DNA of 64,000 bases. Origin: an uncultured SAR116 cluster alpha proteobacterium (GTDB lineage Bacteria; Pseudomonadota; Alphaproteobacteria; Puniceispirillales; Marisalimonadaceae). This document shows positions 1 to 64,000 of the stretch, piece by piece. Under the pieces are notes generated by a model. That model saw nothing but the letters and a program-made list of their open reading frames with translations, was not told the origin of the DNA and did no database searches. The translations under genes were made by a program, and so were the position numbers. Positions within the stretch are counted from its first letter, which is position 1. Each line of letters opens with the position of its first letter. The stretch covers positions 86,191 to 150,190 of the forward strand of contig CACCZR010000001.1 of NCBI GenBank assembly GCA_902550555.1, in the 5' to 3' direction.

Positions 1-540
1 AGCAACTTTAACTGTTTCTGGAGGGTCTTGAAGATTAAATAGATATTTACCTGCATCAGAAATTTTCCAAAAAACTACAAAGTCTATATCAATGTTATTC
101 TCATCTCCTGTTATCATTTTTGATTCATCTGGTACGTCTCTTCTATTTGAGTTTCCTCCACCAAAAGCTCTATATCCTATTTCTATTTTATTTTCTCTTG
201 TTACATCTGGCGTAATTACTTTTTCAATAGGAGAAGGTAAATGATAATGAAGACCTGGCTCAGTGGTTCTAACCCATTCACCAAATCTCAAAACAACTCC
301 TTGTTCTTGTGGGTTAACTCTATAAATTCCAGTGGCCAACCATAAACCAATTAATATTAAAAAAACAATTGAAAAGCTCTTTCCACCACCAAATTTTGAT
401 GGCATGAATTTTTTAAATTTATCTTTACTATTTTTGATAATTTCATCAACGTCTGGAGGTGTTTGATTATTGGGTCTTCTTCCCCAAGGACTTTGATTGT
501 TATCATTATTGCCCCAAGGGCCTGAATTATTGTTGTTCAT
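1..540 (-). CDS. hflK: HflK (SPFH/band-7 modulator of FtsH), N-terminal part; gene continues beyond the left edge
   Basis: Reverse-strand ATG at 538-540. Translation is MNNNNSGPWGNNDNNQSPWGRRPNNQTPPDVDEIIKNSKDKFKKF...FSIVFLILIGLWLATGIYRVNPQEQGVVLRFGEW. This shows the Gly/Asn/Pro-rich tail, TM and SPFH start typical of HflK. Absent from the ORF track because it is truncated by the window edge. Confidence 0.8.
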   Translation of the reverse strand, partial: MNNNNSGPWGNNDNNQSPWGRRPNNQTPPDVDEIIKNSKDKFKKFMPSKFGGGKSFSIVFLILIGLWLATGIYRVNPQEQGVVLRFGEWVRTTEPGLHYHLPSPIEKVITPDVTRENKIEIGYRAFGGGNSNRRDVPDESKMITGDENNIDIDFVVFWKISDAGKYLFNLQDPPETVKVA

Positions 541-671
541 TTTGACACCCGAAATAGATATATGACTTAGATATTTGTTTCAATAAAAAAATTTCAACCT
601 TAATCCTTTATTTTTTTAAAAATTAAAATTATAAATTTATTTTTTTATAATATTCTCTATATGATGATATC

Positions 672-1463
672 ATGGAAAATATTAATATTAATAAATTTTT
701 AAAAATACCGAGATTTGCTAAATACGTAATACTTGTAGCAAGTGGCAAAGGTGGTGTTGGAAAATCAACATTTGCTCTCAACTTAGCATTAACTTTTCAA
801 CATTTTAAATTTAAAGTAGGTTTATTAGATGCTGATATTTACGGCCCTAGTTTACCTAAATTACTAAATACAAATAAAAAACCAAAAATTGAAAATAAAA
901 ACTTTTTACCGATTGAGGTTAATGGCCTTAAAACAATGTCAATTGGCTATTTAATCCCTGAAGAAACAGCTAATGTTTGGAGAGGGCCTATGGTCATCAA
1001 GGCAGTCACACAATTACTGAAAGATGTGGCCTGGGGAGAGTTAGATATTTTAATCATTGATACTCCTCCAGGAACAGGAGATGTGCAATTAACAATTTCT
1101 CAAAAAATTGATGTTAGTGGTGCATTAATAATAACTACACCTCAAGAATTATCGTTATTAGACGTTCAAAGAGGTATAAATATGTTTAGAAAAGTTAATC
1201 TACCTATTCTAGGGTTAATTGAAAATATGAGTTACTATATCTGTGATGAATGCGAAAAAAAACATTATATTTTTGGGAAACAATCAAGCCTTAAACTAGC
1301 TAATAATTACAATTTAGAAGTACTTGGGGAATTACCACTTAGTGAGAATTTAATTAAAAAATATGATATTCAACATCCAATCATAAAACAAAAACAAGAT
1401 GATGTGATTTTCCAATCTTTTTTTGATATAAGCCAAAAAATTATGAAAAAAATCAGAATTTAA
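672..1463 (+). CDS. apbC: Mrp/ApbC-type Fe-S cluster carrier ATPase
   Basis: 263 aa. Deviant Walker A VASGKGGVGKST, DADIYGPS and IIDTPPGTGD motifs typical of Mrp/NBP35. Confidence 0.85.
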   Translation: MENININKFLKIPRFAKYVILVASGKGGVGKSTFALNLALTFQHFKFKVGLLDADIYGPSLPKLLNTNKKPKIENKNFLPIEVNGLKTMSIGYLIPEETANVWRGPMVIKAVTQLLKDVAWGELDILIIDTPPGTGDVQLTISQKIDVSGALIITTPQELSLLDVQRGINMFRKVNLPILGLIENMSYYICDECEKKHYIFGKQSSLKLANNYNLEVLGELPLSENLIKKYDIQHPIIKQKQDDVIFQSFFDISQKIMKKIRI

Positions 1464-1464
1464 A

Positions 1465-2016
1465 TTATTTTCTATTATAGACCCAAAAAGAATGAGAAGG
1501 ATAACTTTCATTTCCTTCAACTTTCTGAATCATTTTTTTTTTCCATTTTTTCTTATCAATAAAAGGAAATGAAACTCCTTTTTTTAAATTAACATCGACT
1601 AGAGTAAGTTCAATTTGACTACAAAAATTTAAAGCTAATTTATATATTTCACCTCCTCCAAAGATAAAAATATTTTTTGTATTTTGTTCATTTTTTTTAA
1701 ACTTTTTATTAATCCAATCATTAGCTTTAATTACTGCATCTTCAAAACTTTGTACAAAATACTTATCAAATTGAATGTTATCTTTGAGGTTTTTTTTATT
1801 AGTTAAAATAATATTAGCTCTCCCTGACAAAGGTTTACCAATACTGTCGAAAGTTTTTCTTCCCATTATTAAAGGGTTGCCAAGAGTTATAGATTTTAAT
1901 CTTTTTAAATCATTTGGTAAATGCCATAACATTTTATTACCGTCACCAATAATAAAATCCCTGGAAACAGCAACAATTGCTACTAAGGGAAATTTATTTT
2001 TTTTTATTATTTCCAC
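1465..2016 (-). CDS. folA: Dihydrofolate reductase
   Basis: 183 aa. Motifs LVAIVAVSRDFIIGDGNKMLWHLPNDLKRLK...IMGRKTFDSIGKPLSGRANIILT. Sits immediately downstream of thyA. Confidence 0.85.
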   Translation of the reverse strand: MEIIKKNKFPLVAIVAVSRDFIIGDGNKMLWHLPNDLKRLKSITLGNPLIMGRKTFDSIGKPLSGRANIILTNKKNLKDNIQFDKYFVQSFEDAVIKANDWINKKFKKNEQNTKNIFIFGGGEIYKLALNFCSQIELTLVDVNLKKGVSFPFIDKKKWKKKMIQKVEGNESYPSHSFWVYNRK

Positions 2017-2020
2017 TAAA

Positions 2021-2812
2021 TTACACTGCTATTGGAGCTTTAATATGCGGATCAGGTGTATAATTTTGAAATGTGAAATCATTAAATTGGAACTCATCAA
2101 TATTTTTTCTTTTTTTATTAATAATAAGTTTAGGCAAATCTTTAGGTTTTCTGATTAATTGTTCTTTAGCTTGCTCTTGGTGATTAAGATATAAATGCGC
2201 ATCACCTAGTGTATGTACAAAAAATCCTACACCTAAATTTGTTAAATCGGCTATCATGTGTATGAGAAGAGCATATGAAGCTATATTGAATGGAACCCCT
2301 AAAAATATATCCGCACTTCTTTGGTAAAGTTGGCAAGAAAGTTTACCATCTAATACATTAAACTGAAACAAGCAATGGCAAGGAGGCAAAGCCATTCTTG
2401 AAACATCTACTGGATTCCATGACGAAATAATAATTCTTCTAGAACTTGGATCATTTTTAATTAATTCAATTGCATTTTTTAACTGGTCAACTTGAACTCC
2501 ATTATTTTCCCATGAACGCCATTGCTTTCCATAAACTGGACCTAAATTGCCTTTTTCATCTGCCCAATCGTCCCAAATGTGTACATCGTTATCATTTAAA
2601 TATTTTATATTTGTATCCCCTTTTACAAACCATAAAAGTTCGTGAACTATTGACTTAATATGAAGTTTTTTTGTGGTTAATAGAGGAAATCCTTGGCTTA
2701 AATCAAATCTCATTTGCCAACCAAAGATTGATTTTGTTCCAACACCAGTTCTATCTTTTTTAATTATACCATTATCAAAAACATTTTTTAATAAATCTAA
2801 ATATTGTATCAT
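2021..2812 (-). CDS. thyA: Thymidylate synthase (ThyA type)
   Basis: [15 protein letters not shown]...DRTGVGT...[10 protein letters not shown] (catalytic Cys)...DAHLY. Start trimmed to the Met at 2812 (MIQYLDL is the conserved N-terminus). The track ORF extends to 2857. Confidence 0.9.
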
Positions 2813-2904
2813 TTTTAGCCTCTGGATATTAATAACAAAAACTAATTTAATTGTCATTGCTCTTTAATAATTTTTGAAACTAATATATAATCATATTGTC
2901 AATT

Positions 2905-2932
2905 TTGACTATAGTAATAAACATTTTATAAA
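2905..2932 (+). promoter_or_regulatory. Sigma70-like promoter of the tmRNA gene
   Basis: TTGACT (2905-2910), 16 nt spacer, TATAAA (2927-2932), placing a start site a few nt before the acceptor piece. Confidence 0.5.
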
Positions 2933-2937
2933 ATAAG

Positions 2938-3215
2938 CTCTACGGACCCGGGGGCGGTACCCGGCACCTCCACCAAATTAGTTATGGGGGTGAAATAGGA
3001 TCGACGTGTGTAATAAAAATAAAACTTTTACTCGGCATTGTACCACCGATATCGGGCTAATTTATAGTTGCAAACGACAACTACGCTCCGGTTGCTACAG
3101 CTGCTTAGTAGCTAAAGTAACCGAAACTAAAGTCCTGTCCTCTAGCAAGGATTGGCGGGGTTGAACTACCTGGCAACAGAAACTCAAGGGCAAGACTTAG
3201 GTCTTGCCTTTTTTT
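2938..3215 (+). ncRNA. ssrA: Circularly permuted (two-piece) tmRNA gene, alphaproteobacterial type
   Basis: Acceptor piece ends ...GGACCCGGGGGCGGTACCCGGCACCTCCACCA (CCA at 2973-2975). A 10-nt spacer follows. The coding piece starts GGGGGTGAAATAGGATCGACG at 2986. GGGGGUG pairs with CACCUCC, including the G3:U wobble. The tag reading frame GCA AAC GAC AAC TAC GCT CCG GTT GCT ACA GCT GCT TAG (3070-3108) encodes ANDNYAPVATAA. The gene ends in a strong terminator. Confidence 0.9.
3188..3215 (+). terminator. Rho-independent terminator of ssrA
   Basis: GGCAAGAC-TTAG-GTCTTGCC hairpin (3189-3208) followed by a T7 run. Confidence 0.85.
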
Positions 3216-3279
3216 AAAAATTAACTGTAAAAATTGTTTTTCATTAAATATAATATATATATAATTCTAAGAGTTTAAA

Positions 3280-3768
3280 ATGGATAAAATTGATATAAAA
3301 AGCATCGATTATGACCTAATAGTCGAAAGTACACTGCGATTAGTCGTCAAGAAATCATTGGAATTAGTTAATCAAGAAGGACTGCCTGGTGATCATCACT
3401 TCTATATCTCATTTGATTCTACGCACAAAGGAGTTAAAGTTCCATCTGAATTAAAAGCTGGTGAAGATAATGAAATTAAAATTATTTTACAACATCAGTT
3501 TTGGGATTTAACTATTGATGACCAAAAGTTTTCAGTTGTTTTATCTTTTAATGGAAAGAAAAAAAATATTTCTGTTCCCTTTAGTTCTATCATTTCTTTT
3601 TCGGATCCGTCTGTTGGCTTTAGTTTACAATTTAAAAAAGACTTCATTACCCAAAATACAAAAAAAGAAAACAAAGTCATGTCCGATAGTATTAATGAAG
3701 ATAACAAGAAAAAGTTCAATGCTCAAATATTTTCATTGGACGCTTTTAGATCCAAAAAAGAAGATTAA
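3280..3768 (+). CDS. sspB: SspB-alpha, ClpXP adaptor for ssrA-tagged proteins (stringent starvation protein B family)
   Basis: 162 aa. GLPGDHHFYISF, IILQHQFWDL and FSDPSVGFSLQF blocks, as remembered for alphaproteobacterial SspB. Confidence 0.8.
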   Translation: MDKIDIKSIDYDLIVESTLRLVVKKSLELVNQEGLPGDHHFYISFDSTHKGVKVPSELKAGEDNEIKIILQHQFWDLTIDDQKFSVVLSFNGKKKNISVPFSSIISFSDPSVGFSLQFKKDFITQNTKKENKVMSDSINEDNKKKFNAQIFSLDAFRSKKED

Positions 3769-3786
3769 AATTAAAAGGAATTTTTT

Positions 3787-5388
3787 ATGAGTTTTACTTT
3801 TTCAACAATGTTTCCTATAGCCAAAGATAATACAGAATATGAATTAATAGAAAAAGATTATGTAAGCTCAGAAAATTTCCTCAATAAAAGTTTTTTATTA
3901 TTACAACCAGAAGCTCTTAGAATTATAACCGAAAATGCTCTTTATAAAATTTCTCATTTTTATAGAAGTTCTCACCTTAAATTATTAAAAAAAATTCTTG
4001 ATGATAATGAAGCATCTAAAAATGACCATTTTGTTGCATTAACAATGTTAAAAAATGCTAATATTTCTGCATCTGGTGTATTGCCTATGTGTCAAGATAC
4101 TGGAACAGCAATAATTAATGGATATAGGGGGAAAAATATCGTTACTGATTTTAATGAGGAAAAAGAATTATCAAGAGGTATATATAATAGTTATCAAAAC
4201 AATAACCTAAGATTTTCTCAGCTTGCTCCAATTTCAATGTTTGAAGAAAAAAATACTAATAATAATTTACCTGGAGAAATTAATTTATATGCTGCTGAGG
4301 GCGATGAATATAAATTTACTTTTATTCAAAAAGGAGGTGGATCAGCAAATAAAAGCTTCTTATACCAACAAACAAAAGCAATATTAAACCCAAAAGATTT
4401 AAGGAAATTTTTATATGAGATAATTATTTCGCTTGGAACCGCTGCTTGTCCACCTTATCATTTAGCAATTGTTATAGGAGGAACATCAGCTGAATTGAAT
4501 TTAAAAACTGTTAAATTAGCTTCAACAAAATATTTAGATGAACTTCCAATAACTGGAAATGAAAAAACTGGTCATGCTTTTAGAGACAGAGAATGGGAAG
4601 AAATAATTTTAAAAATGACACAAGAGATGGGTATTGGTGCACAATTTGGTGGCAAATATTATTGTCACGATGTCAGAGTTATTAGGTTACCTAGGCATGG
4701 AGCTTCAATGCCAATTGGTATAGGGGTGTCATGTTCAGCAGACCGTCAAATATTTGGGAAAATAAACTCAAGTGGAATTTTTTTAGAAAAACTCGAAACT
4801 AACCCCGCTCAATATCTTCCTGAAGTTGAAGAAAGTTTAGATCAAGAAATTGTCCAAATTGATTTAACAAGCGGTATGGATAAGATTTTAAAACAATTAA
4901 ACGAATGTAAGGTCAAAACAAGACTTAGTCTAACTGGACCTTTAATAGTTGCTAGAGATATTGCTCATGCTAAAATTTTGGAATACTTAGAAAAAAATAA
5001 TGATCTACCAGATTATTTTAAAAAATATCCAGTATATTATGCAGGACCTGCAAAAAAACCAGAAGGGTTGCCTTCTGGCTCTTTTGGACCCACAACAGCT
5101 GGAAGAATGGATAGTTATGTACCTAAATTTCAAAAATTTGGTGGGTCAATGGTGATGCTTGCAAAAGGAAACAGATCGCAAGTAGTTGTTGATTCATGCA
5201 AAGAATTTGGAGGTTTTTATTTAGGTTCAATCGGCGGGGTTGCAGCAAACGTAGCTCAAAATTCAATCAAAAAGGTTTCTGTTTTAGAGTACCCTGAATT
5301 AGGAATGGAAGCGGTTTGGAAAATAGAAGTTAAAGATTTTCCTGCATTCATCGTAATTGACAATAAAGGAAATGATTTTTTTAAATAA
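3787..5388 (+). CDS. fumA: Class I (Fe-S dependent) fumarate hydratase
   Basis: 533 aa. [10 protein letters not shown] motif and fused alpha/beta architecture (…[11 protein letters not shown]…) typical of FumA/FumB. Confidence 0.9.
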
Positions 5389-5394
5389 ATAATT

Positions 5395-6543
5395 TTAATG
5401 ATAATGTAAATTTGATCTATTTAATTGATCAATTGAAGTACATCCCATTAATTTCATATCTCTGATAATTTCATCTCTTATTAAATTAAGTGCTCTTTCA
5501 ACACCTTTTTCACCTGCAGAAGCTAAAGCATATAAATAAAGTCTTCCACCCGCACAAGCTTTTGCTCCAACAGAAAGTGCTTTGAGAACATGTGTTCCTC
5601 TTTGAATGCCTCCCTCACAAATGACATCAATTTTATCTCCAACTGCATCTACAATTCTTGCCAATTGATCAAAAGGTGAAACAGCACCATCAAGTTGTCT
5701 TCCACCATGATTTGATACAATTACTCCAGTGCAGCCTATATCAATAGCTCTTTTAGCATCTTCAACACTTACAACTCCTTTAAGTGCAAAATGTCCTCCC
5801 CATTTTTTTCCAAGATCCTCCGCATCCTGCCAATTCATTGATTGATCAAGCATATTAGTGAAATAGTCACCAATTGAAGTCATCGCAGACGTCCCTGCTC
5901 CCACATAATCTTGCAAGTGAGGAAGTTCAAATTTTGGACTCGTTATATAATTAATGCCCCAATAAGGCTTTAAAATAAATTCAATTAAACTATTAAAGGT
6001 AAAACGTGGTGGTATCACAAATCCTGTTCTTAAATCTCTTTCTCTATTTCCCCCAGTGATAGTATCGACAGTTAAAGCAAGAACATCAAACTTTGCCGCC
6101 TTTGCTCTTTCTAACATACTATTATTTAAGCCTCTATCTTTATGAAAATAAAACTGAAACATTTTTGGCGATGATGAAATTTTTGATACTTCCTCTACAC
6201 TCACTGTTCCAAGTGAAGATACACCGAACATAGTACCAAATTTATCTGCTGCTTTTGCAACAGCCCTCTCACCTTCATAATGAAATAATCTCTGTACAGC
6301 AGTTGGTGAACAATACACAGGCATTTCAAGTTTTTTTCCAAAAACAGTAGTTGAAATGTCAACATCTTTAACTCCACGTAAAACGCTAGGGATTAAACTA
6401 ACATCATCAAATGAAGATGTATTTCTACGGTAGGTGACTTCATCATCAGCAGCTCCATCTATATAATTATAAATAGGAGAAGGTAGCTTAGATTTAGCAA
6501 GACTTCTAAAATCTTGAAAATTGTAGCATCTTTTATAACTCAT
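5395..6543 (-). CDS. lldD: FMN-dependent alpha-hydroxy-acid dehydrogenase (L-lactate dehydrogenase type)
   Basis: 382 aa. VSNHGGRQLDG and the TIM-barrel FMN-binding pattern. The symbol is by family resemblance. The substrate is not provable from sequence. Confidence 0.75.
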   Translation of the reverse strand: MSYKRCYNFQDFRSLAKSKLPSPIYNYIDGAADDEVTYRRNTSSFDDVSLIPSVLRGVKDVDISTTVFGKKLEMPVYCSPTAVQRLFHYEGERAVAKAADKFGTMFGVSSLGTVSVEEVSKISSSPKMFQFYFHKDRGLNNSMLERAKAAKFDVLALTVDTITGGNRERDLRTGFVIPPRFTFNSLIEFILKPYWGINYITSPKFELPHLQDYVGAGTSAMTSIGDYFTNMLDQSMNWQDAEDLGKKWGGHFALKGVVSVEDAKRAIDIGCTGVIVSNHGGRQLDGAVSPFDQLARIVDAVGDKIDVICEGGIQRGTHVLKALSVGAKACAGGRLYLYALASAGEKGVERALNLIRDEIIRDMKLMGCTSIDQLNRSNLHYH

Positions 6544-6552
6544 GTAATATAA

Positions 6553-6678
6553 TTAGCCTTGTCTAGCTTTAAACCTAGGGTTTTTTTTATTAATCACGTA
6601 AAGTCGACCTCTTCGCCTTACAACTTGGCAATTTCTATCTCTAACTTTAAGTGTTTTAAGTGAACTAACTACTTTCAT
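6553..6678 (-). CDS. rpmJ: 50S ribosomal protein L36
   Basis: 41-codon ORF below the track threshold: [41 protein letters not shown], the non-zinc alphaproteobacterial L36 form. Confidence 0.9.
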
Positions 6679-6725
6679 AACAACCTCAGGTGTTTCAATA
6701 TAATAATAATTGGATTAGGTCAAGA

Positions 6726-7283
6726 TCAATTATTGTAACTAACATTACAACCACCAATACCACAATATCCATTTGGATTTTTTAAAAGATATTGTTGATG
6801 ATATTCTTCCGCATAATAAAAGTTTTTAAATTTTTGTATCTCTGTTGTTATTTTTGGAAATCCACTATTTAATAATAATTTTTCATATTGTTTCTTGGTT
6901 GATTTCGCTAAATCAAATTGTTTTTCATTTGTTGTAATTATGATGGATCTGTATTGTGTTCCAACATCATTTCCTTGTCTCATTCCTTGAGTTGGATTAT
7001 GCCCTTCCCAAAAAACTTTTATAAGCTGAAAAGTATCTATTTTTTTTGGATTATAAACAAGTTTAACAACTTCAGCATGATAAGTTTCTCCATAACATAT
7101 GTCTTTATATGTTGGATATTTTGTATTGCCAGCAGAGTAGCCAACTGCTGTAACATAAATCCCATCTCTACTCCAAAAAAGTTTTTCAGCTCCCCAAAAA
7201 CAACCCATGCCAAAATATATGACTTCTGAATCTATTGGTTGATAATCAATTGACTTTTTATATACGTTATTAAATATATTCAT
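6726..7283 (-). CDS. msrA: Peptide methionine (S)-S-oxide reductase
   Basis: 185 aa. Catalytic GMGCFWGAEKLFW motif. Confidence 0.9.
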   Translation of the reverse strand: MNIFNNVYKKSIDYQPIDSEVIYFGMGCFWGAEKLFWSRDGIYVTAVGYSAGNTKYPTYKDICYGETYHAEVVKLVYNPKKIDTFQLIKVFWEGHNPTQGMRQGNDVGTQYRSIIITTNEKQFDLAKSTKKQYEKLLLNSGFPKITTEIQKFKNFYYAEEYHQQYLLKNPNGYCGIGGCNVSYNN

Positions 7284-7370
7284 ATCTCATATATATAAAG
7301 ATGAATTATAAGTTTCAACAATTATCAAAATTAACTTGAATAAATTATATTTACCTCTAATAAGGCGATT

Positions 7371-9245
7371 ATGACAAATGATATTTATGGAATAGAAAAA
7401 TGGGGGAAAGATTTTTTCAAAATACTAAGTAATGGAAATCTAGGTTTATTAAATCCTCTTAAAATAAATAGTAAAGCTGTAGACCTCACCAAAATAGTAA
7501 AAAAGCTAAATCAAAAATTATCTCCTCCTTATATTATTCGTGTTTCCGATTATTTAGAATTTATGATTAATGAAATTAATGAGAATTTTAATAAATCTAT
7601 TAAAACAATAGGGTACAAAAATAAATTTAAGAGTGTATATCCAATTAAAGTCAATCAACAATCTCAGGTTATAAAAAAAGTAGTAAAATATAGTAAAAAA
7701 TTTAATTCAGGTTTAGAAGTTGGTTCTAAAGCTGAATTATTAATAGCTTTAAGTCAGAATTTAACTAAAAATGCATTAATTGTTTGTAATGGAACAAAGG
7801 ATGAAGAATTTATAAAGTTATCATTACTTTCAAATAAAATTCATATGAAAACTATTATTGTAATTGAAAGTCTTAAAGAACTAAATTTGATTATCAAATT
7901 ATCTCAATCACTAAATATAAAACCTCTATTGGGCATAAGAATAAAATTAACTAATTTAATTAGTGGGAAATGGTCTCAATCAAGTGGTGACAGAAGTGCT
8001 TTTGGCCTTCCCGTAGATAAAATCACTGAAGCTCTCACTAATTTAAAAAAAAATAAATTATTAGATTGTTTAATTCTTCAACACTCTCACTTGGGAAGTC
8101 AAGTACCTGACATTATAGAAATAAGAAAATATACCCAAGAAGCTTGTAGATTTTTTATTGAAATTTCTAATTACGGAGCACCGTTAAAATATATAGATTT
8201 GGGAGGAGGTCTAGGTGTTGATTATACTGGAGAAAATAAATCCAAGTTTAATTCTATAAATTATTCTATGGAGGAATATTGTACTAATATAATAGAAACC
8301 CTTAAACTTGAATTTGATAAAGCAAAAGTTAAACATCCTATAGTAATTACAGAATCAGGAAGAGCGACTGTAGCTCCAAGCTCTATCTTGGTTTTCAATA
8401 TTCTAGATACAACCATTTTTGATGTGAAATCTTGCCCTGTGTCAAATAAAAAAGACCATATTTATTTATCTTATATGATTCAAATCTTAAATTACATTAA
8501 TGAAGATAAAATACAAGAATGCTTTAATGACCTAAATTATTATAGAGATGAATTGAGAATTTTATTTAGAAACGGCCAAATCAATTTGTCAGAAATTTCT
8601 AAGATTGAAAAAACATATTTATATGTCTTAAATCGTATTAAAACATTTGTGGAAGAAAAAAAATTAAATTCTAATCCAATAGCTAGTAAACTGAAGAATT
8701 TAGCTGATATATATCATGGAAATTTTTCATTATTTCAAAGTTTACCCGATATGTGGGCTATAGATCAATTACATCCAATAGCACCAATTCAAAAACTAAA
8801 TCTTAAACCTAAAAAACATGTCATTCTTAATGACATCACTTGTGATAGTGACGGTATGATTTCAAAATTTGTCTTAAATGATGGAATAAAGGATACATTA
8901 CCAATACATGAAATAAAAAAAAATGAGCAATATTACTTAGGTGTTTTCTTCGTTGGGGCATATCAAGAAACTTTAGGTGATCTTCACAATCTATTTGGTG
9001 ACACAAACATATCCACAGTTAAATTAGAAGAAAACGGTAAATTTAAAATTGTACATGAACAAATCGGAGACAAAATATCACAAGTTTTGAATTATGTTGA
9101 ATATTCATCAAGTAATATTTTAAAAACATTTTCAGAAAAAACTAATAAATTCTACAGAGAAAAATTAATTAGTAACAAAGAAAAAAATCAATTGTTAAAA
9201 AATTTTAAAGCGTCTATAGATGGATATACATATTTTGAAAATTAA
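7371..9245 (+). CDS. speA: Biosynthetic arginine decarboxylase
   Basis: 624 aa group IV PLP decarboxylase. YPIKVNQ (PLP Lys) and DLGGGLGVDY motifs, long SpeA-type length, first gene of the polyamine operon. Confidence 0.85.
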   Translation: MTNDIYGIEKWGKDFFKILSNGNLGLLNPLKINSKAVDLTKIVKKLNQKLSPPYIIRVSDYLEFMINEINENFNKSIKTIGYKNKFKSVYPIKVNQQSQVIKKVVKYSKKFNSGLEVGSKAELLIALSQNLTKNALIVCNGTKDEEFIKLSLLSNKIHMKTIIVIESLKELNLIIKLSQSLNIKPLLGIRIKLTNLISGKWSQSSGDRSAFGLPVDKITEALTNLKKNKLLDCLILQHSHLGSQVPDIIEIRKYTQEACRFFIEISNYGAPLKYIDLGGGLGVDYTGENKSKFNSINYSMEEYCTNIIETLKLEFDKAKVKHPIVITESGRATVAPSSILVFNILDTTIFDVKSCPVSNKKDHIYLSYMIQILNYINEDKIQECFNDLNYYRDELRILFRNGQINLSEISKIEKTYLYVLNRIKTFVEEKKLNSNPIASKLKNLADIYHGNFSLFQSLPDMWAIDQLHPIAPIQKLNLKPKKHVILNDITCDSDGMISKFVLNDGIKDTLPIHEIKKNEQYYLGVFFVGAYQETLGDLHNLFGDTNISTVKLEENGKFKIVHEQIGDKISQVLNYVEYSSSNILKTFSEKTNKFYREKLISNKEKNQLLKNFKASIDGYTYFEN

Positions 9246-9256
9246 ACGAGGTTATT

Positions 9257-10462
9257 TTGAATAAAGTTCTCGTCATTGGTGCAGGTGGAGTTTCGTCAGT
9301 AGCCATACACAAAATGGCTCAATTATCTAGTGATTTCAAAGAAATAACTTTAGCAAGTAGAACAATTAATAATTGTAAAAAAATTCAAAAACAAGTTAAA
9401 GATAAATATAATTTAGATATAAATATTGAAGAATTAGATGCAGACAACATTTCTGAAACATCAAAGATTATTTCAAAATACAATCCTGAATTAGTTGTAA
9501 ATCTAGCACTGCCATACCAAGATCTAAACATAATGGAAGCTTGTTTAAATGAAAAAGTTCATTACTTAGATACTGCGAATTATGAACCACGAGATGAAGC
9601 AAAATTTGAATACAAATGGCAGTGGGAATTACATGATAGATTCAAAGAAAAAAGTTTAATGGGATTACTTGGCTCAGGTTTTGATCCAGGTGTAACAAAT
9701 GTCTATACAGCTTATATTAAAAAACATTATTTAGATGAAATTCATTATTTAGATATTTTAGATTGCAATGGTGGTGATCATGGACAACACTTTGCAACTA
9801 ATTTTAACCCAGAAATAAATATAAGGGAAATTACTCAAAAAAGTAAATTTTATAAAAATGGGAAATGGATAACTGGAGATCCATTATCTAAAAAAATTGA
9901 ATTTGATTTTCCAGAAGTTGGTAAAAGAAATATGTACCTTATGTACCATGAAGAACTTGAAAGTTTAGTAAAAAATTTTAGTGATTTAAAACAAGCGAGA
10001 TTCTGGATGACATTTGGAGACCAATACTTAAATTACCTAAATGTCTTACAAAACGTCGGCCTAACTTCGATTAAACCCATAAATTTCAAGAACATGGATA
10101 TTATACCTCTTGAGTTTCTAAAAGAGGTTTTACCAGACCCAAAATCGTTAGGAAAAAATACAGAAGGTAAAACTTGTATAGGCACAATAATTAGTGGCCT
10201 TAAAAACAATAAACTTAAAACAATTTACTGTTATAATGTTTGTGATCATAAAAAATGTTTTGAAGAAGTGGAAAGTCAAGCTGTATCCTACACAACCGGA
10301 GTTCCAGCAATGATAGGATCATTATTGATGTTAAAAAAAACTTGGTTTAAACCTGGTATTTGGAATTTAGAACAATTTGATCCTGATCCTTTTATAAAGT
10401 CTCTAAATCTATATGGATTACCTAATAAGACTGTTATATTAGATGAACCTCTAGACTTCTAA
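9257..10462 (+). CDS. Carboxy(nor)spermidine dehydrogenase/synthase (saccharopine dehydrogenase-like)
   Basis: 401 aa. Rossmann start MNKVLVIGAGGV. TTG start with GAGG 7 nt upstream. Adjacent to nspC as in the alternative spermidine pathway. Confidence 0.8.
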   Translation: MNKVLVIGAGGVSSVAIHKMAQLSSDFKEITLASRTINNCKKIQKQVKDKYNLDINIEELDADNISETSKIISKYNPELVVNLALPYQDLNIMEACLNEKVHYLDTANYEPRDEAKFEYKWQWELHDRFKEKSLMGLLGSGFDPGVTNVYTAYIKKHYLDEIHYLDILDCNGGDHGQHFATNFNPEINIREITQKSKFYKNGKWITGDPLSKKIEFDFPEVGKRNMYLMYHEELESLVKNFSDLKQARFWMTFGDQYLNYLNVLQNVGLTSIKPINFKNMDIIPLEFLKEVLPDPKSLGKNTEGKTCIGTIISGLKNNKLKTIYCYNVCDHKKCFEEVESQAVSYTTGVPAMIGSLLMLKKTWFKPGIWNLEQFDPDPFIKSLNLYGLPNKTVILDEPLDF

Positions 10463-10463
10463 A

Positions 10464-11633
10464 ATGCTCCAAACTGTTAAAGTTAATAAAAAATATTTTA
10501 CAAAGCTTGATTTATCAAAAGTACCCTCTCCATGTTACGTTATTGACACTAATGTTCTAGAAGATAATTTAAAAATATTTAATAAGTTAAAAACTGATAC
10601 AAATGTTAAAATTCTTCTGGCATTAAAAGCATTTTCTCTAAAACATTTATTTCCTATTATTTCAGATGCGTTAGATGGTGTTTGTGCATCTGGATTAAAT
10701 GAAGCAAAGCTTGGCAAAAAATACTTTGGAGGGTTAATAAGTACTTATTCACCTGCATTTAAGTCATCTGAATTTAGTAAAATTATGAAATATTCACACC
10801 ACATTACTTTTAATTCTATTTCGCAAATCAACAAATATAAAAAATTATGTATTGATAAAAAAATTGATATTGGTATTAGAATTAACCCTTTATATTCTGA
10901 AGTTGAAGTTTCAAAATATAATTCTTCAAATTTAAGTTCTCGACTAGGCATTCATATAAATCAATTAGATAAACTTGACTTTAACAATATTACAGGAATT
11001 CATTTTCATTCTTTATGTGAACAAAATTTTGATACCTTAGAAAATACATGGAATAAGATTTGGCCATATTTAAAAAATATAGTTAAAAACTTAAAATGGA
11101 TAAATTTAGGAGGAGGACACCATATTACAAGGTCAGATTATAATTTAAATAAATTAACTAAATTTCTTTTAGACTTAAAAACAAAAACAAATTGTCAAAT
11201 TATATTAGAACCTGGTGAGGCAATTGTTTTTCAATCAGGCATTTTAGTTGGTGAAATTTTAGACTATATTCGTGGAGATAATAACAAAATTCCAAATATT
11301 GGCATTACTGATATAAGTCCTGTTTGTCATATGCCAGACGTAATTGAAGCCCCATATAGGCCATTATTGATGAATGAACCAACTAAAGGAAAAAAAGTTA
11401 TTTTAGGTGGTCCAAGTTGTCTAGCTGGAGATATTATTGGTGAATATAATTTTTTAAACAATCCAAAGATAGGAGATAAAATTGTTTTCTTAGATCAAGC
11501 CCATTATACATTAGTTAAAACTAATTTTTTTAATGGGATTAACCATCCTGAAATTGTATTATGGAATAGTAGTAATAATGATTTGAAAGTGATCAAATCT
11601 TTTGATTTTAAAGATTTTGAAAAAAGAAATTAA
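10464..11633 (+). CDS. nspC: Carboxy(nor)spermidine decarboxylase
   Basis: 389 aa DAP-decarboxylase-like PLP enzyme (LALKAF..., EPGEAIV, GGPSCLAGD). 1-nt gap after the dehydrogenase gene. Confidence 0.8.
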   Translation: MLQTVKVNKKYFTKLDLSKVPSPCYVIDTNVLEDNLKIFNKLKTDTNVKILLALKAFSLKHLFPIISDALDGVCASGLNEAKLGKKYFGGLISTYSPAFKSSEFSKIMKYSHHITFNSISQINKYKKLCIDKKIDIGIRINPLYSEVEVSKYNSSNLSSRLGIHINQLDKLDFNNITGIHFHSLCEQNFDTLENTWNKIWPYLKNIVKNLKWINLGGGHHITRSDYNLNKLTKFLLDLKTKTNCQIILEPGEAIVFQSGILVGEILDYIRGDNNKIPNIGITDISPVCHMPDVIEAPYRPLLMNEPTKGKKVILGGPSCLAGDIIGEYNFLNNPKIGDKIVFLDQAHYTLVKTNFFNGINHPEIVLWNSSNNDLKVIKSFDFKDFEKRN

Positions 11634-11634
11634 A

Positions 11635-12501
11635 ATGATCAATATAAAAAAAAAAAATTTTTTAGAAGAAGAATTATCAGAAAAAGAAAAGAGTTTTAAC
11701 TTTTCTAAATTTCACATTTTACCTATACCTTTAGAAAAGACTGTGTCTTACGCTAAAGGGACATCCAAAGCTCCAGAAATTATAATCAATGCTAGTAATC
11801 AACTTGAAAGAAATAATAACAGCCCATGTGATTTTGGCATATATACACATGATACAATTGATTGCTCCTTAAATTTCAACTCAATTTTTCAAAATATAGA
11901 AAATTTAATTTTTGAAATTTTAAAAAAAAATAAAATTCCTGTTTGTATAGGTGGTGAACACAGTTTGACATTTGCGGTAATTAAAGGGTTTAAAAAAAAA
12001 TATAGTAACTCTAATGAAAATTTTGGCATAATACAATTTGATGCTCATGCTGATTTAAGAAAAACATACAATGGAGACATAAATTCTCACGCAACTGTGA
12101 TGTATAAAATACATAATGAAAATATTCCAATATTTCAATTTGGTGTTAGAGCACAATCTGATGAAGAGATTAAATTAAGAGATGAATTAAATATTGATTT
12201 TAAAACCATAGATGATTACAGAAAAAATCCAAACATTACATTACCCAAAAAATTTCCAAAAAATATTTATATTACATTTGATTCAGATTGCTTGGATCCA
12301 TCTATTATGCCTGCTACAGGAACTCCCGTTCCAAACGGATTATATTATAATGAAACTTTTTTGATTTTAGAAAAATTATTAGAAAATAGAAAAATTATTG
12401 GAATTGATTATGTTGAATATTCGCCAATAGAAAGTTTTCATGCTTATGATTATATATCAGCAAATATTATATATGATCTAATGAAGCTTTGTTTAAAATA
12501 A
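11635..12501 (+). CDS. speB: Agmatinase (arginase/ureohydrolase fold)
   Basis: Mn-binding motifs IQFDAHADLR, GGEHSLT and FDSDCLDPS. Start moved to the ATG at 11635, 1 nt after the nspC stop. The track ORF starts at 11602 inside nspC. Confidence 0.8.
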   Translation: MINIKKKNFLEEELSEKEKSFNFSKFHILPIPLEKTVSYAKGTSKAPEIIINASNQLERNNNSPCDFGIYTHDTIDCSLNFNSIFQNIENLIFEILKKNKIPVCIGGEHSLTFAVIKGFKKKYSNSNENFGIIQFDAHADLRKTYNGDINSHATVMYKIHNENIPIFQFGVRAQSDEEIKLRDELNIDFKTIDDYRKNPNITLPKKFPKNIYITFDSDCLDPSIMPATGTPVPNGLYYNETFLILEKLLENRKIIGIDYVEYSPIESFHAYDYISANIIYDLMKLCLK

Positions 12502-12502
12502 A

Positions 12503-13438
12503 TCAGGATTCTTGCAACCATTTTTCAGCATCCAAAGCAGCCATGCAACCCATACCAGCGGCTGTGATGGCTTGTCTATATATTTTGTCAACACAATCAC
12601 CAGCAGCAAAAACACCATCGACATTGGTTAAAGTAGATCCCTTTTCTTTAACTTCAATATAACCTTCATTGTCCAACAAAATTTGATCTGCAAAATATGC
12701 AGTGGAAGGAACATGACCAATAGCTACAAATGCTCCATCTACATTTATCATTTTTTTTGATTTATCTTTGGTAGATATTAAATCCAAACTATTTAACCCT
12801 TTATCATCTCCAACAAAATCATCAACTACATAATTCCATAAAAATTCAATATTTTCTTTAGAAAAAACTCTATTTTGCAATATTTTTTCAGCTCTTAGAG
12901 TATCTCTTCTATGAATTAAAATTACTTTTTTACATATATTAGATAGATATAATGCTTCTTCAACAGCAGTATTTCCACCACCAATAACTGCAACATTCTT
13001 ATTTCTATAAAAAAAGCCATCACAAGTTGCACAAGCTGAAACACCTTTGCCATTAAATTTTTTTTCGCTCTCAATCCCAAGCCAACGAGCTTGTGCTCCC
13101 GTACAAATTATCACAGATTTAGTTTTGATGATTTTGCCACTGTCACATTTAATTATTTTTAATTTGTTACTAAAGTCAACACTCGTGACTAATTCATTTA
13201 TTATTTCTGCACCAACGTTTAAAGCCTGCTCTTTCATTTGATCCATAAGCCAAGGACCTTGAATAACATCAGAAAAACCAGGGTAATTTTCAACATCGGT
13301 GGTGATAGTTAATTGTCCGCCTGGTTGAAGACCTTCCAAAATTAAAGGTTTTAAATTTGCTCTAGCCGTATAGATCCCAGCGGTTAATCCAGCAGAACCT
13401 GTTCCAATAATAACTACATCTCTTATCACATCATTCAT
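12503..13438 (-). CDS. trxB: Thioredoxin-disulfide reductase
   Basis: 311 aa. GTGSAG FAD motif, redox-active CATCDGFF and GGGNTA NADPH motif. Confidence 0.9.
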   Translation of the reverse strand: MNDVIRDVVIIGTGSAGLTAGIYTARANLKPLILEGLQPGGQLTITTDVENYPGFSDVIQGPWLMDQMKEQALNVGAEIINELVTSVDFSNKLKIIKCDSGKIIKTKSVIICTGAQARWLGIESEKKFNGKGVSACATCDGFFYRNKNVAVIGGGNTAVEEALYLSNICKKVILIHRRDTLRAEKILQNRVFSKENIEFLWNYVVDDFVGDDKGLNSLDLISTKDKSKKMINVDGAFVAIGHVPSTAYFADQILLDNEGYIEVKEKGSTLTNVDGVFAAGDCVDKIYRQAITAAGMGCMAALDAEKWLQES

Positions 13439-14304
13439 AAAATTTTATCTCCCTTAAAGACAATAGTTTTTTTCCCATTTAAAAAAACTCTGCCCTGACT
13501 AAAATTTTTTATAGCTTTATATAAAACTCTTGCTTCAATATCTTTTCCAATTGCGACTAAATCACTTGGACTAAGTTCATGATCAACTTTTTCAATATCT
13601 TGTTCAATTATAGGGCCTTCATCTAAATTTTCGTTAACAAAATGTGCGGTTGCTCCAATTATTTTAACTCCTCGTTCATAAGCTTGATGGTAAGGTTTTG
13701 CTCCCTTAAAACTTGGTAAAAAGCTGTGATGAATATTTATAATTTTTCCATAAAATCGATTAACAAAATTTTTCGACAAAATTTGCATGTACCTCGCTAA
13801 AATTATAATTTCAATTTTATTTTCATCTATAAATTGAATGATATTTTTCTCTTGATGTAACTTATCATTGTTGATTGGAAAATGGTGAAAAGGTATATTT
13901 TCTACCAAAGATATTTTTTTCAAATCATTATGATTTGATATAACTGCTTCGATCGATAAATTTAGGTTTTTATTTTTTGTTTTATTAATTAGTTCTACCA
14001 AACAATGATCAAATTTTGATACTAAAATAAGAGTTTTAAGTGTTTTATGTATATGTTTGATTTCATAATTAGCATTCAAAATATCCGATAAATTTTGAAA
14101 TTCTTTTTTAATAGTTTCTATGTTTAATTGATTTGGCAATTGAAAACTTTGTCTAATAAAAAAACTATTTGTATCCTGATCAGTAAACTGTTTAGATTCA
14201 ATGATGTTACAGTTATTATTCGCCAACAGGGTTGAGATTTTCGAAACTATCCCAACTTGATCCTTACAATTTAAACGTAATAAATAAATTTTATTTTGAT
14301 CCAT
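13435..14304 (-). CDS. purU: Formyltetrahydrofolate deformylase
   Basis: 289 aa. N-terminal ACT domain (LRLNCKDQVGIVSKIS) plus a formyltransferase core (INIHHSFLPSFKGAKPYHQA). ATGA overlap with trxB. Confidence 0.85.
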   Translation of the reverse strand: MDQNKIYLLRLNCKDQVGIVSKISTLLANNNCNIIESKQFTDQDTNSFFIRQSFQLPNQLNIETIKKEFQNLSDILNANYEIKHIHKTLKTLILVSKFDHCLVELINKTKNKNLNLSIEAVISNHNDLKKISLVENIPFHHFPINNDKLHQEKNIIQFIDENKIEIIILARYMQILSKNFVNRFYGKIINIHHSFLPSFKGAKPYHQAYERGVKIIGATAHFVNENLDEGPIIEQDIEKVDHELSPSDLVAIGKDIEARVLYKAIKNFSQGRVFLNGKKTIVFKGDKIL

Positions 14305-14335
14305 GTATTTTCTTATATTGTAATTAATGGAAAAA

Positions 14336-15139
14336 TTAAATTAAATTTTTTGAAATTATCTTAATAAATTCTTTTGGCTTCTCAACATGTAACCAGTGTC
14401 CTGTATCTTCAATTTTAAAAAATTTAAGATTTCTAAATAGAGTTCTAAATTTATCTTTATATTTTTCATTTATATAAGGACTATCTCCACCAAAAATACA
14501 TAAAGTATCGATTTGAGATGTGTTTGAAATTATATCAAATGGGAAACCTCTTAAGTCTTTCATTCCCTTTTTAATAGCATTCAAATCTAAAGACCAGGAA
14601 TATACCCCATTAATAAAATTTAAATTTTGTAATAAGAATGATCTTAATTCTTTATCATTAATATAATTAGATAATTTTGAATCCACTTCGTTTCTACTTT
14701 TACAATTTTTAACATCTATCTTTAAAAGATAATCAACAATCTCTATTTCTTCTCTTGGGTAATCGACTGGAGCGATGTCTACAACAAATAATTGTTTCAC
14801 AAATGTTGGATATAGGAGTGAAAATAGCATGCCTAATTTTCCACCCATTGAATGACCTATAATTGATATTTTAGAGATGTTTTTGCTTTGAATAAATTCA
14901 TATACATCTTTAGCCATTATTGAATAAGAAATTTCAGTTGATGGCTCATTTTCTCCATGATTTCTTAAATCAAAAACTATAAAAAGACCATCAACTATCA
15001 AGCTTAATCTTAAGGCGATAGAATGCCAATTTTTTGCTCTACCAAAAAGACCATGAAAAATAAAATGTATCTTTCGATCATTAAAAGACGATATTTGATT
15101 AATTAATAGCTTCCCATTATTATAAATATTAAATTTCAT
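14336..15139 (-). CDS. Alpha/beta-fold hydrolase (YbfF-like esterase)
   Basis: 267 aa. HGLFG oxyanion region, nucleophile elbow GHSMGG and a C-terminal GHW His. Confidence 0.7.
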   Translation of the reverse strand: MKFNIYNNGKLLINQISSFNDRKIHFIFHGLFGRAKNWHSIALRLSLIVDGLFIVFDLRNHGENEPSTEISYSIMAKDVYEFIQSKNISKISIIGHSMGGKLGMLFSLLYPTFVKQLFVVDIAPVDYPREEIEIVDYLLKIDVKNCKSRNEVDSKLSNYINDKELRSFLLQNLNFINGVYSWSLDLNAIKKGMKDLRGFPFDIISNTSQIDTLCIFGGDSPYINEKYKDKFRTLFRNLKFFKIEDTGHWLHVEKPKEFIKIISKNLI

Positions 15140-15202
15140 CTTAATTTTTTATTTAATTTTTAAATTGATTGTCGTACTTATTATATATAATTGGAGATTA
15201 AA

Positions 15203-15457
15203 ATGGCAAATGTAATTAATATAACTGATCATATCAAAGATAATCATGATGAACAATTGATGACAAAAATCAAATTGTGCAGAATTAGAGATGAGATAGA
15301 AGAAAAACTAAACAATTACTCTCTTAACGAAAATAATGAACTTGCTGTAAGTCTTTCTTCAGGAAGATATTCTGCTATGAAGTTAACTAAATTAATTGGT
15401 AAAGAAGAAACAATTCAATTTTTTAAAGATTGCATTGAAACTGCTAATAAATCTTAA
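15203..15457 (+). CDS. Hypothetical small protein
   Basis: 84 codons from the ATG at 15203 (the track starts at TTG 15191). No recognisable motif. Coding status inferred only from ORF length in an AT-rich context. Confidence 0.35.
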   Translation: MANVINITDHIKDNHDEQLMTKIKLCRIRDEIEEKLNNYSLNENNELAVSLSSGRYSAMKLTKLIGKEETIQFFKDCIETANKS

Positions 15458-15458
15458 T

Positions 15459-15773
15459 TTAAGAAATCCTACTAATATTGCCAGCAACTTCTGCCCCTAG
15501 ATCTATTGATAAAGAATTTGTTTTTAAGTTTCCTTCTACTCTTGCGCTACTTGAGACATTAAGCGTATTTGCAGCAACTTCTCCTTTAACAAGTCCTCCT
15601 AAAGTGACTTTATCTGCAATTAAATTACCATCAAAAACACTATTTGATTCTAATAGCACGTCTTTTGCTCTCAACTCTCCCTTAAATCTTCCAGCAATTA
15701 CAACTGCAGAGCCAGAAGAGTCTAATGTCCCTTCCATAATTAATTCTTCTGATATGTATGTTGTTTCACTCAT
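15459..15773 (-). CDS. Bactofilin (DUF583) paralog 3
   Basis: 104 aa made of beta-helix repeats (VIAGRFKGEL.A.DVLL....VFDGNLIADKVTLGGLVKGEV.A..L.V...ARVEGNL....L.I..GAEV.G). Confidence 0.85.
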   Translation of the reverse strand: MSETTYISEELIMEGTLDSSGSAVVIAGRFKGELRAKDVLLESNSVFDGNLIADKVTLGGLVKGEVAANTLNVSSSARVEGNLKTNSLSIDLGAEVAGNISRIS

Positions 15774-15816
15774 TTTTCACCTATTCTAAATTATATTTAA
15801 TTTTTTAAACTATTTA

Positions 15817-16191
15817 CTATTCTTTAGCGTTTTTTGTTTCTTCAGTTTGTTCTTGCTTTTTTGATTGATCTTTCTTGTCCCAATTATGAACTACACGACA
15901 GTTAAGAGCAGCACCTCTATCCATCTGCAAAGATTTATATTGTATTTCACCACTAATTCTTGAGCTTTCTGTTAGCCAAATACTGTCGGCTTTCATTTTT
16001 CCTTCATATTCTCCAGCAATAACAACTAGATCTGATTTAACTGCACCTTTAAAATTACCAGTATTTCCAATTGTAACTTTTTCAGTGACCAAATCTGCTT
16101 GTACAACTCCATTAATTTCAATAGACTTAGCATTGGTAATTTTTCCTGTAAATTTTGCTCCATTTCCTAGAACTGCTTGTTTGTCTGCCAT
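15817..16191 (-). CDS. Bactofilin (DUF583) paralog 2 with Lys/Glu-rich C-tail
   Basis: 124 aa. LGNGAKFTGKI...IEINGVVQADL...VTIGNTGNFKGAV...LVVIAGEYEGKM repeats. Tail KKDQSKKQEQTEETKNAKE. Confidence 0.85.
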   Translation of the reverse strand: MADKQAVLGNGAKFTGKITNAKSIEINGVVQADLVTEKVTIGNTGNFKGAVKSDLVVIAGEYEGKMKADSIWLTESSRISGEIQYKSLQMDRGAALNCRVVHNWDKKDQSKKQEQTEETKNAKE

Positions 16192-16219
16192 AATAACACC
16201 TTTTAATATTATATTTTAC

Positions 16220-16555
16220 TTATTGTTTCTTTTTTCCCAATTGAGCTTCAACTTTTGCACCTTCTTCTATAGATATATTATCGTATGATACCTCTCCATT
16301 TACAGAACCAGTTGAACGAATTGAAACAACTTCTGATAAAACTTGTCCATCAAATTTACCAGCTATTGAAACTAACTCAGCATCAATATTCCCTTTAAGA
16401 ACTCCTGATTCCTCTATAGATAGACTATTGCATTTGATATCGCCTACAACATTTCCAAGTAATACTAGTCCTCCAGAAGCGGTAATTTTTCCTTTTATCT
16501 TCATATCTGACGATATAATTGATTTTTCTACTTCACCATCTGTTTTATTTGCCAT
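16220..16555 (-). CDS. Bactofilin (DUF583) paralog 1
   Basis: 111 aa. MKIKGKITASGGLVLLGNVVGDIKCNSLSIEESGVLKGNIDAELVSIAGKFDGQV repeats. Confidence 0.85.
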   Translation of the reverse strand: MANKTDGEVEKSIISSDMKIKGKITASGGLVLLGNVVGDIKCNSLSIEESGVLKGNIDAELVSIAGKFDGQVLSEVVSIRSTGSVNGEVSYDNISIEEGAKVEAQLGKKKQ

Positions 16556-16649
16556 TTTACTTTTCCTAATCTAAATAAAAGTTTATAATATATGAATTAA
16601 TTGAATTCATAATAAACTATATTTGTTTTTATTATAATTCAATCAATTT

Positions 16650-16677
16650 TGGTATAAATAGTGCAATATACAAGCCA
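16650..16677. promoter_or_regulatory. Candidate overlapping, divergent sigma54-type promoters (palindromic GG-N10-GC-N10-CC)
   Basis: Plus strand TGGTAT-AAATA-GTGCA (16650-16665) faces the ATG at 16705. Minus strand TGGCTT-GTATA-TTGCA (16677-16662) faces the bactofilin gene at 16555. Both use the same GC at 16663-16664. Confidence 0.4.
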
Positions 16678-16704
16678 AGTATCAGTAATTATAGGATTAT
16701 TAAT

Positions 16705-17067
16705 ATGGCAGAACAAATAATTGATATTCGAGAGCGAATAGAAAAGATGCGAATCAAATTTAAAGATGATCATAAAAGCGATATATATGACGTATCTAAT
16801 AGTGAAAAAAAAGTCCTTTATGAAGAAAAAAAAGAAATTAGTAATTTATCTAATAATGATATTAATAATAAAAAAGAAGATATTAATCCGAATGAAATCA
16901 ATAACTTAACAAAACAAGAAACTTTATCTCAAAAAAGTAAAGAATTTCCTTCAGTTCAATTGTCAGTTAAAAACCCAATTTCTTCTAAAGTTTTAGTATT
17001 TCTAATGCTATTACAGGTATTTTCGAATATAGGAATATTTATGCTATTATTCAATGTATTGGAGTAA
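16705..17067 (+). CDS. Hypothetical protein with charged N-terminal region and C-terminal hydrophobic tail
   Basis: 120 aa. Ends in the TM-like segment VLVFLMLLQVFSNIGIFMLLFNVL. Same reading frame as the downstream M23 gene, separated from it by a single TAA. Confidence 0.45.
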   Translation: MAEQIIDIRERIEKMRIKFKDDHKSDIYDVSNSEKKVLYEEKKEISNLSNNDINNKKEDINPNEINNLTKQETLSQKSKEFPSVQLSVKNPISSKVLVFLMLLQVFSNIGIFMLLFNVLE

Positions 17068-17187
17068 AAACTGAATAAATCAACAATTACAAAACTTAGT
17101 AAAAAACTTCCTCCCGTAAAAAAAGGTATAAGGTTTGGTGATCTTTTCTCAAAGCCTAAGGTTGGACTATTATCTGAACGTAGATTT

Positions 17188-18414
17188 TTGATTTTCACGA
17201 AACGTGGTCCTATAGAAATACACTTTAAACTTTCTCACTACCTTTCCTTAGCTTTAACTATAGTGGTTGGTGTATCGAGTATTATTTACTATTCAATTGT
17301 TGGCATTTCATCTGCAATTGATGTCGCACAAAAAGATATTATTACTGAAGCATCAGCAAACTTACCAACAAATGTTAAACAAGATAAGTCAAATAATATT
17401 GAATCAAACTCAGTTTTAAATGAAATAAATATTGATGAAACAAAATCAAATAATAACAAGATTGGTCTTGAAACAAATATTAGCTTACCTGAACAAACTA
17501 ATGAAATTTATTTTAGTTCTAAAGTAGTTAAAAACTCTGAAAATTTTATCAAAGATAAGATTTATGCTGATAAATTAAACAATTCAAAAAAAATTGAAAC
17601 ACAAAACACAAAAGTTGTCTCTAATTCAAAAATTTATTCCAGTAATACTGATGAAGACTTATTTAAAAAAAATGAATTGAATAATAATATAGATGTAGAA
17701 AGTCAAAATAATGATAATGCTTTTTATATATCACCACCAAAGCTTGATGAGAGAGCGTCTAATATTAGATTTATTTCTTCTTTAGATAATGAATTGTCTA
17801 ATTTAGAAAAAGTATTTCTTAAACTAGATTTAGAACTTAAAGATAAAAGGATTAGTAAGGTAAAAGATTTAATTGATACAGAACTAGATTATAATAAAAA
17901 TGCTGAAAAATTTTTAATGGCATTTAGAGAACGTTTAGATTTACTTGCGATTTATAAAAATGCGTTAGAATTTATACCTCTTAAACCACCTATGGAACAT
18001 TATTATGTAACTAGTAAATATGGAAAAAGAAAACACCCAGTAACAAAAAAATGGCGTTTTCATCATGGTATTGATTTAGCAGGAACATGGCAGGAAAATA
18101 TTAAGGTATCAGCTGATGGAGTTGTAACTTTTGCAGGATATCATGGTTCATTTGGGAAAGTAATTAGAATAAAGCATAATTATGGAATTAAAACTACTTA
18201 TGGACATCTTGCAAAAATATTAGTTAAAAAAGGACAAATCGTTTCTGAAGGTCAGATAATTGGTAAAATGGGAAGAACTGGGCGAGTAGATGGCGCTCAC
18301 TTACATTATGAGATTTCAGTTAATGGAAAATCAAGAGATCCTGCTATTTACTTTTCGATTGGAAGAAAATTATTAAGTAGAAATAGCCTAAAATCAATTG
18401 CAGATTTAAATTAA
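17188..18414 (+). CDS. Membrane-anchored M23/LytM-family metallopeptidase
   Basis: C-terminal HHGIDLAG (HxxxD) and GAHLHYEI (HxH) motifs, an N-terminal TM (LSLALTIVVGVSSIIYYSIVG) and an Asn/Lys/Ser-rich linker. The TTG at 17188 is the first canonical start, but the open frame with protein-like sequence extends up to 17068. Confidence 0.8.
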   Translation: MIFTKRGPIEIHFKLSHYLSLALTIVVGVSSIIYYSIVGISSAIDVAQKDIITEASANLPTNVKQDKSNNIESNSVLNEINIDETKSNNNKIGLETNISLPEQTNEIYFSSKVVKNSENFIKDKIYADKLNNSKKIETQNTKVVSNSKIYSSNTDEDLFKKNELNNNIDVESQNNDNAFYISPPKLDERASNIRFISSLDNELSNLEKVFLKLDLELKDKRISKVKDLIDTELDYNKNAEKFLMAFRERLDLLAIYKNALEFIPLKPPMEHYYVTSKYGKRKHPVTKKWRFHHGIDLAGTWQENIKVSADGVVTFAGYHGSFGKVIRIKHNYGIKTTYGHLAKILVKKGQIVSEGQIIGKMGRTGRVDGAHLHYEISVNGKSRDPAIYFSIGRKLLSRNSLKSIADLN

Positions 18415-18416
18415 TT

Positions 18417-18432
18417 TGGCATATGAAATGCA
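18417..18432 (+). promoter_or_regulatory. Candidate sigma54 promoter
   Basis: TGGCAT-ATGAA-ATGCA with GG-N10-GC spacing. The -12 GC lies 27 nt upstream of the ATG at 18458, the same geometry as the flagellar promoters in this window. Confidence 0.45.
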
Positions 18433-18457
18433 CTATCTCCTAAAGAGGTGTATTATA

Positions 18458-18610
18458 ATGAAACAATTTAATAGAAATGAAAATCTAAAAATTAATGAGA
18501 TCTTTGATCTTAAAATTAACTTAAAAATTTTTAACAAAAATAATAAAGTTTATAAAAAGAAAATTTTACCCTTAAAAATCTTAGCTAATATAGATTTAAC
18601 CAGTAGATAA
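18458..18610 (+). CDS. Candidate 50-aa Lys/Asn-rich small protein
   Basis: AGAGG Shine-Dalgarno 9 nt upstream of the ATG. Sequence MKQFNRNENLKINEIFDLKINLKIFNKNNKVYKKKILPLKILANIDLTSR. The 3' end overlaps the rpoN 3' end by 15 nt. No homology recognised. Confidence 0.3.
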   Translation: MKQFNRNENLKINEIFDLKINLKIFNKNNKVYKKKILPLKILANIDLTSR

Positions 18611-20074
18611 TAATTTGTTTAATTTTGATCGTCTTTTTCTTTCAGCACTAGAAGGAATACTCAACATATCTCTATATTTAGCTACAGTTCTTCTAGCTAC
18701 TTCAATTCCTTGATCAGATAATACATCTGCTATTTTTTCATCACTAAGAGGCTTATTTGAAACTTCCGTAGAAATTAACTTCTTTAATGCTTCCCTTACA
18801 GCTGAAGCTGCATGTTTGTCGCTTTCTTCAGAACTTGGAATAGATGCAGAAAAAAATTCTTTAAGAGATAATAATCCCCAATCAGTTAAAATTAATTTAC
18901 TATTAGTTACTCTTGAGACTGTACTTTCGTGCATACCAATAGCGTCAGCGACATCTTTTAGAATTAGTGGCTTCATGTGACTGAATCCATGTTTAAAAAA
19001 ACTTATCTGTTTTTGTAATATTACAGATGCGACCTTTAATATAGTTTTATTTCTTTGATCGACAGCTTTTTGTAGCCATTTTGCTTCTCCAATTTTATTT
19101 GCTGTAAAATCATTATCATCTTCCCCAAGATTCAAATTAGATATCTCACTTATATAATCTTCATCTAAATCTATTGTTGGGAGAGTTGACTTATTTAAAT
19201 CAATTTTCCAACCTTTATTAGTTTTTGTTACGATTATATCAGGATCAGAAATTCTTAGAGGTTCGTTATTAAAATTCTCTGCTGGCTTGGGGTTTAATGT
19301 TTTAATCATATTAACCATTTGAATAATTTTATTATTTTCTATTTCACACATTTTTATAAGTGTTTTAATTTTCCCTTTTGTAATTAATGATAAGTTATCT
19401 ATTAAAATTTGATATTTATTATCTAAAATTCCCTTTTCTTCTAGTTGTATCTTAAGGCATTCGGATAAATTTTTTGCAAATATCCCAATTGGTTCAAGGC
19501 ATTGTAACTGTTGAATTATTTTTTCTATATAATCTATAGGTTTATTCAATTCCTCAGCAATATCTTCAACTGAATGAATTAACCAACCACTAGGATGTAA
19601 ATAATCAATTAAAGAAATTGCAACAGATTGATCTTTTTTTTCGAAGGAAAGAGTTATTTGATTAGTTAAATGTTCTTTTAATGAAATTTTATTTGCTACA
19701 GTATTTTCGATAACTTCAGATAAAGAAGTATTCTTATTTTCAAAATTATTTTTAATTTTTGTTTTATTTTTTTCAAAAGATTTTTCAGAAATGTGAGTAT
19801 CAAAAGAATTTTTCATTTCTAAATCACTGTTAATCTTCAAAGGGTCTTCATTATGTTTAGTATTTTCAACGACATCATAAGTTTTTTGTTCATTTATTAC
19901 CATTTTTTTTATATTGAGGTCTTCTTTTATAAAAGGGTTTTCTAATTTAGCATTTTCTACATATTCTGCTAATTCAATATTTGTAAGTTGTAAAAGCTTA
20001 ATTGCTTGCTGCAATTGTGGGGTCATAACAATAGACTGATTTTGCTTTATTTTTAACTGTTGATTAATTTTCAT
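18596..20074 (-). CDS. rpoN: RNA polymerase sigma-54 factor
   Basis: Region I LKIKQNQSIVMTPQLQQAIKLLQLTNIEL, HTH and RpoN box ARRTVAKYRDML. Start trimmed to the Met at 20074, preceded by AGGAGG. The track ORF extends to 20128. Confidence 0.9.
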   Translation of the reverse strand: MKINQQLKIKQNQSIVMTPQLQQAIKLLQLTNIELAEYVENAKLENPFIKEDLNIKKMVINEQKTYDVVENTKHNEDPLKINSDLEMKNSFDTHISEKSFEKNKTKIKNNFENKNTSLSEVIENTVANKISLKEHLTNQITLSFEKKDQSVAISLIDYLHPSGWLIHSVEDIAEELNKPIDYIEKIIQQLQCLEPIGIFAKNLSECLKIQLEEKGILDNKYQILIDNLSLITKGKIKTLIKMCEIENNKIIQMVNMIKTLNPKPAENFNNEPLRISDPDIIVTKTNKGWKIDLNKSTLPTIDLDEDYISEISNLNLGEDDNDFTANKIGEAKWLQKAVDQRNKTILKVASVILQKQISFFKHGFSHMKPLILKDVADAIGMHESTVSRVTNSKLILTDWGLLSLKEFFSASIPSSEESDKHAASAVREALKKLISTEVSNKPLSDEKIADVLSDQGIEVARRTVAKYRDMLSIPSSAERKRRSKLNKLLSTG

Positions 20075-20275
20075 AACAAACCTCCTATATATGATTTCAA
20101 TCAAAGAAAAATTCGTTTGAAAAATCAAAGCTTTAATTTGACATGATTTTAAAGACAGAAATTTGACAATAAAAAACTATATCAGTTCTTAAATTTAATG
20201 TATTATCGTGGGTATGTTTAAGATTTGGCTTTTTTATAAATTTACAAAAGTCATTATGTTGACAAGAAAATATTA

Positions 20276-20488
20276 ATGTTTTTTTCAACTTCATGTAAAA
20301 TATGTAAAATCATAAGAATATTCTTATTCTCAGTTTTTTTGCTTATACTCTTAGCTTTAATCCAAAAAGATAAGCTACATTATTTAAAATTCATAACTCC
20401 AGAAAATGCCGCCTATTTTATTTTAGTCGTAGGCATTTTAATAACAATTTTAAAAATTTTTGAATATATAAAAAATAAAAAAAATTAA
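20276..20488 (+). CDS. Hypothetical small membrane protein (two predicted TM helices)
   Basis: 70 aa. CKICK near the N-terminus and two hydrophobic stretches. No family recognised. Confidence 0.3.
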   Translation: MFFSTSCKICKIIRIFLFSVFLLILLALIQKDKLHYLKFITPENAAYFILVVGILITILKIFEYIKNKKN

Positions 20489-20979
20489 TTTCTATCTCTT
20501 ACCAACCGAATATAATTTGGTTTATAACCAGGATATCGACCGAATGTATTACCGTTTAAAAAATTAACTATCCAATTAAATTCAGGTTGCCAAAAATTCT
20601 TATCTTTTGTCCAAAAAGGTTCTGGGGGAGTTTTTGGAAAAATTTTTAAATTAATTTTAACTTTATCGCATTCTAAACATATTAAACTTTCTAACTCATG
20701 TCTTGTTGGTAATCTCCAACTACCCTCCAATTGTTTATTAGCTAATTTTTTAATTTCTGGAACAAATTTAAATTCGAACTTTTTTGCTTCTCCAATACAA
20801 GTATTTCCTTTCCAAACCATTCCTACTGGACAAGTCATCCATTCAATTTTATTTTTTAAGTCAATAATAAAATATCCTCTAGGTATATACTCAGAAGCAA
20901 ATAAAAATTTAGGTATTAAAAATAAAAAAAATATTCCTGTCATCAATTTAAAAAATTTACTAGAAAGTATTCTACACAT
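20485..20979 (-). CDS. Secreted DUF1566 (Lcl C-terminal domain)-like protein
   Basis: 164 aa. Signal-like N-terminus, and a W..C..G..W.G..C...WRLPTRHELESL pattern typical of DUF1566. Confidence 0.6.
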   Translation of the reverse strand: MCRILSSKFFKLMTGIFFLFLIPKFLFASEYIPRGYFIIDLKNKIEWMTCPVGMVWKGNTCIGEAKKFEFKFVPEIKKLANKQLEGSWRLPTRHELESLICLECDKVKINLKIFPKTPPEPFWTKDKNFWQPEFNWIVNFLNGNTFGRYPGYKPNYIRLVRDRN

Positions 20980-21017
20980 ATAATAACCTTAATGTTTTTT
21001 TTAATTTATTTTGATTT

Positions 21018-21033
21018 TGGTCTCATTCTTGCA
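21018..21033 (+). promoter_or_regulatory. Sigma54 promoter upstream of the stator operon
   Basis: TGGTCT-CATTC-TTGCA, GG-N10-GC spacing with a perfect -12 TTGCA, 49 nt upstream of the ATG at 21082. Confidence 0.55.
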
Positions 21034-21081
21034 GAATTTATGCCTAAAATCATGTTTTTTATATTTAATGAGGAATAAAAA

Positions 21082-21846
21082 ATGGATATAGCATCTTTAA
21101 TAGGTTTAGTTGGAACACTAGGAATGATTGCAGGCGCAATGGTTTCATCAGGAGGAATTGGTCCATTCATTGATACCCCTTCGATGTTAATCGTCATTGG
21201 TGGAACTTTCTTTGCAGTCATGTATAGATCTACGCTGCCAGATTTTCTTGCTTCTTTTGGAACTTTAGTAAAAGTTTTTTTACCTGGTGCAAAAAAACAT
21301 GATGAATTAATTACTAGAATTACTGAGTTAGCTGGAATTGCAAGAAAAGATGGAATGATGGCTCTAGAAGGCCAAGAGGTGCCGGATAAATTTTTTGAAA
21401 AAGGACTTCAAATGCTTGTAGATGGAGCTGATGAAACAAAATTAACCGAACAATTAAATAGAGAAGTTAAAGGCATGATAAGACGACATGATAATATGAA
21501 AAGTGTCTTTCAAGCTTGGGTAGATTTAGCCCCTGCTATGGGAATGATCGGAACTCTAATTGGTTTAGTTGCAATGTTAGGAAATATGGCTGATCCAAAA
21601 GCTATCGGACCTGCGATGGCTGTTGCACTTTTAACAACACTTTATGGAGCGATGATTGCTAACTGTATATTTATGCCAATTGTAACAAAATTGGAAAATT
21701 ACTCTGCACATGAAGCTTTATATAGAGAGATGGTTGTTATGGGATTAAAATATATTTCAAGAGGAGAAAGTCCTAGAAACATTACAGACCAGTTGATAGC
21801 AAATTTACCTCCTAAACTTCAAGCAAAAATAGAAGAAGCTGCTTAA
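21082..21846 (+). CDS. motA: Flagellar stator A subunit (MotA/PomA family; by eye closest to Na+-type PomA)
   Basis: 254 aa. The N-terminus MDIASLIGLVGTLGMIAGAMVSSGGIGPFIDTPSMLIVIGGTFF parallels Vibrio PomA as remembered. C-terminal MotA_ExbB signature PAMGMIGTLIGLV...GPAMAVALLTTLYGAMIAN. Confidence 0.85.
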   Translation: MDIASLIGLVGTLGMIAGAMVSSGGIGPFIDTPSMLIVIGGTFFAVMYRSTLPDFLASFGTLVKVFLPGAKKHDELITRITELAGIARKDGMMALEGQEVPDKFFEKGLQMLVDGADETKLTEQLNREVKGMIRRHDNMKSVFQAWVDLAPAMGMIGTLIGLVAMLGNMADPKAIGPAMAVALLTTLYGAMIANCIFMPIVTKLENYSAHEALYREMVVMGLKYISRGESPRNITDQLIANLPPKLQAKIEEAA

Positions 21847-21862
21847 TCAAATAGGTATTTAT

Positions 21863-23041
21863 ATGGCTGAAGCACAAGAAAATCCTAATGTAGAAGAACA
21901 AGAAGAAGAAGAATGTCCTAAATGCCCACCACCAGGAGCACCTGCTTGGATGGCAACATTTGCTGATATGGCAACTTTATTGATGGCATTTTTTGTTCTA
22001 ATTCTTTCATTTGCTGAATTTAATGTTCCAAAATTTAAACAAATTAGTGGTAGTTTAAAAAATGCCTTTGGTATTCAAAGAGTTGTGCCAGTTGTTGAAC
22101 AACCTAGAGGAACAACTGTACTAGCTCTAAATTTTAGTCCCTCTCCTGATCCTTCTGTTACAAAAAACATGACACAACAATCAACAAATACTGAGCAAAA
22201 AAATTTAGACCTTAAATCTGAAGAAGATAAAAGGGAGAGTTCAAAATCAAGTTCAGAAAGTATTGAAAAAGCAAAAAAGCTAGAAGAGGCTCTTAAATCA
22301 ATTGATCTAGACAAAAGTGTTTCAACAGAAGTTATTGATAATAAGGTAGTCGTCAAAATAAATAATGAAGAGATTAAAAATATTCAAGATGTTGTTTCAA
22401 AAACTATTACAGCTATAGAAGATGCAAGAAATAAATCAGGAAATTACGATACTGATGTATTGATTGGTGGTATTAATAATGAGATCAAAGCAATTGCAAT
22501 GGCTGGACAAAATAATAAAGCTCTAATTGATAAAATAGAAAAAATTAATAGAGAAGAAAAAGAAGAAAAAAGAAAAACTGAAGAAACTAAAATAAAAGCT
22601 AAAAGTGCTGAAGATGAATTCAAAGTAGCTTTAAAACAAGAAATTGGACAAGGTTTAACAGAAGTTAAAAGAGAAAAAGATAAGGTCATTATTACCGTAG
22701 GTTCAGCTGGAGCATTCAGATCTGGGTCTGCTGAGCTAACAGAAAATGCAAAAAAAATCATGGGTAAAATTGCTAAAGTAAGTGAAAAAGGAACTGGGCA
22801 AATTAATGTATCAGGTCATACCGATAATGTTCCATTAATTTTTGGTGGACAATATAGAGATAACTGGGATTTAGCTGCTGCGAGAGCATCTAGTGTGGTT
22901 CAATCAATTTCAAAATCTGGAGATATACCATTAGATCGCCTTATGGCAATAAGTTATGGTGAGTCAAAACCATTAGCTTCAAATAATGATGCGACAGGTA
23001 GATCAAAAAATAGAAGGATTGAAATAGAAATTAAATATTAA
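21863..23041 (+). CDS. motB: Flagellar stator B subunit (MotB/PomB family) with an unusually long linker
   Basis: 392 aa. CPKCPPPGAPAWMATFADMATLLMAFFVLILSFAEFNVPKFKQISGSLKNAFGIQ holds the channel Asp and plug and resembles the PomB N-terminus. C-terminal OmpA-like domain (GHTDNVP...NWDLAAARASSV...NRRIEI). Confidence 0.85.
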   Translation: MAEAQENPNVEEQEEEECPKCPPPGAPAWMATFADMATLLMAFFVLILSFAEFNVPKFKQISGSLKNAFGIQRVVPVVEQPRGTTVLALNFSPSPDPSVTKNMTQQSTNTEQKNLDLKSEEDKRESSKSSSESIEKAKKLEEALKSIDLDKSVSTEVIDNKVVVKINNEEIKNIQDVVSKTITAIEDARNKSGNYDTDVLIGGINNEIKAIAMAGQNNKALIDKIEKINREEKEEKRKTEETKIKAKSAEDEFKVALKQEIGQGLTEVKREKDKVIITVGSAGAFRSGSAELTENAKKIMGKIAKVSEKGTGQINVSGHTDNVPLIFGGQYRDNWDLAAARASSVVQSISKSGDIPLDRLMAISYGESKPLASNNDATGRSKNRRIEIEIKY

Positions 23042-23056
23042 TTTCAATATTGAAAT

Positions 23057-23770
23057 ATGGCAGAACAAAGTTTAACTCCTGAAAATTTAGAAAGTTACTC
23101 TACAGAAGCAATATCCAACTTTTATAAAGCTATCGAAGATTTCGCTGATGTTATTACTGAAATAAAGTCTGAAGATGCCAATATTGCAGTATTTAATAGT
23201 ATATATGTGATGATTGAAGGTAGAAAAAGAAGGCTAGCTGACATTGCTAATGTAGAAGCCCCCAATGATCCACTTAATTTAGAAGTAATGGTTTATAGTA
23301 AAGATAATTTAGAATCAGTAATAGATACAATTAAAGAAGCAGGCTTTCCTGTAAAATCAAAAGAAAAAAATTCGCAATTTCTTATAGTAAAAGTACCACC
23401 ACCTTCTAGAATGCAACTTGAAGAAATAGGTGATGACTTAATTAGAAGAACAAATAGTTTAGTAATGAGACTGACTAAGATCAAAACTAATACAGGCTTA
23501 AGAATTAGAGCAGCTGTTCAAAATGAATTTATTGAAACTAAAATTGCTACTTTAGCAACAAAAAAGATTGACGCTTCGCATTTAAAGATAGAAAATGAAG
23601 GCAAATTTCTAGGCGTCTTAAAACGTAAACAAATTCTTGGTAGTTATTTTAAGTCTACTGAAAAAGATGATGAAACTTTTGTTAAAAAAGTTAATTTATA
23701 TTTAAAATTAAACGAAAATTTAAAACAACTTGATGTTAAAGAAGACGAAAATCAAAACAATCAATCTTAA
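23057..23770 (+). CDS. Hypothetical cytoplasmic protein with ribosome-recycling-factor-like architecture; third gene of the stator operon
   Basis: 237 aa with no TM or signal peptide, 15 nt after motB. Residues ~45-130 align by eye with RRF domain II and the start of helix 2 (see findings). Confidence 0.6.
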   Translation: MAEQSLTPENLESYSTEAISNFYKAIEDFADVITEIKSEDANIAVFNSIYVMIEGRKRRLADIANVEAPNDPLNLEVMVYSKDNLESVIDTIKEAGFPVKSKEKNSQFLIVKVPPPSRMQLEEIGDDLIRRTNSLVMRLTKIKTNTGLRIRAAVQNEFIETKIATLATKKIDASHLKIENEGKFLGVLKRKQILGSYFKSTEKDDETFVKKVNLYLKLNENLKQLDVKEDENQNNQS

Positions 23771-23802
23771 TTTAAATAAAAATTAATAATTACATTATAA
23801 AA

Positions 23803-24558
23803 TTACAGAGTACTTAAACTATCTTCATCACGCACAGGCGGCTCGAGATAGGAGTAATCAAAATCAATTTTAGGATCTAATTTCCGTGAAATTACTTGGG
23901 CTTGCTCTTCGTTTAAACAAGTTAGAACTAAAAACAACCTATAATCTTTATTATTATAATAATTTCTCAATACATTTATTTGATTTAAGCCATAGTACCA
24001 AGACTTTAAAACCCAGGATATACAAAATAACCATGGAGAAACCAAAAACATTATTACAAGAAAGATAATTGTGAAAAAAAGATTCATCCACAATCTATGA
24101 TATAACATCCATAATGGAGGAGCTACGCTTGCCAAGATTGAAAGCTCAAGATCTAATATAAACCCATTTTTTCTTAAATTTTTAAATACCTCAAATTGTT
24201 TATATGATTTGTCTTTTTCAAAAAGATTTTTAATATCAACATTCGAAAAGTCTTTAATATGATTTTCATCTATTTCTTCACATGTAATACCTAATGAAGA
24301 TTTTGTTGAAATATTAAAACCTGTTCCTTCTCTAAAAATTGTAATAATTTTATCTTCTTCATCTTCATCAAGGTTTTTTTTAAGATCTTCATAAGGTAAA
24401 TTAAAATATTCACCATTAAGTCCTATTATAATGTCATTTTCTTTAATTCTAAGATTATATGCATTAGAAAAAACTCTGACATTTGTAATTTTTAAAAATT
24501 TTCTACTTAATTTATCCTGGTCTTCGTTAATAGAATTTGATGATTCATTATTTTCCAT
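23803..24558 (-). CDS. Hypothetical membrane protein: PDZ-like N-domain plus DUF2628-like TM region
   Basis: 251 aa. N-terminal ...NLRIKENDIIIGLNGEYF...IITIFREG is PDZ-like. C-terminal APPLWMLYHRLWMNLFFTIIFLVIMF is DUF2628-like. Last gene of the fliO-flhB string. Confidence 0.5.
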   Translation of the reverse strand: MENNESSNSINEDQDKLSRKFLKITNVRVFSNAYNLRIKENDIIIGLNGEYFNLPYEDLKKNLDEDEEDKIITIFREGTGFNISTKSSLGITCEEIDENHIKDFSNVDIKNLFEKDKSYKQFEVFKNLRKNGFILDLELSILASVAPPLWMLYHRLWMNLFFTIIFLVIMFLVSPWLFCISWVLKSWYYGLNQINVLRNYYNNKDYRLFLVLTCLNEEQAQVISRKLDPKIDFDYSYLEPPVRDEDSLSTL

Positions 24559-24578
24559 TATTTCATATTACCTAAAAT

Positions 24579-25292
24579 TTAAGGGTATTTAATCATAGCT
24601 GCCTTGTCTTTCATTTTGCTTACAAGACTATTATTCTTTTTAATTAAAGAATTGATCTGTTGAGAATGCATTGATTGATTTGCAATAATTTTGTTATATA
24701 TAGGGTTTTTACTCATTGATTCCATTGATTTTTTTATAGCTTTAGAACTCTGTGAAGCAAAATTAGTTAAAGTTTTCTTTAAGTCATTATTATTTTTAAC
24801 AGAATTTTTAGAAAATGTATCTAATTCAGTGACTAAAGAATTAGAAATTGTTCTAAGTTCTGCTGCTGTCAACTTATTTGATTCTGTAATTTTCTTTTCA
24901 ATTTTATTCATAGTAGTAATGACGTTTTTATTTACAGCCAAAAATTCATCTTGTTTTTTTATAGCTTTATTTAAACTTTCAAGTGATTTATTTACACTAT
25001 CTACATTTTCTGCAAAAACTACCAATGCCTCTCTACTTGTTTCCGTCATTGTATTTAATTTATTAGAACCTTGCATAAACAAAAATGCTGATACAATTAC
25101 AACAAAAATCCCTGAAACTATTGAAGAAACGAAAACGACTGTTGTGTATTTATGAATTTGTTTCACTTTATCCTCCAAAATTTTATGTTGCTTCCTTACA
25201 GTATTATATTCTGATGTCACATCTGTAGCAGCATCGGCTGCATCTAGAGCTAACTTAATACTTTCTTGTACGGCATCAACTTTATCGTTCAT
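24579..25292 (-). CDS. Hypothetical bitopic membrane protein with long periplasmic coiled-coil region
   Basis: 237 aa. A single TM (TTVVFVSSIVSGIFVVIVSAFLFM) follows ~50 cytoplasmic residues, then a ~165-aa helical Asn/Lys/Ser-rich region. ATGA overlap with the upstream gene. Confidence 0.5.
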   Translation of the reverse strand: MNDKVDAVQESIKLALDAADAATDVTSEYNTVRKQHKILEDKVKQIHKYTTVVFVSSIVSGIFVVIVSAFLFMQGSNKLNTMTETSREALVVFAENVDSVNKSLESLNKAIKKQDEFLAVNKNVITTMNKIEKKITESNKLTAAELRTISNSLVTELDTFSKNSVKNNNDLKKTLTNFASQSSKAIKKSMESMSKNPIYNKIIANQSMHSQQINSLIKKNNSLVSKMKDKAAMIKYP

Positions 25293-25489
25293 TTTAAACC
25301 TCTATTTTTAAAGTTACTCTTTATTTTATATGCACATTCCATACCAGTTGTCATCGAAACTTCTAAAGATGGAAGAATTTTTGAGACAAATCCAAATTTT
25401 TTACACCCCCAAGGTCTTTTAATCCTATGAGTTATAAAAAAATATTCACATCCATGACAAAATACTTTTTTATTCATTATTTTTTCCAA
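25289..25489 (-). CDS. Hypothetical small Cys-containing protein (possible zinc ribbon)
   Basis: 62-66 aa (alternative start at 25477). CHGCEYFFITHRIKRPWGCKKFGF...GMEC gives a C-x2-C...C...C arrangement. Overlaps both neighbours. Confidence 0.45.
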   Translation of the reverse strand: MEKIMNKKVFCHGCEYFFITHRIKRPWGCKKFGFVSKILPSLEVSMTTGMECAYKIKSNFKNRGLK

Positions 25490-25685
25490 TTAATTTTTCT
25501 ATAAGACTTGCAATTTTGAAACGAAATGCACCTGCTAATGCAGTCAAACCAAAGAACCAATACAATAAAGCTGTATATGTATCTCCATTTTCTTTTAGTT
25601 CACTGGCATGAAAGTGACAAAGTAATGCGGAGTATGCAAAAGCAAAAGTAATAATTAACTGTCCAAAACCTTTTCTTTTTTTCAT
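25470..25685 (-). CDS. Hypothetical small membrane protein (two TM helices)
   Basis: 71 aa. Its start codon directly abuts the flhB stop with a 0-nt gap. Confidence 0.4.
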   Translation of the reverse strand: MKKRKGFGQLIITFAFAYSALLCHFHASELKENGDTYTALLYWFFGLTALAGAFRFKIASLIEKLIGKNNE

Positions 25686-26840
25686 CTAATCCTCTACTTT
25701 TTTGTTACCATACTCATCAAATTGTAAATCACTTGGTATTTCTATTTCAGGTTTTTCTAAAAATTCACCTTTTTCAATTTTAAATATATAGGCAAGTATA
25801 GCTGCAACGCTTGCATAAAGATCTTCAGAAATTTCTTTACCTATTTTTCCAGTAAAGTATAGAGCTCTAGCCAATAATGGACTACTAAAAATATTTATAT
25901 TTTTTTCGTTAGCTAAATGCATAATTTTTTCTGCCATTAAGCCTCTTCCCATTGCCAAAATTATTGGAGCTCCTTCTTCTCCTACTTCATATTTTAATGC
26001 TACAGCAAAATGAGTTGGATTTGTGATCACAACTGATGCATCTTTTACATCTTCTAAAGCAGAACTCTGTTCACTAGCACGCTGAGAAATTTCATTTTGT
26101 AATCTTCTAATTTTTTGTTTTACTTCAGGTGAACCATCTGTATCTTTCATCTCATCTTTGATTTCTTTTATAGACATTTTTAATTTTTCATTATGAGAAT
26201 GTTTTTGCCAAATAAAATCAATCATCGCTATAACAGCTAAAGCTATTAATAAATAAATAGTCAATTTTGGAAATAATATAATATAACCTTTTAAAGCTTG
26301 ATAAAGACTTCTATCAGATAAATGAATTATATTAATTAAATCAAAATATATAATAATACCAGAAATTCCACCTAGAAGTAATACCTTTAATATTGACTTT
26401 GTTAGTTCAATTAAACTTTGCATAGAAAACATTCTCTTTAATCCAGTGAGAGGATTAATTTTATTACCTTTGAAATTTATAGCCTTAGGTGAAAAATGAA
26501 TTCCACCTCCAACACAAAATTGAGTAACAATTGAAGAAATCAATAATGGAAACCCAATTAACAAAGTTAAAATAACGATTATTTTAATCAATTTTAATAT
26601 TCCCAAATAAGGTTTTTGATAATCTAATTCTTCTAACGAAAATATAAAAAAACTTTTCCACATTGACATGAAATTAGGAAATAAAGAAGAAAGAAAAACT
26701 AATGTCAATAAACCAAAAAAAACTGATGTGAAAACAAACATCTCTTTAGAAGTTAGAAATTGACCGTCCTCAATTGATTTATCAATTTTTCGTTGGGTAG
26801 GTTCTTCCGTTTTTTCTTGTGAATCTTGTTCTTCAGCCAT
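25686..26840 (-). CDS. flhB: Flagellar export gate protein FlhB
   Basis: 384 aa. N-terminus EKTEEPTQRKIDKSIEDGQ and the NPTH autocleavage site (VVITNPTHFAVALKY). Confidence 0.9.
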   Translation of the reverse strand: MAEEQDSQEKTEEPTQRKIDKSIEDGQFLTSKEMFVFTSVFFGLLTLVFLSSLFPNFMSMWKSFFIFSLEELDYQKPYLGILKLIKIIVILTLLIGFPLLISSIVTQFCVGGGIHFSPKAINFKGNKINPLTGLKRMFSMQSLIELTKSILKVLLLGGISGIIIYFDLINIIHLSDRSLYQALKGYIILFPKLTIYLLIALAVIAMIDFIWQKHSHNEKLKMSIKEIKDEMKDTDGSPEVKQKIRRLQNEISQRASEQSSALEDVKDASVVITNPTHFAVALKYEVGEEGAPIILAMGRGLMAEKIMHLANEKNINIFSSPLLARALYFTGKIGKEISEDLYASVAAILAYIFKIEKGEFLEKPEIEIPSDLQFDEYGNKKVED

Positions 26841-27643
26841 TATTTATACTCATTTGAATGTAAAACATTATCTATTAAGTTTATACTTATACCAACTAGG
26901 TCTGAAAAAGCATTGGCTATTGTACCTAAAGCTAAGTAAAGAAAAATAAAAACACCAAGTAAAGTAATTGGGAAAATAAATGAAAATAAATTTAAAGTTG
27001 GAGCAGATCTTGTTATTATACCACCAGCTAAATTTATGAGTAACATTCCTCCAACAACTGGTAACATAATCAAACTGCCTAAGTATAACATCCTTCCAAA
27101 TGCAAATATGCCTGCATTGCTTACTTCTCTAAAATTTAAAGACTCCCCAATTGGTAGATAATTATAACTTTCAATAATCATTTTTATCAAAAATAAATGT
27201 CCATCGAGAGATAAAAAAATACTTATGAGAAATAAAGATAAAACTGTACTAATTACTAAAGTTTGACCTCCAGACTGCGGATCAACCATATTTGCCATAG
27301 ATAATCCAGCTGTGGATGCTATTTTTTCTCCACTTACAGAAGCCGCAGAAAACATAATATTTAAAATTAATCCAACTGATAAACCTAAACCAATCTCTGC
27401 TAAAATGATTATAAATATACTTAAAATACTCATTTCCATTACGTTAGGTAATTTTATATTTTGAAAAATAAAAAATGTTATACACATTGATAAAATAATC
27501 CGCACTTGAAGAGGAATGAAACTCGTTGAAAAAAAAGGCATACTAATAAGTAATGAACTAATTCTTAAGGAAGAGAAAAAAAACATTAAAACTAACTGGT
27601 ATAAATTTGTTAAGTCAAGTCCTGGAAAAGCTAACGGATTCAT
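26840..27643 (-). CDS. fliR: Flagellar export gate protein FliR
   Basis: 267 aa polytopic membrane protein in the conserved fliPQR-flhB order. 1-nt overlap with flhB. Confidence 0.85.
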   Translation of the reverse strand: MNPLAFPGLDLTNLYQLVLMFFFSSLRISSLLISMPFFSTSFIPLQVRIILSMCITFFIFQNIKLPNVMEMSILSIFIIILAEIGLGLSVGLILNIMFSAASVSGEKIASTAGLSMANMVDPQSGGQTLVISTVLSLFLISIFLSLDGHLFLIKMIIESYNYLPIGESLNFREVSNAGIFAFGRMLYLGSLIMLPVVGGMLLINLAGGIITRSAPTLNLFSFIFPITLLGVFIFLYLALGTIANAFSDLVGISINLIDNVLHSNEYK

Positions 27644-27654
27644 GATTGTAATTC

Positions 27655-27924
27655 TTAAATCCCTACACTTGAAATTTGATCAAATATAAAAGAAAAATAA
27701 TCTGATAATCCAACCATAAAAAAATTTCCTAAAAATGCAAATCCAATTAGAACAACAATTACCTTTGGAACAAAACTTAATGTCATTTCATTAATTGATG
27801 TTGCCGCCTGAAATATACCAATTAGTAAACCTATAGCTAGAGCTAAGCCTAATAAAGGACCACAAATCATAATAACTTTATATAATGCTAAACTGAGCAT
27901 AGAAATATTTTCATCAAAAGTCAT
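27655..27924 (-). CDS. fliQ: Flagellar export gate protein FliQ
   Basis: 89 aa, two TM helices. LLGLALAIGLLIGIFQAATSINEMTLSFVPK is the FliQ signature. Confidence 0.9.
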   Translation of the reverse strand: MTFDENISMLSLALYKVIMICGPLLGLALAIGLLIGIFQAATSINEMTLSFVPKVIVVLIGFAFLGNFFMVGLSDYFSFIFDQISSVGI

Positions 27925-27925
27925 C

Positions 27926-28717
27926 TCAACCTCCTGCTGAAAAAGTACTTACTAAGGAACCAACAGTCATTGCCCATCCATCAACTAAAACAAAAAGTAA
28001 TAATTTAAATGGTAGTGAAATAAGCATTGGTGAAAGCATCATCATACCTAATGACATCAATATGGAAGAGATAACCATATCAATAACTAAAAAAGGTAGA
28101 AATATTAAAAAACCTATTTGAAATGCAGTTTTCAATTCACTTGTCATAAAAGCTGGCAATACAACTCGAAAAGGTATTTCTTCATAATTTTCAAACTTTT
28201 TATCAATACCTGCTAAGTCAGAAAACATCAAAAGATCTGTTTTTCTTGTATTTTTGACCATGAAATTTTTTATACCTTTACTTGCTTTATCTACAGCTTC
28301 CTCTGCTGAAACTTCATTATTCATATACGGTATTGCTGCTTCATTGTAAATTTTTGTTAATGTTGGACTCATAATAAAAAAAGTTAAAAACAGAGAAATT
28401 GCAATAATTACTTGATTAGGAGGAGTTTGCTGTGTTCCTAGAGCTTGTCTTAAAATTGACATTACTATTATTATTCTAGTAAAACTTGTCATGCCTAAAA
28501 TTAATGAGGGTAAAATTGTTAATGCTCCCATTAGAATTAGAATTTGAAGTGGCAATGAATATTCTGTTTTACCTCCATTAGTATTTACATTTAAAGCAGG
28601 TAAACCATTTAAAAGTTCATTTGCAAGCGCAGGTTTACTAATGCATAAAATTGTAAACGCTAATATTATTAAAAATTTTAAAGGAGAATATATTAAATTT
28701 ATCATGTACTTTTTCAT
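27926..28717 (-). CDS. fliP: Flagellar export gate protein FliP
   Basis: 263 aa. Signal peptide, then LILMGALTILPSLILGMTSFTRIIIVMSILRQALGTQQTPPNQV, the FliP signature. Confidence 0.9.
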   Translation of the reverse strand: MKKYMINLIYSPLKFLIILAFTILCISKPALANELLNGLPALNVNTNGGKTEYSLPLQILILMGALTILPSLILGMTSFTRIIIVMSILRQALGTQQTPPNQVIIAISLFLTFFIMSPTLTKIYNEAAIPYMNNEVSAEEAVDKASKGIKNFMVKNTRKTDLLMFSDLAGIDKKFENYEEIPFRVVLPAFMTSELKTAFQIGFLIFLPFLVIDMVISSILMSLGMMMLSPMLISLPFKLLLFVLVDGWAMTVGSLVSTFSAGG

Positions 28718-28719
28718 AA

Positions 28720-29154
28720 TTAACTCTTTTTATGTAATGCAAGAAGATCAGAAATATTAACCTGCTCCAAAGGTTTTTTTGTTTCAACTTTTGGAGAAGC
28801 ATTTGTATTTTCCTTTGCAATTAAACTATTTGAAATATCTTTATTTTCGTTAAGGTTATTTTTATTATTTATAAATTTTTGATCTTTTTCTGCAGGTGAT
28901 TTTAAAATTTGCACTAGGTTTGAATGGCCTGATTTATGACCTACAAAAAAAAACTTTTCATTTTCTATTGAAAAAATCATAGCAGAATATCCACCTCTTA
29001 TTGGTGAATATTCAATTATATTAATTTTTTTATTGTTAATTATTTTTTTTAAAGAAACACTTTTTCTTCTTATAAAAAAAGCAACTAATACAAAAATACC
29101 CAAAAAACTTAAAACTGTTATTATTGTATATGGATTTAAAATACCTTCATTCAT
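28720..29154 (-). CDS. fliO: Flagellar protein FliO
   Basis: 144 aa with a single N-terminal TM. Assigned by position directly upstream of fliP and by size and topology. Confidence 0.6.
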   Translation of the reverse strand: MNEGILNPYTIITVLSFLGIFVLVAFFIRRKSVSLKKIINNKKINIIEYSPIRGGYSAMIFSIENEKFFFVGHKSGHSNLVQILKSPAEKDQKFINNKNNLNENKDISNSLIAKENTNASPKVETKKPLEQVNISDLLALHKKS

Positions 29155-29178
29155 AACTTACCTCTCATTTTAAGGTAA

Positions 29179-29193
29179 GCAAGAATAGTGCCA
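29179..29193 (-). promoter_or_regulatory. Sigma54 promoter upstream of fliO
   Basis: The minus strand reads TGGCAC-TATTC-TTGCT, a consensus -24/-12. The -12 GC lies 25 nt upstream of the fliO ATG, with GAGAGG between them. Confidence 0.85.
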
Positions 29194-29250
29194 ATGATGA
29201 AGTTATATAACGCTTTGAAAAAATTGAATAAAATTAGTCAAAAATTTGAC

Positions 29251-29568
29251 TTATAACTTTTTAACAGTATCTTCTGGATTAGAAACTTCTGTAAATCTTA
29301 CACCAAATCTTTCTCCAACCATTACTACTTCACCTCTTGCAATTTGAACACCATTAGCAAGGATATCAAGAGGATCTCCTGCAAGTCTTTCCAACTCAAC
29401 CACAGAACCTTCATTTAGTCTTAAAAGATCACGTATTTTTAATTGGGATGATCCAACTTCTACAGTAAGTTTAACTTCAATATTTTCTAAAACTTTTAAA
29501 TTATCAATACTAACTTCAGACTTATTATCTTCAGTCTCAACGTTATTCTCTTGATCTAATTCCGCCAT
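29251..29568 (-). CDS. fliN: Flagellar C-ring protein FliN
   Basis: 105 aa SpoA domain (LTVEVGSSQLKIRDLLRLNEGSVVELERLAGDPLDILANG...ARGEVVMVGERFGVRF). Confidence 0.9.
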   Translation of the reverse strand: MAELDQENNVETEDNKSEVSIDNLKVLENIEVKLTVEVGSSQLKIRDLLRLNEGSVVELERLAGDPLDILANGVQIARGEVVMVGERFGVRFTEVSNPEDTVKKL

Positions 29569-29578
29569 ATTAACTCCT

Positions 29579-30550
29579 TTAAGAAACTCTATTTTTAAGG
29601 CTTATTGCAGCCTGACCATTTGATTCACCAATTTCAGCTTTAAATAATATTTTTTTATCAACTAAAAAATCTACTCCATCAATAGGACCAATCTGCAGTA
29701 AATCACCTTTTTTAAAATTAACCATTTGTGACACTTTTACCTTGGGTTCACTTAAAATAGCAGATACAGGCAATGGTACATTTAGTACTGAATTTTGTAA
29801 CCTTTCTCTCCAAGTTGTGTCATCCTCAATCACATCTGACTGAACTCTAGATCTCAAAAGGGAAGCAATTGGTTTAAGTGTTTGCAGTGGATATATTATA
29901 TCAAATGAAGCTGAATCTACATTTGGTAATTGTATTACAAAAGAACATATTATCACTGAATCTGATGCCTCAACTAGAGTTGCAAATTGAGGATTTATTT
30001 CTCTACCAACATTTTTTATTGAAATTGGCATTAAATCTTTCCAAGCATTCTCTAATGATCTTCCAATACCGTCGCTGACTATCTCAATTATTCTTTCTTC
30101 AGTTGCAGTAAATTCAGCTTTTTTTGAGGGAAAGCTTGCTAATTTTCCACCATAATAACAATTGGTTAATATGCTAATAAATGATGGATCCATAACTAAC
30201 AACATCGAACCTTTTAATTCCTCTATACGAGAAGTAGACAAGCTCATAAAACTTTCTAAGCCAGCACTATATTCATCATAAGTTTTAACTTCTGGGGGAA
30301 AAGGATTAATTTTGGGTTGTAATCTCAACATTGGTAAAAATATCCCTCTTACCATCCTAGCAAATCTCTCGTTAATTAGTCTTAGGGCATAATAGTCTCC
30401 CATTAATTCAAGATTATCAGATCCAAAAGTAAAAGATGTTACCTCTAAGTCGTTATTAAAACCATCTCCAGAATTAATTTCACCAGATTTCAAGCCATCC
30501 ATTAAGGCTGATACTTCTTCTGACGATAATTTCCTTGACGTGTTTGACAT
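29579..30550 (-). CDS. fliM: Flagellar C-ring switch protein FliM
   Basis: 323 aa. N-terminal CheY-P-binding-type motif LSSEEVSALMDG and a C-terminal SpoA-like domain. Confidence 0.9.
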   Translation of the reverse strand: MSNTSRKLSSEEVSALMDGLKSGEINSGDGFNNDLEVTSFTFGSDNLELMGDYYALRLINERFARMVRGIFLPMLRLQPKINPFPPEVKTYDEYSAGLESFMSLSTSRIEELKGSMLLVMDPSFISILTNCYYGGKLASFPSKKAEFTATEERIIEIVSDGIGRSLENAWKDLMPISIKNVGREINPQFATLVEASDSVIICSFVIQLPNVDSASFDIIYPLQTLKPIASLLRSRVQSDVIEDDTTWRERLQNSVLNVPLPVSAILSEPKVKVSQMVNFKKGDLLQIGPIDGVDFLVDKKILFKAEIGESNGQAAISLKNRVS

Positions 30551-30560
30551 TTAAAAACCC

Positions 30561-31157
30561 TTATTGAACTACAAAACTTGTAAAATAAACACCCTCAATA
30601 CCAGGGAATTCTTTAAGAGATTCTAGTTTAGCATTCATTTCTTTAAGTAACTTTTCAGAAAGAGCATTTTTACCTTCACTTCCAGAAATACTTTCTTCAG
30701 AAAAATCACTAATAACTGATAAAATGACAGATCTTAAAGCTAATTGATGCTGATCAACCATTTCAATAACTTTTTCGTCATATTGAGTTGAAACACCAAC
30801 ACTAATTTGTAGAAACTTTTTACTATTTTTTAAATTTGTAGTGAAATCACCAGGAAATTCAAAATAAGTTGTTTCATAAGCGTCGACATCTGGAACTGAT
30901 TTAACATTTTTTGTTATTATTCCCTCTTCATTATTTTCTTCAGTGTTTTCATCTTTATTCTGTTTATTTTTTACCTTTGGTTCTCCTTCAATAATTTGAT
31001 TCACTTCTTGTGAAGGATCTTGTTCTGGTTCACCACCAAAAATGAAATATCCAATTCCAAGACCTAGAACAATTAAAAACATCCCACCAATCACAAAAAG
31101 AATAATTTTTAAAATCCCACCTTTTTTTTGTTGTTCTTCTTCTTTTACTTCAGCCAT
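30561..31157 (-). CDS. fliL: Flagellar basal-body-associated protein FliL
   Basis: 198 aa. A single TM, then YFEFPGDFTTNL...LQISVGV...LRSVILSVIS...GIEGVYFTSFVVQ, the FliL signature. Confidence 0.85.
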   Translation of the reverse strand: MAEVKEEEQQKKGGILKIILFVIGGMFLIVLGLGIGYFIFGGEPEQDPSQEVNQIIEGEPKVKNKQNKDENTEENNEEGIITKNVKSVPDVDAYETTYFEFPGDFTTNLKNSKKFLQISVGVSTQYDEKVIEMVDQHQLALRSVILSVISDFSEESISGSEGKNALSEKLLKEMNAKLESLKEFPGIEGVYFTSFVVQ

Positions 31158-31170
31158 TTTTGTCTCACTT

Positions 31171-32400
31171 CTAAGCGTTAATATTAATTAAGTAATTTGA
31201 ATTGTCATCTTTATTATTTTCTTCATTCTCTAGAATAGATATCTCATCTTTATTAAAATTATTATCTTTATTATTTTCTGAAGAATTTTTATTTTCTCTA
31301 TTTGAACTCATTAACGAATTTTCAAAATTAATTTTTTCTAATAGAAAACCGTGATCTGATAGTGTCTTTGCTAATAGTCCTTCGTTAGATTGTAATGCAA
31401 TCATACTAGCTGCATTTTCAACTTTCATTACGATATTTGCACTTTTATCTTTTATTTTTAAATTAATTTTTAAATTACCTAGTTCTTTTGGTTTTAAAGC
31501 TAATTCGATCTGCTTTTCATCTTCCTTTAATCCTTTTTCTATTCTTAAAATTAATTTTTCTGTCCAACCAAGTTTTGATATATCTAATTCTTCAATCATT
31601 TGATCTAAAACAAAATTAATATTTCTATCACTGTTAAATTGGTGTTGACTAAAATTGTTTCTTAAACTTAAGTTGTCTATTTTGTTTATTTGGTCACTAT
31701 GATGAGAAAAATTATTGCTCTCACTATTACCTTTAGTTTGTTTATACATAATTTCATTATCGTTAAAAATTATTTTATTTTCAAAATTCTTTGAATTTAT
31801 ATCTTCCTTTAAGCGATCAATTTTAGAAAAAATATCATTTAAAATACCTTTATTATACTCATTATTTTTAACATTATTTTTTTTAATTATATTATTATAA
31901 GAATTAGGTTTTAAATTTGATTTGTCTGACACATTTAAAAGGCTTTTCTCATTTTCACTAATTGAATTAATGTTTATGTTTATATCTTTGGTAATATCAC
32001 TATTTGATAACTTAGATACAATATTTTTTTTATTAAAATTTATTTTTAACAGCTTATCTGATTTTACATTAAGATTTAAAATATTTGGAATTTTTTTTGA
32101 ATTAAAATCAAAAACTTTATCATTTTTAAAAATTGGATGGTTCGTTTCATTTTCAGGAAATTTAGAAAAAAAATCCTTAAACATAATCTCTAATTTACCT
32201 ATATTTTTGGATGATTTTTTTGAACTTAATACTTTTTCAATTGAAGGATTCACAATAAATTCATTTATATTTTTTCCGTTAACTTTTTTTTCATCAACCA
32301 ATACAGGCAATGAAAACAAAGCACCTAAAACGTCATCAGTTTTACTTTTATCATTATTTTTAACGCTCAAATCAAATTTATGTGTATTAATTTTATCCAT
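31171..32400 (-). CDS. fliK: Flagellar hook-length control protein FliK
   Basis: 409 aa. Low-complexity N-terminal ruler region and a C-terminal Flg_hook-type domain (IELALKPKELGNLKINLKIKDKSANIVMKVENAASMIALQSN). Confidence 0.7.
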   Translation of the reverse strand: MDKINTHKFDLSVKNNDKSKTDDVLGALFSLPVLVDEKKVNGKNINEFIVNPSIEKVLSSKKSSKNIGKLEIMFKDFFSKFPENETNHPIFKNDKVFDFNSKKIPNILNLNVKSDKLLKINFNKKNIVSKLSNSDITKDINININSISENEKSLLNVSDKSNLKPNSYNNIIKKNNVKNNEYNKGILNDIFSKIDRLKEDINSKNFENKIIFNDNEIMYKQTKGNSESNNFSHHSDQINKIDNLSLRNNFSQHQFNSDRNINFVLDQMIEELDISKLGWTEKLILRIEKGLKEDEKQIELALKPKELGNLKINLKIKDKSANIVMKVENAASMIALQSNEGLLAKTLSDHGFLLEKINFENSLMSSNRENKNSSENNKDNNFNKDEISILENEENNKDDNSNYLININA

Positions 32401-32423
32401 AAAAGACCTTTAAGAGAATAAAT

Positions 32424-32438
32424 GCAATTTAAGTGCCA
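32424..32438 (-). promoter_or_regulatory. Sigma54 promoter upstream of fliK
   Basis: The minus strand reads TGGCAC-TTAAA-TTGCA, a perfect consensus, inside the 41-nt fliJ-fliK gap. The -12 GC lies 24 nt upstream of the ATG. Confidence 0.85.
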
Positions 32439-32441
32439 CAA

Positions 32442-32864
32442 TTAATTTTTTGTTAAATTTCTATTTGTAATTTCTAATTTTAAATCTTGAAACTCACTAA
32501 ATTCCATTTTCTTTTTATGGATTTTTTTTTCTACCTTATCTTTTTGAATAAATGTTTTTGCAATCGCTAAATCAGTTTTATTTTTTTGCTCTAATAAAAA
32601 TTCTTTTTTATTTTCTGCAATTTGTTTTTGCTTACTCATTATGTTTATGACTTTGCTCTTATTTTTATAAATTGCTCCTATCAAATTTTTATTAGTTTTT
32701 TTATTATTCTCTTGAATAATATTATTAATTTTAGACAATAAAATATCAGTTTTTTTTAATTCTTCATTTATTAAATTTACATTATTAATTTGATTATAAA
32801 GATCTCTTTTTTTTAATTTTTCAAGAAGTTTATATAACCTTATTTCTTTTTTAATCTTATTCAT
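32442..32864 (-). CDS. fliJ: Flagellar export chaperone/stalk protein FliJ
   Basis: 140 aa Lys-rich coiled coil. Assigned by the conserved position after fliI (8-nt overlap) and by size. Confidence 0.6.
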   Translation of the reverse strand: MNKIKKEIRLYKLLEKLKKRDLYNQINNVNLINEELKKTDILLSKINNIIQENNKKTNKNLIGAIYKNKSKVINIMSKQKQIAENKKEFLLEQKNKTDLAIAKTFIQKDKVEKKIHKKKMEFSEFQDLKLEITNRNLTKN

Positions 32865-34179
32865 TATATAACTTCAACAATTTTGATATGCATTCACTAT
32901 AATTAATTTTTTCATTTTCTTTTTGAGAGATGAAATCAATAATTTTAGGCCACATTGTGATTGCCTCATCAAGTAATATATCTTTACCTGGAACATATCC
33001 ACCCATCATAAGAAGATCTTTATTTTCAACATAAGAGGACACATGAGCTCTAAATTTTGTTGCTATATCTAAATGATCTTCTTTAATAATTTCATTCATG
33101 ACCCTACTAACTGAATTAGTTATATCAACTGCTGGATAAATTCCCATTTGTGCATTACTTCTACTTAACAGTATATGACCATCCAATATAGCCCTTGCAG
33201 TGTCAACAACAGGGTCATTGTTATCATCAGCATCTGCTAAAACAGTATAAAATGCAGTTATACTTCCATCAGAAACATCAGAGTTTCCAGTTCTTTCAAT
33301 TAAATTCGGTATCATTGAAATGACCGATGGAGGATAACCTTTTGAAGTAGGTTGTTCTCCCAGAGAAAGACCAATTTCCCTTTTTGAATGAGCTATTCTA
33401 GTCAAGCTATCCATAATTAATAAAACATTTTTGTTTTTACTTCTAAAATATTCAGCTATAGCAGTTGCTCTATTGGCTCCTCTTACCCTCAAAAGTGGTG
33501 ATTGATCTGCTGGAACAGCAACAACAGTAATTTTGTTTTTATTTTCATTACTAAACAGACTTTGTACCATTACTCCAACTTCCCTAGCTCTCTCTCCAAT
33601 CAAACCAAGAACAACTACATCTGCATTAGTAAATTGACTCATCATTTTTATTAAAATAGATTTACCTACTCCCGAACCTGCAACAATCCCTACTCTTTGA
33701 CCTTGTCCAATAGTTAAAAGTGAATTAATTATTTTTATTCCTACATCCAAGGGTTTTGTTACCGGCTTTCTTTTTAGAGGATTCATAGACTTTCCCATTA
33801 AAGGCCACTCCTCTTTCATTTTATCTATAGGTTTATCGTCTAATGGATTACCAAATGCATCTGTAATCCGTCCTAAAATCCTTTCATCAATATTAATATT
33901 TTTTCCATTATCTATTAACTGTACTTTACAACCTATAATTAAATTTGGATTTTGCCCTAATACAGCAAGCATATTGTATTTTTCATCAAAACTAATAACT
34001 TCGGACATGATTTTGTTTTTATTACAATCATATATTAAGCATAAACTCCCAATTGGAGCTGGAAAAGGATCTGTATAAACGATATTCCCATCAAATTTTT
34101 TCACCTCTCCAATATGAATGATATTCTTTTCAACAGATATGTTTTTAATTTTTTCTGAAATCTGGGAAGTAAAATTCAT
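32857..34179 (-). CDS. fliI: Flagellum-specific ATPase FliI
   Basis: 440 aa. Walker A AGSGVGKS, Walker B LLIMDSLTR, F1-beta-like. Confidence 0.92.
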   Translation of the reverse strand: MNFTSQISEKIKNISVEKNIIHIGEVKKFDGNIVYTDPFPAPIGSLCLIYDCNKNKIMSEVISFDEKYNMLAVLGQNPNLIIGCKVQLIDNGKNINIDERILGRITDAFGNPLDDKPIDKMKEEWPLMGKSMNPLKRKPVTKPLDVGIKIINSLLTIGQGQRVGIVAGSGVGKSILIKMMSQFTNADVVVLGLIGERAREVGVMVQSLFSNENKNKITVVAVPADQSPLLRVRGANRATAIAEYFRSKNKNVLLIMDSLTRIAHSKREIGLSLGEQPTSKGYPPSVISMIPNLIERTGNSDVSDGSITAFYTVLADADDNNDPVVDTARAILDGHILLSRSNAQMGIYPAVDITNSVSRVMNEIIKEDHLDIATKFRAHVSSYVENKDLLMMGGYVPGKDILLDEAITMWPKIIDFISQKENEKINYSECISKLLKLYNE

Positions 34180-34182
34180 AAT

Positions 34183-35226
34183 TTACTCTATTACTTTTTT
34201 ATACTTTATTGATTGAATCACTCCACCAATGTCAATTGTAAAATCACCTCTACCTAAAGAAGAATCTAAATCCAATTTAAAAGTAATTTCTGATTTATTA
34301 CTTTCTATAAATTTGTTTAATAAATCAAAATCCTCATTATTGAGATAAATTTTAATATCGTTATTAATACTTTTTATTTCATTAATACTATTTTTAATTT
34401 TTTTTAAAAACTTGTCAGGAAATTTTTCTATTTGGTAACCAATTACACTTTCGGCTAATTCAATTACTTTTGCCTTAACTACATTTTCAATTTCTTCATT
34501 ACTAATTTCTCTAATATTTTTAAATAGAGTATTAATTAAACTAATTTCAGAAATAACTTCATTAGCATAATCTTTTGAATCTTCTGTATTATTTTTAATT
34601 TCTTCACTTTGAGTTTCGATATTTTCTTCTAAAGATTTTGTTACAGCTTCACGAACTGAGTCTAATGCTTCAAGTGTTTTTTCTTCATATTCAATTTTAT
34701 TTGTTTCAGCAGAATTAGTATCAAGAATTTCTTCATCTAGTTTCTTTACATTTTTATTAATATCTTCCTCTAATACTCCCTCTGATTTTTCTTGTTTATC
34801 ATTAACATTTTCTTTTGAAACTTCATCTGATTTTATGGTTTCATCGATAGCTCCATCAACATGGTCTGCTTCTTTTTCATTATTATTATTTTTATCAATA
34901 TCGTTAAAAGAATGAATATTTTCAGGTCCATCATTTTGATTAATGTCTTTAACAGTTTCTTGACTTACACCTACATTTTCTTCACTGGAGTTATCAGTTT
35001 CATTTTGGTTTTCTTCTGATGAAATTCTTTCAGATTCTTTTGCTAGATCAAATAATGTTTTTTTTACAAAGTTTTTTTTATCTTTTTTATATAATTCTTC
35101 TTGATTAAATGTTGAATTTTTAAACGATTTAATAACAGAATTAATCTCATCAGTTCCTAAAGGAGAAAGTTTTAACTCCTCATTCTCATTTTCACTCTGG
35201 TTTATATTGACCATAACATTACTCAT
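34183..35226 (-). CDS. fliH: Flagellar assembly protein FliH with long acidic N-terminal extension
   Basis: 347 aa. The C-terminal ~110 aa are FliH-like (...AESVIGYQIE..., ...LGRGDFTIDIGGVIQS). Located between fliG and fliI. Confidence 0.7.
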   Translation of the reverse strand: MSNVMVNINQSENENEELKLSPLGTDEINSVIKSFKNSTFNQEELYKKDKKNFVKKTLFDLAKESERISSEENQNETDNSSEENVGVSQETVKDINQNDGPENIHSFNDIDKNNNNEKEADHVDGAIDETIKSDEVSKENVNDKQEKSEGVLEEDINKNVKKLDEEILDTNSAETNKIEYEEKTLEALDSVREAVTKSLEENIETQSEEIKNNTEDSKDYANEVISEISLINTLFKNIREISNEEIENVVKAKVIELAESVIGYQIEKFPDKFLKKIKNSINEIKSINNDIKIYLNNEDFDLLNKFIESNKSEITFKLDLDSSLGRGDFTIDIGGVIQSIKYKKVIE

Positions 35227-35232
35227 CTAAAT

Positions 35233-36273
35233 TTATACAAAATCATCACCACCACGACCAGCAAGCACAATTGATCCCTCATCGGACATTCTTCTTGCTA
35301 TAGCAATTATTTGTTTTTGAGCTTCTTGAACTTCTGTTAATCTTACAGGCCCCAACGCTTCCATTTCATCTTGTATATTCGCTGCAGCTCTTTGAGACAT
35401 ACAACCAAATAATTTTGTCCTTAGCTCATCATCTGCACCTTTAAGAGCTAAAATAATTAATTCATCATCAACTGCTCTTAAGAGAGTTTGAAGAGATTTA
35501 TCATCTGAAAGTAGTAATGTTTCAAAAACAAACATATTATCTTGAATACCCTGCATTAGTGATTTGTCAGCTTTTAAGATATCTTTCATTATTCTTCCTT
35601 CCATATCTTGTTTACAGAAGTTCATAATTCTAGCAGCAGCTTGCACTCCTCCAACTTTACTAGCTCTTAAACTTGCGTTTGAAGAAAAAACTTTTTGCAT
35701 AACTCTATTTAATTCTGACAACGCTTCGGGTTGAATGGTTTGAAGTGTAGCTATCCTTTTTACTATGTCTGACTGTATATTTTCCGGTAAAAGATTTAAC
35801 ACATCTGCTGCAATGCCAGGCTCTAAATATGAAATGATCAACGCTATAATTTGCGGATGCTCTTCTAAAATTAATTCCGCAATAGACCTTGCGTCTAACC
35901 ATTCTAATATTTCAATTGCTTTAACACTATCCTGAGGCGTAATTCTTCCTAAAACACTTTCAGCTTTATCTTCTCCAAGTGCTTTTGTTAAAACATTTTT
36001 AATATAACTTGTTCCTTCAATACCTAAACTTGTTTGCCCTTTTATAATTGCCAAAAACTCATCAAGTACTAAATTCACTGTTTCTTGCGGCAAACCTTGA
36101 ACTGAATACATAGCACTACCTAAAGTTTGAACTTCCTTTGGAGAGAGATTTTTCATAATCTCAGCGGCTTCATCCTCTCCAAGTAACATCATCAAAATTG
36201 CACATTTTTGAGTTCCAGTTAAATTGTCATATAAATCATTTATATCTTCAGTTGTAGATACTTGTTCAGCCAT
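35233..36273 (-). CDS. fliG: Flagellar rotor/switch protein FliG
   Basis: 346 aa. LTGTQKCAILMMLLGEDEAAEIMKNL, EEHPQIIALI and the MFVFE motif. Confidence 0.92.
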   Translation of the reverse strand: MAEQVSTTEDINDLYDNLTGTQKCAILMMLLGEDEAAEIMKNLSPKEVQTLGSAMYSVQGLPQETVNLVLDEFLAIIKGQTSLGIEGTSYIKNVLTKALGEDKAESVLGRITPQDSVKAIEILEWLDARSIAELILEEHPQIIALIISYLEPGIAADVLNLLPENIQSDIVKRIATLQTIQPEALSELNRVMQKVFSSNASLRASKVGGVQAAARIMNFCKQDMEGRIMKDILKADKSLMQGIQDNMFVFETLLLSDDKSLQTLLRAVDDELIILALKGADDELRTKLFGCMSQRAAANIQDEMEALGPVRLTEVQEAQKQIIAIARRMSDEGSIVLAGRGGDDFV

Positions 36274-36297
36274 TTTATATCCTATCTGTATTATGTT

Positions 36298-38013
36298 TTA
36301 ATTATCTGTTGGTTGATCTCTCATCATATTTTTAAAGACATTTGATACTCTACCAGCTTGATCTCCTACAATCATTCTAATTACAGCTACTTTATCATCA
36401 TAAGTGTTTGCAGTATCAAGCATCTCCGCTGATATCGCTTGTTTTTTTGGTTTTAACTTTGCTTTTATATCCTCCAAAGTATCACCCTCTTGAACTTCAA
36501 CTTTATCTAAATCTTCTTCAAAATCACTATCACTCATAACAGGAGTTCCTGAAGAAAATGACGCAGGAACTATTACTCTTCTTAATAATGGTAACAAAGC
36601 ACCGAATGTAATTATAGCAAATATTAATATCATACCAAGTTGTTTAGATAGTTCTTTAAATGTTCCACTTTCATACCATGGGATAGAAACAGGTTCTAAT
36701 GTATCTATAAATGGACTACTTTGAACAGTTATACTATCTCCTCTATTTTCATCAAAGCCGAGTGTCTCCATTACTAGTAATTTTATCTCATCTAGTTTTT
36801 TTTGATCAACCTTTTCAAAAGAAACAGTACCATCATCTGAAATTATTTTCTTTTCTCTTAAAATTACGGCAGCTTTAATTTTTGTTACTTTCCCCACTTG
36901 TGGCAATGTTGTTTCAATTTTTTTACTTATTTCATAATTTTTTACTGATGACTGACTTCTTGACTTTATATTACCTATTCCGCCTTTAGCATTTGGAGCA
37001 TCCTGCTTCAAATCTGGTTTAAGTGGTGGTTGGTTTGCTAATGCACCTGGTATTCCTTGAGCTTCAGCATCTCCTGATTCATCTAACGTATTTTGTTCAC
37101 TTCTTATTGCGTTCCCTTCTGGATCTACTAATTCTTCAGTGATCTCTTTTTTTGTGAAATTCATATCTACATTTACTTCTGCTTTTACGTTTCCAGCACC
37201 TATCATTGGTGTCAAAAGAGAAATAACTTTTGATCTATAAATTTCACCTAGCTTCATTTGTTGAATAATTTGTTCTTCTGATGCGGAAATATTGTCGTCT
37301 GTTTTTGGTTTTGATAATAACTCACCAAATTGATCAATTACAGTAACATTTTCAGATGGTAAATTTGGTACAGATGAGGATACCAAATGAACAATAGATT
37401 GAACTTGTTGCCTTCCTAAAGAACGTCCTGCCGCTAGCCTCACAAATACTGAGGCAGAAGGCAAAGCTGTTTCACGAGCAAAAACAGTTTTTTCTGGAAT
37501 GGCAAGATGCACTCTTGCTGATGAAATGCCTGAAATAAAGTTTAACGACTTGGACAATTCAGCTTCAAGAGTTTGTTTAATCTTAACTGCTTCTACAGAT
37601 CTACTAGTTCCCATAGGCATGTCATTTAAAGAAGAATAACCATCTGGTACAGAAGAAGGTAAACCTTGCGAAGCTAGTAACATTTTTGCATTATGATAAT
37701 CTTCAACAGGTACTATAACCTCTCCAGTTGCTGAATTTAATGAAACATCAACACCATTTTGTTTGAGTGCATCAAAAACTGCAGATTTTTCATTTTCTGG
37801 TAAAGAAGAAAATAAAGTTGTCATTTCTGGTTTCTGCATTAAATAAAAAGAAACAATTCCAATGAATGTAACAATTATTCCAAAAGCAAGAGGAACTGAC
37901 TTTTGAACCGCAGGGTCTGACCTCAGTTTTTTAACATTAGAAAATACTCCAGAAATTTTTGATAAAATTCCTGAATTTGTATTTGTTAACTCATTTCCTG
38001 TTGCTTCAGCCAT
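36298..38013 (-). CDS. fliF: Flagellar MS-ring protein FliF
   Basis: 571 aa. N-terminal TM, YscJ/FliF ring-building motifs (LFSSL...DVSLN..TGEVIVPVEDYHNAKMLLASQGLP) and a C-terminal TM. Confidence 0.9.
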   Translation of the reverse strand: MAEATGNELTNTNSGILSKISGVFSNVKKLRSDPAVQKSVPLAFGIIVTFIGIVSFYLMQKPEMTTLFSSLPENEKSAVFDALKQNGVDVSLNSATGEVIVPVEDYHNAKMLLASQGLPSSVPDGYSSLNDMPMGTSRSVEAVKIKQTLEAELSKSLNFISGISSARVHLAIPEKTVFARETALPSASVFVRLAAGRSLGRQQVQSIVHLVSSSVPNLPSENVTVIDQFGELLSKPKTDDNISASEEQIIQQMKLGEIYRSKVISLLTPMIGAGNVKAEVNVDMNFTKKEITEELVDPEGNAIRSEQNTLDESGDAEAQGIPGALANQPPLKPDLKQDAPNAKGGIGNIKSRSQSSVKNYEISKKIETTLPQVGKVTKIKAAVILREKKIISDDGTVSFEKVDQKKLDEIKLLVMETLGFDENRGDSITVQSSPFIDTLEPVSIPWYESGTFKELSKQLGMILIFAIITFGALLPLLRRVIVPASFSSGTPVMSDSDFEEDLDKVEVQEGDTLEDIKAKLKPKKQAISAEMLDTANTYDDKVAVIRMIVGDQAGRVSNVFKNMMRDQPTDN

Positions 38014-38033
38014 AACTTAATCCTTTATCTATA

Positions 38034-38342
38034 TTACACTGGCATGTTCATAATATCTTTATATGAACTTAAAACTTTATTTCTTACATTTAATGTTAAT
38101 TGAAAAGCGATATTTGCTACTTGTTGTTGCATGACAACTTTCGTAAGATCAGTTTCTTTTCCTAATTCATAATCTTTAGTAATTTGATTAGCCTTAGTTT
38201 GTGAATCTGCAACTTCTTTTATTGCATCATTAATTTTAGAACCGAAGTCTACAGAACTTTTATTATCCAAAATTTTTGATGCCTTATCCAAAACATCTGC
38301 TCTAAGATTGTTTTGAATTATATTTCCATTTATTTTAGACAT
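38034..38342 (-). CDS. fliE: Flagellar hook-basal body protein FliE
   Basis: 102 aa. C-terminus VMQQQVANIAFQLTLNVRNKVLSSYKDIMNMPV is FliE-typical. Confidence 0.85.
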   Translation of the reverse strand: MSKINGNIIQNNLRADVLDKASKILDNKSSVDFGSKINDAIKEVADSQTKANQITKDYELGKETDLTKVVMQQQVANIAFQLTLNVRNKVLSSYKDIMNMPV

Positions 38343-38363
38343 TTTTAATCCTCTTTAATTAAT

Positions 38364-39548
38364 TTAAGCATAATTATATCTATCAATAAAACTCTCAACC
38401 TGACCGTCTGACGACATGTTATTAAGAGATTTATCTATCATAATTGAAGTTTTTGTTATCTTATCGCCTTCGCACAACACAAGTGCTCTTTGTAATGTGT
38501 TTTCTAATTCTCTAACATTACCTGGCCAATCGTGATTAATAATAACTTCTTGTGCTTCTGAAGAAATAATTGGTATTTGTTTTTCTTTACAATGTTTCTC
38601 TAAAATCTTTAAAGCTATAGGGAAAATATCATCCTTTCTATCTTTTAAATTTTTTGTTTGAAGAGGAAATACATTTAATCTGTAATATAAATCTTCTCTA
38701 AATCTAGATTGCTTTACCTCAGTTACCATATCTCTATTAGAAGTAGCTAGAACTCTAACATCAATTTCAATATCCCTTTGACCACCAACAGGGGTTACCT
38801 TTTTTTCTTGTAAAACACGTAATAATTTTGCTTGTAAAGATAAAGGCATCTCAGAAATTTCATCCAATAACAAAGTACCTTTGTCAGCGGCCCTAAAAAT
38901 CCCCTTATTTGCGTAAGAGGCTCCTGTAAAAGCTCCCTTTTCATGACCAAAAAGAATTGCCTCTAACATGTTTTCTGGGATTGCAGCACAATTAACCGCA
39001 ACAAAGGGTTCATTTTTTCTTGGAGAATATTCATGTAAATAATTTGCTAAAACTTCTTTGCCGGAACCAGTTGGGCCATTAATAAATACTGTTACATCAG
39101 TCAATGCTACTCTTCTTGATAAACTTAGCAGTTCAAAGGTCTTTTTATCACCTGCTGAATAAAAATTATCTGTGACACAACAATGAAAAATTATCTCTTT
39201 TGTTGTTTTATTATAAATATCATTAAACGTTAATCTCTTTAGTGCTCCACCTAATTCATTTAAAATAGTATAATCTTCAATGCTTTTATCTTCTGAAATA
39301 ATAATAATTTTTTTTATTTTGTTTTCTCTTGCAAAAGCAAGTAATTTTTCTTGGCCACCTAATTTTTTTTCATATTCTATAGAACAAATAATTGTTTCAA
39401 CATTTAACCCACTCAAGGCTACTCCTGAAAGGTTTGGTAAATCATTATTTTCATTATGTTTAATTATTGATATATTTCTATTTTCAAAAAACTTACTTAA
39501 ATCTTCAAAAATACTTAAATTTTCACCTATAATTATTATATGATTCAT
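38364..39548 (-). CDS. Sigma54-dependent enhancer-binding protein lacking a DNA-binding domain, with degenerate receiver-like N-domain (FleT-like)
   Basis: 394 aa. AAA+ core with GPTGSGKE, GAFTGA and DEISEM. Only ~40 aa follow the AAA+ domain and contain no Fis-type HTH. The N-domain has IIIIGEN and ETIICSIEY where receivers carry the acidic pocket and phospho-Asp. First gene of the fliEFGHIJ string. Confidence 0.8.
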   Translation of the reverse strand: MNHIIIIGENLSIFEDLSKFFENRNISIIKHNENNDLPNLSGVALSGLNVETIICSIEYEKKLGGQEKLLAFARENKIKKIIIISEDKSIEDYTILNELGGALKRLTFNDIYNKTTKEIIFHCCVTDNFYSAGDKKTFELLSLSRRVALTDVTVFINGPTGSGKEVLANYLHEYSPRKNEPFVAVNCAAIPENMLEAILFGHEKGAFTGASYANKGIFRAADKGTLLLDEISEMPLSLQAKLLRVLQEKKVTPVGGQRDIEIDVRVLATSNRDMVTEVKQSRFREDLYYRLNVFPLQTKNLKDRKDDIFPIALKILEKHCKEKQIPIISSEAQEVIINHDWPGNVRELENTLQRALVLCEGDKITKTSIMIDKSLNNMSSDGQVESFIDRYNYA

Positions 39549-39575
39549 AAATAACTCCTTAGTACAAACTCAGAA

Positions 39576-39590
39576 GCAAGAAGTTTGCCA
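39576..39590 (-). promoter_or_regulatory. Sigma54 promoter upstream of the HTH-less EBP-fliE operon
   Basis: The minus strand reads TGGCAA-ACTTC-TTGCT. The -12 GC lies 28 nt upstream of the ATG at 39548, with AGGAG between them. Confidence 0.7.
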
Positions 39591-39726
39591 AAACTAAAAT
39601 TTATGAAAATTTAAATTGTAGAATTGAATATTTAAGGAAAAATATTACAAAAAAAACCTTTTTATTGAGTCAGTTTTATGACATTATATTATTAATTTTA
39701 ATAAAATACAAAATTTTGACACCTAC

Positions 39727-40857
39727 ATGGCATCTGTCACAAAAATATCAGACCATAAAAACCAAAAGAATAATAACTTTAATGTCAGAAGTTTAATTTC
39801 TGGTAAAAGTAAAAAAACTGATGAATTAATAAAATTAATTCAAATGGTTTCTAACACGAATAGTACCGCTTTAATACTTGGAGAAACTGGAACTGGTAAA
39901 GATGTTATTGCTAGAGCAATTCATAACTCCTCTCCAAGAAATGGGCCATTAATAACTGTCAATTGCGCAGCCATTCCATCAGAATTATTGGAATCAGAAC
40001 TATTTGGTCATGAAAAAGGATCATTCACTGGAGCTGATAAATTAAGAAAAGGTAAGTTTGAACAATCAAGTGGTGGTTCAATGTTCCTTGACGAGATAGG
40101 TGATATGCCATTAGCACTTCAAGCAAAATTATTAAGAGCAATTGAAAATAAAACAATTCAAAGAGTTGGAGGATCTACAGATATTAAAATTGATCTTAGA
40201 CTTATATGTGCAACTCATAGAGATTTAGAAAAAAAAGTTGAAAGTGGTGAATTTAGAGCTGATCTTTTTTTTAGAATAAATGTATTACCTATACAGGTTC
40301 CATCACTTGCTGAAAGAAGAGATGATATACCTGACTTAGTATTAAATCTTTTAAAAAATGTAGATGCCGAAGATGAATTTAAGCCAAAATTTACAACTGA
40401 TGCAGTCACAGCACTTACAAGACATAATTGGCCTGGCAACGTAAGAGAACTAAAAAATTTAATTGAAAGAGCATGCATACTTTTTCAAGGTCAAGAAGTT
40501 ACAAGTACAAATGTTACTGAAAACCTCTTGAGGTTAAAAGCTCCAAATACAATTGAAGAACAAAATGAGATTTGGGATGTGACATCAGAGTTAATTGATG
40601 AAGTCGAATTTGATGATGATGAAGAAAATAAGATTGATAATCTTCCTCATCCAAATAATTATAAAGATTGGTTCACTTTTTATGACGAAATTGATATTCG
40701 ACGCCATTTACAAGATATTGAGATAATATTAATAGAAGCAGCTTTAGAAAAAACTAATGGGAAAATTGCCAACGCAGCAGACATCTTAAAGCTAAGAAGA
40801 ACTACCCTAATTGAGAAAATGAAAAAATTCTCAATTACAAAAAATGATACTAATTAA
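39727..40857 (+). CDS. Sigma54-dependent enhancer-binding protein without N-terminal regulatory domain (AAA+ plus Fis-type HTH; FleQ-like master regulator candidate)
   Basis: 376 aa. The AAA+ domain starts at ~residue 30 (GETGTGKD, GSFTGA variant of GAFTGA, DEIGDM). C-terminal HTH is NGKIANAADILKLRRTTLIEKMKKF. Confidence 0.8.
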   Translation: MASVTKISDHKNQKNNNFNVRSLISGKSKKTDELIKLIQMVSNTNSTALILGETGTGKDVIARAIHNSSPRNGPLITVNCAAIPSELLESELFGHEKGSFTGADKLRKGKFEQSSGGSMFLDEIGDMPLALQAKLLRAIENKTIQRVGGSTDIKIDLRLICATHRDLEKKVESGEFRADLFFRINVLPIQVPSLAERRDDIPDLVLNLLKNVDAEDEFKPKFTTDAVTALTRHNWPGNVRELKNLIERACILFQGQEVTSTNVTENLLRLKAPNTIEEQNEIWDVTSELIDEVEFDDDEENKIDNLPHPNNYKDWFTFYDEIDIRRHLQDIEIILIEAALEKTNGKIANAADILKLRRTTLIEKMKKFSITKNDTN

Positions 40858-40890
40858 TAAATTTTTAATTCTTAAATTAACTGTTTTGAT

Positions 40891-41334
40891 ATGATCAAAA
40901 ATAAATATTTTGAAGATTTTAATCTTGGAGACAAATATATACTTCCTTCAAGAACTCAAACAAGCGGTATTTTTTCAATGTTTCAAGGTGTGTCAGGAGA
41001 TAATGACCCAATTCACTATGATGTAGAATTTTGTAAACAAAAAGGTCATAAAAATATGCTAGCCCATGGTTTCCAAGTTATGTCTCAAACAGCTGCTGGT
41101 GCAGGAAATTTTCCATCAGAGGTTAGAGAAAGTTTATTAGGAATGATTGAAATTAGTGGTAATTTTATAAAACCAGTTTATAAAAATGACACTTTATATC
41201 CAGAACTTGAAATCATTAATTTAGTTTCTCAAAAAACTACAGGTATAATTGAAATTAAGGCAAAAATTCTTAATCAAAATAAAGATTTAGTTTTTGAAGG
41301 TCTTCAAAAATATTTGCTTAAAAAGAAATCTTAA
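40891..41334 (+). CDS. MaoC-like (R)-hydratase, hot-dog fold
   Basis: 147 aa. SGDNDPIHYD motif typical of MaoC dehydratases. Confidence 0.75.
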   Translation: MIKNKYFEDFNLGDKYILPSRTQTSGIFSMFQGVSGDNDPIHYDVEFCKQKGHKNMLAHGFQVMSQTAAGAGNFPSEVRESLLGMIEISGNFIKPVYKNDTLYPELEIINLVSQKTTGIIEIKAKILNQNKDLVFEGLQKYLLKKKS

Positions 41335-41360
41335 GTGAAATTAAATAAATTGTATCCTAA

Positions 41361-41630
41361 TTAATATAATCCAGGAATAGCAATCAAAGCGCCTAGCCCT
41401 AAAATACCCATAACTATAGGAGATGTTATTAATCCTAATATTGCAAATAAAATTGCAAATATGCCAGATACTATTTTACCATTTAATATTCCAACTAATC
41501 CTAAAATAAATGCAAGTGGCGATAGAACAATCGAAAAAACAAAAATACCTACAAATCCTACAATTACTCCCCAAAGACCAAAGTTAGTTTGATTTTTTAC
41601 AATTATAACTTGTTCTTGTTTATCGCTCAT
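41361..41630 (-). CDS. Hypothetical small membrane protein (Gly-zipper rich)
   Basis: ~89 aa with three hydrophobic Gly/Ile/Leu-rich helices. ATG at 41630 (the track begins at the adjacent TTG). Confidence 0.45.
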   Translation of the reverse strand: MSDKQEQVIIVKNQTNFGLWGVIVGFVGIFVFSIVLSPLAFILGLVGILNGKIVSGIFAILFAILGLITSPIVMGILGLGALIAIPGLY

Positions 41631-41893
41631 CAATTAACCTTCAAAAAACCAATTATCTGCTGTAAAATAACTTGAAAGTGAGTTTGAAGCAAGCATTTCA
41701 TAAAACTGTAGTAAAAAAATTAAAGATTAATTTATTTAATATTATTAACGAAGTTTAGTCACAACAGTAATCTTTTTCACAACAATATCAATGATTAAAA
41801 CTATAGTTTGGTAAAAGTCATAATTTTACAAAGTACAACCCATTAAAACTATATTAATTAGACCCTGGCTTATTGATTTTTTTTAATAATTCC

Positions 41894-43474
41894 TCACTCC
41901 CACTCAATTGTACCAGGTGGTTTTGAGGTAATGTCATAAGTCACCCTATTAACACCACTTACCTCATTGATAATTCTTGTTGATGTGTCAGAAAGAAAAC
42001 TTTGATCAAATTTAAAATAATCAGCTGTCATTCCGTCTACGGAAGTTACGGCTCTCAACACACAAGCATATTCATAAGTTCTTTTATCTCCCATTACACC
42101 AACAGACCTAGTTGGTAACAATACTGAAAAAGCCTGCCAAATTTCATCATAAAGGTTATATTTTTTTATTTGGTCGATGAATATTTCATCAATGTTTTGT
42201 AAAATTTTAACTTTTTTAATTGTTACTTCTCCTGGGCATCTTATAGCTAATCCAGGTCCTGGAAATGGATGTCGATTTATAAATTTTTTAGGTAAGTTTA
42301 ATTCATTTCCTAATTTTCTAACTTCATCTTTAAAAAGATTTCTTAAAGGCTCAATTAATTTCAAACCCATTCTTTTAGGTAAACCACCAACATTATGATG
42401 TGATTTTATGGTAACAGAGGGGCCATCATTAACAGACACACTCTCTATTACGTCAGGGTATAATGTACCTTGAGCTAAAAACTTTATGTTATCCATTTTT
42501 TTTGCATGTTTTTGAAAAACTTTTATAAATAAATTTCCAATTATTTTTCTTTTCTTTTCAGGACTTGTAACACCTTTTAAATTGTTTAAAAAAAGCTTGC
42601 TTTCATTGGCGTAAATTAGAGGTATTTTATAGTTATCTCTAAACATTTTTAAAACTTCTGAATGTTCATTTTTCCTAAGCAATCCATGATTAACAAAAAT
42701 ACAGGTTAAATTATTACCAATAGCCTTGTGTAAAAGGATAGCCGTTACAGAACTATCAACTCCACCTGATAATGCACAAATGACCTTATTATTGCCAATT
42801 TTTTTTCTAATATTTTTAATCTCATTTTCATAAAATGATTGCATTGTCCAATCACGTTTAAATCCTGAGATTTTTAGAAAATTTTCAAATAAAACTTTTC
42901 CTTTTGGAGTATGATGAACCTCAGGATGAAATTGAACGCCATAAAAATTTCTTTTTTCATCAGCGACCATCGCAAAAGGTGCATTTTTTGAAGTTGCTAA
43001 AACTTTAAAGTCAGGTCCCATTTCACTTACATGATCACCATGGCTCATCCATACTTCTTCGAGGTCTTTTTTAAACCAACCATCTAGAAATTTAGATTTT
43101 CTTTTTTGTTCTATAAATGCTCTTCCAAACTCTGATTTTTTTTCTTTTGAATTTATTTTTCCTCCTAATTGAAACATTAGAAGTTGTTGCCCATAGCATA
43201 TTCCTAAAATTGGAATACCAAGTTTATAAATAATTTTAGAAACTTTTGGGCTATTTCTATCAAGAACACTTCGGGGCCCACCAGAAAAAATAATAGCTTT
43301 AGGAGATAATTCTTTTAAAAGTTTTTGATTAATATTTTGAAAAGGGTATATCTTTGAATATACATTAAGCTCTCTTAATCTTCTTGCAATTAATTGTGTA
43401 ACTTGGCTCCCAAAGTCAATTACAAGTAGACATTCGTTTATATTATTTTTTAGTGTTTTGGTTTGCTTTGTCAT
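41894..43474 (-). CDS. guaA: GMP synthase (glutamine-hydrolysing)
   Basis: 526 aa. GATase domain (GICYGQQ, HPE), ATP-PPase P-loop SGGVDSS and C-terminus PPGTIEWE. Confidence 0.95.
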
Positions 43475-44919
43475 TGTCGATAATTAGGAGATTCTCTTGT
43501 GATCATAACATCATGTACATGACTTTCTTTTAAACCAGCATTTGTAATTTTTCTGAAAACACAATTTTTTTTCATATTTTCAATATCAGCATTTCCTGTA
43601 TAGCCCATTGCTGATTTTAACCCACCTACCAATTGATGAATTACATTTTCTATTGGTCCTTTATAAGGAACTTGTCCTTCAATACCTTCAGGAACTAATT
43701 TTAATTTTTCGATCTCTTCTTGAAAATATCTATCAGCTGAACCTCTTGCCATTGCTCCTAATGATCCCATACCCCTATAGGATTTATAAGACCGTCCTTG
43801 ATATAAAAAAACTTCTCCAGGTGCTTCGTCAGTTCCTGCAAAAAGTGATCCAACCATTACGCCATTAGCTCCTGCCGCAATTGCTTTTGCTATATCTCCT
43901 GAGTATTTAATTCCACCATCTGCAATAACAGGAATTTTACTTTTCTTTGCAATCTTACTACATTCGATTATAGCTGACAGTTGTGGCAATCCTACACCAG
44001 CAATCATTCTTGTAGTACAAATTGAACCAGGCCCTATGCCAATTTTTACTACGTCAGCTCCAGAATCTATAAGGGCTTTTGTTCCATCAGGAGTTGCAAC
44101 ATTGCCTCCTAAAATATCTACAGAGTTACTAAATCTTGATAATTCTTTAATCGTATTTAATACTTTTTTACTATGCCCATGAGCAGTATCAACAACCAAT
44201 AAATCTACACCAGATTCAATTAGTTTTTCAGCTCTTTTTAAACCACTTAATCCAACCCCTGTGGCTGCCGCAACTCTTAATCGTCCATCACTATCTTTAC
44301 AAGAATTTGGAAACTTCTGGGATTTTTCAATATCTTTTACAGTAATTAATCCAATACATCTATTTTGTTGGTCAACAACAACTAACTTTTCAATTCTGTG
44401 CTTATGAAGTAATTCTTTGGCTTGCTCAGGTGAAATAGTTTTTTTTACGGTAACAACATTTTTTGTCATTAAAGTTGTAACTTTTTCTTTATAATTTTGA
44501 GAAAATCTCAAGTCTCTATTTGTTAAAATACCATTTAACTTTTTAGTAATATCATCAACTACAGGTATACCACTAATTTTATACTTATCCATTAAAGCAA
44601 AAGCATCTTCAATTGAACTTTTTGGAGAAATTGTAATTGGATTAATGACCATTCCTGACTCATATTTTTTTACTTTTTCTACTTCTTTTGCTTGTCTTTC
44701 TATTGAAAAATTTTTATGGATTACACCAATGCCACCTAATTGTGCGATTGCTATAGCAAGTTTATGTTCAGTAACAGTATCCATCGCAGAAGAAATAAGT
44801 GGAATATTAAGATGAATTTTGTTTGTAAGTTTAGTTTTAACATCAGCATCACCAGGGCCTATTGAGCTTTCTGAAGGCTGCAATAAAACATCATCAAAAG
44901 TTAATGCTTCTTCAATCAT
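43471..44919 (-). CDS. guaB: IMP dehydrogenase
   Basis: 482 aa. CBS pair insert and catalytic loop [15 protein letters not shown] overlap with guaA. Confidence 0.95.
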
Positions 44920-44949
44920 AAAAATTAATAAGATATTTTGAGTCTAATT

Positions 44950-45648
44950 TCAACCTTTAAAATCTAGGCAAACTGTATAACTTTCTACAGATTCTAGTCT
45001 GCTAGCTAAAGGTTTAATATTCTTTACATAATTAAATTTTTTCTTCATAGTATTCAACAATTCGGTTTCAGTTCCACCTTTAAAAGTTTTTACCAAAAAT
45101 GTTCCATTTTTTTTTAAGTTTTTTAAAGTAAAATCAAGCGCAATTTCAATTAACTGAGTTGTTCTCAAATGATCTGTTTGTTTATGACCAATTACGTTTG
45201 CGGCCATATCAGACAAAATTATATCAGGATAATCACCTAAAAAATCAATTAGCTTTTTGTCTATCGCAGAATCATTAATATCTCCAATAAATGTTTTAGA
45301 ACCTGGAATATTGTCTACAGGCAAAATATCAACGCCTATCACTTTTACTTCATTTTCTGTAGAACGTACTTTTTGAACTGCAACTTGTAACCATCCACCT
45401 GGTGCACAGCCTAAATCAATTACCTTTCTGTTCGGTTTTAAAAAATTATATTTATCATCAATTTGAAGTAGTTTAAATGCTGCTCTTGATTTATAACCCA
45501 ATTTATTTGCTTCAATTACATAGGGGTCATTAATTTGTCTTTTTATCCAATTTGTACTTGATAACTTACGTTTATTAGATTTTCTGATTTTTTGTTTTTT
45601 ACCTCTATTTGAAGGTAATAAATTTTTAACTAAATCACTCATCATCAA
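44950..45648 (-). CDS. rlmE: 23S rRNA (uridine2552-2'-O)-methyltransferase RlmE/FtsJ
   Basis: 232 aa. SRAAFKLLQIDDKY and the DLGCAPGGW SAM motif. Three consecutive Met codons at the start. Confidence 0.85.
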   Translation of the reverse strand: MMMSDLVKNLLPSNRGKKQKIRKSNKRKLSSTNWIKRQINDPYVIEANKLGYKSRAAFKLLQIDDKYNFLKPNRKVIDLGCAPGGWLQVAVQKVRSTENEVKVIGVDILPVDNIPGSKTFIGDINDSAIDKKLIDFLGDYPDIILSDMAANVIGHKQTDHLRTTQLIEIALDFTLKNLKKNGTFLVKTFKGGTETELLNTMKKKFNYVKNIKPLASRLESVESYTVCLDFKG

Positions 45649-45952
45649 AACATGTTTTTGTTCCCAGATGACATGCAGGACCTATTTGTTTCACAGTTAG
45701 TAAAATTGTATCATTATCACAATCTGATTTTATTTTTTTTAGATATTGATAATTTCCACTTGTTTCACCTTTAACCCATAATTTATTTCTTGATCTAGAA
45801 AAATAAGTTACATTTTTAGTTTCAATTGTTAACCTAATAGATTCTTTATTCATCCATGCCAACATTAAAACATCGTTAGTCTCTGAACATTGTGCAATTG
45901 CAGGAATTAAACCTGATGAGTTAAAATTTAAATTTTCAATGTCAAAGTTCAT
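45635..45952 (-). CDS. hisI: Phosphoribosyl-AMP cyclohydrolase (monofunctional)
   Basis: 105 aa. GLIPAIAQ...MLAWMN.ES...T......YFSRSRNKLWVKGETSGN...CD.D..L..V.Q.GPACH.G..TCF. Confidence 0.85.
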   Translation of the reverse strand: MNFDIENLNFNSSGLIPAIAQCSETNDVLMLAWMNKESIRLTIETKNVTYFSRSRNKLWVKGETSGNYQYLKKIKSDCDNDTILLTVKQIGPACHLGTKTCFDDE

Positions 45953-45961
45953 TTTTTTTCT

Positions 45962-48900
45962 CTATTTTATTTTATTACCTTTTATTAACAATGATAGATC
46001 TTTTCCAATACCTATCATAGACGGAATTACAACTAAAACTAATATTGCTGTAATACCTAAACCAAATACAATAGTTGCAGCCATTGGAATTAAAAATTGT
46101 GCCTGTAGAGATTTCTCAAACATTAGAGCAGACAAGCCTCCAATTGTTGTAAGCGATGTAAGCAAAACTGGTCTTAATCTATTTATAACTCCAGATATAA
46201 CGGCTTGCTTAAATATCTCTAAATTAATAGTGTTTCCTTTTATTAATTCATCTAATCTTCTTTCAATTGTTGAAACTAATATTATTGAGTTATTTACTAC
46301 TATTCCAGCAAGAGCTAACAATGCGAACATAGAAAGTATTGACATAGTCAAATTTAAAAAATAGTGCCCAAAAACTGCACCTATAAATGATAGAGGAATC
46401 ATTATCATAATGGTAAATGGCCTTAACCATGATTTAAAAACCCATGTTAAAACAATATAAATAATTATTAATCCAATTATTGAACCAATAAACATATCTG
46501 CAAATGTTTCCTTTTGCTCTAGGTCTCTACCAGCAAAACGATAATCAAGATTATATTTTTTAGCTAACTCCACTAATCCATTTTCTAACAAAAAGTTTCT
46601 TGCTTGTGTTGTGTTAACTACAGAAGTGTTTAAATCTCCTGATATAGTAACTTCTCTAAATCCATCTTGACGAGATATTGAAGAAAAAGGAATTTTATTT
46701 TCGATAACTGCTATTTCGGCCAACATAACAACATTATTTTTGGGTCCAACTAACCTTAGATTTTCTAAATTACCATTATTTACATCATCTTGATCTAATT
46801 TAACTCTTACAATAACTTCTTCATCACCTCTAGGAAATGTTGAAACAATTTTTCCATTTATTGCGGTTCTAATTTGAGATCCGATTTCTGATATTGAAAA
46901 CCCTAATGCTCTACCTCTATTATTTAAAATAACCACTCTTTCTTGAACACCTACTTCAAAATTATCATTTACAGCACTTACACCTGGAATTGTATTTACA
47001 ATTTTTAACAAATCATTTGATGCATTTTTTAGAATTTCTAAATCATTTCCTTTTAACCTTATATCTACATCCCTTCCTGGAGGCCCACCACGTGGTGCTC
47101 TAATAATAAGTTTATCTAACCCAGAAACTTTCTCTATATTTTCTTTCCAAACTTTTATAAATTCATTTGTTCTAACTTTTCTTTTGTCTGCAGTTATTAA
47201 TTCAACTACCATTGAGCCTTTAAGATAACTTCCCTTTTTATTTACTGTTTGGTCCGTTTCAAATGAAGCTGATTTTCCAAAATTACTCATACTAAAATTG
47301 ACTAATTTTGGATCGTTTTTGAAATGTAACTTTGTAAGTTGAAGACCTCTTTCTAAGCTATCAATCATTTCATAAGTTTGTTTCTTTTTTGATCCAGGAG
47401 ACATTTCAAAATTTGCTATAATTAAGTCAGATTCAGGTGTAGGAAAAAAACTAAACTGTACCCTACTACTTTTCATCATCCCTATGGAAATAAAAAACAT
47501 CCCAAAAACGGTTACCATTGTTAAATATCTATAATCATAACAGTAAGTTATTATTTTTTTAAAAATACCCTCTTGAAAACTTTTAAACTTATTATCAAAC
47601 CAAATTCTAAATTTTCCAGGTGAATAGGCACCCTTATCAAAATGAGCTAAATGCGCTGGCAAAACCAAAAAACATTCAATCAAACTTGCTATTAGAACAG
47701 CACAAATAACCATAGGAATTGCAATGATTATTTGACCAATTATTCCTTTAATTAAAAATAAGGGCAGGAACGCGCCTACAGTCGTTAACATAGCACAAAT
47801 TACTGGAGCAGACATTCTAGTAGCTGCTACTATAGGTGCATCATTATAATTAAGATTTCTGTTTTCTCTTAAATAATTTGAATGTTCACCTACTACAATG
47901 GCATCATCAACTACTATTCCTAAAGCCATTATTAATCCAAATAATGAAATCATATTTATTGACTGACCAGAAAAAAACATTACACCAAATGTTGCTAAAA
48001 ACGCAATTGGTATGCCTAATGCCACCCATATAGCAGTTTTCCAAGCAAGAAAGACAAATAAAACAATTAAAACAATAATTAATCCTGAAATTCCATTTTT
48101 AACTAATAGAGATATTCTTTCTTTAATTAAATTTGAAGCTGTATTGTAAGTCATCACCTCAATAAAGTTTGATTTCTCTTTTTTAAATTTAATTAATTCT
48201 TTTTCTACGATTGCAGCTGTATTAAGGGCATCACTTGTTTTACTTCTACGAACTGAAATTTCTACAGCTGGATTTCCATTTATATATTGTAATATACTTG
48301 CGTCATCGTAAGTTTCCTTGATTTCTGCAATGTCTTTTAAAATTATTTTTCCACCATCATTAAAACTTTTTATTTGTAAATTTTCAAAATGTTCTACTAA
48401 CCTTTTATCACCTGAAGTTCTAATACGTAACGATCCATCTGCAAAACTTCCTCCTGGTATATCCTTGGATTGCATAGAAATCAGTTTTGAAATTTCATTT
48501 AAAGATAATTTAAATTTTGATACCTCACTTTGAGGAATCTCAATAAGTATCTCTTCATCTGGCAGACCGATTAAATCAACTTTATCAACTCCAGCATTTA
48601 ATAGATTTTCTTTAAATATTTTTGCTTCTTTTCTGAGTTGGGATAAATCTATACTACCTGATAAAACTATTCTAGTAACAGTGTCGTAAAACTCTGCTTT
48701 AGTAATTTTAGGTTTTTTTGTGTCATCAGGAAAATCAATTCTTGAAATTGCATTTTCCACATCAGACATTGCTTTTTGCATATCTGTTCCAAAGTTAAAT
48801 TCTATTATTGAATAACCAAGCCCTTCAACTGATTTAGATATCACCTTTTTAACGCCAGATATTGGACGTAAGTCAGGTTCTAATAGTTGAACAATATTGT

Positions 48901-49099
48901 TATCAACTTCTTCTGCAGTTGCTCCAGGCCATTCTATAGAAACAGATATTGTTTCAACATCAAAATTTGGGAAAAATTGTCTATTTAATTTATTTATTGA
49001 TAAAAAACCAGCCAATAACATCAAAAACATAATAATGTTTGCTGCAGTTTTATGTTTTACAAAAAAAGCTAATATTGAAGATTGAGGAAATTTAATCAA
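45962..49099 (-). CDS. RND efflux transporter permease (AcrB/AcrD/AcrF family)
   Basis: 1045 aa with 12-TM topology and two large periplasmic loops. Paired with an upstream adaptor gene. No outer-membrane factor in the window. Confidence 0.85.
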   Translation of the reverse strand: MIKFPQSSILAFFVKHKTAANIIMFLMLLAGFLSINKLNRQFFPNFDVETISVSIEWPGATAEEVDNNIVQLLEPDLRPISGVKKVISKSVEGLGYSIIEFNFGTDMQKAMSDVENAISRIDFPDDTKKPKITKAEFYDTVTRIVLSGSIDLSQLRKEAKIFKENLLNAGVDKVDLIGLPDEEILIEIPQSEVSKFKLSLNEISKLISMQSKDIPGGSFADGSLRIRTSGDKRLVEHFENLQIKSFNDGGKIILKDIAEIKETYDDASILQYINGNPAVEISVRRSKTSDALNTAAIVEKELIKFKKEKSNFIEVMTYNTASNLIKERISLLVKNGISGLIIVLIVLFVFLAWKTAIWVALGIPIAFLATFGVMFFSGQSINMISLFGLIMALGIVVDDAIVVGEHSNYLRENRNLNYNDAPIVAATRMSAPVICAMLTTVGAFLPLFLIKGIIGQIIIAIPMVICAVLIASLIECFLVLPAHLAHFDKGAYSPGKFRIWFDNKFKSFQEGIFKKIITYCYDYRYLTMVTVFGMFFISIGMMKSSRVQFSFFPTPESDLIIANFEMSPGSKKKQTYEMIDSLERGLQLTKLHFKNDPKLVNFSMSNFGKSASFETDQTVNKKGSYLKGSMVVELITADKRKVRTNEFIKVWKENIEKVSGLDKLIIRAPRGGPPGRDVDIRLKGNDLEILKNASNDLLKIVNTIPGVSAVNDNFEVGVQERVVILNNRGRALGFSISEIGSQIRTAINGKIVSTFPRGDEEVIVRVKLDQDDVNNGNLENLRLVGPKNNVVMLAEIAVIENKIPFSSISRQDGFREVTISGDLNTSVVNTTQARNFLLENGLVELAKKYNLDYRFAGRDLEQKETFADMFIGSIIGLIIIYIVLTWVFKSWLRPFTIMIMIPLSFIGAVFGHYFLNLTMSILSMFALLALAGIVVNNSIILVSTIERRLDELIKGNTINLEIFKQAVISGVINRLRPVLLTSLTTIGGLSALMFEKSLQAQFLIPMAATIVFGLGITAILVLVVIPSMIGIGKDLSLLIKGNKIK

Positions 49100-49116
49100 G
49101 TTGTACTCGTTAAAAA

Positions 49117-50235
49117 TTAATTTAGTTTTATTTTAGTTCCTTCAATATTTGAAGAAAATCTATTCAAGATGATATCTACTCCACCCAAATTGTCATTTTT
49201 TAATAAATAATATCCTGTATTAGAATGAAGAACGTTTACTTGAATTTTTTTTGCTCTTCCGTTTTTAACTACAAATATATATTGTTTATTAAACAGGGCC
49301 GTCTCAGGAATTTTTATAACTGATTCAAATCTTTCTAATGGGTATATAATTTTGACAAAGCTATCAAGTGGGATCATTTCATTAGTATCATCATTAAATT
49401 TTGCAAAAATTTTTCCTCCTCCACTGTCATCATTAATTATACCTTGAAACCTAGTTATTATTGCATTTTTTTTGATTAATTTTTCACTACTTGTTTCCCA
49501 TAGGACCTCAATTTTTTTTCCAATTAATTTTTCTGAAATAGAGAAAATTCTTGCAGGGACAATAAATTCAATCTCAACATGATCTAGAGATCTAAAAGTT
49601 CCTAACATCGAATTGCTTGAAACAAGCAAACCCTCATGAGCATTTACATCTGATATTATTCCATTACTTTTTGCAATTAATGTTGCATCCTTCAAATCTT
49701 TTTTTGCTAACCCAAGATTTATTTTTGAATTATTTAACATTTGTAGACTCTGTGAATATTTTATTAACTCTTCGTCGTAAACAGATGGACTAATAACTTT
49801 TTTTTCTAGCATTATTTTATTTCTATCTAGTTGTTTTTTTCTTAAATCAATTTGTTTTGTCAATTCTTTAATATCTGTTTGAAGTCTCTGAACGATTAAG
49901 ATAAATTTTTCTTCATCTAATTTGCCTAAAACCTCACCTTTTTTAACCTTTCCACCATTTACAAATTTTTCTGATAAATAAGAAATTGTTCCAGACACTC
50001 CAAAACTGAGGTTTCCTGTCCTTTGAGTTTTTACTCGTCCAAAAGCTGAAAGAAAAGGTTCATGATCTTCAATTTTTGCCACTAATGAATTAACAGTTAT
50101 TTCATTTTCTTTTTGAACTTTTAATTTAGGTACTGGTTTTGTCATTTGCAGATAAAAATTTATTAAGAAAATAACTATTATAACAACGACTATGATTATT
50201 ATTTTGAAACTATTTTTTTTCAGCCAATTAAACAT
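49117..50235 (-). CDS. RND efflux periplasmic adaptor (membrane fusion protein, HlyD family)
   Basis: 372 aa. N-terminal TM, lipoyl/barrel-sandwich and coiled-coil hairpin pattern. Located upstream of the RND permease. Confidence 0.8.
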   Translation of the reverse strand: MFNWLKKNSFKIIIIVVVIIVIFLINFYLQMTKPVPKLKVQKENEITVNSLVAKIEDHEPFLSAFGRVKTQRTGNLSFGVSGTISYLSEKFVNGGKVKKGEVLGKLDEEKFILIVQRLQTDIKELTKQIDLRKKQLDRNKIMLEKKVISPSVYDEELIKYSQSLQMLNNSKINLGLAKKDLKDATLIAKSNGIISDVNAHEGLLVSSNSMLGTFRSLDHVEIEFIVPARIFSISEKLIGKKIEVLWETSSEKLIKKNAIITRFQGIINDDSGGGKIFAKFNDDTNEMIPLDSFVKIIYPLERFESVIKIPETALFNKQYIFVVKNGRAKKIQVNVLHSNTGYYLLKNDNLGGVDIILNRFSSNIEGTKIKLN

Positions 50236-50654
50236 TAATAAAGTCCTAATTTGTTAAGTTCATTGTTAAATTCATCATTAAATCCATCATCTGTGATATC
50301 AGGTGGAACGTCTTCATTTTCATAATATCTCCAACCTTGAAATGGTTTCATAGGTGTAGGTCTAACTTTAATTATTTTATTTTCAAGTAAAATGCCAGCA
50401 AACAATTTATTATCATCTCCAACTATTTGTTTAATATTTAAGATCTTTTGCCTTACTAGAACTCTTCTATTTATAACCCAAAACAAAGAACCTCCATTGC
50501 ACAATTCTTTTGATCTTTTTGGTTTATTCCTTGTAATGTGAATAAGTTTACCATTTTTTTCTATATTGTACTTTAATCTTACTTCAAGATCTTCTATTGA
50601 TCTGATGCCCACGGCCAATTTTTTTAGATTCACTGTACTCATTTTGAATTTCAC
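50235..50654 (-). CDS. DUF1489 family protein
   Basis: 139 aa. H.TRNKPKRSKEL..GGSLFWVI...V.RQKIL......P.KPFQGWRY pattern remembered for alphaproteobacterial DUF1489. TAATG overlap with the adaptor gene. Confidence 0.6.
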   Translation of the reverse strand: MKFKMSTVNLKKLAVGIRSIEDLEVRLKYNIEKNGKLIHITRNKPKRSKELCNGGSLFWVINRRVLVRQKILNIKQIVGDDNKLFAGILLENKIIKVRPTPMKPFQGWRYYENEDVPPDITDDGFNDEFNNELNKLGLY

Positions 50655-50674
50655 TATAAATATATATAATCAAT

Positions 50675-52084
50675 TTACAAAATTACCCAAGCAGCAAGGC
50701 CTAAAAATGTAAAAAAACCTATCACATCTGTTGCAGTAGTAAGCAAAATTGTACTTGAAATTGCAGGATCAATTTTAAACTTATTTAAAGAAAGAGGGAT
50801 AAATGTTCCCAAAATACCTGCTAACAAAAGATTTATGACCATAGATGCAGACATAATTATTGCAATTTGAAAGTCATTAAACCAAAGATAAGCTAAAATA
50901 GAAGAAAATATTGCAAAAAGAACACCATTAAACATTCCAACCCATGACTCTCTTAGTACAAATTTTTGTAAATTAATGTAACTTAGCTGCCTAGTAGCTA
51001 AAGCTCTCACTGCCACTGTTACAGTTTGGGTTCCAGCATTACCTCCCATTGAAGCTACTATTGGCATTAATACAGCTAATGCTACAATTTTTTCTATTTC
51101 TTCCTGAAACAAACCAATAACCATAGAAGCAATTATTGCGGTCACTAAATTTATCGATAACCATGAAAACCTATCTTTTAATGTTTTAAATATAGATGTA
51201 CGAATAGAACCATCACTAACTCCACCTAAACCAAAAAAATCTTCTTCCGCTTCTTCTTTTATAACGTCAACAATATCATCAAATATTATTACACCAATTA
51301 TTCTATCTGCTTTGTCTGTGACAGCCAAATCGACAAGAGCATATTGCTGAAACAATAAAGCTATTTCTTCTTGATCTCTTTCAACATCGACCGATTGAAA
51401 ATTGTTATTCATTATATCTTTTAATCTAATAGACCTTTTATTTGAAAGAAGTTTACTAAGAGATAATACACCTAATAATCTTTGCCCTGGATCGATTATA
51501 AATATTGAATAAAAATTTTCATCTTCGACAAATTTTTTGTTCCTCATATAATCTATTGTTTGCCCAACAGTCCAATAATCAGGAAAAGATAAAAACTCTC
51601 TTTGCATCAAACGTCCAGCAGAATTTTCTGGATATGTAAATGCTTCTTCAACAAGGATTCTGTCAGCTTTTGGTAATTTCTTGATAATTGTGTCTCTTTG
51701 ATCTTCTTGAAGATTTTCTAAAATTTCGACTTCATCATCAGTATTTAACTCTGGTAGAGCCTTAGCAATTGCATTAGGCCCTATTCCTTTAATTACGTCC
51801 TCTTGGACTGTGTCTTCAAGATAAACTAAAGTTTCCGGATCAAGTCTCTTTGATAATAATCTTAAACAATTATCAAGTTGATCTTTTGAGAGCCTTTCCA
51901 ACATATCTGCTTGATCAGCTGGATGTAACAAATCAAAAAGAAAAACAAGTCTTTTTTTATGATTATTTTTAATACAGAATTTTATTTCTGTTTCTACTTC
52001 AGAGGTTAGTCCAAAAAGATTATAAATACTATCTCCTTTAGTTGAATCTATTATTGAAACATCATTTTCGTTTTGAATAGACAT
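50675..52084 (-). CDS. mgtE: Magnesium transporter MgtE
   Basis: 469 aa. N-domain, CBS pair and a C-terminal 5-TM MgtE domain (GGNAGTQ...). Confidence 0.9.
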   Translation of the reverse strand: MSIQNENDVSIIDSTKGDSIYNLFGLTSEVETEIKFCIKNNHKKRLVFLFDLLHPADQADMLERLSKDQLDNCLRLLSKRLDPETLVYLEDTVQEDVIKGIGPNAIAKALPELNTDDEVEILENLQEDQRDTIIKKLPKADRILVEEAFTYPENSAGRLMQREFLSFPDYWTVGQTIDYMRNKKFVEDENFYSIFIIDPGQRLLGVLSLSKLLSNKRSIRLKDIMNNNFQSVDVERDQEEIALLFQQYALVDLAVTDKADRIIGVIIFDDIVDVIKEEAEEDFFGLGGVSDGSIRTSIFKTLKDRFSWLSINLVTAIIASMVIGLFQEEIEKIVALAVLMPIVASMGGNAGTQTVTVAVRALATRQLSYINLQKFVLRESWVGMFNGVLFAIFSSILAYLWFNDFQIAIIMSASMVINLLLAGILGTFIPLSLNKFKIDPAISSTILLTTATDVIGFFTFLGLAAWVIL

Positions 52085-52167
52085 AACTCTCCTAAAATAG
52101 ATTTAGATCACATTTACTAATTCATGTTCCTAACTCTAAAAATTGTTAAAAAAAAGACAATTAGAAT

Positions 52168-52545
52168 TTAAATATTTAATTCTTTAAATACTTTTCTAGC
52201 TATTCTCATTGAATCAATACCTGCAGGAGCACCACAATAAACAGTTACTTGCAGAAAAATATCTTTTATTTGCTCTTTAGTCAGTCCATTATTTAAAGCA
52301 CCTTTAATATGTAATTCTAACTCATGTGGTCTATTTAAAGCTGAAATCATTCCTAAATTAATCATTGATCTTTCTTTATCTGACAATGCTTCTTTATTCC
52401 AAACTTCACCCCATGCATATTCAGTAATTAGTTTTTGAAGGTCTGCTCCAAATTCGTCAGCTGTAGCAAGAGCCTTATCAACATATTCATCACCAAGTAC
52501 TTTTCTTCTTTTGCTAAGGCCTTTATTAAACATTTCACTATTCAT
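52168..52545 (-). CDS. Carboxymuconolactone decarboxylase (CMD/PcaC) family protein
   Basis: 125 aa. WGEVW....LS.KERSMINLG...LNRPHEL..H...ALNNGLT..QI.....Q...YCG.P pattern. Confidence 0.75.
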   Translation of the reverse strand: MNSEMFNKGLSKRRKVLGDEYVDKALATADEFGADLQKLITEYAWGEVWNKEALSDKERSMINLGMISALNRPHELELHIKGALNNGLTKEQIKDIFLQVTVYCGAPAGIDSMRIARKVFKELNI

Positions 52546-52554
52546 AATTTTCTC

Positions 52555-53355
52555 CTAAAAATATCCTTTTATAAATAAATTTATACCACATAAAAATAAG
52601 GCTATGTGCGTAACATGATAAAATATTTTATCTGATAACTTTGAATTTAACCATTTACCAAAAAATATTCCAATAGGAATTATAGGAATTAACAAAATAG
52701 TTATAGCAATTGTCTCCATCGTAAATATATCTAATTCCCAAAAAAATGGGATTTTAGTAAAATTCACAAAAAAGAAATAAAAACTCATTATACTTACAAA
52801 ATTCTCTCTCTTTAATTTTAAAGGTAGTAAAAAAATATGAGCAGGTATTGCACCTGATAACGCAATAAAACTTGAAAAACCTGATAACGAAGACCAAGCA
52901 ATACCTTTTTTATAATTAACTTTCACTTTTGTTTTATTAGTGACCTTTTTTTTATATAAATTTTTAAAATATCTTAATGATGTAATTATGGCTAATGATG
53001 CAATTATGTATAAGATAGTTTGATCATCTAAATATTTAAAAAAATACCACCCAACGATTTGTCCAATAAACCCTCCAAGGCACATTATTAAAATAATTTT
53101 ATAAATTGGAAATTTTCGCCAAACATAAATTACCCATAGATCCATCAAAACAATTAGAGGTAAAAATACGGCTAAAACTATTTTTGCAGGAAGTATAAAC
53201 AACATTATAGGAACGCCCAATCCTCCTAAGCCTCCTCCAAACCCAGACTTAGATATAGCTACAACTGAGACAGATAAAAATGCAGTCAAATAAAATAAGA
53301 CTGAATAATCAAAGTTAGAGTAAGTTGTAAATAAATCTTCTAAAAAAAATTCCAT
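52555..53355 (-). CDS. TauE/SafE (TSUP) family anion exporter
   Basis: 266 aa polytopic protein with SKSGFGGGLGGLGVPIML near the N-terminus and an internal repeat. Confidence 0.7.
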   Translation of the reverse strand: MEFFLEDLFTTYSNFDYSVLFYLTAFLSVSVVAISKSGFGGGLGGLGVPIMLFILPAKIVLAVFLPLIVLMDLWVIYVWRKFPIYKIILIMCLGGFIGQIVGWYFFKYLDDQTILYIIASLAIITSLRYFKNLYKKKVTNKTKVKVNYKKGIAWSSLSGFSSFIALSGAIPAHIFLLPLKLKRENFVSIMSFYFFFVNFTKIPFFWELDIFTMETIAITILLIPIIPIGIFFGKWLNSKLSDKIFYHVTHIALFLCGINLFIKGYF

Positions 53356-53407
53356 TATTAAAGTTTATTTATATTTAATTTATTTTATTTATTCTATATA
53401 AAAAAGT

Positions 53408-54313
53408 ATGACCATAAGACCAATTAAGCAAACTTCAATTTCTCAACCAACACTTGAGGGCGCAGGAGTTAAACTGAATAGAGTATTTGGATTTGGGGAT
53501 ACATCACTATCAGATCCTTTTTTACTGCTAGATGATTTTAGAAATAATAAAAAAGAAGATTATATAAATGGATTTCCGTGGCATCCCCATAGAGGAATAG
53601 AGACAATAACATATATTTTAAAAGGTAATGTTGAACACGGCGATAGTCTAGGAAATGTAGGAACTTTAAAAACTGGAGACGTTCAGTGGATGACTGCTGG
53701 CTCAGGTATTCTTCATCAAGAAATGCCAAAAGGAAACGAAAAAGGTGAAATGCATGGGTTTCAATTATGGGCTAATCTTCCATCTTCATTAAAGATGACA
53801 TCACCAAATTACCAAGACATTCCCTCTAATGAAATTAAGGAAATTCATGATGATGATGGTTCAATAATTAGAATTATAATTGGAAATTACAGAGGATATT
53901 CTGGCCCTGTAAAAGGAATATCATCTGACCCAATTTATTTAGATATTTTTATTCCAGCTAATAAAATTAAAACCATTCCTATTGAAGTTAATAAAAATGT
54001 ACTTGCCTATATCTTTGAGGGTTCGGCAAATTTTGAATATGCATCAAAACCCCAAGGAGTAATGGTTGAAAAAATGATTAATGGACAGGAAGTTAACATA
54101 CAGGATATGACTGGAAACAGAACTTTGATTAATTTTGATAGAGGCGATGAGATTAAAATTAAAACCTCAAGTGATGGTGTACGTTTCCTTCTTATTGGAG
54201 GTACACCTATACAAGAACCTGTTGCTTGGCACGGACCAATTGTTATGAATACAAATGAGGAAATAATGCAGGCAATGAAAGAACTTAACAATGGGACTTT
54301 TATTAAAAAATAA
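53408..54313 (+). CDS. Pirin family protein (bicupin)
   Basis: 301 aa. FPWHPHRGIETITYILKG...H.DS.GN.G.L..GDVQWMTAGSGILHQE. Confidence 0.9.
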   Translation: MTIRPIKQTSISQPTLEGAGVKLNRVFGFGDTSLSDPFLLLDDFRNNKKEDYINGFPWHPHRGIETITYILKGNVEHGDSLGNVGTLKTGDVQWMTAGSGILHQEMPKGNEKGEMHGFQLWANLPSSLKMTSPNYQDIPSNEIKEIHDDDGSIIRIIIGNYRGYSGPVKGISSDPIYLDIFIPANKIKTIPIEVNKNVLAYIFEGSANFEYASKPQGVMVEKMINGQEVNIQDMTGNRTLINFDRGDEIKIKTSSDGVRFLLIGGTPIQEPVAWHGPIVMNTNEEIMQAMKELNNGTFIKK

Positions 54314-54326
54314 TTAGGAGAATGAC

Positions 54327-55253
54327 ATGAAAGTTAGCGTGATAGGCACTGGTGCAATGGGATCTATTTATGGATCCTTTTTTGCTAAAAATAATTATGA
54401 TGTATTATGTTATGATGTTTGGGATGAACATGTTGTTGCCATTAACAATAAAGGTTTAAGAGTTTCTGGTATAAGCGGAGATCATACTGAAAAAAAAATT
54501 AGAGCAACAACCAATTTTAATGAACTCAAGGACAGAGACCTTTATATTATTGCTACAAAAGGTGATGCAGTTGGATCAGTAGCCTCAAAACTTGCTGACT
54601 TTGATTTAAGTAGTGCTATTGTTTTGACAATACAAAATGGCTTAGGTGCAGCTGAAAGAATAGAAAAATTCATGCCGACTGAAAATGTCCTCTTAGGAGT
54701 TGCTCAGGGTTTTGGCGCATCAATCAAAGCTCCTGGCCATGCCCATCATAACGGAATGAGCATGATTAGAATAGGCGAAATAAACGGTGGTTTAACTGAT
54801 AGATTGACAACAATAGTTAATGCCTGGGAAAAAGCGGGGTTTACTTCTAAAGGATTTGAAGATATTCAACAATTAATTTGGGAAAAATTTATTTGTAATG
54901 TAGCTTATAGTGGACCTTGTTCTGTTTTTCAAAAAACCATTGGTGAAATTTTAAATGATAAAGATATGACAGAAGTATCAATTCAATGTGCACTTGAAGC
55001 AAGAAAATTAGGTGATCTTAAAAAAATTAATTTTTCATTTGATAATACTGAAAAATATATTATCGATTTTGGAAATAAAATGCCTTTATCTAAACCTTCA
55101 ATGCTTCAAGATGTTGAAGCAAAAAGAAAATGTGAACTTAGCTCCATCAATGGAATGGTTGTAACTTTAGGAAAAGAGTTAAATGTTAAAACACCTTACA
55201 ATTCAGTTGTTAGTAACATCATTTCAGCAAGAGAAAAAGAATATTTACAGTAA
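54327..55253 (+). CDS. panE: 2-dehydropantoate 2-reductase family (ketopantoate reductase)
   Basis: 308 aa. N-terminal Rossmann MKVSVIGTGAMGS and the ApbA/PanE C-terminal helical domain. Family-level call. Confidence 0.7.
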   Translation: MKVSVIGTGAMGSIYGSFFAKNNYDVLCYDVWDEHVVAINNKGLRVSGISGDHTEKKIRATTNFNELKDRDLYIIATKGDAVGSVASKLADFDLSSAIVLTIQNGLGAAERIEKFMPTENVLLGVAQGFGASIKAPGHAHHNGMSMIRIGEINGGLTDRLTTIVNAWEKAGFTSKGFEDIQQLIWEKFICNVAYSGPCSVFQKTIGEILNDKDMTEVSIQCALEARKLGDLKKINFSFDNTEKYIIDFGNKMPLSKPSMLQDVEAKRKCELSSINGMVVTLGKELNVKTPYNSVVSNIISAREKEYLQ

Positions 55254-55262
55254 ATAAATACT

Positions 55263-56624
55263 ATGGATAAAATCGAGCTAATTGGCAAGCCGAATTACAA
55301 AAAGTTAACTGAAGACTATAATTTTTTTAGGCTATTTAAAAAAATTGAAAAAAAATTTGATACTTGTTTTCTCTTTGAATCGCTTGGGGAAGAAAGTTAT
55401 ATTTCAAGATATCATATTTTAGGATTTGACCCTAAATACATAATTTATCCAACTCATAAAAATCTAATTATAGAAAATAAAAATGGTAAGATTGATAAAA
55501 TACACTGTAAAAACCCTTATTATAAAATTAGAGATGTAATCCCAAGTAATATTATTTCGAAAAAATATGCTGGAGGATTAATCGGTTACTTAGGTTATGA
55601 TTGCGTTAATTATTTTGAACCAAGTTTAAATATAAAAAATAATGATGACTTCGAATCATTTAAATTTGGAGTTTTTTTAGATGGCCTTGTATATGATCAA
55701 GTTACAGGTGAGATATTTTATTATTATTATGATGAAGATAGATTTGATCTGATTGAAAAAATTCTAAATGAAAACTTTGAAGATAATTCAAAATTGTCTT
55801 GTAGCTTTCTAAACAACTCAATGACTAATGATGAACATAAGCAGCATGTACAACAAGTTAAAGAAAAAATTATTGATGGCTATGTATTTCAATGTGAAGT
55901 TGGATTTAAAAGTTTTTATGAAGTGAATGGAGACACTACTAAAATTTATGAAAAACTTAGAATTGTTAATCCATCTCCACATATGTATTATCTGAAATTT
56001 AAAGATCAAAAAATTATTGGTGCTTCTCCTGAACTTTTATTTAGATTAAAAAATGGTGAAATGGAAACCTATCCATTAGCGGGAACAACTAAAAGAGGGA
56101 AGAATTCTCGAGAGGATACACAGCTTGCACGTGAATTACTCAATGATCCTAAAGAGATTGCAGAGCATAACATGCTTGTTGATCTCCATAGAAATGATAT
56201 TGGAAAAGTTGCTAAGTTTGGAACTGTAAAAGTTAGAAATTTAATGGATATAAAACGTTATTCTCATGTTCAACATATATCTTCTGAAATTGTTGGAATT
56301 ATTGATGATAAAAATGATATGTTTTCTGCATTAGCATCAAATTTTCCAGCTGGAACTTTAACTGGTGCACCAAAAATTGAAGCCATGAAGATTATCAATG
56401 AAATTGAAACTTCTGGTCGAGGTCCATACGGAGGTGCCATTGGTCAATTTGGTTTCAATGGTGATTGTACTTTTGCAATTCCTATAAGATCAATTTTCAT
56501 TAAAGGCAAAAATGGTTTTATTCAAACATGTGGTGGTATAGTCCATGACTCTATTCCTGAAAATGAACTACTTGAAATTGAAAGAAAACTTGCTGCAATG
56601 AAATCAGTTCTAGAAAGTTTTTAA
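55263..56624 (+). CDS. Chorismate-utilising aminase component I (anthranilate synthase TrpE / aminodeoxychorismate synthase PabB family)
   Basis: 453 aa. LFESLGEE...SRY N-terminal motif, YPLAGTTKRG, and GTLTGAPK...E...RG.YGGAIG. No trpD follows, so the TrpE versus PabB question is unresolved. Confidence 0.8.
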   Translation: MDKIELIGKPNYKKLTEDYNFFRLFKKIEKKFDTCFLFESLGEESYISRYHILGFDPKYIIYPTHKNLIIENKNGKIDKIHCKNPYYKIRDVIPSNIISKKYAGGLIGYLGYDCVNYFEPSLNIKNNDDFESFKFGVFLDGLVYDQVTGEIFYYYYDEDRFDLIEKILNENFEDNSKLSCSFLNNSMTNDEHKQHVQQVKEKIIDGYVFQCEVGFKSFYEVNGDTTKIYEKLRIVNPSPHMYYLKFKDQKIIGASPELLFRLKNGEMETYPLAGTTKRGKNSREDTQLARELLNDPKEIAEHNMLVDLHRNDIGKVAKFGTVKVRNLMDIKRYSHVQHISSEIVGIIDDKNDMFSALASNFPAGTLTGAPKIEAMKIINEIETSGRGPYGGAIGQFGFNGDCTFAIPIRSIFIKGKNGFIQTCGGIVHDSIPENELLEIERKLAAMKSVLESF

Positions 56625-56625
56625 C

Positions 56626-57273
56626 ATGAGAGTATTAATAATTGATAATTATGATTCGTTCACTTTTAATCTTTATCAACTCACTGGTGAAGTTTTGTAT
56701 GAAGAATTTTCTAATGAGATAAATGACATTATTGTAAAAAGAAATGATGAAGTTAGTTTATCTGAAATTAAAAAAAATAATTTCGATAAAATAATTATTT
56801 CACCAGGTCCTGGATCACCAGTTGATGATAATTATTTTGGAATTTGTAGAGAAGCAATAAAAGAATTTGGAAATGAAAATATTCCTATTTTAGGAATATG
56901 TCTTGGAATGCAAGGAATAGTTCATGTTTTAGGAGGTGATATTATACATGCTAAATCTCCGATGCATGGAAAATCTTCTTTTCTAATTCACAATGAAGAA
57001 GGAATACATGCTGAAATTCCTCAAAGAATTGAAATCATGAGATATCATTCATTAATTGTTGATTGTTTAAAACTACCTAAAAGTTTAAAAATTACTGCTT
57101 TTTGTAAAAATGAAGACAGTTACTTCACATTAAAAGATTTTAACCCAAATGAAGATGAAATCATGGCAGTTGAACATGAGAGTAAACCAATTTTTGGAAT
57201 TCAGTATCATCCAGAGTCTTTTGCAACAGAAGGTGGAAAAAAAATAATTTTAAATTTTCTAAAATTAACTTAA
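56626..57273 (+). CDS. Glutamine amidotransferase component II (TrpG/PabA)
   Basis: 215 aa class I GATase. LGICLGMQG catalytic Cys and IQYHPES His/Glu. 1-nt gap after component I. Confidence 0.85.
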   Translation: MRVLIIDNYDSFTFNLYQLTGEVLYEEFSNEINDIIVKRNDEVSLSEIKKNNFDKIIISPGPGSPVDDNYFGICREAIKEFGNENIPILGICLGMQGIVHVLGGDIIHAKSPMHGKSSFLIHNEEGIHAEIPQRIEIMRYHSLIVDCLKLPKSLKITAFCKNEDSYFTLKDFNPNEDEIMAVEHESKPIFGIQYHPESFATEGGKKIILNFLKLT

Positions 57274-57282
57274 AATTTCAAT

Positions 57283-58260
57283 ATGAAAACCAAATCAATA
57301 AGAATACATGAACAGGGTTCATATGATGTTTTAAAAGTTGAAGAAACAAACATACCAATCCTAAAATCAGATGAAGTATTAATCAAACATCATTATTTAG
57401 GTTTAAATTATATAGATATAAATCAAAGAAATGGTTCTTATAAAATCAAAGAGTTACCAACCAATGTTGGTATGGAAGCATCAGGTATAATTGAAGAAGT
57501 AGGAAAGGATGTTAAGAGATTTAAAGTTGGTGATAAAATTACACATTGTATGAATTTAGGTTCATTCACCGAATATTTTGTTTTAAATGAAAATCGTTTG
57601 GTTAAACTTAAAAACAAAATTGATTTAAAACTTGCTGCTGCATCAACATTACAAGGTTTGACTGCTCAATATTTAACTCAAAAATCATGGGAAGTAAAAA
57701 ATCAAGATTTTGTTCTTATTCATGCCGCCTCTGGAGGAGTAGGACAAATTTTAACGCAATGGTCTAAAATTATAGGAGCAACTGTTATAGGAACAGTTGG
57801 CAATGATTATAAAGCTTCAATTGCAAAAAATAATGGTTGTGATTTTGTGATAAATTATTCAAATGAAAACTTTGAGAGTAAAGTAAAAGAATATACTAAC
57901 AACTATGGTGCTGATGTAATTTATGATGCCGTAGGAAAAGATACTTTTGAAAAAGGATTAAATTGCCTTGCAAAGCGTGGACGAATAGTCAGTTATGGAA
58001 TATCCTCTGGTAAAATTGATCCAATAGATATCAATAAGATAAGACCATTATCTGCGTCAATTGCTACTGGAGGTCTTCTTGAATACACCAAAAATATAGA
58101 TGAATATCAAAAAAATGCTGATGATTTATTTGATCTTGTTCATGAATCAAAAATTAAAATTCAAATACATAAAGAATATGACTTTGATGAAATTCAAAAA
58201 GCGCATATTGAACTTGAACAAAGAAAAAGCGTTGGTAAAATTATAATCAATTTGAGATAA
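57283..58260 (+). CDS. qor: NADPH:quinone oxidoreductase (zeta-crystallin-like MDR)
   Basis: 325 aa. GLNYIDI, AASGGVGQ nucleotide motif, no Zn ligands. Confidence 0.8.
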   Translation: MKTKSIRIHEQGSYDVLKVEETNIPILKSDEVLIKHHYLGLNYIDINQRNGSYKIKELPTNVGMEASGIIEEVGKDVKRFKVGDKITHCMNLGSFTEYFVLNENRLVKLKNKIDLKLAAASTLQGLTAQYLTQKSWEVKNQDFVLIHAASGGVGQILTQWSKIIGATVIGTVGNDYKASIAKNNGCDFVINYSNENFESKVKEYTNNYGADVIYDAVGKDTFEKGLNCLAKRGRIVSYGISSGKIDPIDINKIRPLSASIATGGLLEYTKNIDEYQKNADDLFDLVHESKIKIQIHKEYDFDEIQKAHIELEQRKSVGKIIINLR

Positions 58261-58267
58261 TGAAATA

Positions 58268-59383
58268 ATGTTAAAACTTGGAATTTTCATGATGCCAATA
58301 CATCCAGCTAATAAAAATTTAGTTGATTGTTTGGAAGAAGATAGAAATCTAGTCATAAAAGCAGATAAGTTAAATTTTTCTGAAGCTTGGATGGGAGAAC
58401 ATTACAGCTCCTCAGGTGAACCAGTGCCATCACCATTTATATTTAATGCAAGTTTAATTTCAGAAACAAAACAAATTAAGTTTGGAACAGGTGTTATTTC
58501 ACTTCCTCAACAACATCCAGCTATTGTAGCTGGACATGCAGCTTTATTTGACAATCTATCAAAAGGAAGGTTTTTGTTTGGTGTAGGAGCAGGTGGATTA
58601 GTAAGTGACTGGGAACTTTTTGATAATCTTGATGGAAAAACAAGGGCTCTTACAATGCTAGACAGCATTGATGCAATTTTAAGTATATGGAACAGTAATG
58701 AAGCACTCAATTATAAGAGTGATTTTATAAACTTTAAAGTTGAAAATAACTATATTCCAGAACTTGGAATTGGAACTTTTATAAAACCATTTCAAAAACC
58801 TCATCCACCTATCGCAGTTTCTCTAAAAAATGCAAATTCGATGACAGCTAAATTTGCTGGTAAAAAGGGGTGGATTCCTATTTCTGGAAATTTTGTTCCT
58901 GCTGAAGATATTGCAACTCACTGGCCAACATATCTTGAAGGTGCTAGAGAAAGTGGAAAAAAAAGTGATTATGATACATGGAGAGTTGGAAGAAGTATTC
59001 TTATCACTGAAACATCACAACAAGCTAATGAAATCTTAAATGACCCTGAAGGTATTTTTACAGACTATTTTTTATACCTAAATACTGTAGGAAAACTTGC
59101 TTCAGGAATTTCAAAAAATGAAATCAACATTGAAGAAGAAAAACAAGCGTCAATTCTAAAGGCAAAGGATTTGATAATTATTGGCACTGAAAAAGAAGTT
59201 TTAGACAAAATTATTAACTTTATTGATATTGTCGGACCTTTTGGAACATTACTTCTTACCGGTCATGATCATTATGGTTGGAAAGAATTATGGTCTAATA
59301 CATTAGTGCAAATGTCTGAAAACATTAGGCCTAAATTAGATAATTACATTAAAAATCTAAAAACTCTCCCGGCAGCTGAATAA
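58268..59383 (+). CDS. LLM-class flavin-dependent oxidoreductase (luciferase-like monooxygenase)
   Basis: 371 aa TIM-barrel LLM pattern (...AWMGEHY..., FGTGV..LP..HP...A...A.LD.LS.GRF.FGVGAG). Confidence 0.75.
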   Translation: MLKLGIFMMPIHPANKNLVDCLEEDRNLVIKADKLNFSEAWMGEHYSSSGEPVPSPFIFNASLISETKQIKFGTGVISLPQQHPAIVAGHAALFDNLSKGRFLFGVGAGGLVSDWELFDNLDGKTRALTMLDSIDAILSIWNSNEALNYKSDFINFKVENNYIPELGIGTFIKPFQKPHPPIAVSLKNANSMTAKFAGKKGWIPISGNFVPAEDIATHWPTYLEGARESGKKSDYDTWRVGRSILITETSQQANEILNDPEGIFTDYFLYLNTVGKLASGISKNEINIEEEKQASILKAKDLIIIGTEKEVLDKIINFIDIVGPFGTLLLTGHDHYGWKELWSNTLVQMSENIRPKLDNYIKNLKTLPAAE

Positions 59384-59385
59384 TT

Positions 59386-59865
59386 TTATTTTGGCATAAT
59401 TTCTTGAAATGGAAATTTGTAGGTTTTTAAGGTAAACTCATTATTTCTAGAACGCTTATCTCTATCACCTTCTTTTTTTGGAATTACCTCACCCATTTGA
59501 GGAATACCAAATTGTTCTTGATTTCTTCTAGCCTGATCTAAACTATCCTCGTTTTCTTCAGTCCATAGAAATTTGTATAATCTATTTTCTTTATTTTGAA
59601 GTGCCCATAATATGATCCATCTTTCACCTTTTTCGTAAATTACACTATGATACTGGTAAACAAATTTTGAAGGAGGTCTCTCATAAAGTGGTTTTCCAAT
59701 AAATTCATAGTTTGTTATGAAACTTATGTATATTGATAAAAATATAATTGGAACAGTTACAAAATACTGCCATCTTTTTTTAATGAAAAAAGGTAAACAA
59801 CAAATAGCTCCAGCAAAAGCCCATATTAACATTAGCTGACCGCCACTAATTGAAAAATTTAACAA
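59386..59865 (-). CDS. Hypothetical membrane protein (two TM helices plus charged soluble C-domain); third gene of the ExbB/ExbD-like module
   Basis: 159 aa (TTG start abuts the upstream stop; alternative ATG at 59832). No family recognised. Confidence 0.5.
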   Translation of the reverse strand: MLNFSISGGQLMLIWAFAGAICCLPFFIKKRWQYFVTVPIIFLSIYISFITNYEFIGKPLYERPPSKFVYQYHSVIYEKGERWIILWALQNKENRLYKFLWTEENEDSLDQARRNQEQFGIPQMGEVIPKKEGDRDKRSRNNEFTLKTYKFPFQEIMPK

Positions 59866-60483
59866 TTAAGCACCCTCTTTCCTAATAATTTCATCTTTGA
59901 TTATCAATTCTTCAGTTGGTTTAACGTGAACACTTTGGTTATAATCTATTCTAAATGTCATTGCAGGCAGTTCTTGTCCCTCTTGACTGAAAAAAAGTTT
60001 TTTGTGGAACTCTTCTCTATAAGGGTTAATCTTTATAAGCTTTACAGATGCATGAATTAATGGTGCAGGATTTTTTCTAGCATTATAAAAGTGAACTGTA
60101 ACAAGGTAGGATCTAGGATCATTAGTCCTAATAGCAACAGTTTCTCTATTTTCTTTTAAATAAACTAATTTACCATCAGCATCATAATAAGTGTCATTAA
60201 TCGTACCCAAATCATCTCTCTCTAGATGAATTAAAGCATCATCTGGTCGTCTAAAACTAACAACATGTCCTAAATTGTCTTTTACCCACAAATCTAAATC
60301 ATAAGGTTTCTCACCATCCCATTCTAATATTATAAAGTATTCTGCTTTAGGTTTAATTGTTTCTTTTTTTGCTACTGGATTTATTAACATGAAAGCCAAC
60401 ATGAACAAAAAAACAAATCCTATAAGAAGATTAAATAATAAATCTATAAATCCAAAAGATGATCTGTATCTTGGGTCATTCAT
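59866..60483 (-). CDS. ExbD/TolR-like TM anchor fused to an unrelated ~160-aa periplasmic domain
   Basis: 205 aa. N-terminus SSFGFIDLLFNLLIGFVFLFMLAFML parallels the ExbD/TolR TM with its essential Asp. The remainder (EWDGEKPYDLDLWVKD...VTVHFYNARKN) looks like a beta-sandwich, not an ExbD periplasmic domain. Confidence 0.6.
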   Translation of the reverse strand: MNDPRYRSSFGFIDLLFNLLIGFVFLFMLAFMLINPVAKKETIKPKAEYFIILEWDGEKPYDLDLWVKDNLGHVVSFRRPDDALIHLERDDLGTINDTYYDADGKLVYLKENRETVAIRTNDPRSYLVTVHFYNARKNPAPLIHASVKLIKINPYREEFHKKLFFSQEGQELPAMTFRIDYNQSVHVKPTEELIIKDEIIRKEGA

Positions 60484-60937
60484 GGTTATTATTCTCTAAT
60501 ATGACCATTTGAATTTTTGTTAATACACTTGATACAAGACCAACAAGAGTAGTACACAAAGCGGTACTCATTCCTAAAGACATATCTGTAATAACTTCTT
60601 GAACATTCTCAACATTTTTAACATCAAGATTATCAAAAGCTGAACTTAACATTAAAAGAAAACCAGCAACGGTTCCAATTAAACCCAAAGTAACCATGGT
60701 TTCAGAAGAAAACCAAATATAATTAGATAAAACATTTCTATTAGATAGGTTTTTGTAGCTTAAAACACCTACAGTTAAAGTAGCTCCGATAAATACAACT
60801 ATTATTAAAAAACTTATTTTTGTTTGATCTGCATCATAAAGTGCTTCAAACCAGTTAAAAGAATATATAAAAAAGGATGCAAAACAAATAGTAATAACTT
60901 GTATCCACCATAATAAAAATGGTTTTGTTATTTTCAT
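60476..60937 (-). CDS. Small MotA/TolQ/ExbB-family ion-channel protein
   Basis: 153 aa from the Met at 60937 (the track ORF starts at TTG 60985). Four TM helices. The last two carry the MotA_ExbB signature TLGLIGTVAGFLLML...(~20 aa)...LGMSTALCTTLVGLVSSVL. 8-nt overlap with the next gene. Confidence 0.65.
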   Translation of the reverse strand: MKITKPFLLWWIQVITICFASFFIYSFNWFEALYDADQTKISFLIIVVFIGATLTVGVLSYKNLSNRNVLSNYIWFSSETMVTLGLIGTVAGFLLMLSSAFDNLDVKNVENVQEVITDMSLGMSTALCTTLVGLVSSVLTKIQMVILENNNHE

Positions 60938-61180
60938 TAATTTCTCCCTATTATCATAACAACATTTAATATTCAGAATAAACAAGCGTTAATTAATTTC
61001 AAAATGAATATTTTAAATTTTGATTAATATTTAACCAAATACTATTATTTCTAAATTATTAATAATATATTTAATATTTATCAATAGTTTCCAAAATAGA
61101 AATAATCATTTTCTACTATTGTGTATTCTCTTTTACATAAGAAACAATTATATTTTGTTTATATTCAAAAGGAACAGACA

Positions 61181-61405
61181 ATGACTAAAAATAAATTTAT
61201 AAATACTATAACTTCTATTTTCGAAAAAATTGCGATCAATAGAACAAGGCAAGCTTTAGCATTCTTATCAGACAACGAGCTTGAAGCAATGGGTATAACT
61301 AGAACTTCTTTAGATACAGGTGATTTCTACAATTACAAAGAAGTTGCAAATTTTCCAACCAAGAAGATAAGAAATATTAAATCTACAAAAGCTAAAGCTG
61401 CTTAG
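61181..61405 (+). CDS. DUF1127-domain small protein
   Basis: 74 aa from the ATG at 61181 (AAGGA upstream). RTRQALAFLSDNELEAMGITRTSL matches the DUF1127 pattern (L..LsD.eL.D.Gi.R). Confidence 0.6.
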   Translation: MTKNKFINTITSIFEKIAINRTRQALAFLSDNELEAMGITRTSLDTGDFYNYKEVANFPTKKIRNIKSTKAKAA

Positions 61406-61467
61406 ACTTCGAAATTTTTTTCTAGATATATATTCCTCCTCCTCTTCTTATCTAGATTAAATAGAAA

Positions 61468-61494
61468 AAGGGTGAAATTATTCACCCTTTTTTA
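61468..61494 (+). terminator. Rho-independent terminator
   Basis: AGGGTGAA-ATTA-TTCACCCT hairpin followed by a T-run. Confidence 0.75.
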
Positions 61495-61528
61495 TTGCAT
61501 TGAACTTAAATAAATATAATTTCATAAT

Positions 61529-62410
61529 ATGAATTATATTATCAAATTGTTTGAAATTTCATCAAATAGATCAAAAGGTTTCTTTTTAATAATAGCTACA
61601 TACTTCATTTTTTCAATTATGGAACTTATAGCTAAAGACTTAGGTCAACGTTATGATCCTCTTTTTATTGTATTTACAAGATATGTATCACAGTTAATTT
61701 TTTTAATATTATTATTTAATAAAGATTTTAATAAATTGTTAAAATCTGACATGCCTAAATTACAACTAGGCAGGGGTACTCTTTTAATGCTAACAACATG
61801 TTGTATGTTTGCTGGATTAGCAACTCTTCCTTTTGCAGATCACATAGCAATTTATATGATAGGACCAATATTGACTATGATCCTAGCAATTATTTTTTTA
61901 AAAGAGAAAGTTTCAAATAAACAAATGTTTCTTATTATTATAGGTTTAGTTGGAGCTATAGTTATTGCAAATCCTGGTTCTAAAATTTTTAATCTATATA
62001 TAATTTTTCCCTTTTTAGCAGCATTATTTTTTGCATTGTTTACAATTACAACAAAATACTTAAACAAAAATGATAAATCATCCACTACTTTAATTTATAC
62101 AGCAATTTCAGGATCTTTTTTAGCAATCCCTTTTGGGATTTATTTTTTTGAAATCCCTTCTTTTTTAGATCTTTGTTTAATGATACTTATGGGAATCTTA
62201 GTTACTTTAGGACATTTTTTCTTTATTAAATCATTAACATATATTAACGCCTCAGTTGCCTCACCATTTGTAAATATAACCCTTATATTAGCTGCATTTT
62301 GGGGGTATGTGATTTATAATGAAGTTCCAGAAAACTCAACAATTCTAGGATCTATATTAATAGTTGTTTCAGGATATTATCTTACAAAGTTAAAAAATAT
62401 ATCTAATTAA
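61529..62410 (+). CDS. DMT superfamily transporter (two EamA domains)
   Basis: 293 aa, ~10 TM helices with an internal duplication. Confidence 0.75.
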   Translation: MNYIIKLFEISSNRSKGFFLIIATYFIFSIMELIAKDLGQRYDPLFIVFTRYVSQLIFLILLFNKDFNKLLKSDMPKLQLGRGTLLMLTTCCMFAGLATLPFADHIAIYMIGPILTMILAIIFLKEKVSNKQMFLIIIGLVGAIVIANPGSKIFNLYIIFPFLAALFFALFTITTKYLNKNDKSSTTLIYTAISGSFLAIPFGIYFFEIPSFLDLCLMILMGILVTLGHFFFIKSLTYINASVASPFVNITLILAAFWGYVIYNEVPENSTILGSILIVVSGYYLTKLKNISN

Positions 62411-62985
62411 TTATTTAATCCTGCATTAAATTTAAAACCAACATCTTCAAATTTTTTTGATAAATTTGATTCAATTTTTTCCATTTGATCTTTTGCAACT
62501 TTTGTAAAAGCTATATCATTCATATCGTGAATTCCACCAGAAATTATAACTTGAAGCAATCCTTCTTCATCTGAAATATTTTTAAAAGATCTACAAACGC
62601 CAGGAGGAATTGAAATTGTGTCTAATTCATTTAATATAATTTCTTCTGACCCATTATCATTCCAAGCAATTAAAAATTTACCTTTTAAAACTGTAAAAGT
62701 TTCAAAAGTAGCCTGATGATTATGTAAACCTGGCCCTTGATTAGGAGGACATTTTGCAATCGTCATTGTAATCCCAGCAGCTCCTGTTATTGCAGCATTT
62801 TTATTAATTGGTGTATTGTGTGAATTATTCTCTAAGCCAATTATTGAAAGTAATTCTCTAGCATAAACAATATCTTTACCTTCTTGAGGAATACTTTTAT
62901 CGAGTTGGATCGGCAAAGGCTTTAAGTCCTTAAAAACAGATACTCTTTTTAACATTTCTTCTTTTGAAATTTTAAGTGTCTTCAT
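62407..62985 (-). CDS. Cupin-domain protein
   Basis: ~192 aa from the Met at 62985 (GGAGG upstream). GPGLHNHQATFETFTVLKGKF...ISIPPGVCRSF is a cupin metal-site pattern. Confidence 0.65.
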   Translation of the reverse strand: MKTLKISKEEMLKRVSVFKDLKPLPIQLDKSIPQEGKDIVYARELLSIIGLENNSHNTPINKNAAITGAAGITMTIAKCPPNQGPGLHNHQATFETFTVLKGKFLIAWNDNGSEEIILNELDTISIPPGVCRSFKNISDEEGLLQVIISGGIHDMNDIAFTKVAKDQMEKIESNLSKKFEDVGFKFNAGLNN

Positions 62986-62989
62986 AAAT

Positions 62990-63895
62990 TTACCTCCTAA
63001 AAAAATGTTCAAACCATTTTATAATTTCTTTTGGATTTTCTTCTTGAATGTAATGCCCTCCATTTATACTACTTCCAACAACTTTATTAGTACAATATTT
63101 TCTCCAAGTTTCTAAAACATTACCATCAGAAACTTCTGTATGACTTTTCTTACCCCACAAAACTAACAAAGGACAATCAACGTGGTTATTATTTTCAAAA
63201 TCGTTATTTTCCATATCTAAATCACAAGTTGGTGAGGCTCTATAATCCTCACATGAAGCACAAATAGTTTTCCAATTAAAACATCTCACATATTCCTTAA
63301 ATGTTTTTTTACAGAAATCTAAACCTACCCCTGGCTTCGATAGTTTTTTCTTCATAAAATAGGAGGGTGAAACACTGCTCATTAACTTTTCAGGAAAATC
63401 ATAAGGTTGCAACATAAAAACCCAGTGCCAATAAGCCATTGACCAATCTTTATTTACATGTCTCCATAAATGTCGATTTGGCAATATGTCAATGACTGCA
63501 GCTTTAATTATATTATTTTTATAATCTAAACATAATCTATGAGTTACCCGGGCACCTCTATCATGACCAGCCACGTAGAATTTATCGAACCCTAGTTTTT
63601 CCATGATAAATTTAAAGTCATCACCCATAGCTCTAAAAGAATAATTAATGTGGTTTTCCCCACCTGCTTTTGGACCTTCACTGTCGCCGTAACCACGAAT
63701 ATCCACAGCTACAATATAAAAATTTTTTATAAGATCTGGTAAAATCTTGTGCCATGTTAGTTGGCACATTGGGTTACCATGAATTAGTAATAAAGGTGGA
63801 CCATTCCCACCATGGCTGGTATAAATTCTTGACTTGCCAAAACCTCTATCGGGAACATTTATAAACTCAGACTTCAATTTTGGGTGTAGTTTCAT
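62990..63895 (-). CDS. Alpha/beta-fold hydrolase, haloacetate dehalogenase/epoxide hydrolase-like
   Basis: 301 aa. HGNPM, DIRGYGDS and GHDRGARVTHRL (Asp nucleophile type). Substrate not inferable. Confidence 0.7.
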   Translation of the reverse strand: MKLHPKLKSEFINVPDRGFGKSRIYTSHGGNGPPLLLIHGNPMCQLTWHKILPDLIKNFYIVAVDIRGYGDSEGPKAGGENHINYSFRAMGDDFKFIMEKLGFDKFYVAGHDRGARVTHRLCLDYKNNIIKAAVIDILPNRHLWRHVNKDWSMAYWHWVFMLQPYDFPEKLMSSVSPSYFMKKKLSKPGVGLDFCKKTFKEYVRCFNWKTICASCEDYRASPTCDLDMENNDFENNNHVDCPLLVLWGKKSHTEVSDGNVLETWRKYCTNKVVGSSINGGHYIQEENPKEIIKWFEHFFRR

Positions 63896-64000
63896 TATTT
63901 AGTTGCATCTCCAGATTCAACTAAAATCAAATCAACTAATCCAGATCCATCTTTTCTAAACAATGAAGCTTTTTGATATTCTTTTGATGACCAACATCTT
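63895..64000 (-). CDS. C-terminal fragment of an unidentified protein (gene continues beyond the right edge)
   Basis: Open minus-strand frame ...RCWSSKEYQKASLFRKDGSGLVDLILVESGDATK* whose TAA shares one base with the downstream ATG (TAATG). Confidence 0.3.
   Translation of the reverse strand, partial: RCWSSKEYQKASLFRKDGSGLVDLILVESGDATK

Follow-up and report, generated by a model that had tools for sequence, protein, structure and literature searches.

A diverged ribosome recycling factor-like protein encoded with the flagellar stator genes of marine Alphaproteobacteria, a candidate motor accessory

Ribosome recycling factor (RRF, the product of frr) is to our knowledge a single-function fold, known solely as a ribosome-splitting tRNA mimic, and its gene is usually found in the order pyrH-frr-uppS. 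The flagellar motor has soluble cytoplasmic partners of quite different kinds: the PilZ proteins YcgR, MotI and FlgZ, as well as EpsE, bind MotA or FliG and alter torque, some of them under second-messenger control. Short BLUF photoreceptors such as PixD, BlsA and YcgF act through protein-protein outputs, and none is known to us in which the BLUF domain is paired with an RRF-like one. In the literature that we searched, no RRF-like protein was described in connection with flagella, stators or BLUF domains, or as a paralog. For the proteins described here, the RRF fold and a database label of RRF were already known; what is new is the evidence that they form a separate paralog family and that this family is associated with the flagellar motor.

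The third gene of the stator operon

We analysed a 64-kb stretch of DNA, hereafter the window, which is AT-rich (27-33% G+C) and carries a large flagellar cluster amid housekeeping genes. On its plus strand, a motA/PomA-like gene for stator subunit A (254 aa; 21082..21846) is followed after 16 nt by a motB/PomB-like gene for stator subunit B (392 aa, with a long K/E-rich linker; 21863..23041). The third and last gene of the operon lies on the same strand (23057..23770, from the ATG start to and including the stop codon) and encodes a protein of 237 aa, which we call RRFL for RRF-like protein. An earlier note on this DNA had placed its start 15 nt past motB/pomB, and the ORF list gives the same spacer (23042..23056). 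The motA product scored 98.2 bits with Pfam MotA_ExbB, and its best NCBIfam model was PomA, at 276.9 bits and under the 341-bit cut-off. The motB product matched Pfam MotB_plug (65 bits) and OmpA (62.7 bits) and reached 261.1 bits with the NCBIfam MotB-family model NF006508, whose cut-off is 259 bits. No terminator-like site was detected within 20400-24700, and a scan for promoters and terminators returned no signal exceeding shuffled background. We infer that motA, motB and RRFL are co-transcribed.

RRFL is probably cytoplasmic, because it has no hydrophobic segment and a pI of 5.5. Its maximum 19-residue Kyte-Doolittle mean is 0.55, in keeping with the earlier claim that it lacks a transmembrane segment, and its N-terminus is acidic. 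The gene is real, since it is under purifying selection (dN/dS 0.07-0.16 against seven close relatives) and has 567 homologues at E<=1e-3 in a set of 5.8 billion proteins. Nearly all of these derive from metagenomes of marine origin or from SAGs and MAGs of Alphaproteobacteria, and the family is confined to certain members of this class, most of them marine. When 1.84 billion cluster representatives were searched exhaustively, 71 clusters were returned, with no canonical RRF among them. Three candidates were discarded: two large proteins with six weak repeats matching residues 20-89 (P0172 and P0184) were treated as spurious, having low-complexity-type Pfam matches only, and a third with the precomputed Pfam label PF27519 (P0011) was a chimeric assembly that joins two partial copies in tandem.

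The operon is flanked by genes on the minus strand. Divergent from motA are rpoN (sigma-54) and a gene for a secreted Lcl_C-domain protein (18596..20979). Convergent with RRFL is the gene for a conserved membrane protein of 251 aa with no assigned function (23803..24558), for which Pfam gave only weak PDZ and DUF2628 matches. Next to it, between this gene and flhB, synteny identifies a conserved single-pass coiled-coil protein of 237 aa (24579..25292), which had weak matches only, such as the ZorA tail at E=5e-4. The flagellar export and basal-body operon or operons follow (25686..39548), convergent with the stator operon and comprising flhB, fliR, fliQ, fliP, fliN, fliM, fliL, a fliK-like gene, fliI and fliG (35233-36273), together with a 571-aa ORF at the fliF position that is not annotated here (36298-38013). 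The annotation of this cluster was made with Pfam on a syntenic locus (L001) and transferred to the window by tblastn.

Fold and divergence from canonical RRF

Pfam PF01765 (RRF) matched RRFL at E=2.5e-8 and 34.4 bits, over residues 33-185 of the protein and positions 5-155 of the 164 in the profile. With a gathering score of 29.7 this is a marginal pass, and relatives span 17 to 44 bits. An AlphaFold2 model of RRFL, built with 23 homologues as input (pLDDT 81.8, pTM 0.70), has its elements in the order of RRF: a helix at residues 13-34, a beta/alpha/beta domain at 40-112, helices at 118-155 and 161-197 and an additional helix at 205-236. The earlier note had proposed a similarity to RRF, for which Foldseek was run with this model against the PDB; the top 26 matches, and with them all significant ones, were RRFs, of bacterial, chloroplast and mitochondrial origin, at E-values from 8.4e-11 to 1.6e-4 and with 12-19% identity over about 185 aligned columns. 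The similarity thus exceeds chance, and the profile match and the predicted structure together confirm that RRFL is an RRF-fold protein.

On the DNA, all on the plus strand, helix 1 of the three-helix bundle (residues 13-34, placed by the model and by conservation) corresponds to 23093..23158. The hinge and the beta/alpha/beta domain II (residues 37-116, from HMMER, hhalign and the model) correspond to 23165..23404. This is the part of RRFL closest to canonical RRF, and it holds the conserved motif GRKRRLxD. A by-eye alignment of domain II with RRF, given in the earlier note, was reproduced by HMMER and hhalign, both of which also aligned helix 1 convincingly; our domain II alignments used the RRFs of Thermus thermophilus, Mycobacterium tuberculosis and Escherichia coli. 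Helices 2 and 3 (residues 118-197; 23408..23647) carry the signatures PSRMQLEE, KxKTNTxLRxxAA, NEFI and RKxILG. The extra C-terminal helix with its variable polar tail (residues 205-236; 23669..23764) is absent from canonical RRF and brings RRFL to 237 aa against about 185 aa for RRF, which bears out the earlier observation that the protein is the longer of the two, here by 50 residues and a fourth helix.

Conservation over the whole family is concentrated in an N-terminal (D/E)SYS motif, in R58 and D62 of domain II and in K143, E157, I159 and A164 near the turn between helices 2 and 3. The (D/E)SYS motif precedes helix 1, and in a 23-member alignment Y14 is invariant and S15 nearly so. Judging from RRF topology, the SYS motif and the helix 2/3 turn should sit together at the tip of the bundle. 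In a neighbour-joining tree the family was separate, as a single group, from the RRFs of E. coli and T. thermophilus and split into three main clades.

The same family lies far from functional RRF in score. NCBIfam TIGR00496, whose equivalog cut-off of 149.1 bits serves as the definition of a functional frr, gave RRFL 22.6 bits over residues 24-115 only, 126 bits short; 11 of 23 diverse family members matched this model at all, the best at E=3.1e-7. For calibration we used the E. coli RRF as a query, its sequence being checked against 1ek8 (378.5 bits). It found every solved RRF, mitochondrial ones included, over the full length and with at least 65 bits, scoring 85 bits with the Mycoplasma RRF and 66 bits with the human mitochondrial RRF. 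The best score of RRFL against any solved RRF was 16 bits, and a tblastn search of the 64-kb window with the E. coli RRF did not detect RRFL at E<=10. RRFL is also only 50% identical between genomes in which MotA is 93% identical.

Basic residues of RRF are lost as well. The earlier note had reported that RTGRA and EERR are missing, and this stands: HMMER and hhalign place KSEDA where RRF has RTGRA, and SRMQLE(E) takes the place of LTEERR. When RRFL was aligned by MAFFT with the RRFs of E. coli and T. thermophilus, R31 is seen to be replaced by D or E, R109 by Q and R110 by L, and R129 is variable, while the functionally critical R132 of E. coli aligns with the near-invariant K143 of RRFL. Assignments in the helices are less certain than those in domain II: hhalign of the family against the E. 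coli RRF aligned domain II well and introduced an implausible 11-residue gap in helix 2, and the helix equivalences were taken from MAFFT instead. Helix 1 has a net charge of -7 in RRFL and +2 in the E. coli RRF.

The genomic setting was also not that of frr. No UMP-kinase or prenyltransferase domain was found among the 30 window ORFs scanned, which puts RRFL outside a pyrH/uppS context. Searches with tblastn found no canonical frr in the 64-kb window (E. coli RRF as query) or in 202 related loci covering 1.8 Mb (E. coli and T. thermophilus RRFs). Several distinct RRFL subfamilies occur among genomes labelled SAR116 or Puniceispirillaceae. Database names differ: NCBI calls the relative on a 2.64-Mb contig of the SAR116-type isolate LSUCC0744 a 'hypothetical protein' and one from a Puniceispirillum MAG a 'BLUF domain-containing protein', and family members are labelled 'ribosome recycling factor' in IMG and in one NCBI record. 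Judged by its sequence, RRFL is not the product of a canonical frr but a strongly diverged RRF-fold protein, probably a paralog, and a role as the translation factor is very unlikely. The proposal of a diverged paralog, made in the earlier note, is thereby strongly if indirectly supported.

Gene neighbourhoods and sensory domains in relatives

We compared gene order in 73 loci, taking one genome per GTDB species and identifying neighbours by tblastn and Pfam. The largest set (group 1) comprises 49 loci from an AT-rich clade, mostly labelled SAR116, with 48-95% RRFL identity and 88-100% MotA identity. All 49 species-level genomes have the order motA-motB-RRFL, with motB and RRFL on the same strand and 15-68 nt apart (median 36). 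Where the contig is long enough, the order reads M23 peptidase / rpoN / Lcl_C / motA / motB / RRFL; rpoN and the Lcl_C gene are invariably upstream of the stator operon in this group and the next, and the 251-aa gene lies downstream of RRFL in the subset with 59-95% identity. The flhB operon has lost its adjacency in the more distant half of the group. In the complete genome of Ca. Levibacter sp. Uisw_134_01, the genes after the trio are der, bamB and one for a TPR protein instead of flagellar genes, and the remaining flagellar cluster lies elsewhere. The trio is thus maintained as a unit.

Two further groups are also tied to motor genes. In the five loci of group 2 (37-39% identity, or 33% in L079, where the match is partial) one strand carries fliP / fliR / flhB / 237-aa gene / 251-aa gene / RRFL in this order, and motB and motA are convergent with it. 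RRFL has thus switched strand and ends the flhB operon, with the 251-aa gene immediately upstream on the same strand, and it still abuts motB. Group 3 consists of 11 GTDB loci (L057-L067), L072 and the P0126 contigs, with 36-44% identity. Every locus with enough upstream sequence shows fliG / a gene for a small secreted protein with four cysteines / RRFL, followed by a convergent stand-alone cNMP-binding gene and then a rhomboid gene. The FliG of this group is 61% identical to that of the window, the genes upstream of fliG are non-flagellar, and no further homologue of a window flagellar gene was found within 10 kb in the three loci scanned. Co-location with stator or rotor genes is therefore conserved in three forms, with motB (group 1), the flhB operon (group 2) and fliG (group 3).

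More remote members gave a mixed picture. One adjoins a gene for a 914-aa flagellin with a protease insert, another is inside a cluster of FlgT_N- and LPP20-domain genes with flhA, fliA, flgF/G and rpoN, and an RRFL-BLUF fusion lies about 3 kb from a cluster of this flhA/fliA/flgF/G type. The gene at the flhF position of the flhA/fliA/flgF/G cluster had no Pfam match. The seven loci of group 4 (25-30% identity) have RRFL together with genes for a secreted 161-aa protein and a DnaJ-domain protein, with no flagellar gene within 10 kb. Three other remote members had no flagellar neighbour, nor had several subfamilies within the visible 3-10 kb. A scan of metagenomes with a hand-made degenerate DNA pattern added 80 loci of a remote 'EYIEP' clade. 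P0143-like proteins are abundant and occur in higher-GC SAR116 including isolate LSUCC0744; their gene lies between alanine dehydrogenase (ald) and hsp20, near suf genes, and no flagellar genes were seen in the 3-10 kb available. The same held for the P0187-like, P0150-like and P0147-like clades over 3-10 kb. The contigs of P0136, P0143, P0127 and P0128 themselves were too short for gene context. In locus L082 RRFL is near a bactofilin/M23 module that is also found upstream of the window's stator operon, which hints at an old regional synteny.

In total we counted six flagellar-linked arrangements and five non-flagellar ones, the latter made up of three single loci or groups and the P0143-like and P0187-like clades. 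Flagellar-linked members are present in all three major clades of the neighbour-joining tree. The link to stator genes suspected in the earlier note was thus found in every one of the 49 genomes of the lineage, but does not extend to the distant subfamilies, several of which have no flagellar neighbour.

Some relatives are joined to sensory modules. A fusion of RRFL to a BLUF domain occurs in 14 protein clusters (P0165 and 13 more), of which the sole one with a taxon-specific name belongs to Candidatus Puniceispirillum. In P0165 the BLUF domain (PF04940) is C-terminal and scores 83.7 bits; in a relative it is attached at the end that matches the C-terminal helix of RRFL. Pfam found no BLUF domain (PF04940) in the window RRFL itself. 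Since the fusion recurs in 14 clusters and a cNMP-binding gene is fixed in group 3, these data suggest that the RRF-like scaffold is an output element of sensory pathways.

Possible roles of RRFL and comparison with known systems

The reading that we prefer is that RRFL acts from the cytoplasm on the rotor-stator interface, as an accessory protein or a regulator, and we put its probability at roughly 0.47. It is favoured because the nearest relatives are tied to the stator and to FliG, the torque generators, in associations that survived rearrangement, and because of the sensory links. RRFL would be a neofunctionalised RRF paralog that keeps the L-shaped scaffold of a three-helix bundle and a hinged beta/alpha/beta domain, and would be produced together with the PomAB-type stator and act on the flagellar motor. 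The conserved patch predicted at the bundle tip (SYS motif, K143 and NEFI turn) may dock on the cytoplasmic domain of MotA/PomA or on the C-terminal domain of FliG as its putative partner. The hinged domain II could then form a second arm by which engagement of the stator is either stabilised or blocked, and RRFL might work as a brake, a clutch or an assembly aid. In relatives the scaffold may have come under sensory control through the fused BLUF blue-light domain and possibly through the neighbouring stand-alone cyclic-nucleotide-binding protein. Caution is called for chiefly because of the non-flagellar subfamilies. As the family-conserved residues are also present in these, the common partner may be non-flagellar, and because groups 1-3 are related Alphaproteobacteria, their synteny is partly inherited and not independent.

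A rival reading is that the flagellar neighbourhood is inherited synteny without functional meaning and that RRFL is an adaptor or regulator of a general kind with an unrelated role, such as one in the response to stress or light. The contexts of group 4 and of the P0143-, P0187-, P0150- and P0147-like clades fit such a role, as do the BLUF fusion, the hsp20 or dnaJ-domain neighbours and the RRFL gene near the bactofilin/M23 module in L082. We nevertheless consider it unlikely. Flagellar genes make up, by a rough estimate, a few percent of a genome, and six distinct flagellar arrangements were seen against five non-flagellar ones; moreover, close same-strand spacing to motB is kept in 49 of 49 genomes, the trio stays together after parting from the remaining flagellar cluster, and fliG and RRFL occur together away from other flagellar genes of the window type. 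Alternatively, RRFL may act on the ribosome or on a translational GTPase as a specialised factor, for instance in tuning or localising how flagellar or stress proteins are translated. In favour of this, RRFL has a complete RRF fold, domain II and the hinge region are the parts best conserved with respect to canonical RRF, and the family also has members outside flagellar loci, with hsp20, a DnaJ-domain gene or der among their neighbours. Some residual ribosome binding is conceivable as well, because the near-invariant lysine K143 aligns with the critical R132 of E. coli. Yet a number of other conserved basic residues have been lost (R31 of the M. tuberculosis and E. coli RRFs to D/E, R109 to Q, R110 to L, R129 variable), helix 1 is acidic (-7, against +2 in E. 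coli), and RRFL reaches 16 bits with solved RRFs where the E. coli RRF scores at least 65 bits even with mitochondrial ones. Translation genes are absent from the conserved neighbours, of which motB, fliG, genes of the flhB operon and flagellin recur, and we regard such a role as improbable.

It is hardly credible that RRFL is the sole, highly diverged housekeeping RRF of the organism, even though IMG and one NCBI record carry the label 'ribosome recycling factor' and searches of the 64-kb window and of related loci totalling 1.8 Mb turned up no canonical frr. In bacteria, those with reduced genomes included, frr is an essential and well-conserved gene, whereas RRFL falls 126 bits under the TIGR00496 cut-off with no family member near it, and is 50% identical where MotA is 93% identical. 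Genomes labelled SAR116 or Puniceispirillaceae hold multiple subfamilies, one of them fused to BLUF, the gene context is not pyrH-frr-uppS, and NCBI records name relatives 'hypothetical protein'. A role for RRFL at the rotor-stator interface remains our preferred reading. Its broadest form would be that marine Alphaproteobacteria have recruited the RRF fold as a class of flagellar-motor effectors that bind the PomA/FliG torque interface, with BLUF and cNMP versions giving SAR116 control of swimming by light or second messengers; in this generality we find it doubtful.

A paralog family that has departed from translation would be a clear case of the reuse of a translation-factor scaffold. For the flagellar field, RRFL is a candidate for a new soluble protein partnering the sodium-type stator or FliG, in a lineage that is among the most abundant groups of ocean bacteria, SAR116. 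The fusion with BLUF points to a way, open to testing, in which light could affect motility. As to annotation, 'ribosome recycling factor', as used in IMG and one NCBI record, is probably the wrong functional name for the family.

Among known systems, RRF itself (Frr; PF01765, TIGR00496; PDB 1ek8, 1eh1, 6vud) has the same architecture as RRFL, in which helix 1 leads into an inserted domain II that is followed by helices 2 and 3. RRFL differs from it by an identity of 12-19%, the failure with TIGR00496, the loss of motifs, the acidic helix 1, the fourth helix and the location in a stator operon. The organellar RRFs (mitochondrial mtRRF and chloroplast RRF) resemble RRFL as diverged RRF-fold proteins with extensions; unlike RRFL, they remain true recycling factors and are found by the E. 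coli RRF over their full length at 65-162 bits. The short BLUF photoreceptors compare with those relatives of RRFL that carry a C-terminal BLUF domain, in P0165 and 13 other clusters, whereas the window RRFL is without one. Motor brakes and clutches are unrelated to RRFL in fold, and RRFL contains neither a PilZ domain (no Pfam match at E<=1) nor a glycosyltransferase domain. The likeness lies in the proposed mode of action, and in the links of RRFL relatives to BLUF and cNMP-binding modules.

Fusion and gene neighbours of the RRF-like protein outside the window

Fusion to a sensory domain was found in one branch of the RRF-like protein (RRFL) family, where a C-terminal BLUF blue-light sensor is joined to the RRF-like domain in proteins of 409-414 aa (P0165, encoded at L084:936-2165, a locus of a remote member; L160; P0311-P0323). 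The fusion is kept in 14 protein clusters, only one of which carries a taxon-specific name, its source being Candidatus Puniceispirillum. About 3 kb from the fusion gene lies a cluster of flgF/G, fliA, a ParA/MinD-type gene, a P-loop gene and flhA, with the ParA/MinD-type gene at the flhG position and the P-loop gene at the flhF position.

Directly upstream of RRFL, several distant subfamilies encode a small secreted protein of about 70-113 aa with a signal peptide and the motif CRL...C...C...C (L067:9658-9933, L005:380-652, L082:2419-2760, L086:1296-1631 and L084:3511-3783). A motif scan of the window revealed no copy of this family. In the fliG-linked lineage, fliG, the small secreted four-cysteine protein, RRFL and a cyclic-nucleotide-binding gene form a conserved block apart from other flagellar genes (L067:8585-11073 and 11 more loci: L005, L006, L058-L060, L062-L066 and L072). 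The cyclic-nucleotide-binding protein is a stand-alone protein of 143 aa, its gene convergent with RRFL.

Two further neighbours are convergent with RRFL. At L086, the neighbour of a remote member (2369-5113, minus strand) encodes what is apparently an enzymatic flagellin; its 914 residues include metallopeptidase (Reprolysin/M10) and hemolysin-type calcium-binding regions. In Ca. Levibacter the neighbour is der (EngA; L053:10765-12123, minus strand), which encodes a 50S-assembly GTPase; this adjacency is of note given the RRF fold and is probably a coincidence. The metagenome protein P0011 (248 aa) was rejected as a homologue: misassembly has joined two incomplete RRFL copies in tandem into one chimera. 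Its precomputed Pfam label is PF27519, a family that gave no match to the window RRFL in a local Pfam scan.

Genes around the stator operon of the window

Between RRFL and flhB, the window encodes two uncharacterised, conserved membrane proteins on the minus strand: a 251-aa protein with weak PDZ/DUF2628 matches (23803-24558) and a 237-aa single-pass coiled-coil protein weakly matching the ZorA tail (24579-25292). Both genes are co-directional with RRFL in group 2, where RRFL ends the flhB operon, and their products may be part of the same module. Divergent from motA lies the gene of a secreted 164-aa Lcl_C-domain protein (20485-20979, minus strand), kept at this position in all loci of group 2 and of group 1 (motA-motB-RRFL) whose sequence extends there. 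MotB/PomB itself (21863-23041), at 392 aa, is of unusual length and contains a low-complexity linker rich in K, E and S at roughly residues 100-250. Two ORFs antisense to motB at this linker, 22075-22356 and 22444-22761, are probably spurious products of its composition.

Flanks of the flagellar cluster

The flagellar cluster of the window is flanked by rpoN (18596-20128, minus strand) and a sigma-54 activator (39727-40857, plus strand) with AAA+ and HTH_8 domains, in which no receiver domain was detected. Their presence on either side suggests that flagellar expression is sigma-54-dependent. A module upstream of rpoN (15459-18414) combines three genes for bactofilins with one for a 120-aa protein and one for an M23 peptidase. 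It is also present at L082, about 3 kb away from the RRFL gene of a remote family member, and resembles the bactofilin-LmdC cell-shape module.

What the first reader, a model, noticed from the sequence alone, without database searches (positions are those of the whole stretch)
59386..60937. Orphan ExbB/ExbD-like ion-motor module with non-canonical periplasmic domain and a third membrane partner
Three tightly coupled minus-strand genes (8-nt overlap, then a 0-nt gap) form a self-contained operon between unrelated metabolic genes. Gene 1 is a miniature 153-aa, 4-TM MotA/TolQ/ExbB-type channel subunit with the signature TLGLIGTVAGFLLML...LGMSTALCTTLVGLVSSVL. Gene 2 opens with FGFIDLLFNLLIGFVFLFML. 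This parallels the ExbD/TolR/MotB-type TM helix carrying the essential ion-binding Asp (E. coli ExbD ...FIDVMLVLLIIFMV..., from memory). Its ~160-aa periplasmic part does not look like the ExbD/TolR fold or an OmpA-like peptidoglycan binder. By eye it resembles the W...D.DL.V.D..G beta-sandwich pattern of YfaP/DUF2135-type domains (EWDGEKPYDLDLWVKDNLGHVV...YLVTVHFYN). Gene 3 is a 2-TM protein with a highly charged soluble domain and no recognisable family. No TonB, TolA/Pal, TonB-dependent receptor, gliding (GldLM), Agl or Zorya partners are adjacent. The flagellar stator is encoded elsewhere in the window. This fits a stator-like 5:2 rotary or ion-driven unit coupled to an unknown envelope output.
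Basis: partly seen in the sequence, partly recalled or inferred. Interest (0 to 1): 0.75.

Follow-up and report, generated by a model that had tools for sequence, protein, structure and literature searches.

The report
Phage-type miniature ion-motor gene trio
Three overlapping membrane-protein genes in this marine SAR116 bacterium look like a stripped-down relative of the proton-driven Tol/Ton/flagellar-stator motors, and the same undescribed trio is common in phages, so it may be the first such motor family carried by viruses.

Summary
Three minus-strand genes sit at 59386-60937 with an 8-nt overlap and then a 0-nt gap.

- **g1 (153 aa, 4 TM)** passes Pfam MotA_ExbB. It keeps the two pore threonines of TolQ but has no cytoplasmic domain.
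- **g2 (205 aa)** has an N-terminal helix with an invariant Asp in the TolR/ExbD register. Its periplasmic part is an all-beta sandwich, not an ExbD, TolR or OmpA fold.
- **g3 (159 aa)** is a TM hairpin plus a small domain, a basic tail and a conserved C-terminal FPxQExMPK motif. It matches no known family.

The new result is the distribution. The trio is a rigid module in SAR116 chromosomes, where it is syntenic with dN/dS 0.02-0.17. It also occurs in Azospirillum, Desulfobacterales and soil Alphaproteobacteria. It is found in Rhizobium and Sinorhizobium phages, including temperate phage 16-3, and in at least 321 IMG/VR viral contigs. No tonB, tolA or receptor gene accompanies it anywhere.

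The SAR116 copies are closest to marine viral copies. My best reading is a self-contained ion-driven A5B2-type motor plus a membrane adaptor that acts on the envelope. The stoichiometry and the biological role were not tested. I found no published description.

The parts
60476..60937 (-). g1: 153-aa, 4-TM MotA/TolQ/ExbB-family subunit (A subunit) with no cytoplasmic domain. The TM2-TM3 loop is about 18 aa, and only 10 aa follow TM4.
   Evidence: Pfam PF01618 scores 30.6 bits against a cut-off of 22.9, covering profile positions 57-116 only. PADLOC ZorA models match the TM region only, E 4e-7. hhalign against E. coli TolQ aligns TM3-TM4 with TolQ TM2-TM3, E 1e-4. Hydropathy is and family invariants.
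60671..60673 (-). g1 Thr89 codon (GLIGTVAG motif). It is the equivalent of E. coli TolQ Thr145, a pore-lining threonine.
   Evidence: Invariant in 17 diverse g1 sequences. Aligned to TolQ GLFGTVWG. TolQ numbering checked.
60548..60550 (-). g1 Thr130 codon (STALCTTLVGL). It is the equivalent of E. coli TolQ Thr178.
   Evidence: Invariant, aligned, numbering checked.
59866..60483 (-). g2: 205-aa B-type subunit. It has a short basic cytoplasmic N-terminus, one long TM helix with an invariant Asp, a conserved juxtamembrane linker (LINPxAKK) and a periplasmic beta-sandwich.
   Evidence: The AF2 model has pLDDT 85.4: helix 4-42, then 11 strands over 49-188. Invariants are D14, W55, D62, D64, D90, G93 and E114 in 107 sequences. 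There are no Pfam, NCBIfam, PADLOC or PHROG hits.
60442..60444 (-). g2 Asp14 codon (FGFIDLLFNLL). This is the candidate ion-binding Asp, in the same register as TolR D23 (PLLDVLLVLL) and ExbD D25 (PFIDVMLVLL).
   Evidence: Invariant in 61 and in 107 family members. It is also present in the Rhizobium phage, 16-3 and Azospirillum versions.
59914..60345 (-). g2 periplasmic beta-sandwich (about residues 47-190). It is DUF2135/YfaP-like, with an acidic conserved cluster (DxDLW, RDDLG, ND, NxE) that suggests a metal or Ca2+ site.
   Evidence: hhalign of A3 against E. coli YfaP gives 91.6% probability, E 8e-7. Sub-threshold Pfam hits to DUF2135 occur in 9/107 and to PPC in 14/107. The Foldseek PDB top hits are the TerD-like entries 2qz7 and 2qng, E about 1e-4, TM 0.44-0.52. 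There is no sequence-level TerD signal. The metal site is inferred from the conservation pattern only.
59386..59865 (-). g3: 159-aa third subunit. It has a TM hairpin (residues about 8-56) with a positively charged connecting loop (KKRW). After that come a conserved GxP motif, a three-stranded sheet plus helix, a basic disordered tail, and a C-terminal Y-K-F-P-F-Q-E-I-M-P-K motif.
   Evidence: The family alignment spans SAR116, marine viruses, Rhizobium phages, Desulfobacterales and soil Alphaproteobacteria. The AF2 model is of low confidence, pLDDT 59.6. Foldseek finds no match. The C-terminal motif is conserved in the marine viral and SAR116 clade. The N-out/C-out topology is inferred from the positive-inside rule.
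60938..61180 (-). AT-rich intergenic region upstream of g1, shared with a divergent small ORF. It is the presumed promoter region of the operon.
   Evidence: GC is about 0.21-0.24. The best sigma-70-like site is 61084-61055 (10/12), but the number of sites is no higher than in shuffled sequence. Rfam gives no match. In relatives L001 and L029 a MarR-like gene fills this space.

Best explanation
The trio encodes a self-contained, ion-driven (most likely proton-driven) membrane motor of the MotA/ExbB/TolQ class in a minimal form.

**Proposed assembly.**
- g1 forms the ring. By analogy this is a pentamer.
- The N-terminal helices of g2 (by analogy two copies) sit inside the ring. Each presents Asp14 to the ring of g1 Thr89/Thr130, and together these form the ion path.
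- The g2 periplasmic DUF2135-like beta-sandwich replaces the ExbD, TolR or OmpA-type domain. It sits just above the membrane on a strongly conserved linker. It would act as the fixed or regulated periplasmic element, either an anchor or a plug, and may depend on Ca2+.
- g3 is the TolA/TonB-position partner. Its TM hairpin docks on the outside of the ring. Its periplasmic domain, basic tail and C-terminal FPxQExMPK peptide would carry the work to a ubiquitous envelope component.

**Why the output must be outside the cytoplasm.** g1 has no cytoplasmic domain, so any output has to be periplasmic or within the membrane.

**Origin and role.** The module is primarily a phage module used during infection. 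The SAR116 chromosomal copy is a long-fixed, functional copy of the marine-phage type. The most likely roles are control of the infected cell's envelope, that is exclusion of further phage entry or stabilisation of the envelope. Which of these applies is not resolved.

**Shown:** family membership of g1, conserved Thr/Thr/Asp, the fold class of g2, rigid three-gene linkage, the phage and host distribution, and purifying selection.

**Inferred:** 5:2 stoichiometry, rotation, g3 topology and docking, metal binding, and the biological role.
For: **g1.**
- It scores above the Pfam MotA_ExbB cut-off.
- T89 and T130 are invariant and align with TolQ T145 and T178.

**g2.**
- Asp14 is invariant in 107 sequences and lies in the TolR D23 / ExbD D25 register.
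- The confident AF2 model shows one long helix followed by a beta-sandwich.
- The sandwich is homologous to DUF2135/YfaP.

**Gene arrangement.**
- The gene order A-B-C with translational coupling matches tolQ-tolR-tolA.
- g1-g2 are adjacent in 95/95 loci. The trio is present in 77/80 viral loci, and two of the three exceptions are cut by a contig end.
- The g3 family is conserved from SAR116 to Desulfobacterales and Rhizobium phages.
- No other conserved neighbour exists across clades.

**Selection and distribution.**
- dN/dS is 0.02-0.17 for all three genes.
- Phage carriage is shown.
- The SAR116 proteins are closest to viral ones (61/53/43% identity) rather than to other cellular ones (42/41%, and none for g3). 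They nest among viral sequences in an NJ tree.

**Published precedent.** A non-ExbD protein with a trans-pore Asp helix has been proposed to replace the B subunit of a TolQ-like ring: TPH-vWA, Mol Biol Evol 2025, PMC12204202 section 8.
Against:
- The g2 helix has no statistically detectable similarity to TolR or ExbD. The B-subunit assignment therefore rests on position, topology and the Asp.
- hhalign of g1 against TolQ gives only 56% probability, against a single sequence.
- The g3 model is of low confidence. g3 lacks the SHLS/His motif by which TolA and TonB dock on their motors.
- No target of the output is identified.
- The direction of transfer between phage and SAR116 rests on a midpoint-rooted NJ tree and on identity ranks.
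- Fixed synteny across SAR116 species would also fit an ancestral housekeeping function later captured by phages.
Confidence: 0.55

Rival explanations
1. The trio is an anti-phage or superinfection-exclusion device of the Zorya kind. The motor senses disturbance of the envelope by an incoming phage and blocks entry or triggers a response. Lytic and temperate phages carry it to exclude competitors, and SAR116 keeps a domesticated copy as immunity.
For: - g1's best named hits outside Pfam are the TM cores of ZorA models (PADLOC E 4e-7; NCBIfam ZorA2 E 2.6e-4).
- The module is carried by many unrelated phage types, including temperate 16-3, where it lies a few kb from the immX immunity region.
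- It is self-contained, as defence modules are.
- The SAR116 copy is of viral type.
Against: - There is no ZorA-like long cytoplasmic tail, no ZorB peptidoglycan-binding domain, and no ZorC/D/E or any nuclease or effector gene.
- In SAR116 it sits at one fixed, syntenic, non-island locus across species about 80% identical, under strong purifying selection. That is unlike the patchy, fast-turnover pattern usual for defence systems.
- The ZorA hits reflect shared MotA/ExbB homology only.
Confidence: 0.25
2. The trio is a minimal Tol-like housekeeping system of cellular origin. It uses proton-motive force to keep the outer membrane attached to the wall, for example at division. Phages captured it as an auxiliary gene set to keep the infected envelope intact until lysis.
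For: - The gene order is the same as tolQ-tolR-tolA.
- Chromosomal copies are stable and syntenic in SAR116. Copies are also present in Azospirillum chromids, Desulfobacterales and soil Alphaproteobacteria with cellular neighbours.
- dN/dS is low.
- The output is periplasmic or within the membrane only, because g1 has no cytoplasmic domain.
Against: - SAR116 sequences nest inside viral diversity for all three genes.
- There is no Pal, TolB or CpoB-like partner.
- g3 has no TolA domain III or SHLS motif.
- Whether SAR116 also has a canonical tolQRA could not be checked.
Confidence: 0.2
3. The trio is a gated ion leak rather than a force-generating motor. A g1-g2 channel dissipates membrane potential on a periplasmic cue sensed by the g2 sandwich. 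g3 acts as a holin- or antiholin-like regulator. Phages use the channel to time lysis or shut down host energy metabolism.
For: - g3 has the outline of a class II holin-type protein, a TM hairpin with a charged C-terminal region.
- The g2 linker after the helix is the most conserved stretch (I34, N35, P36, K39), as expected of a plug.
- The module is phage-borne.
Against: - The trio lies among early or middle DNA-metabolism genes, not next to endolysin or spanin genes, in the phage loci read.
- Stable chromosomal copies without lysis genes, under purifying selection, are hard to reconcile with a lethal leak.
- At 145-190 aa with a folded domain, g3 is longer than typical class II holins.
Confidence: 0.1
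4. The trio is an ordinary Ton or Tol system whose partners (TonB or TolA, receptors) are simply encoded elsewhere in the genome.
For: g1 belongs to the MotA/TolQ/ExbB family. The rest of the genome was not available for inspection.
Against: - g2 is not ExbD or TolR by Pfam, by profile comparison or by fold.
- g1 lacks the ExbB/TolQ cytoplasmic domain.
- The trio travels as a unit in phages that have no Ton or Tol genes nearby.
- There is no co-occurring tonB, tolA or TBDT gene in any of the 178 related loci compared.
Confidence: 0.03

Closest known systems
TolQ-TolR-TolA (Tol-Pal motor) of Gram-negative bacteria
   Same: - The gene order is the same: ring subunit, Asp-helix subunit, third membrane-anchored periplasmic protein.
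- g1 TM3-TM4 aligns with TolQ TM2-TM3, and both pore threonines are conserved (T145/T178 = T89/T130).
- g2 Asp14 lies in the register of TolR D23.
- The output is directed to the periplasm.
   Different: - g1 has 4 TM helices and no cytoplasmic domain (153 aa against 230 aa).
- The g2 periplasmic domain is a DUF2135-like beta-sandwich, not the TolR fold.
- g3 has a TM hairpin and no SHLS motif, no long helical domain II and no TolA domain III.
- There are no pal, tolB or cpoB genes.
- The module is carried by phages.
ExbB-ExbD-TonB
   Same: The logic of ring plus Asp-helix plus a peripheral force transducer is the same. The g2 helix start (FIDLLFNLL) resembles ExbD (FIDVMLVLL).
   Different: No PF02472 match and no profile similarity. 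There is no TonB C-terminal domain or Pro-rich spacer, and no TonB-dependent receptor nearby.
TolQ-like rings paired with TPH-vWA proteins (Mol Biol Evol 2025, msaf138; PMC12204202)
   Same: The principle is the same. The canonical ExbD/TolR gene is absent and is replaced by a protein that has a trans-pore helix with the conserved Asp and an unrelated periplasmic domain. Both are self-contained and of unknown function.
   Different: Here the periplasmic domain is a DUF2135-like sandwich, not vWA. The ring subunit is miniature. There is a conserved third 2-TM partner. The distribution is largely viral.
ZorA-ZorB of the Zorya anti-phage system
   Same: Both are non-flagellar MotAB-type complexes linked to phage-host conflict. 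g1's TM core gives weak hits to ZorA models.
   Different: There is no ZorA tail, no ZorB peptidoglycan-binding domain and no ZorC/D/E effectors. In most cases the module is found in the phages themselves.
YfaP / DUF2135 (PF09906), E. coli yfaQ-yfaP-yfaS alpha-2-macroglobulin cluster
   Same: The g2 sandwich shares the W..D.DLxV ... G.Y.V.V.Y core with YfaP (hhalign 91.6%, E 8e-7).
   Different: - It is below Pfam thresholds for the window protein.
- YfaP is annotated only as a DUF2135 domain protein, and its function is unknown.
- g2 is anchored by an Asp-bearing helix.
- g2 has RDDLG...ND...NxE in place of YfaP's D.T.GYGPE segment.

Membership tests
MotA/TolQ/ExbB (PF01618), for g1 | Score at or above the Pfam gathering cut-off | tested here: met
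   30.6 bits against 22.9, E 3.1e-7, covering profile positions 57-116 of 127.
MotA/TolQ/ExbB (PF01618), for g1 | Two C-terminal TM helices carrying the conserved pore threonines (TolQ T145/T178) | tested here: met
   T89 and T130 are invariant in 17 diverse sequences and align to TolQ T145 and T178.
MotA/TolQ/ExbB (PF01618), for g1 | Cytoplasmic helical domain between TM helices and/or at the C-terminus, as in ExbB, TolQ and MotA | tested here: not met
   The TM2-TM3 loop is about 18 aa and the C-terminal tail 10 aa. The N-terminal half of the Pfam profile is unmatched.
MotA/TolQ/ExbB (PF01618), for g1 | Assembly as a pentamer around a dimer of the partner (5:2) | not testable with these tools
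   No multimer prediction was available.
ExbD/TolR (PF02472), for g2 | Sequence membership (Pfam or profile) | tested here: not met
   No hit at E <= 1. Two of 107 relatives reach E 0.065. hhalign against E. coli TolR and ExbD gives probability of 1.5% or less.
ExbD/TolR (PF02472), for g2 | N-in single TM helix with an essential Asp near its cytoplasmic end, encoded directly after the ring gene | tested here: met
   D14 is invariant in 107 sequences. The register matches TolR D23 and ExbD D25. g2 overlaps g1 by 8 nt.
ExbD/TolR (PF02472), for g2 | Periplasmic alpha/beta ExbD/TolR fold | tested here: not met
   The AF2 model (pLDDT 85) is all-beta from residue 49 to 188. No ExbD or TolR structure appears among the Foldseek hits.
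MotB/ZorB-type B subunits, for g2 | MotB plug plus OmpA-like peptidoglycan-binding domain | tested here: not met
   No PF13677 or PF00691 hit for g2. The window's true MotB at 21863-23041 has both.
DUF2135 / YfaP (PF09906), for the g2 sandwich | Pfam gathering score | tested here: not met
   The window protein has no hit at E <= 1. Nine of 107 relatives give sub-threshold hits, best E 0.0021.
DUF2135 / YfaP (PF09906), for the g2 sandwich | Profile-level homology to a bona fide member (E. coli YfaP) | tested here: met
   hhalign gives 91.6% probability, E 8e-7, over 75 columns covering W55-Y134.
TerD (PF02342), for the g2 sandwich | Sequence or fold similarity to TerD | tested here: inconclusive
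   At fold level, the Foldseek top hits are 2qz7 and 2qng, E 8e-5 to 2e-4, TM 0.41-0.52. At sequence level, hhalign against Klebsiella TerD gives 0.2% probability, and a profile search against PDB sequences finds nothing.
TonB/TolA force transducers, for g3 | Single N-terminal TM helix with the SHLS/His motor-binding motif | tested here: not met
   g3 has two TM helices. No conserved His or Ser is present. The conserved positions are G9, L24, F26, P39, G57 and P59.
TonB/TolA force transducers, for g3 | C-terminal TonB_C or TolA domain III | tested here: not met
   No Pfam hit. The low-confidence model gives no Foldseek match.
TonB/TolA force transducers, for g3 | Encoded directly after the A and B genes and anchored in the inner membrane with a periplasmic extension | tested here: inconclusive
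   Position and membrane anchoring are met. The periplasmic orientation is inferred only from the positive charge of the inter-helix loop.
Zorya | ZorA with a long C-terminal tail, plus ZorB and ZorC/D or ZorE | tested here: not met
   PADLOC and NCBIfam ZorA hits cover only the first roughly 110-190 positions of 400-700-position models, far below cut-offs (19.7 bits against 700). No further PADLOC hits were found.

The most novel reading that the evidence does not exclude
This is the first family of ion-driven MotA/ExbB-type rotary motors that is primarily encoded by viruses. Phages of Alphaproteobacteria and many marine viruses would bring their own miniature proton-powered machine, with a new DUF2135-type stator subunit and a new adaptor, to do mechanical work on the host envelope during infection. 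SAR116 and a few other bacterial lineages would then have domesticated it.
Probability: 0.4. Interest if true: 0.85.

Novelty: new variant of a known kind. Interest (0 to 1): 0.7.

Why it matters
[quoted passage not shown] Each new partner set has revealed a new function. This trio is a minimal version, with a 153-aa ring subunit and no cytoplasmic domain, so the output has to be periplasmic or within the membrane. That would make it a useful limiting case for how these motors work.

**A large unannotated family, mostly seen in viruses.** The family has about 2000 clusters at 50% identity and no annotation. It is found in phages of several unrelated types. This suggests phages use membrane energy to manipulate the host envelope, something not previously documented as far as I could find.

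**It is testable in culture.** Relatives exist in tractable systems: Sinorhizobium phage 16-3, Rhizobium leguminosarum T4-like phages, and Azospirillum brasilense Sp7.

**Relevance to the marine host.** For SAR116, an abundant marine clade, it marks a stably inherited gene set of the type carried by marine viruses.

Tried and rejected
- **Ordinary ExbD/TolR for g2.** Rejected by Pfam, by hhalign against E. coli TolR and ExbD, and by fold.
- **TerD homology for the g2 sandwich.** The Foldseek top hits are TerD-like. However, hhalign against Klebsiella TerD gives 0.2% and a profile search against PDB sequences gives nothing. I keep this as a fold resemblance only.
- **BFVD fold search for g2.** It returned only generic sandwich modules inside large uncharacterised viral proteins, which was uninformative.
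- **g3 structure.** The AF2 model reached only pLDDT 59.6, and Foldseek gave no hit with E < 0.3.
- **PHROGs.** None of the three proteins matched.
- **PADLOC and NCBIfam.** The only hits were to the ZorA TM core. I do not take these as evidence for Zorya.
- **Extra domains in longer g2 homologues (242-327 aa).** No Pfam hits.
- **Conserved neighbours across clades.** There are none beyond within-clade synteny.
- **Gene directly upstream of g1.** It is a weak MarR-like gene in L001 and L029, a small secreted protein in some phages, and an endonuclease in others. It is not homologous across loci and is absent from the window.
- **SAG contig ends about 50-150 nt upstream of g1.** I suspected a repeat. 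The ends are scattered within a very AT-rich spacer, so this is most likely an assembly effect.
- **Promoter, terminator and Rfam scans of the locus.** Nothing above chance.
- **Literature searches.** Searches for DUF2135, TerD+ExbB, phage-encoded MotA/ExbB and ExbB proton channel in viral contigs found no description of this module.
- **IMG/VR scan with the broad alignment A3.** It failed because no stretch was conserved enough. I repeated it with A1.


Full report
**What is in the sequence.**
On the minus strand at 59386-60937 there are three tightly coupled ORFs.
- g1 is 60476-60937, 153 aa, starting at an ATG preceded by GGGAGA.
- g2 is 59866-60483, 205 aa. Its ATG lies inside the last codons of g1, giving an 8-nt overlap (ATGAATGA).
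- g3 is 59386-59865, 159 aa. It starts at a TTG immediately after the g2 stop and is preceded by GAGGGTG. The 92%-identical relative L001 has an ATG at the same codon, and the N-terminal residues are conserved, so the TTG start is credible.

The operon converges on a luciferase-like monooxygenase gene that ends at 59383. It diverges from a small conserved ORF across a 243-bp spacer of about 21-24% GC. No Rfam family and no terminator-like site is present, and promoter-like sites are no more frequent than in shuffled sequence. The base composition of the trio is the same as that of its flanks.

**Host.**
Identical or near-identical copies of g2 lie in many single-cell and metagenome-assembled genomes labelled SAR116 cluster. 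The complete chromosome of Candidatus Levibacter sp. carries an 80%-identical copy in the same synteny, with luciferase-like, ADH and PabA/PabB-like genes on one side and the small ORF on the other. The window is therefore from a low-GC SAR116 alphaproteobacterium. It also contains a flagellar gene cluster with a canonical MotA (PF01618, 98 bits) and MotB (MotB_plug + OmpA) at 21082-23041. The trio is therefore not the flagellar stator.

**g1.**
- g1 passes the Pfam gathering score for MotA_ExbB (30.6 against 22.9 bits), but only over profile positions 57-116, which correspond to the last two TM helices.
- Hydropathy shows four TM segments. The TM2-TM3 loop is about 18 residues, and only 10 residues follow TM4. 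The cytoplasmic domain that ExbB, TolQ and MotA all possess is missing.
- In an alignment of 17 diverse family members the invariant residues include G85, G88, T89, A126, T130 and G133 in TM3/TM4, and D37 and T39 in the TM1-TM2 loop.
- hhalign against E. coli TolQ aligns GLIGTVAG with GLFGTVWG and STALCTTLVGL with AEALIATAIGL. This puts T89 on TolQ T145 and T130 on TolQ T178. From established knowledge of TolQ, ExbB and MotA, these are the pore-lining threonines that face the Asp of the partner.
- PADLOC and NCBIfam give weak hits to the TM core of ZorA models, far below cut-offs. I read these as general family resemblance.

**g2.**
- g2 has no hit in Pfam, NCBIfam, PADLOC or PHROGs.
- The AF2 model, built on a 61-sequence alignment, is confident (mean pLDDT 85.4). 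It shows one long helix (residues 4-42), then an all-beta domain of eleven strands (49-188), then a short C-terminal helix.
- The helix begins RYRSSFGFIDLLFNLLIGF. Asp14 is invariant in 61 and in 107 family members. It occupies the same register as TolR D23 (IVPLLDVLLVLL) and ExbD D25 (VTPFIDVMLVLL).
- Statistically, the helix is not recognisable as ExbD or TolR. hhalign against either gives at most 1.5% probability, and 2 of 107 relatives give an ExbD Pfam hit at E 0.065.
- The segment just after the membrane (I34, N35, P36, K39, A47, E48) is invariant in the 61 closer family members.
- The beta domain is not an ExbD, TolR or OmpA fold. Its best PDB matches are the TerD-like structures 2qz7 and 2qng (E about 1e-4, TM 0.44-0.52), but there is no sequence-level link to TerD.
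- The family profile does align to E. coli YfaP, the type DUF2135 protein, with 91.6% probability (E 8e-7). The alignment spans W55-D62-D64 (WD...DLDLWV) through G.Y.V.V.Y. Nine of 107 relatives give sub-threshold PF09906 hits, and 14 give PPC hits.
- The invariant and near-invariant acidic and polar residues (D62, D64, D90, D91, D97, N112, E114) suggest a metal site. That is an inference from the conservation pattern, not a result.

**g3.**
- g3 has no family hit.
- Homologues can be aligned from SAR116, marine viral contigs, Rhizobium phages, a Pelagibacteraceae-labelled MAG, soil Alphaproteobacteria and Desulfobacterales.
- The common plan is two TM helices joined by a short, positively charged loop (KKRW here). 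These are followed by a nearly invariant G-x-P at the membrane surface, a small beta-meander and a helix. A basic low-complexity tail and a conserved end complete the protein.
- In the SAR116 and marine-virus clade the end is Y-(D/K)-F-P-(F/Y)-Q-E-x-(M/F)-P-K.
- The AF2 model is poor (pLDDT 59.6) and has no structural match.
- By the positive-inside rule the hairpin loop is cytoplasmic, so both termini, including the C-terminal domain, would be periplasmic. This is inference.

**Linkage and distribution.**
- In 95 related loci from metagenomes, cultured phages and species-representative genomes, g1 always immediately precedes g2. g3 follows wherever the profile can detect it or an equivalent 2-TM ORF exists.
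- In 80 IMG/VR loci, 77 have all three genes. Two of the three exceptions are cut by a contig end.
- No other gene family is shared by the neighbourhoods of different clades. In particular there is no tonB, tolA, pal or receptor gene.
- The g2 family comprises 1965 clusters at 50% identity with E <= 1e-3, and 476 with E <= 1e-30.

Carriers found were:
- T4-like marine phage contigs with RNaseH, PhoH, PD-(D/E)XK and SegE genes.
- Viral contigs with a family-B DNA polymerase.
- At least 321 IMG/VR contigs of up to 117 kb.
- Cultured Rhizobium T4-like phages such as P10VF, RL38J1 and RHph_N34, where the trio lies between the gyrase genes and the late sigma factor.
- 59-68-kb Rhizobium phages, and Sinorhizobium phages including temperate 16-3. 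In 16-3, p038 matches g1 (E 2.5e-6) and p040 matches g2 (E 2.5e-18). p042 resembles g3 by position and by eye only.
- Azospirillum chromids, Desulfobacterales and soil alphaproteobacterial chromosomes.

Every annotated copy is called "hypothetical protein".

**Origin of the SAR116 copy.**
- All three proteins are most similar to environmental viral versions (61, 53 and 43% identity). Other cellular versions are more distant (42%, 41%, and none detectable for g3).
- In a midpoint-rooted NJ tree of g2, the 26 distinct SAR116 sequences are monophyletic. Their successive outgroups are all viral, until the other cellular sequences join.
- Within SAR116 the locus is syntenic, and dN/dS is 0.02-0.17 for each gene with saturated dS.
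- The simplest reading is an old transfer between a marine phage lineage and the SAR116 ancestor, followed by vertical inheritance of a functional operon. The nesting favours phage-to-host transfer, but the method is too weak to be sure.

**How it most likely works.**
g1 would form a TolQ-like ring and the g2 helices the central axle. Asp14 would be protonated and deprotonated against the Thr89/Thr130 rings, as in TolQR, ExbBD and MotAB (established mechanism for those families; inferred here). Because g1 has no cytoplasmic domain, the work must be delivered in the membrane or the periplasm. The g2 sandwich, held close to the membrane by an invariant linker, is the candidate fixed or regulatory element. 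g3, in the gene position of tolA, is the candidate peripheral adaptor that carries movement to an envelope target through its basic tail and C-terminal peptide.

There is a published precedent for replacing the ExbD/TolR subunit. TolQ-like genes paired with TPH-vWA proteins have been described, where the partner has an unrelated periplasmic domain on an Asp-bearing trans-pore helix (Mol Biol Evol 2025, PMC12204202, section 8). A survey of MotAB relatives notes that non-flagellar members carry assorted DUF appendages of unknown role (mBio 2025, PMC12505986). Neither describes this trio, and my other literature searches found nothing on it.

**Biological role.**
This is open. The module lies in early or middle regions of lytic phages and near the immunity region of a temperate phage. 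It is also stably fixed in some bacterial chromosomes. I rank the roles as follows:
- control of the envelope during infection by exclusion of other phages, about 0.25-0.3;
- Tol-like stabilisation of the envelope, about 0.2-0.3;
- a gated leak used for lysis timing, about 0.1.

A split ordinary Ton or Tol system is essentially excluded.

**Verdict.**
The module is a new variant of a known kind of machine. What makes it interesting is its minimal ring, its DUF2135-type partner, its new third subunit and, above all, its largely viral distribution. Stoichiometry, rotation, topology of g3, metal binding and function remain to be shown.

Noticed in passing
window 21082-23041 and about 25686-38342: A flagellar gene cluster lies here. 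MotA (PF01618, 98 bits) and MotB (MotB_plug + OmpA) are confirmed by Pfam. Export-apparatus and switch/ring genes are recognisable by eye (FlhB-, FliR-, FliQ-, FliP-, FliN-, FliM-, FliI-, FliG- and FliF-like ORFs).
   Followed up: partly
L001 8802-9230 and L029 upstream of g1; window 60938-61180: In two SAR116-type relatives a 142-aa weak MarR-like gene (Pfam MarR E 0.0012, below cut-off) overlaps the start of g1 by 4 nt. In the window and most other SAR116 genomes this gene is absent, replaced by an AT-rich spacer. This hints that the operon is regulated in some lineages.
   Followed up: partly
L033-L066 (SAR116 single-cell assemblies), first 50-150 nt: About twenty independent SAG contigs end inside the AT-rich spacer just upstream of g1. 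The ends are scattered rather than at one point, so this is probably an amplification or assembly effect of extreme AT content rather than a repeat.
   Followed up: yes
L179 (phage 16-3) 3238-4137; L013 (RHph_N3_13) 7567-8259: A trypsin-like serine protease lies within 1-2 kb of the trio in two unrelated rhizobial phages. The 16-3 record notes its protease as typically periplasmic. DUF2135's namesake YfaP sits in an alpha-2-macroglobulin (protease-inhibitor) cluster. The co-location may be coincidence.
   Followed up: no
L010 9230-9553, L012 5295-5648, L014 4014-4544: In marine T4-like phage contigs and in Rhizobium phage RHph_I1_18, the gene directly upstream of g1 encodes a small protein whose N-terminus looks like a signal peptide by eye. 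It has no Pfam hit. It could be an optional periplasmic partner.
   Followed up: partly
L179 (phage 16-3) 4699-4989 and 5519-5704: In temperate phage 16-3 two extra small ORFs (p039, 96 aa; p041, 61 aa with two hydrophobic stretches) are inserted between the g1-, g2- and g3-like genes. The strict overlap seen elsewhere is therefore not universal.
   Followed up: no
window 15459-16555: Three tandem small paralogous ORFs (104, 124 and 111 aa) on the minus strand have repetitive G-x-[IV] beta-strand-like sequence. By eye they resemble bactofilin-type proteins. This was not tested.
   Followed up: no
window 61181-61405 (+): A small conserved ORF lies divergent from the operon (MTKNKF...RTRQAL...). 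It is syntenic in L001 and Ca. Levibacter. By eye it resembles DUF1127-type small proteins, but it has no Pfam hit at E <= 0.01.
   Followed up: partly
L071, L072 (genome contigs): Two contigs binned into Chloroflexota and Legionellales MAGs carry the trio next to a family-B DNA polymerase and genes shared with the viral contigs L005 and L008. They are most likely viral contigs mis-binned into MAGs.
   Followed up: partly
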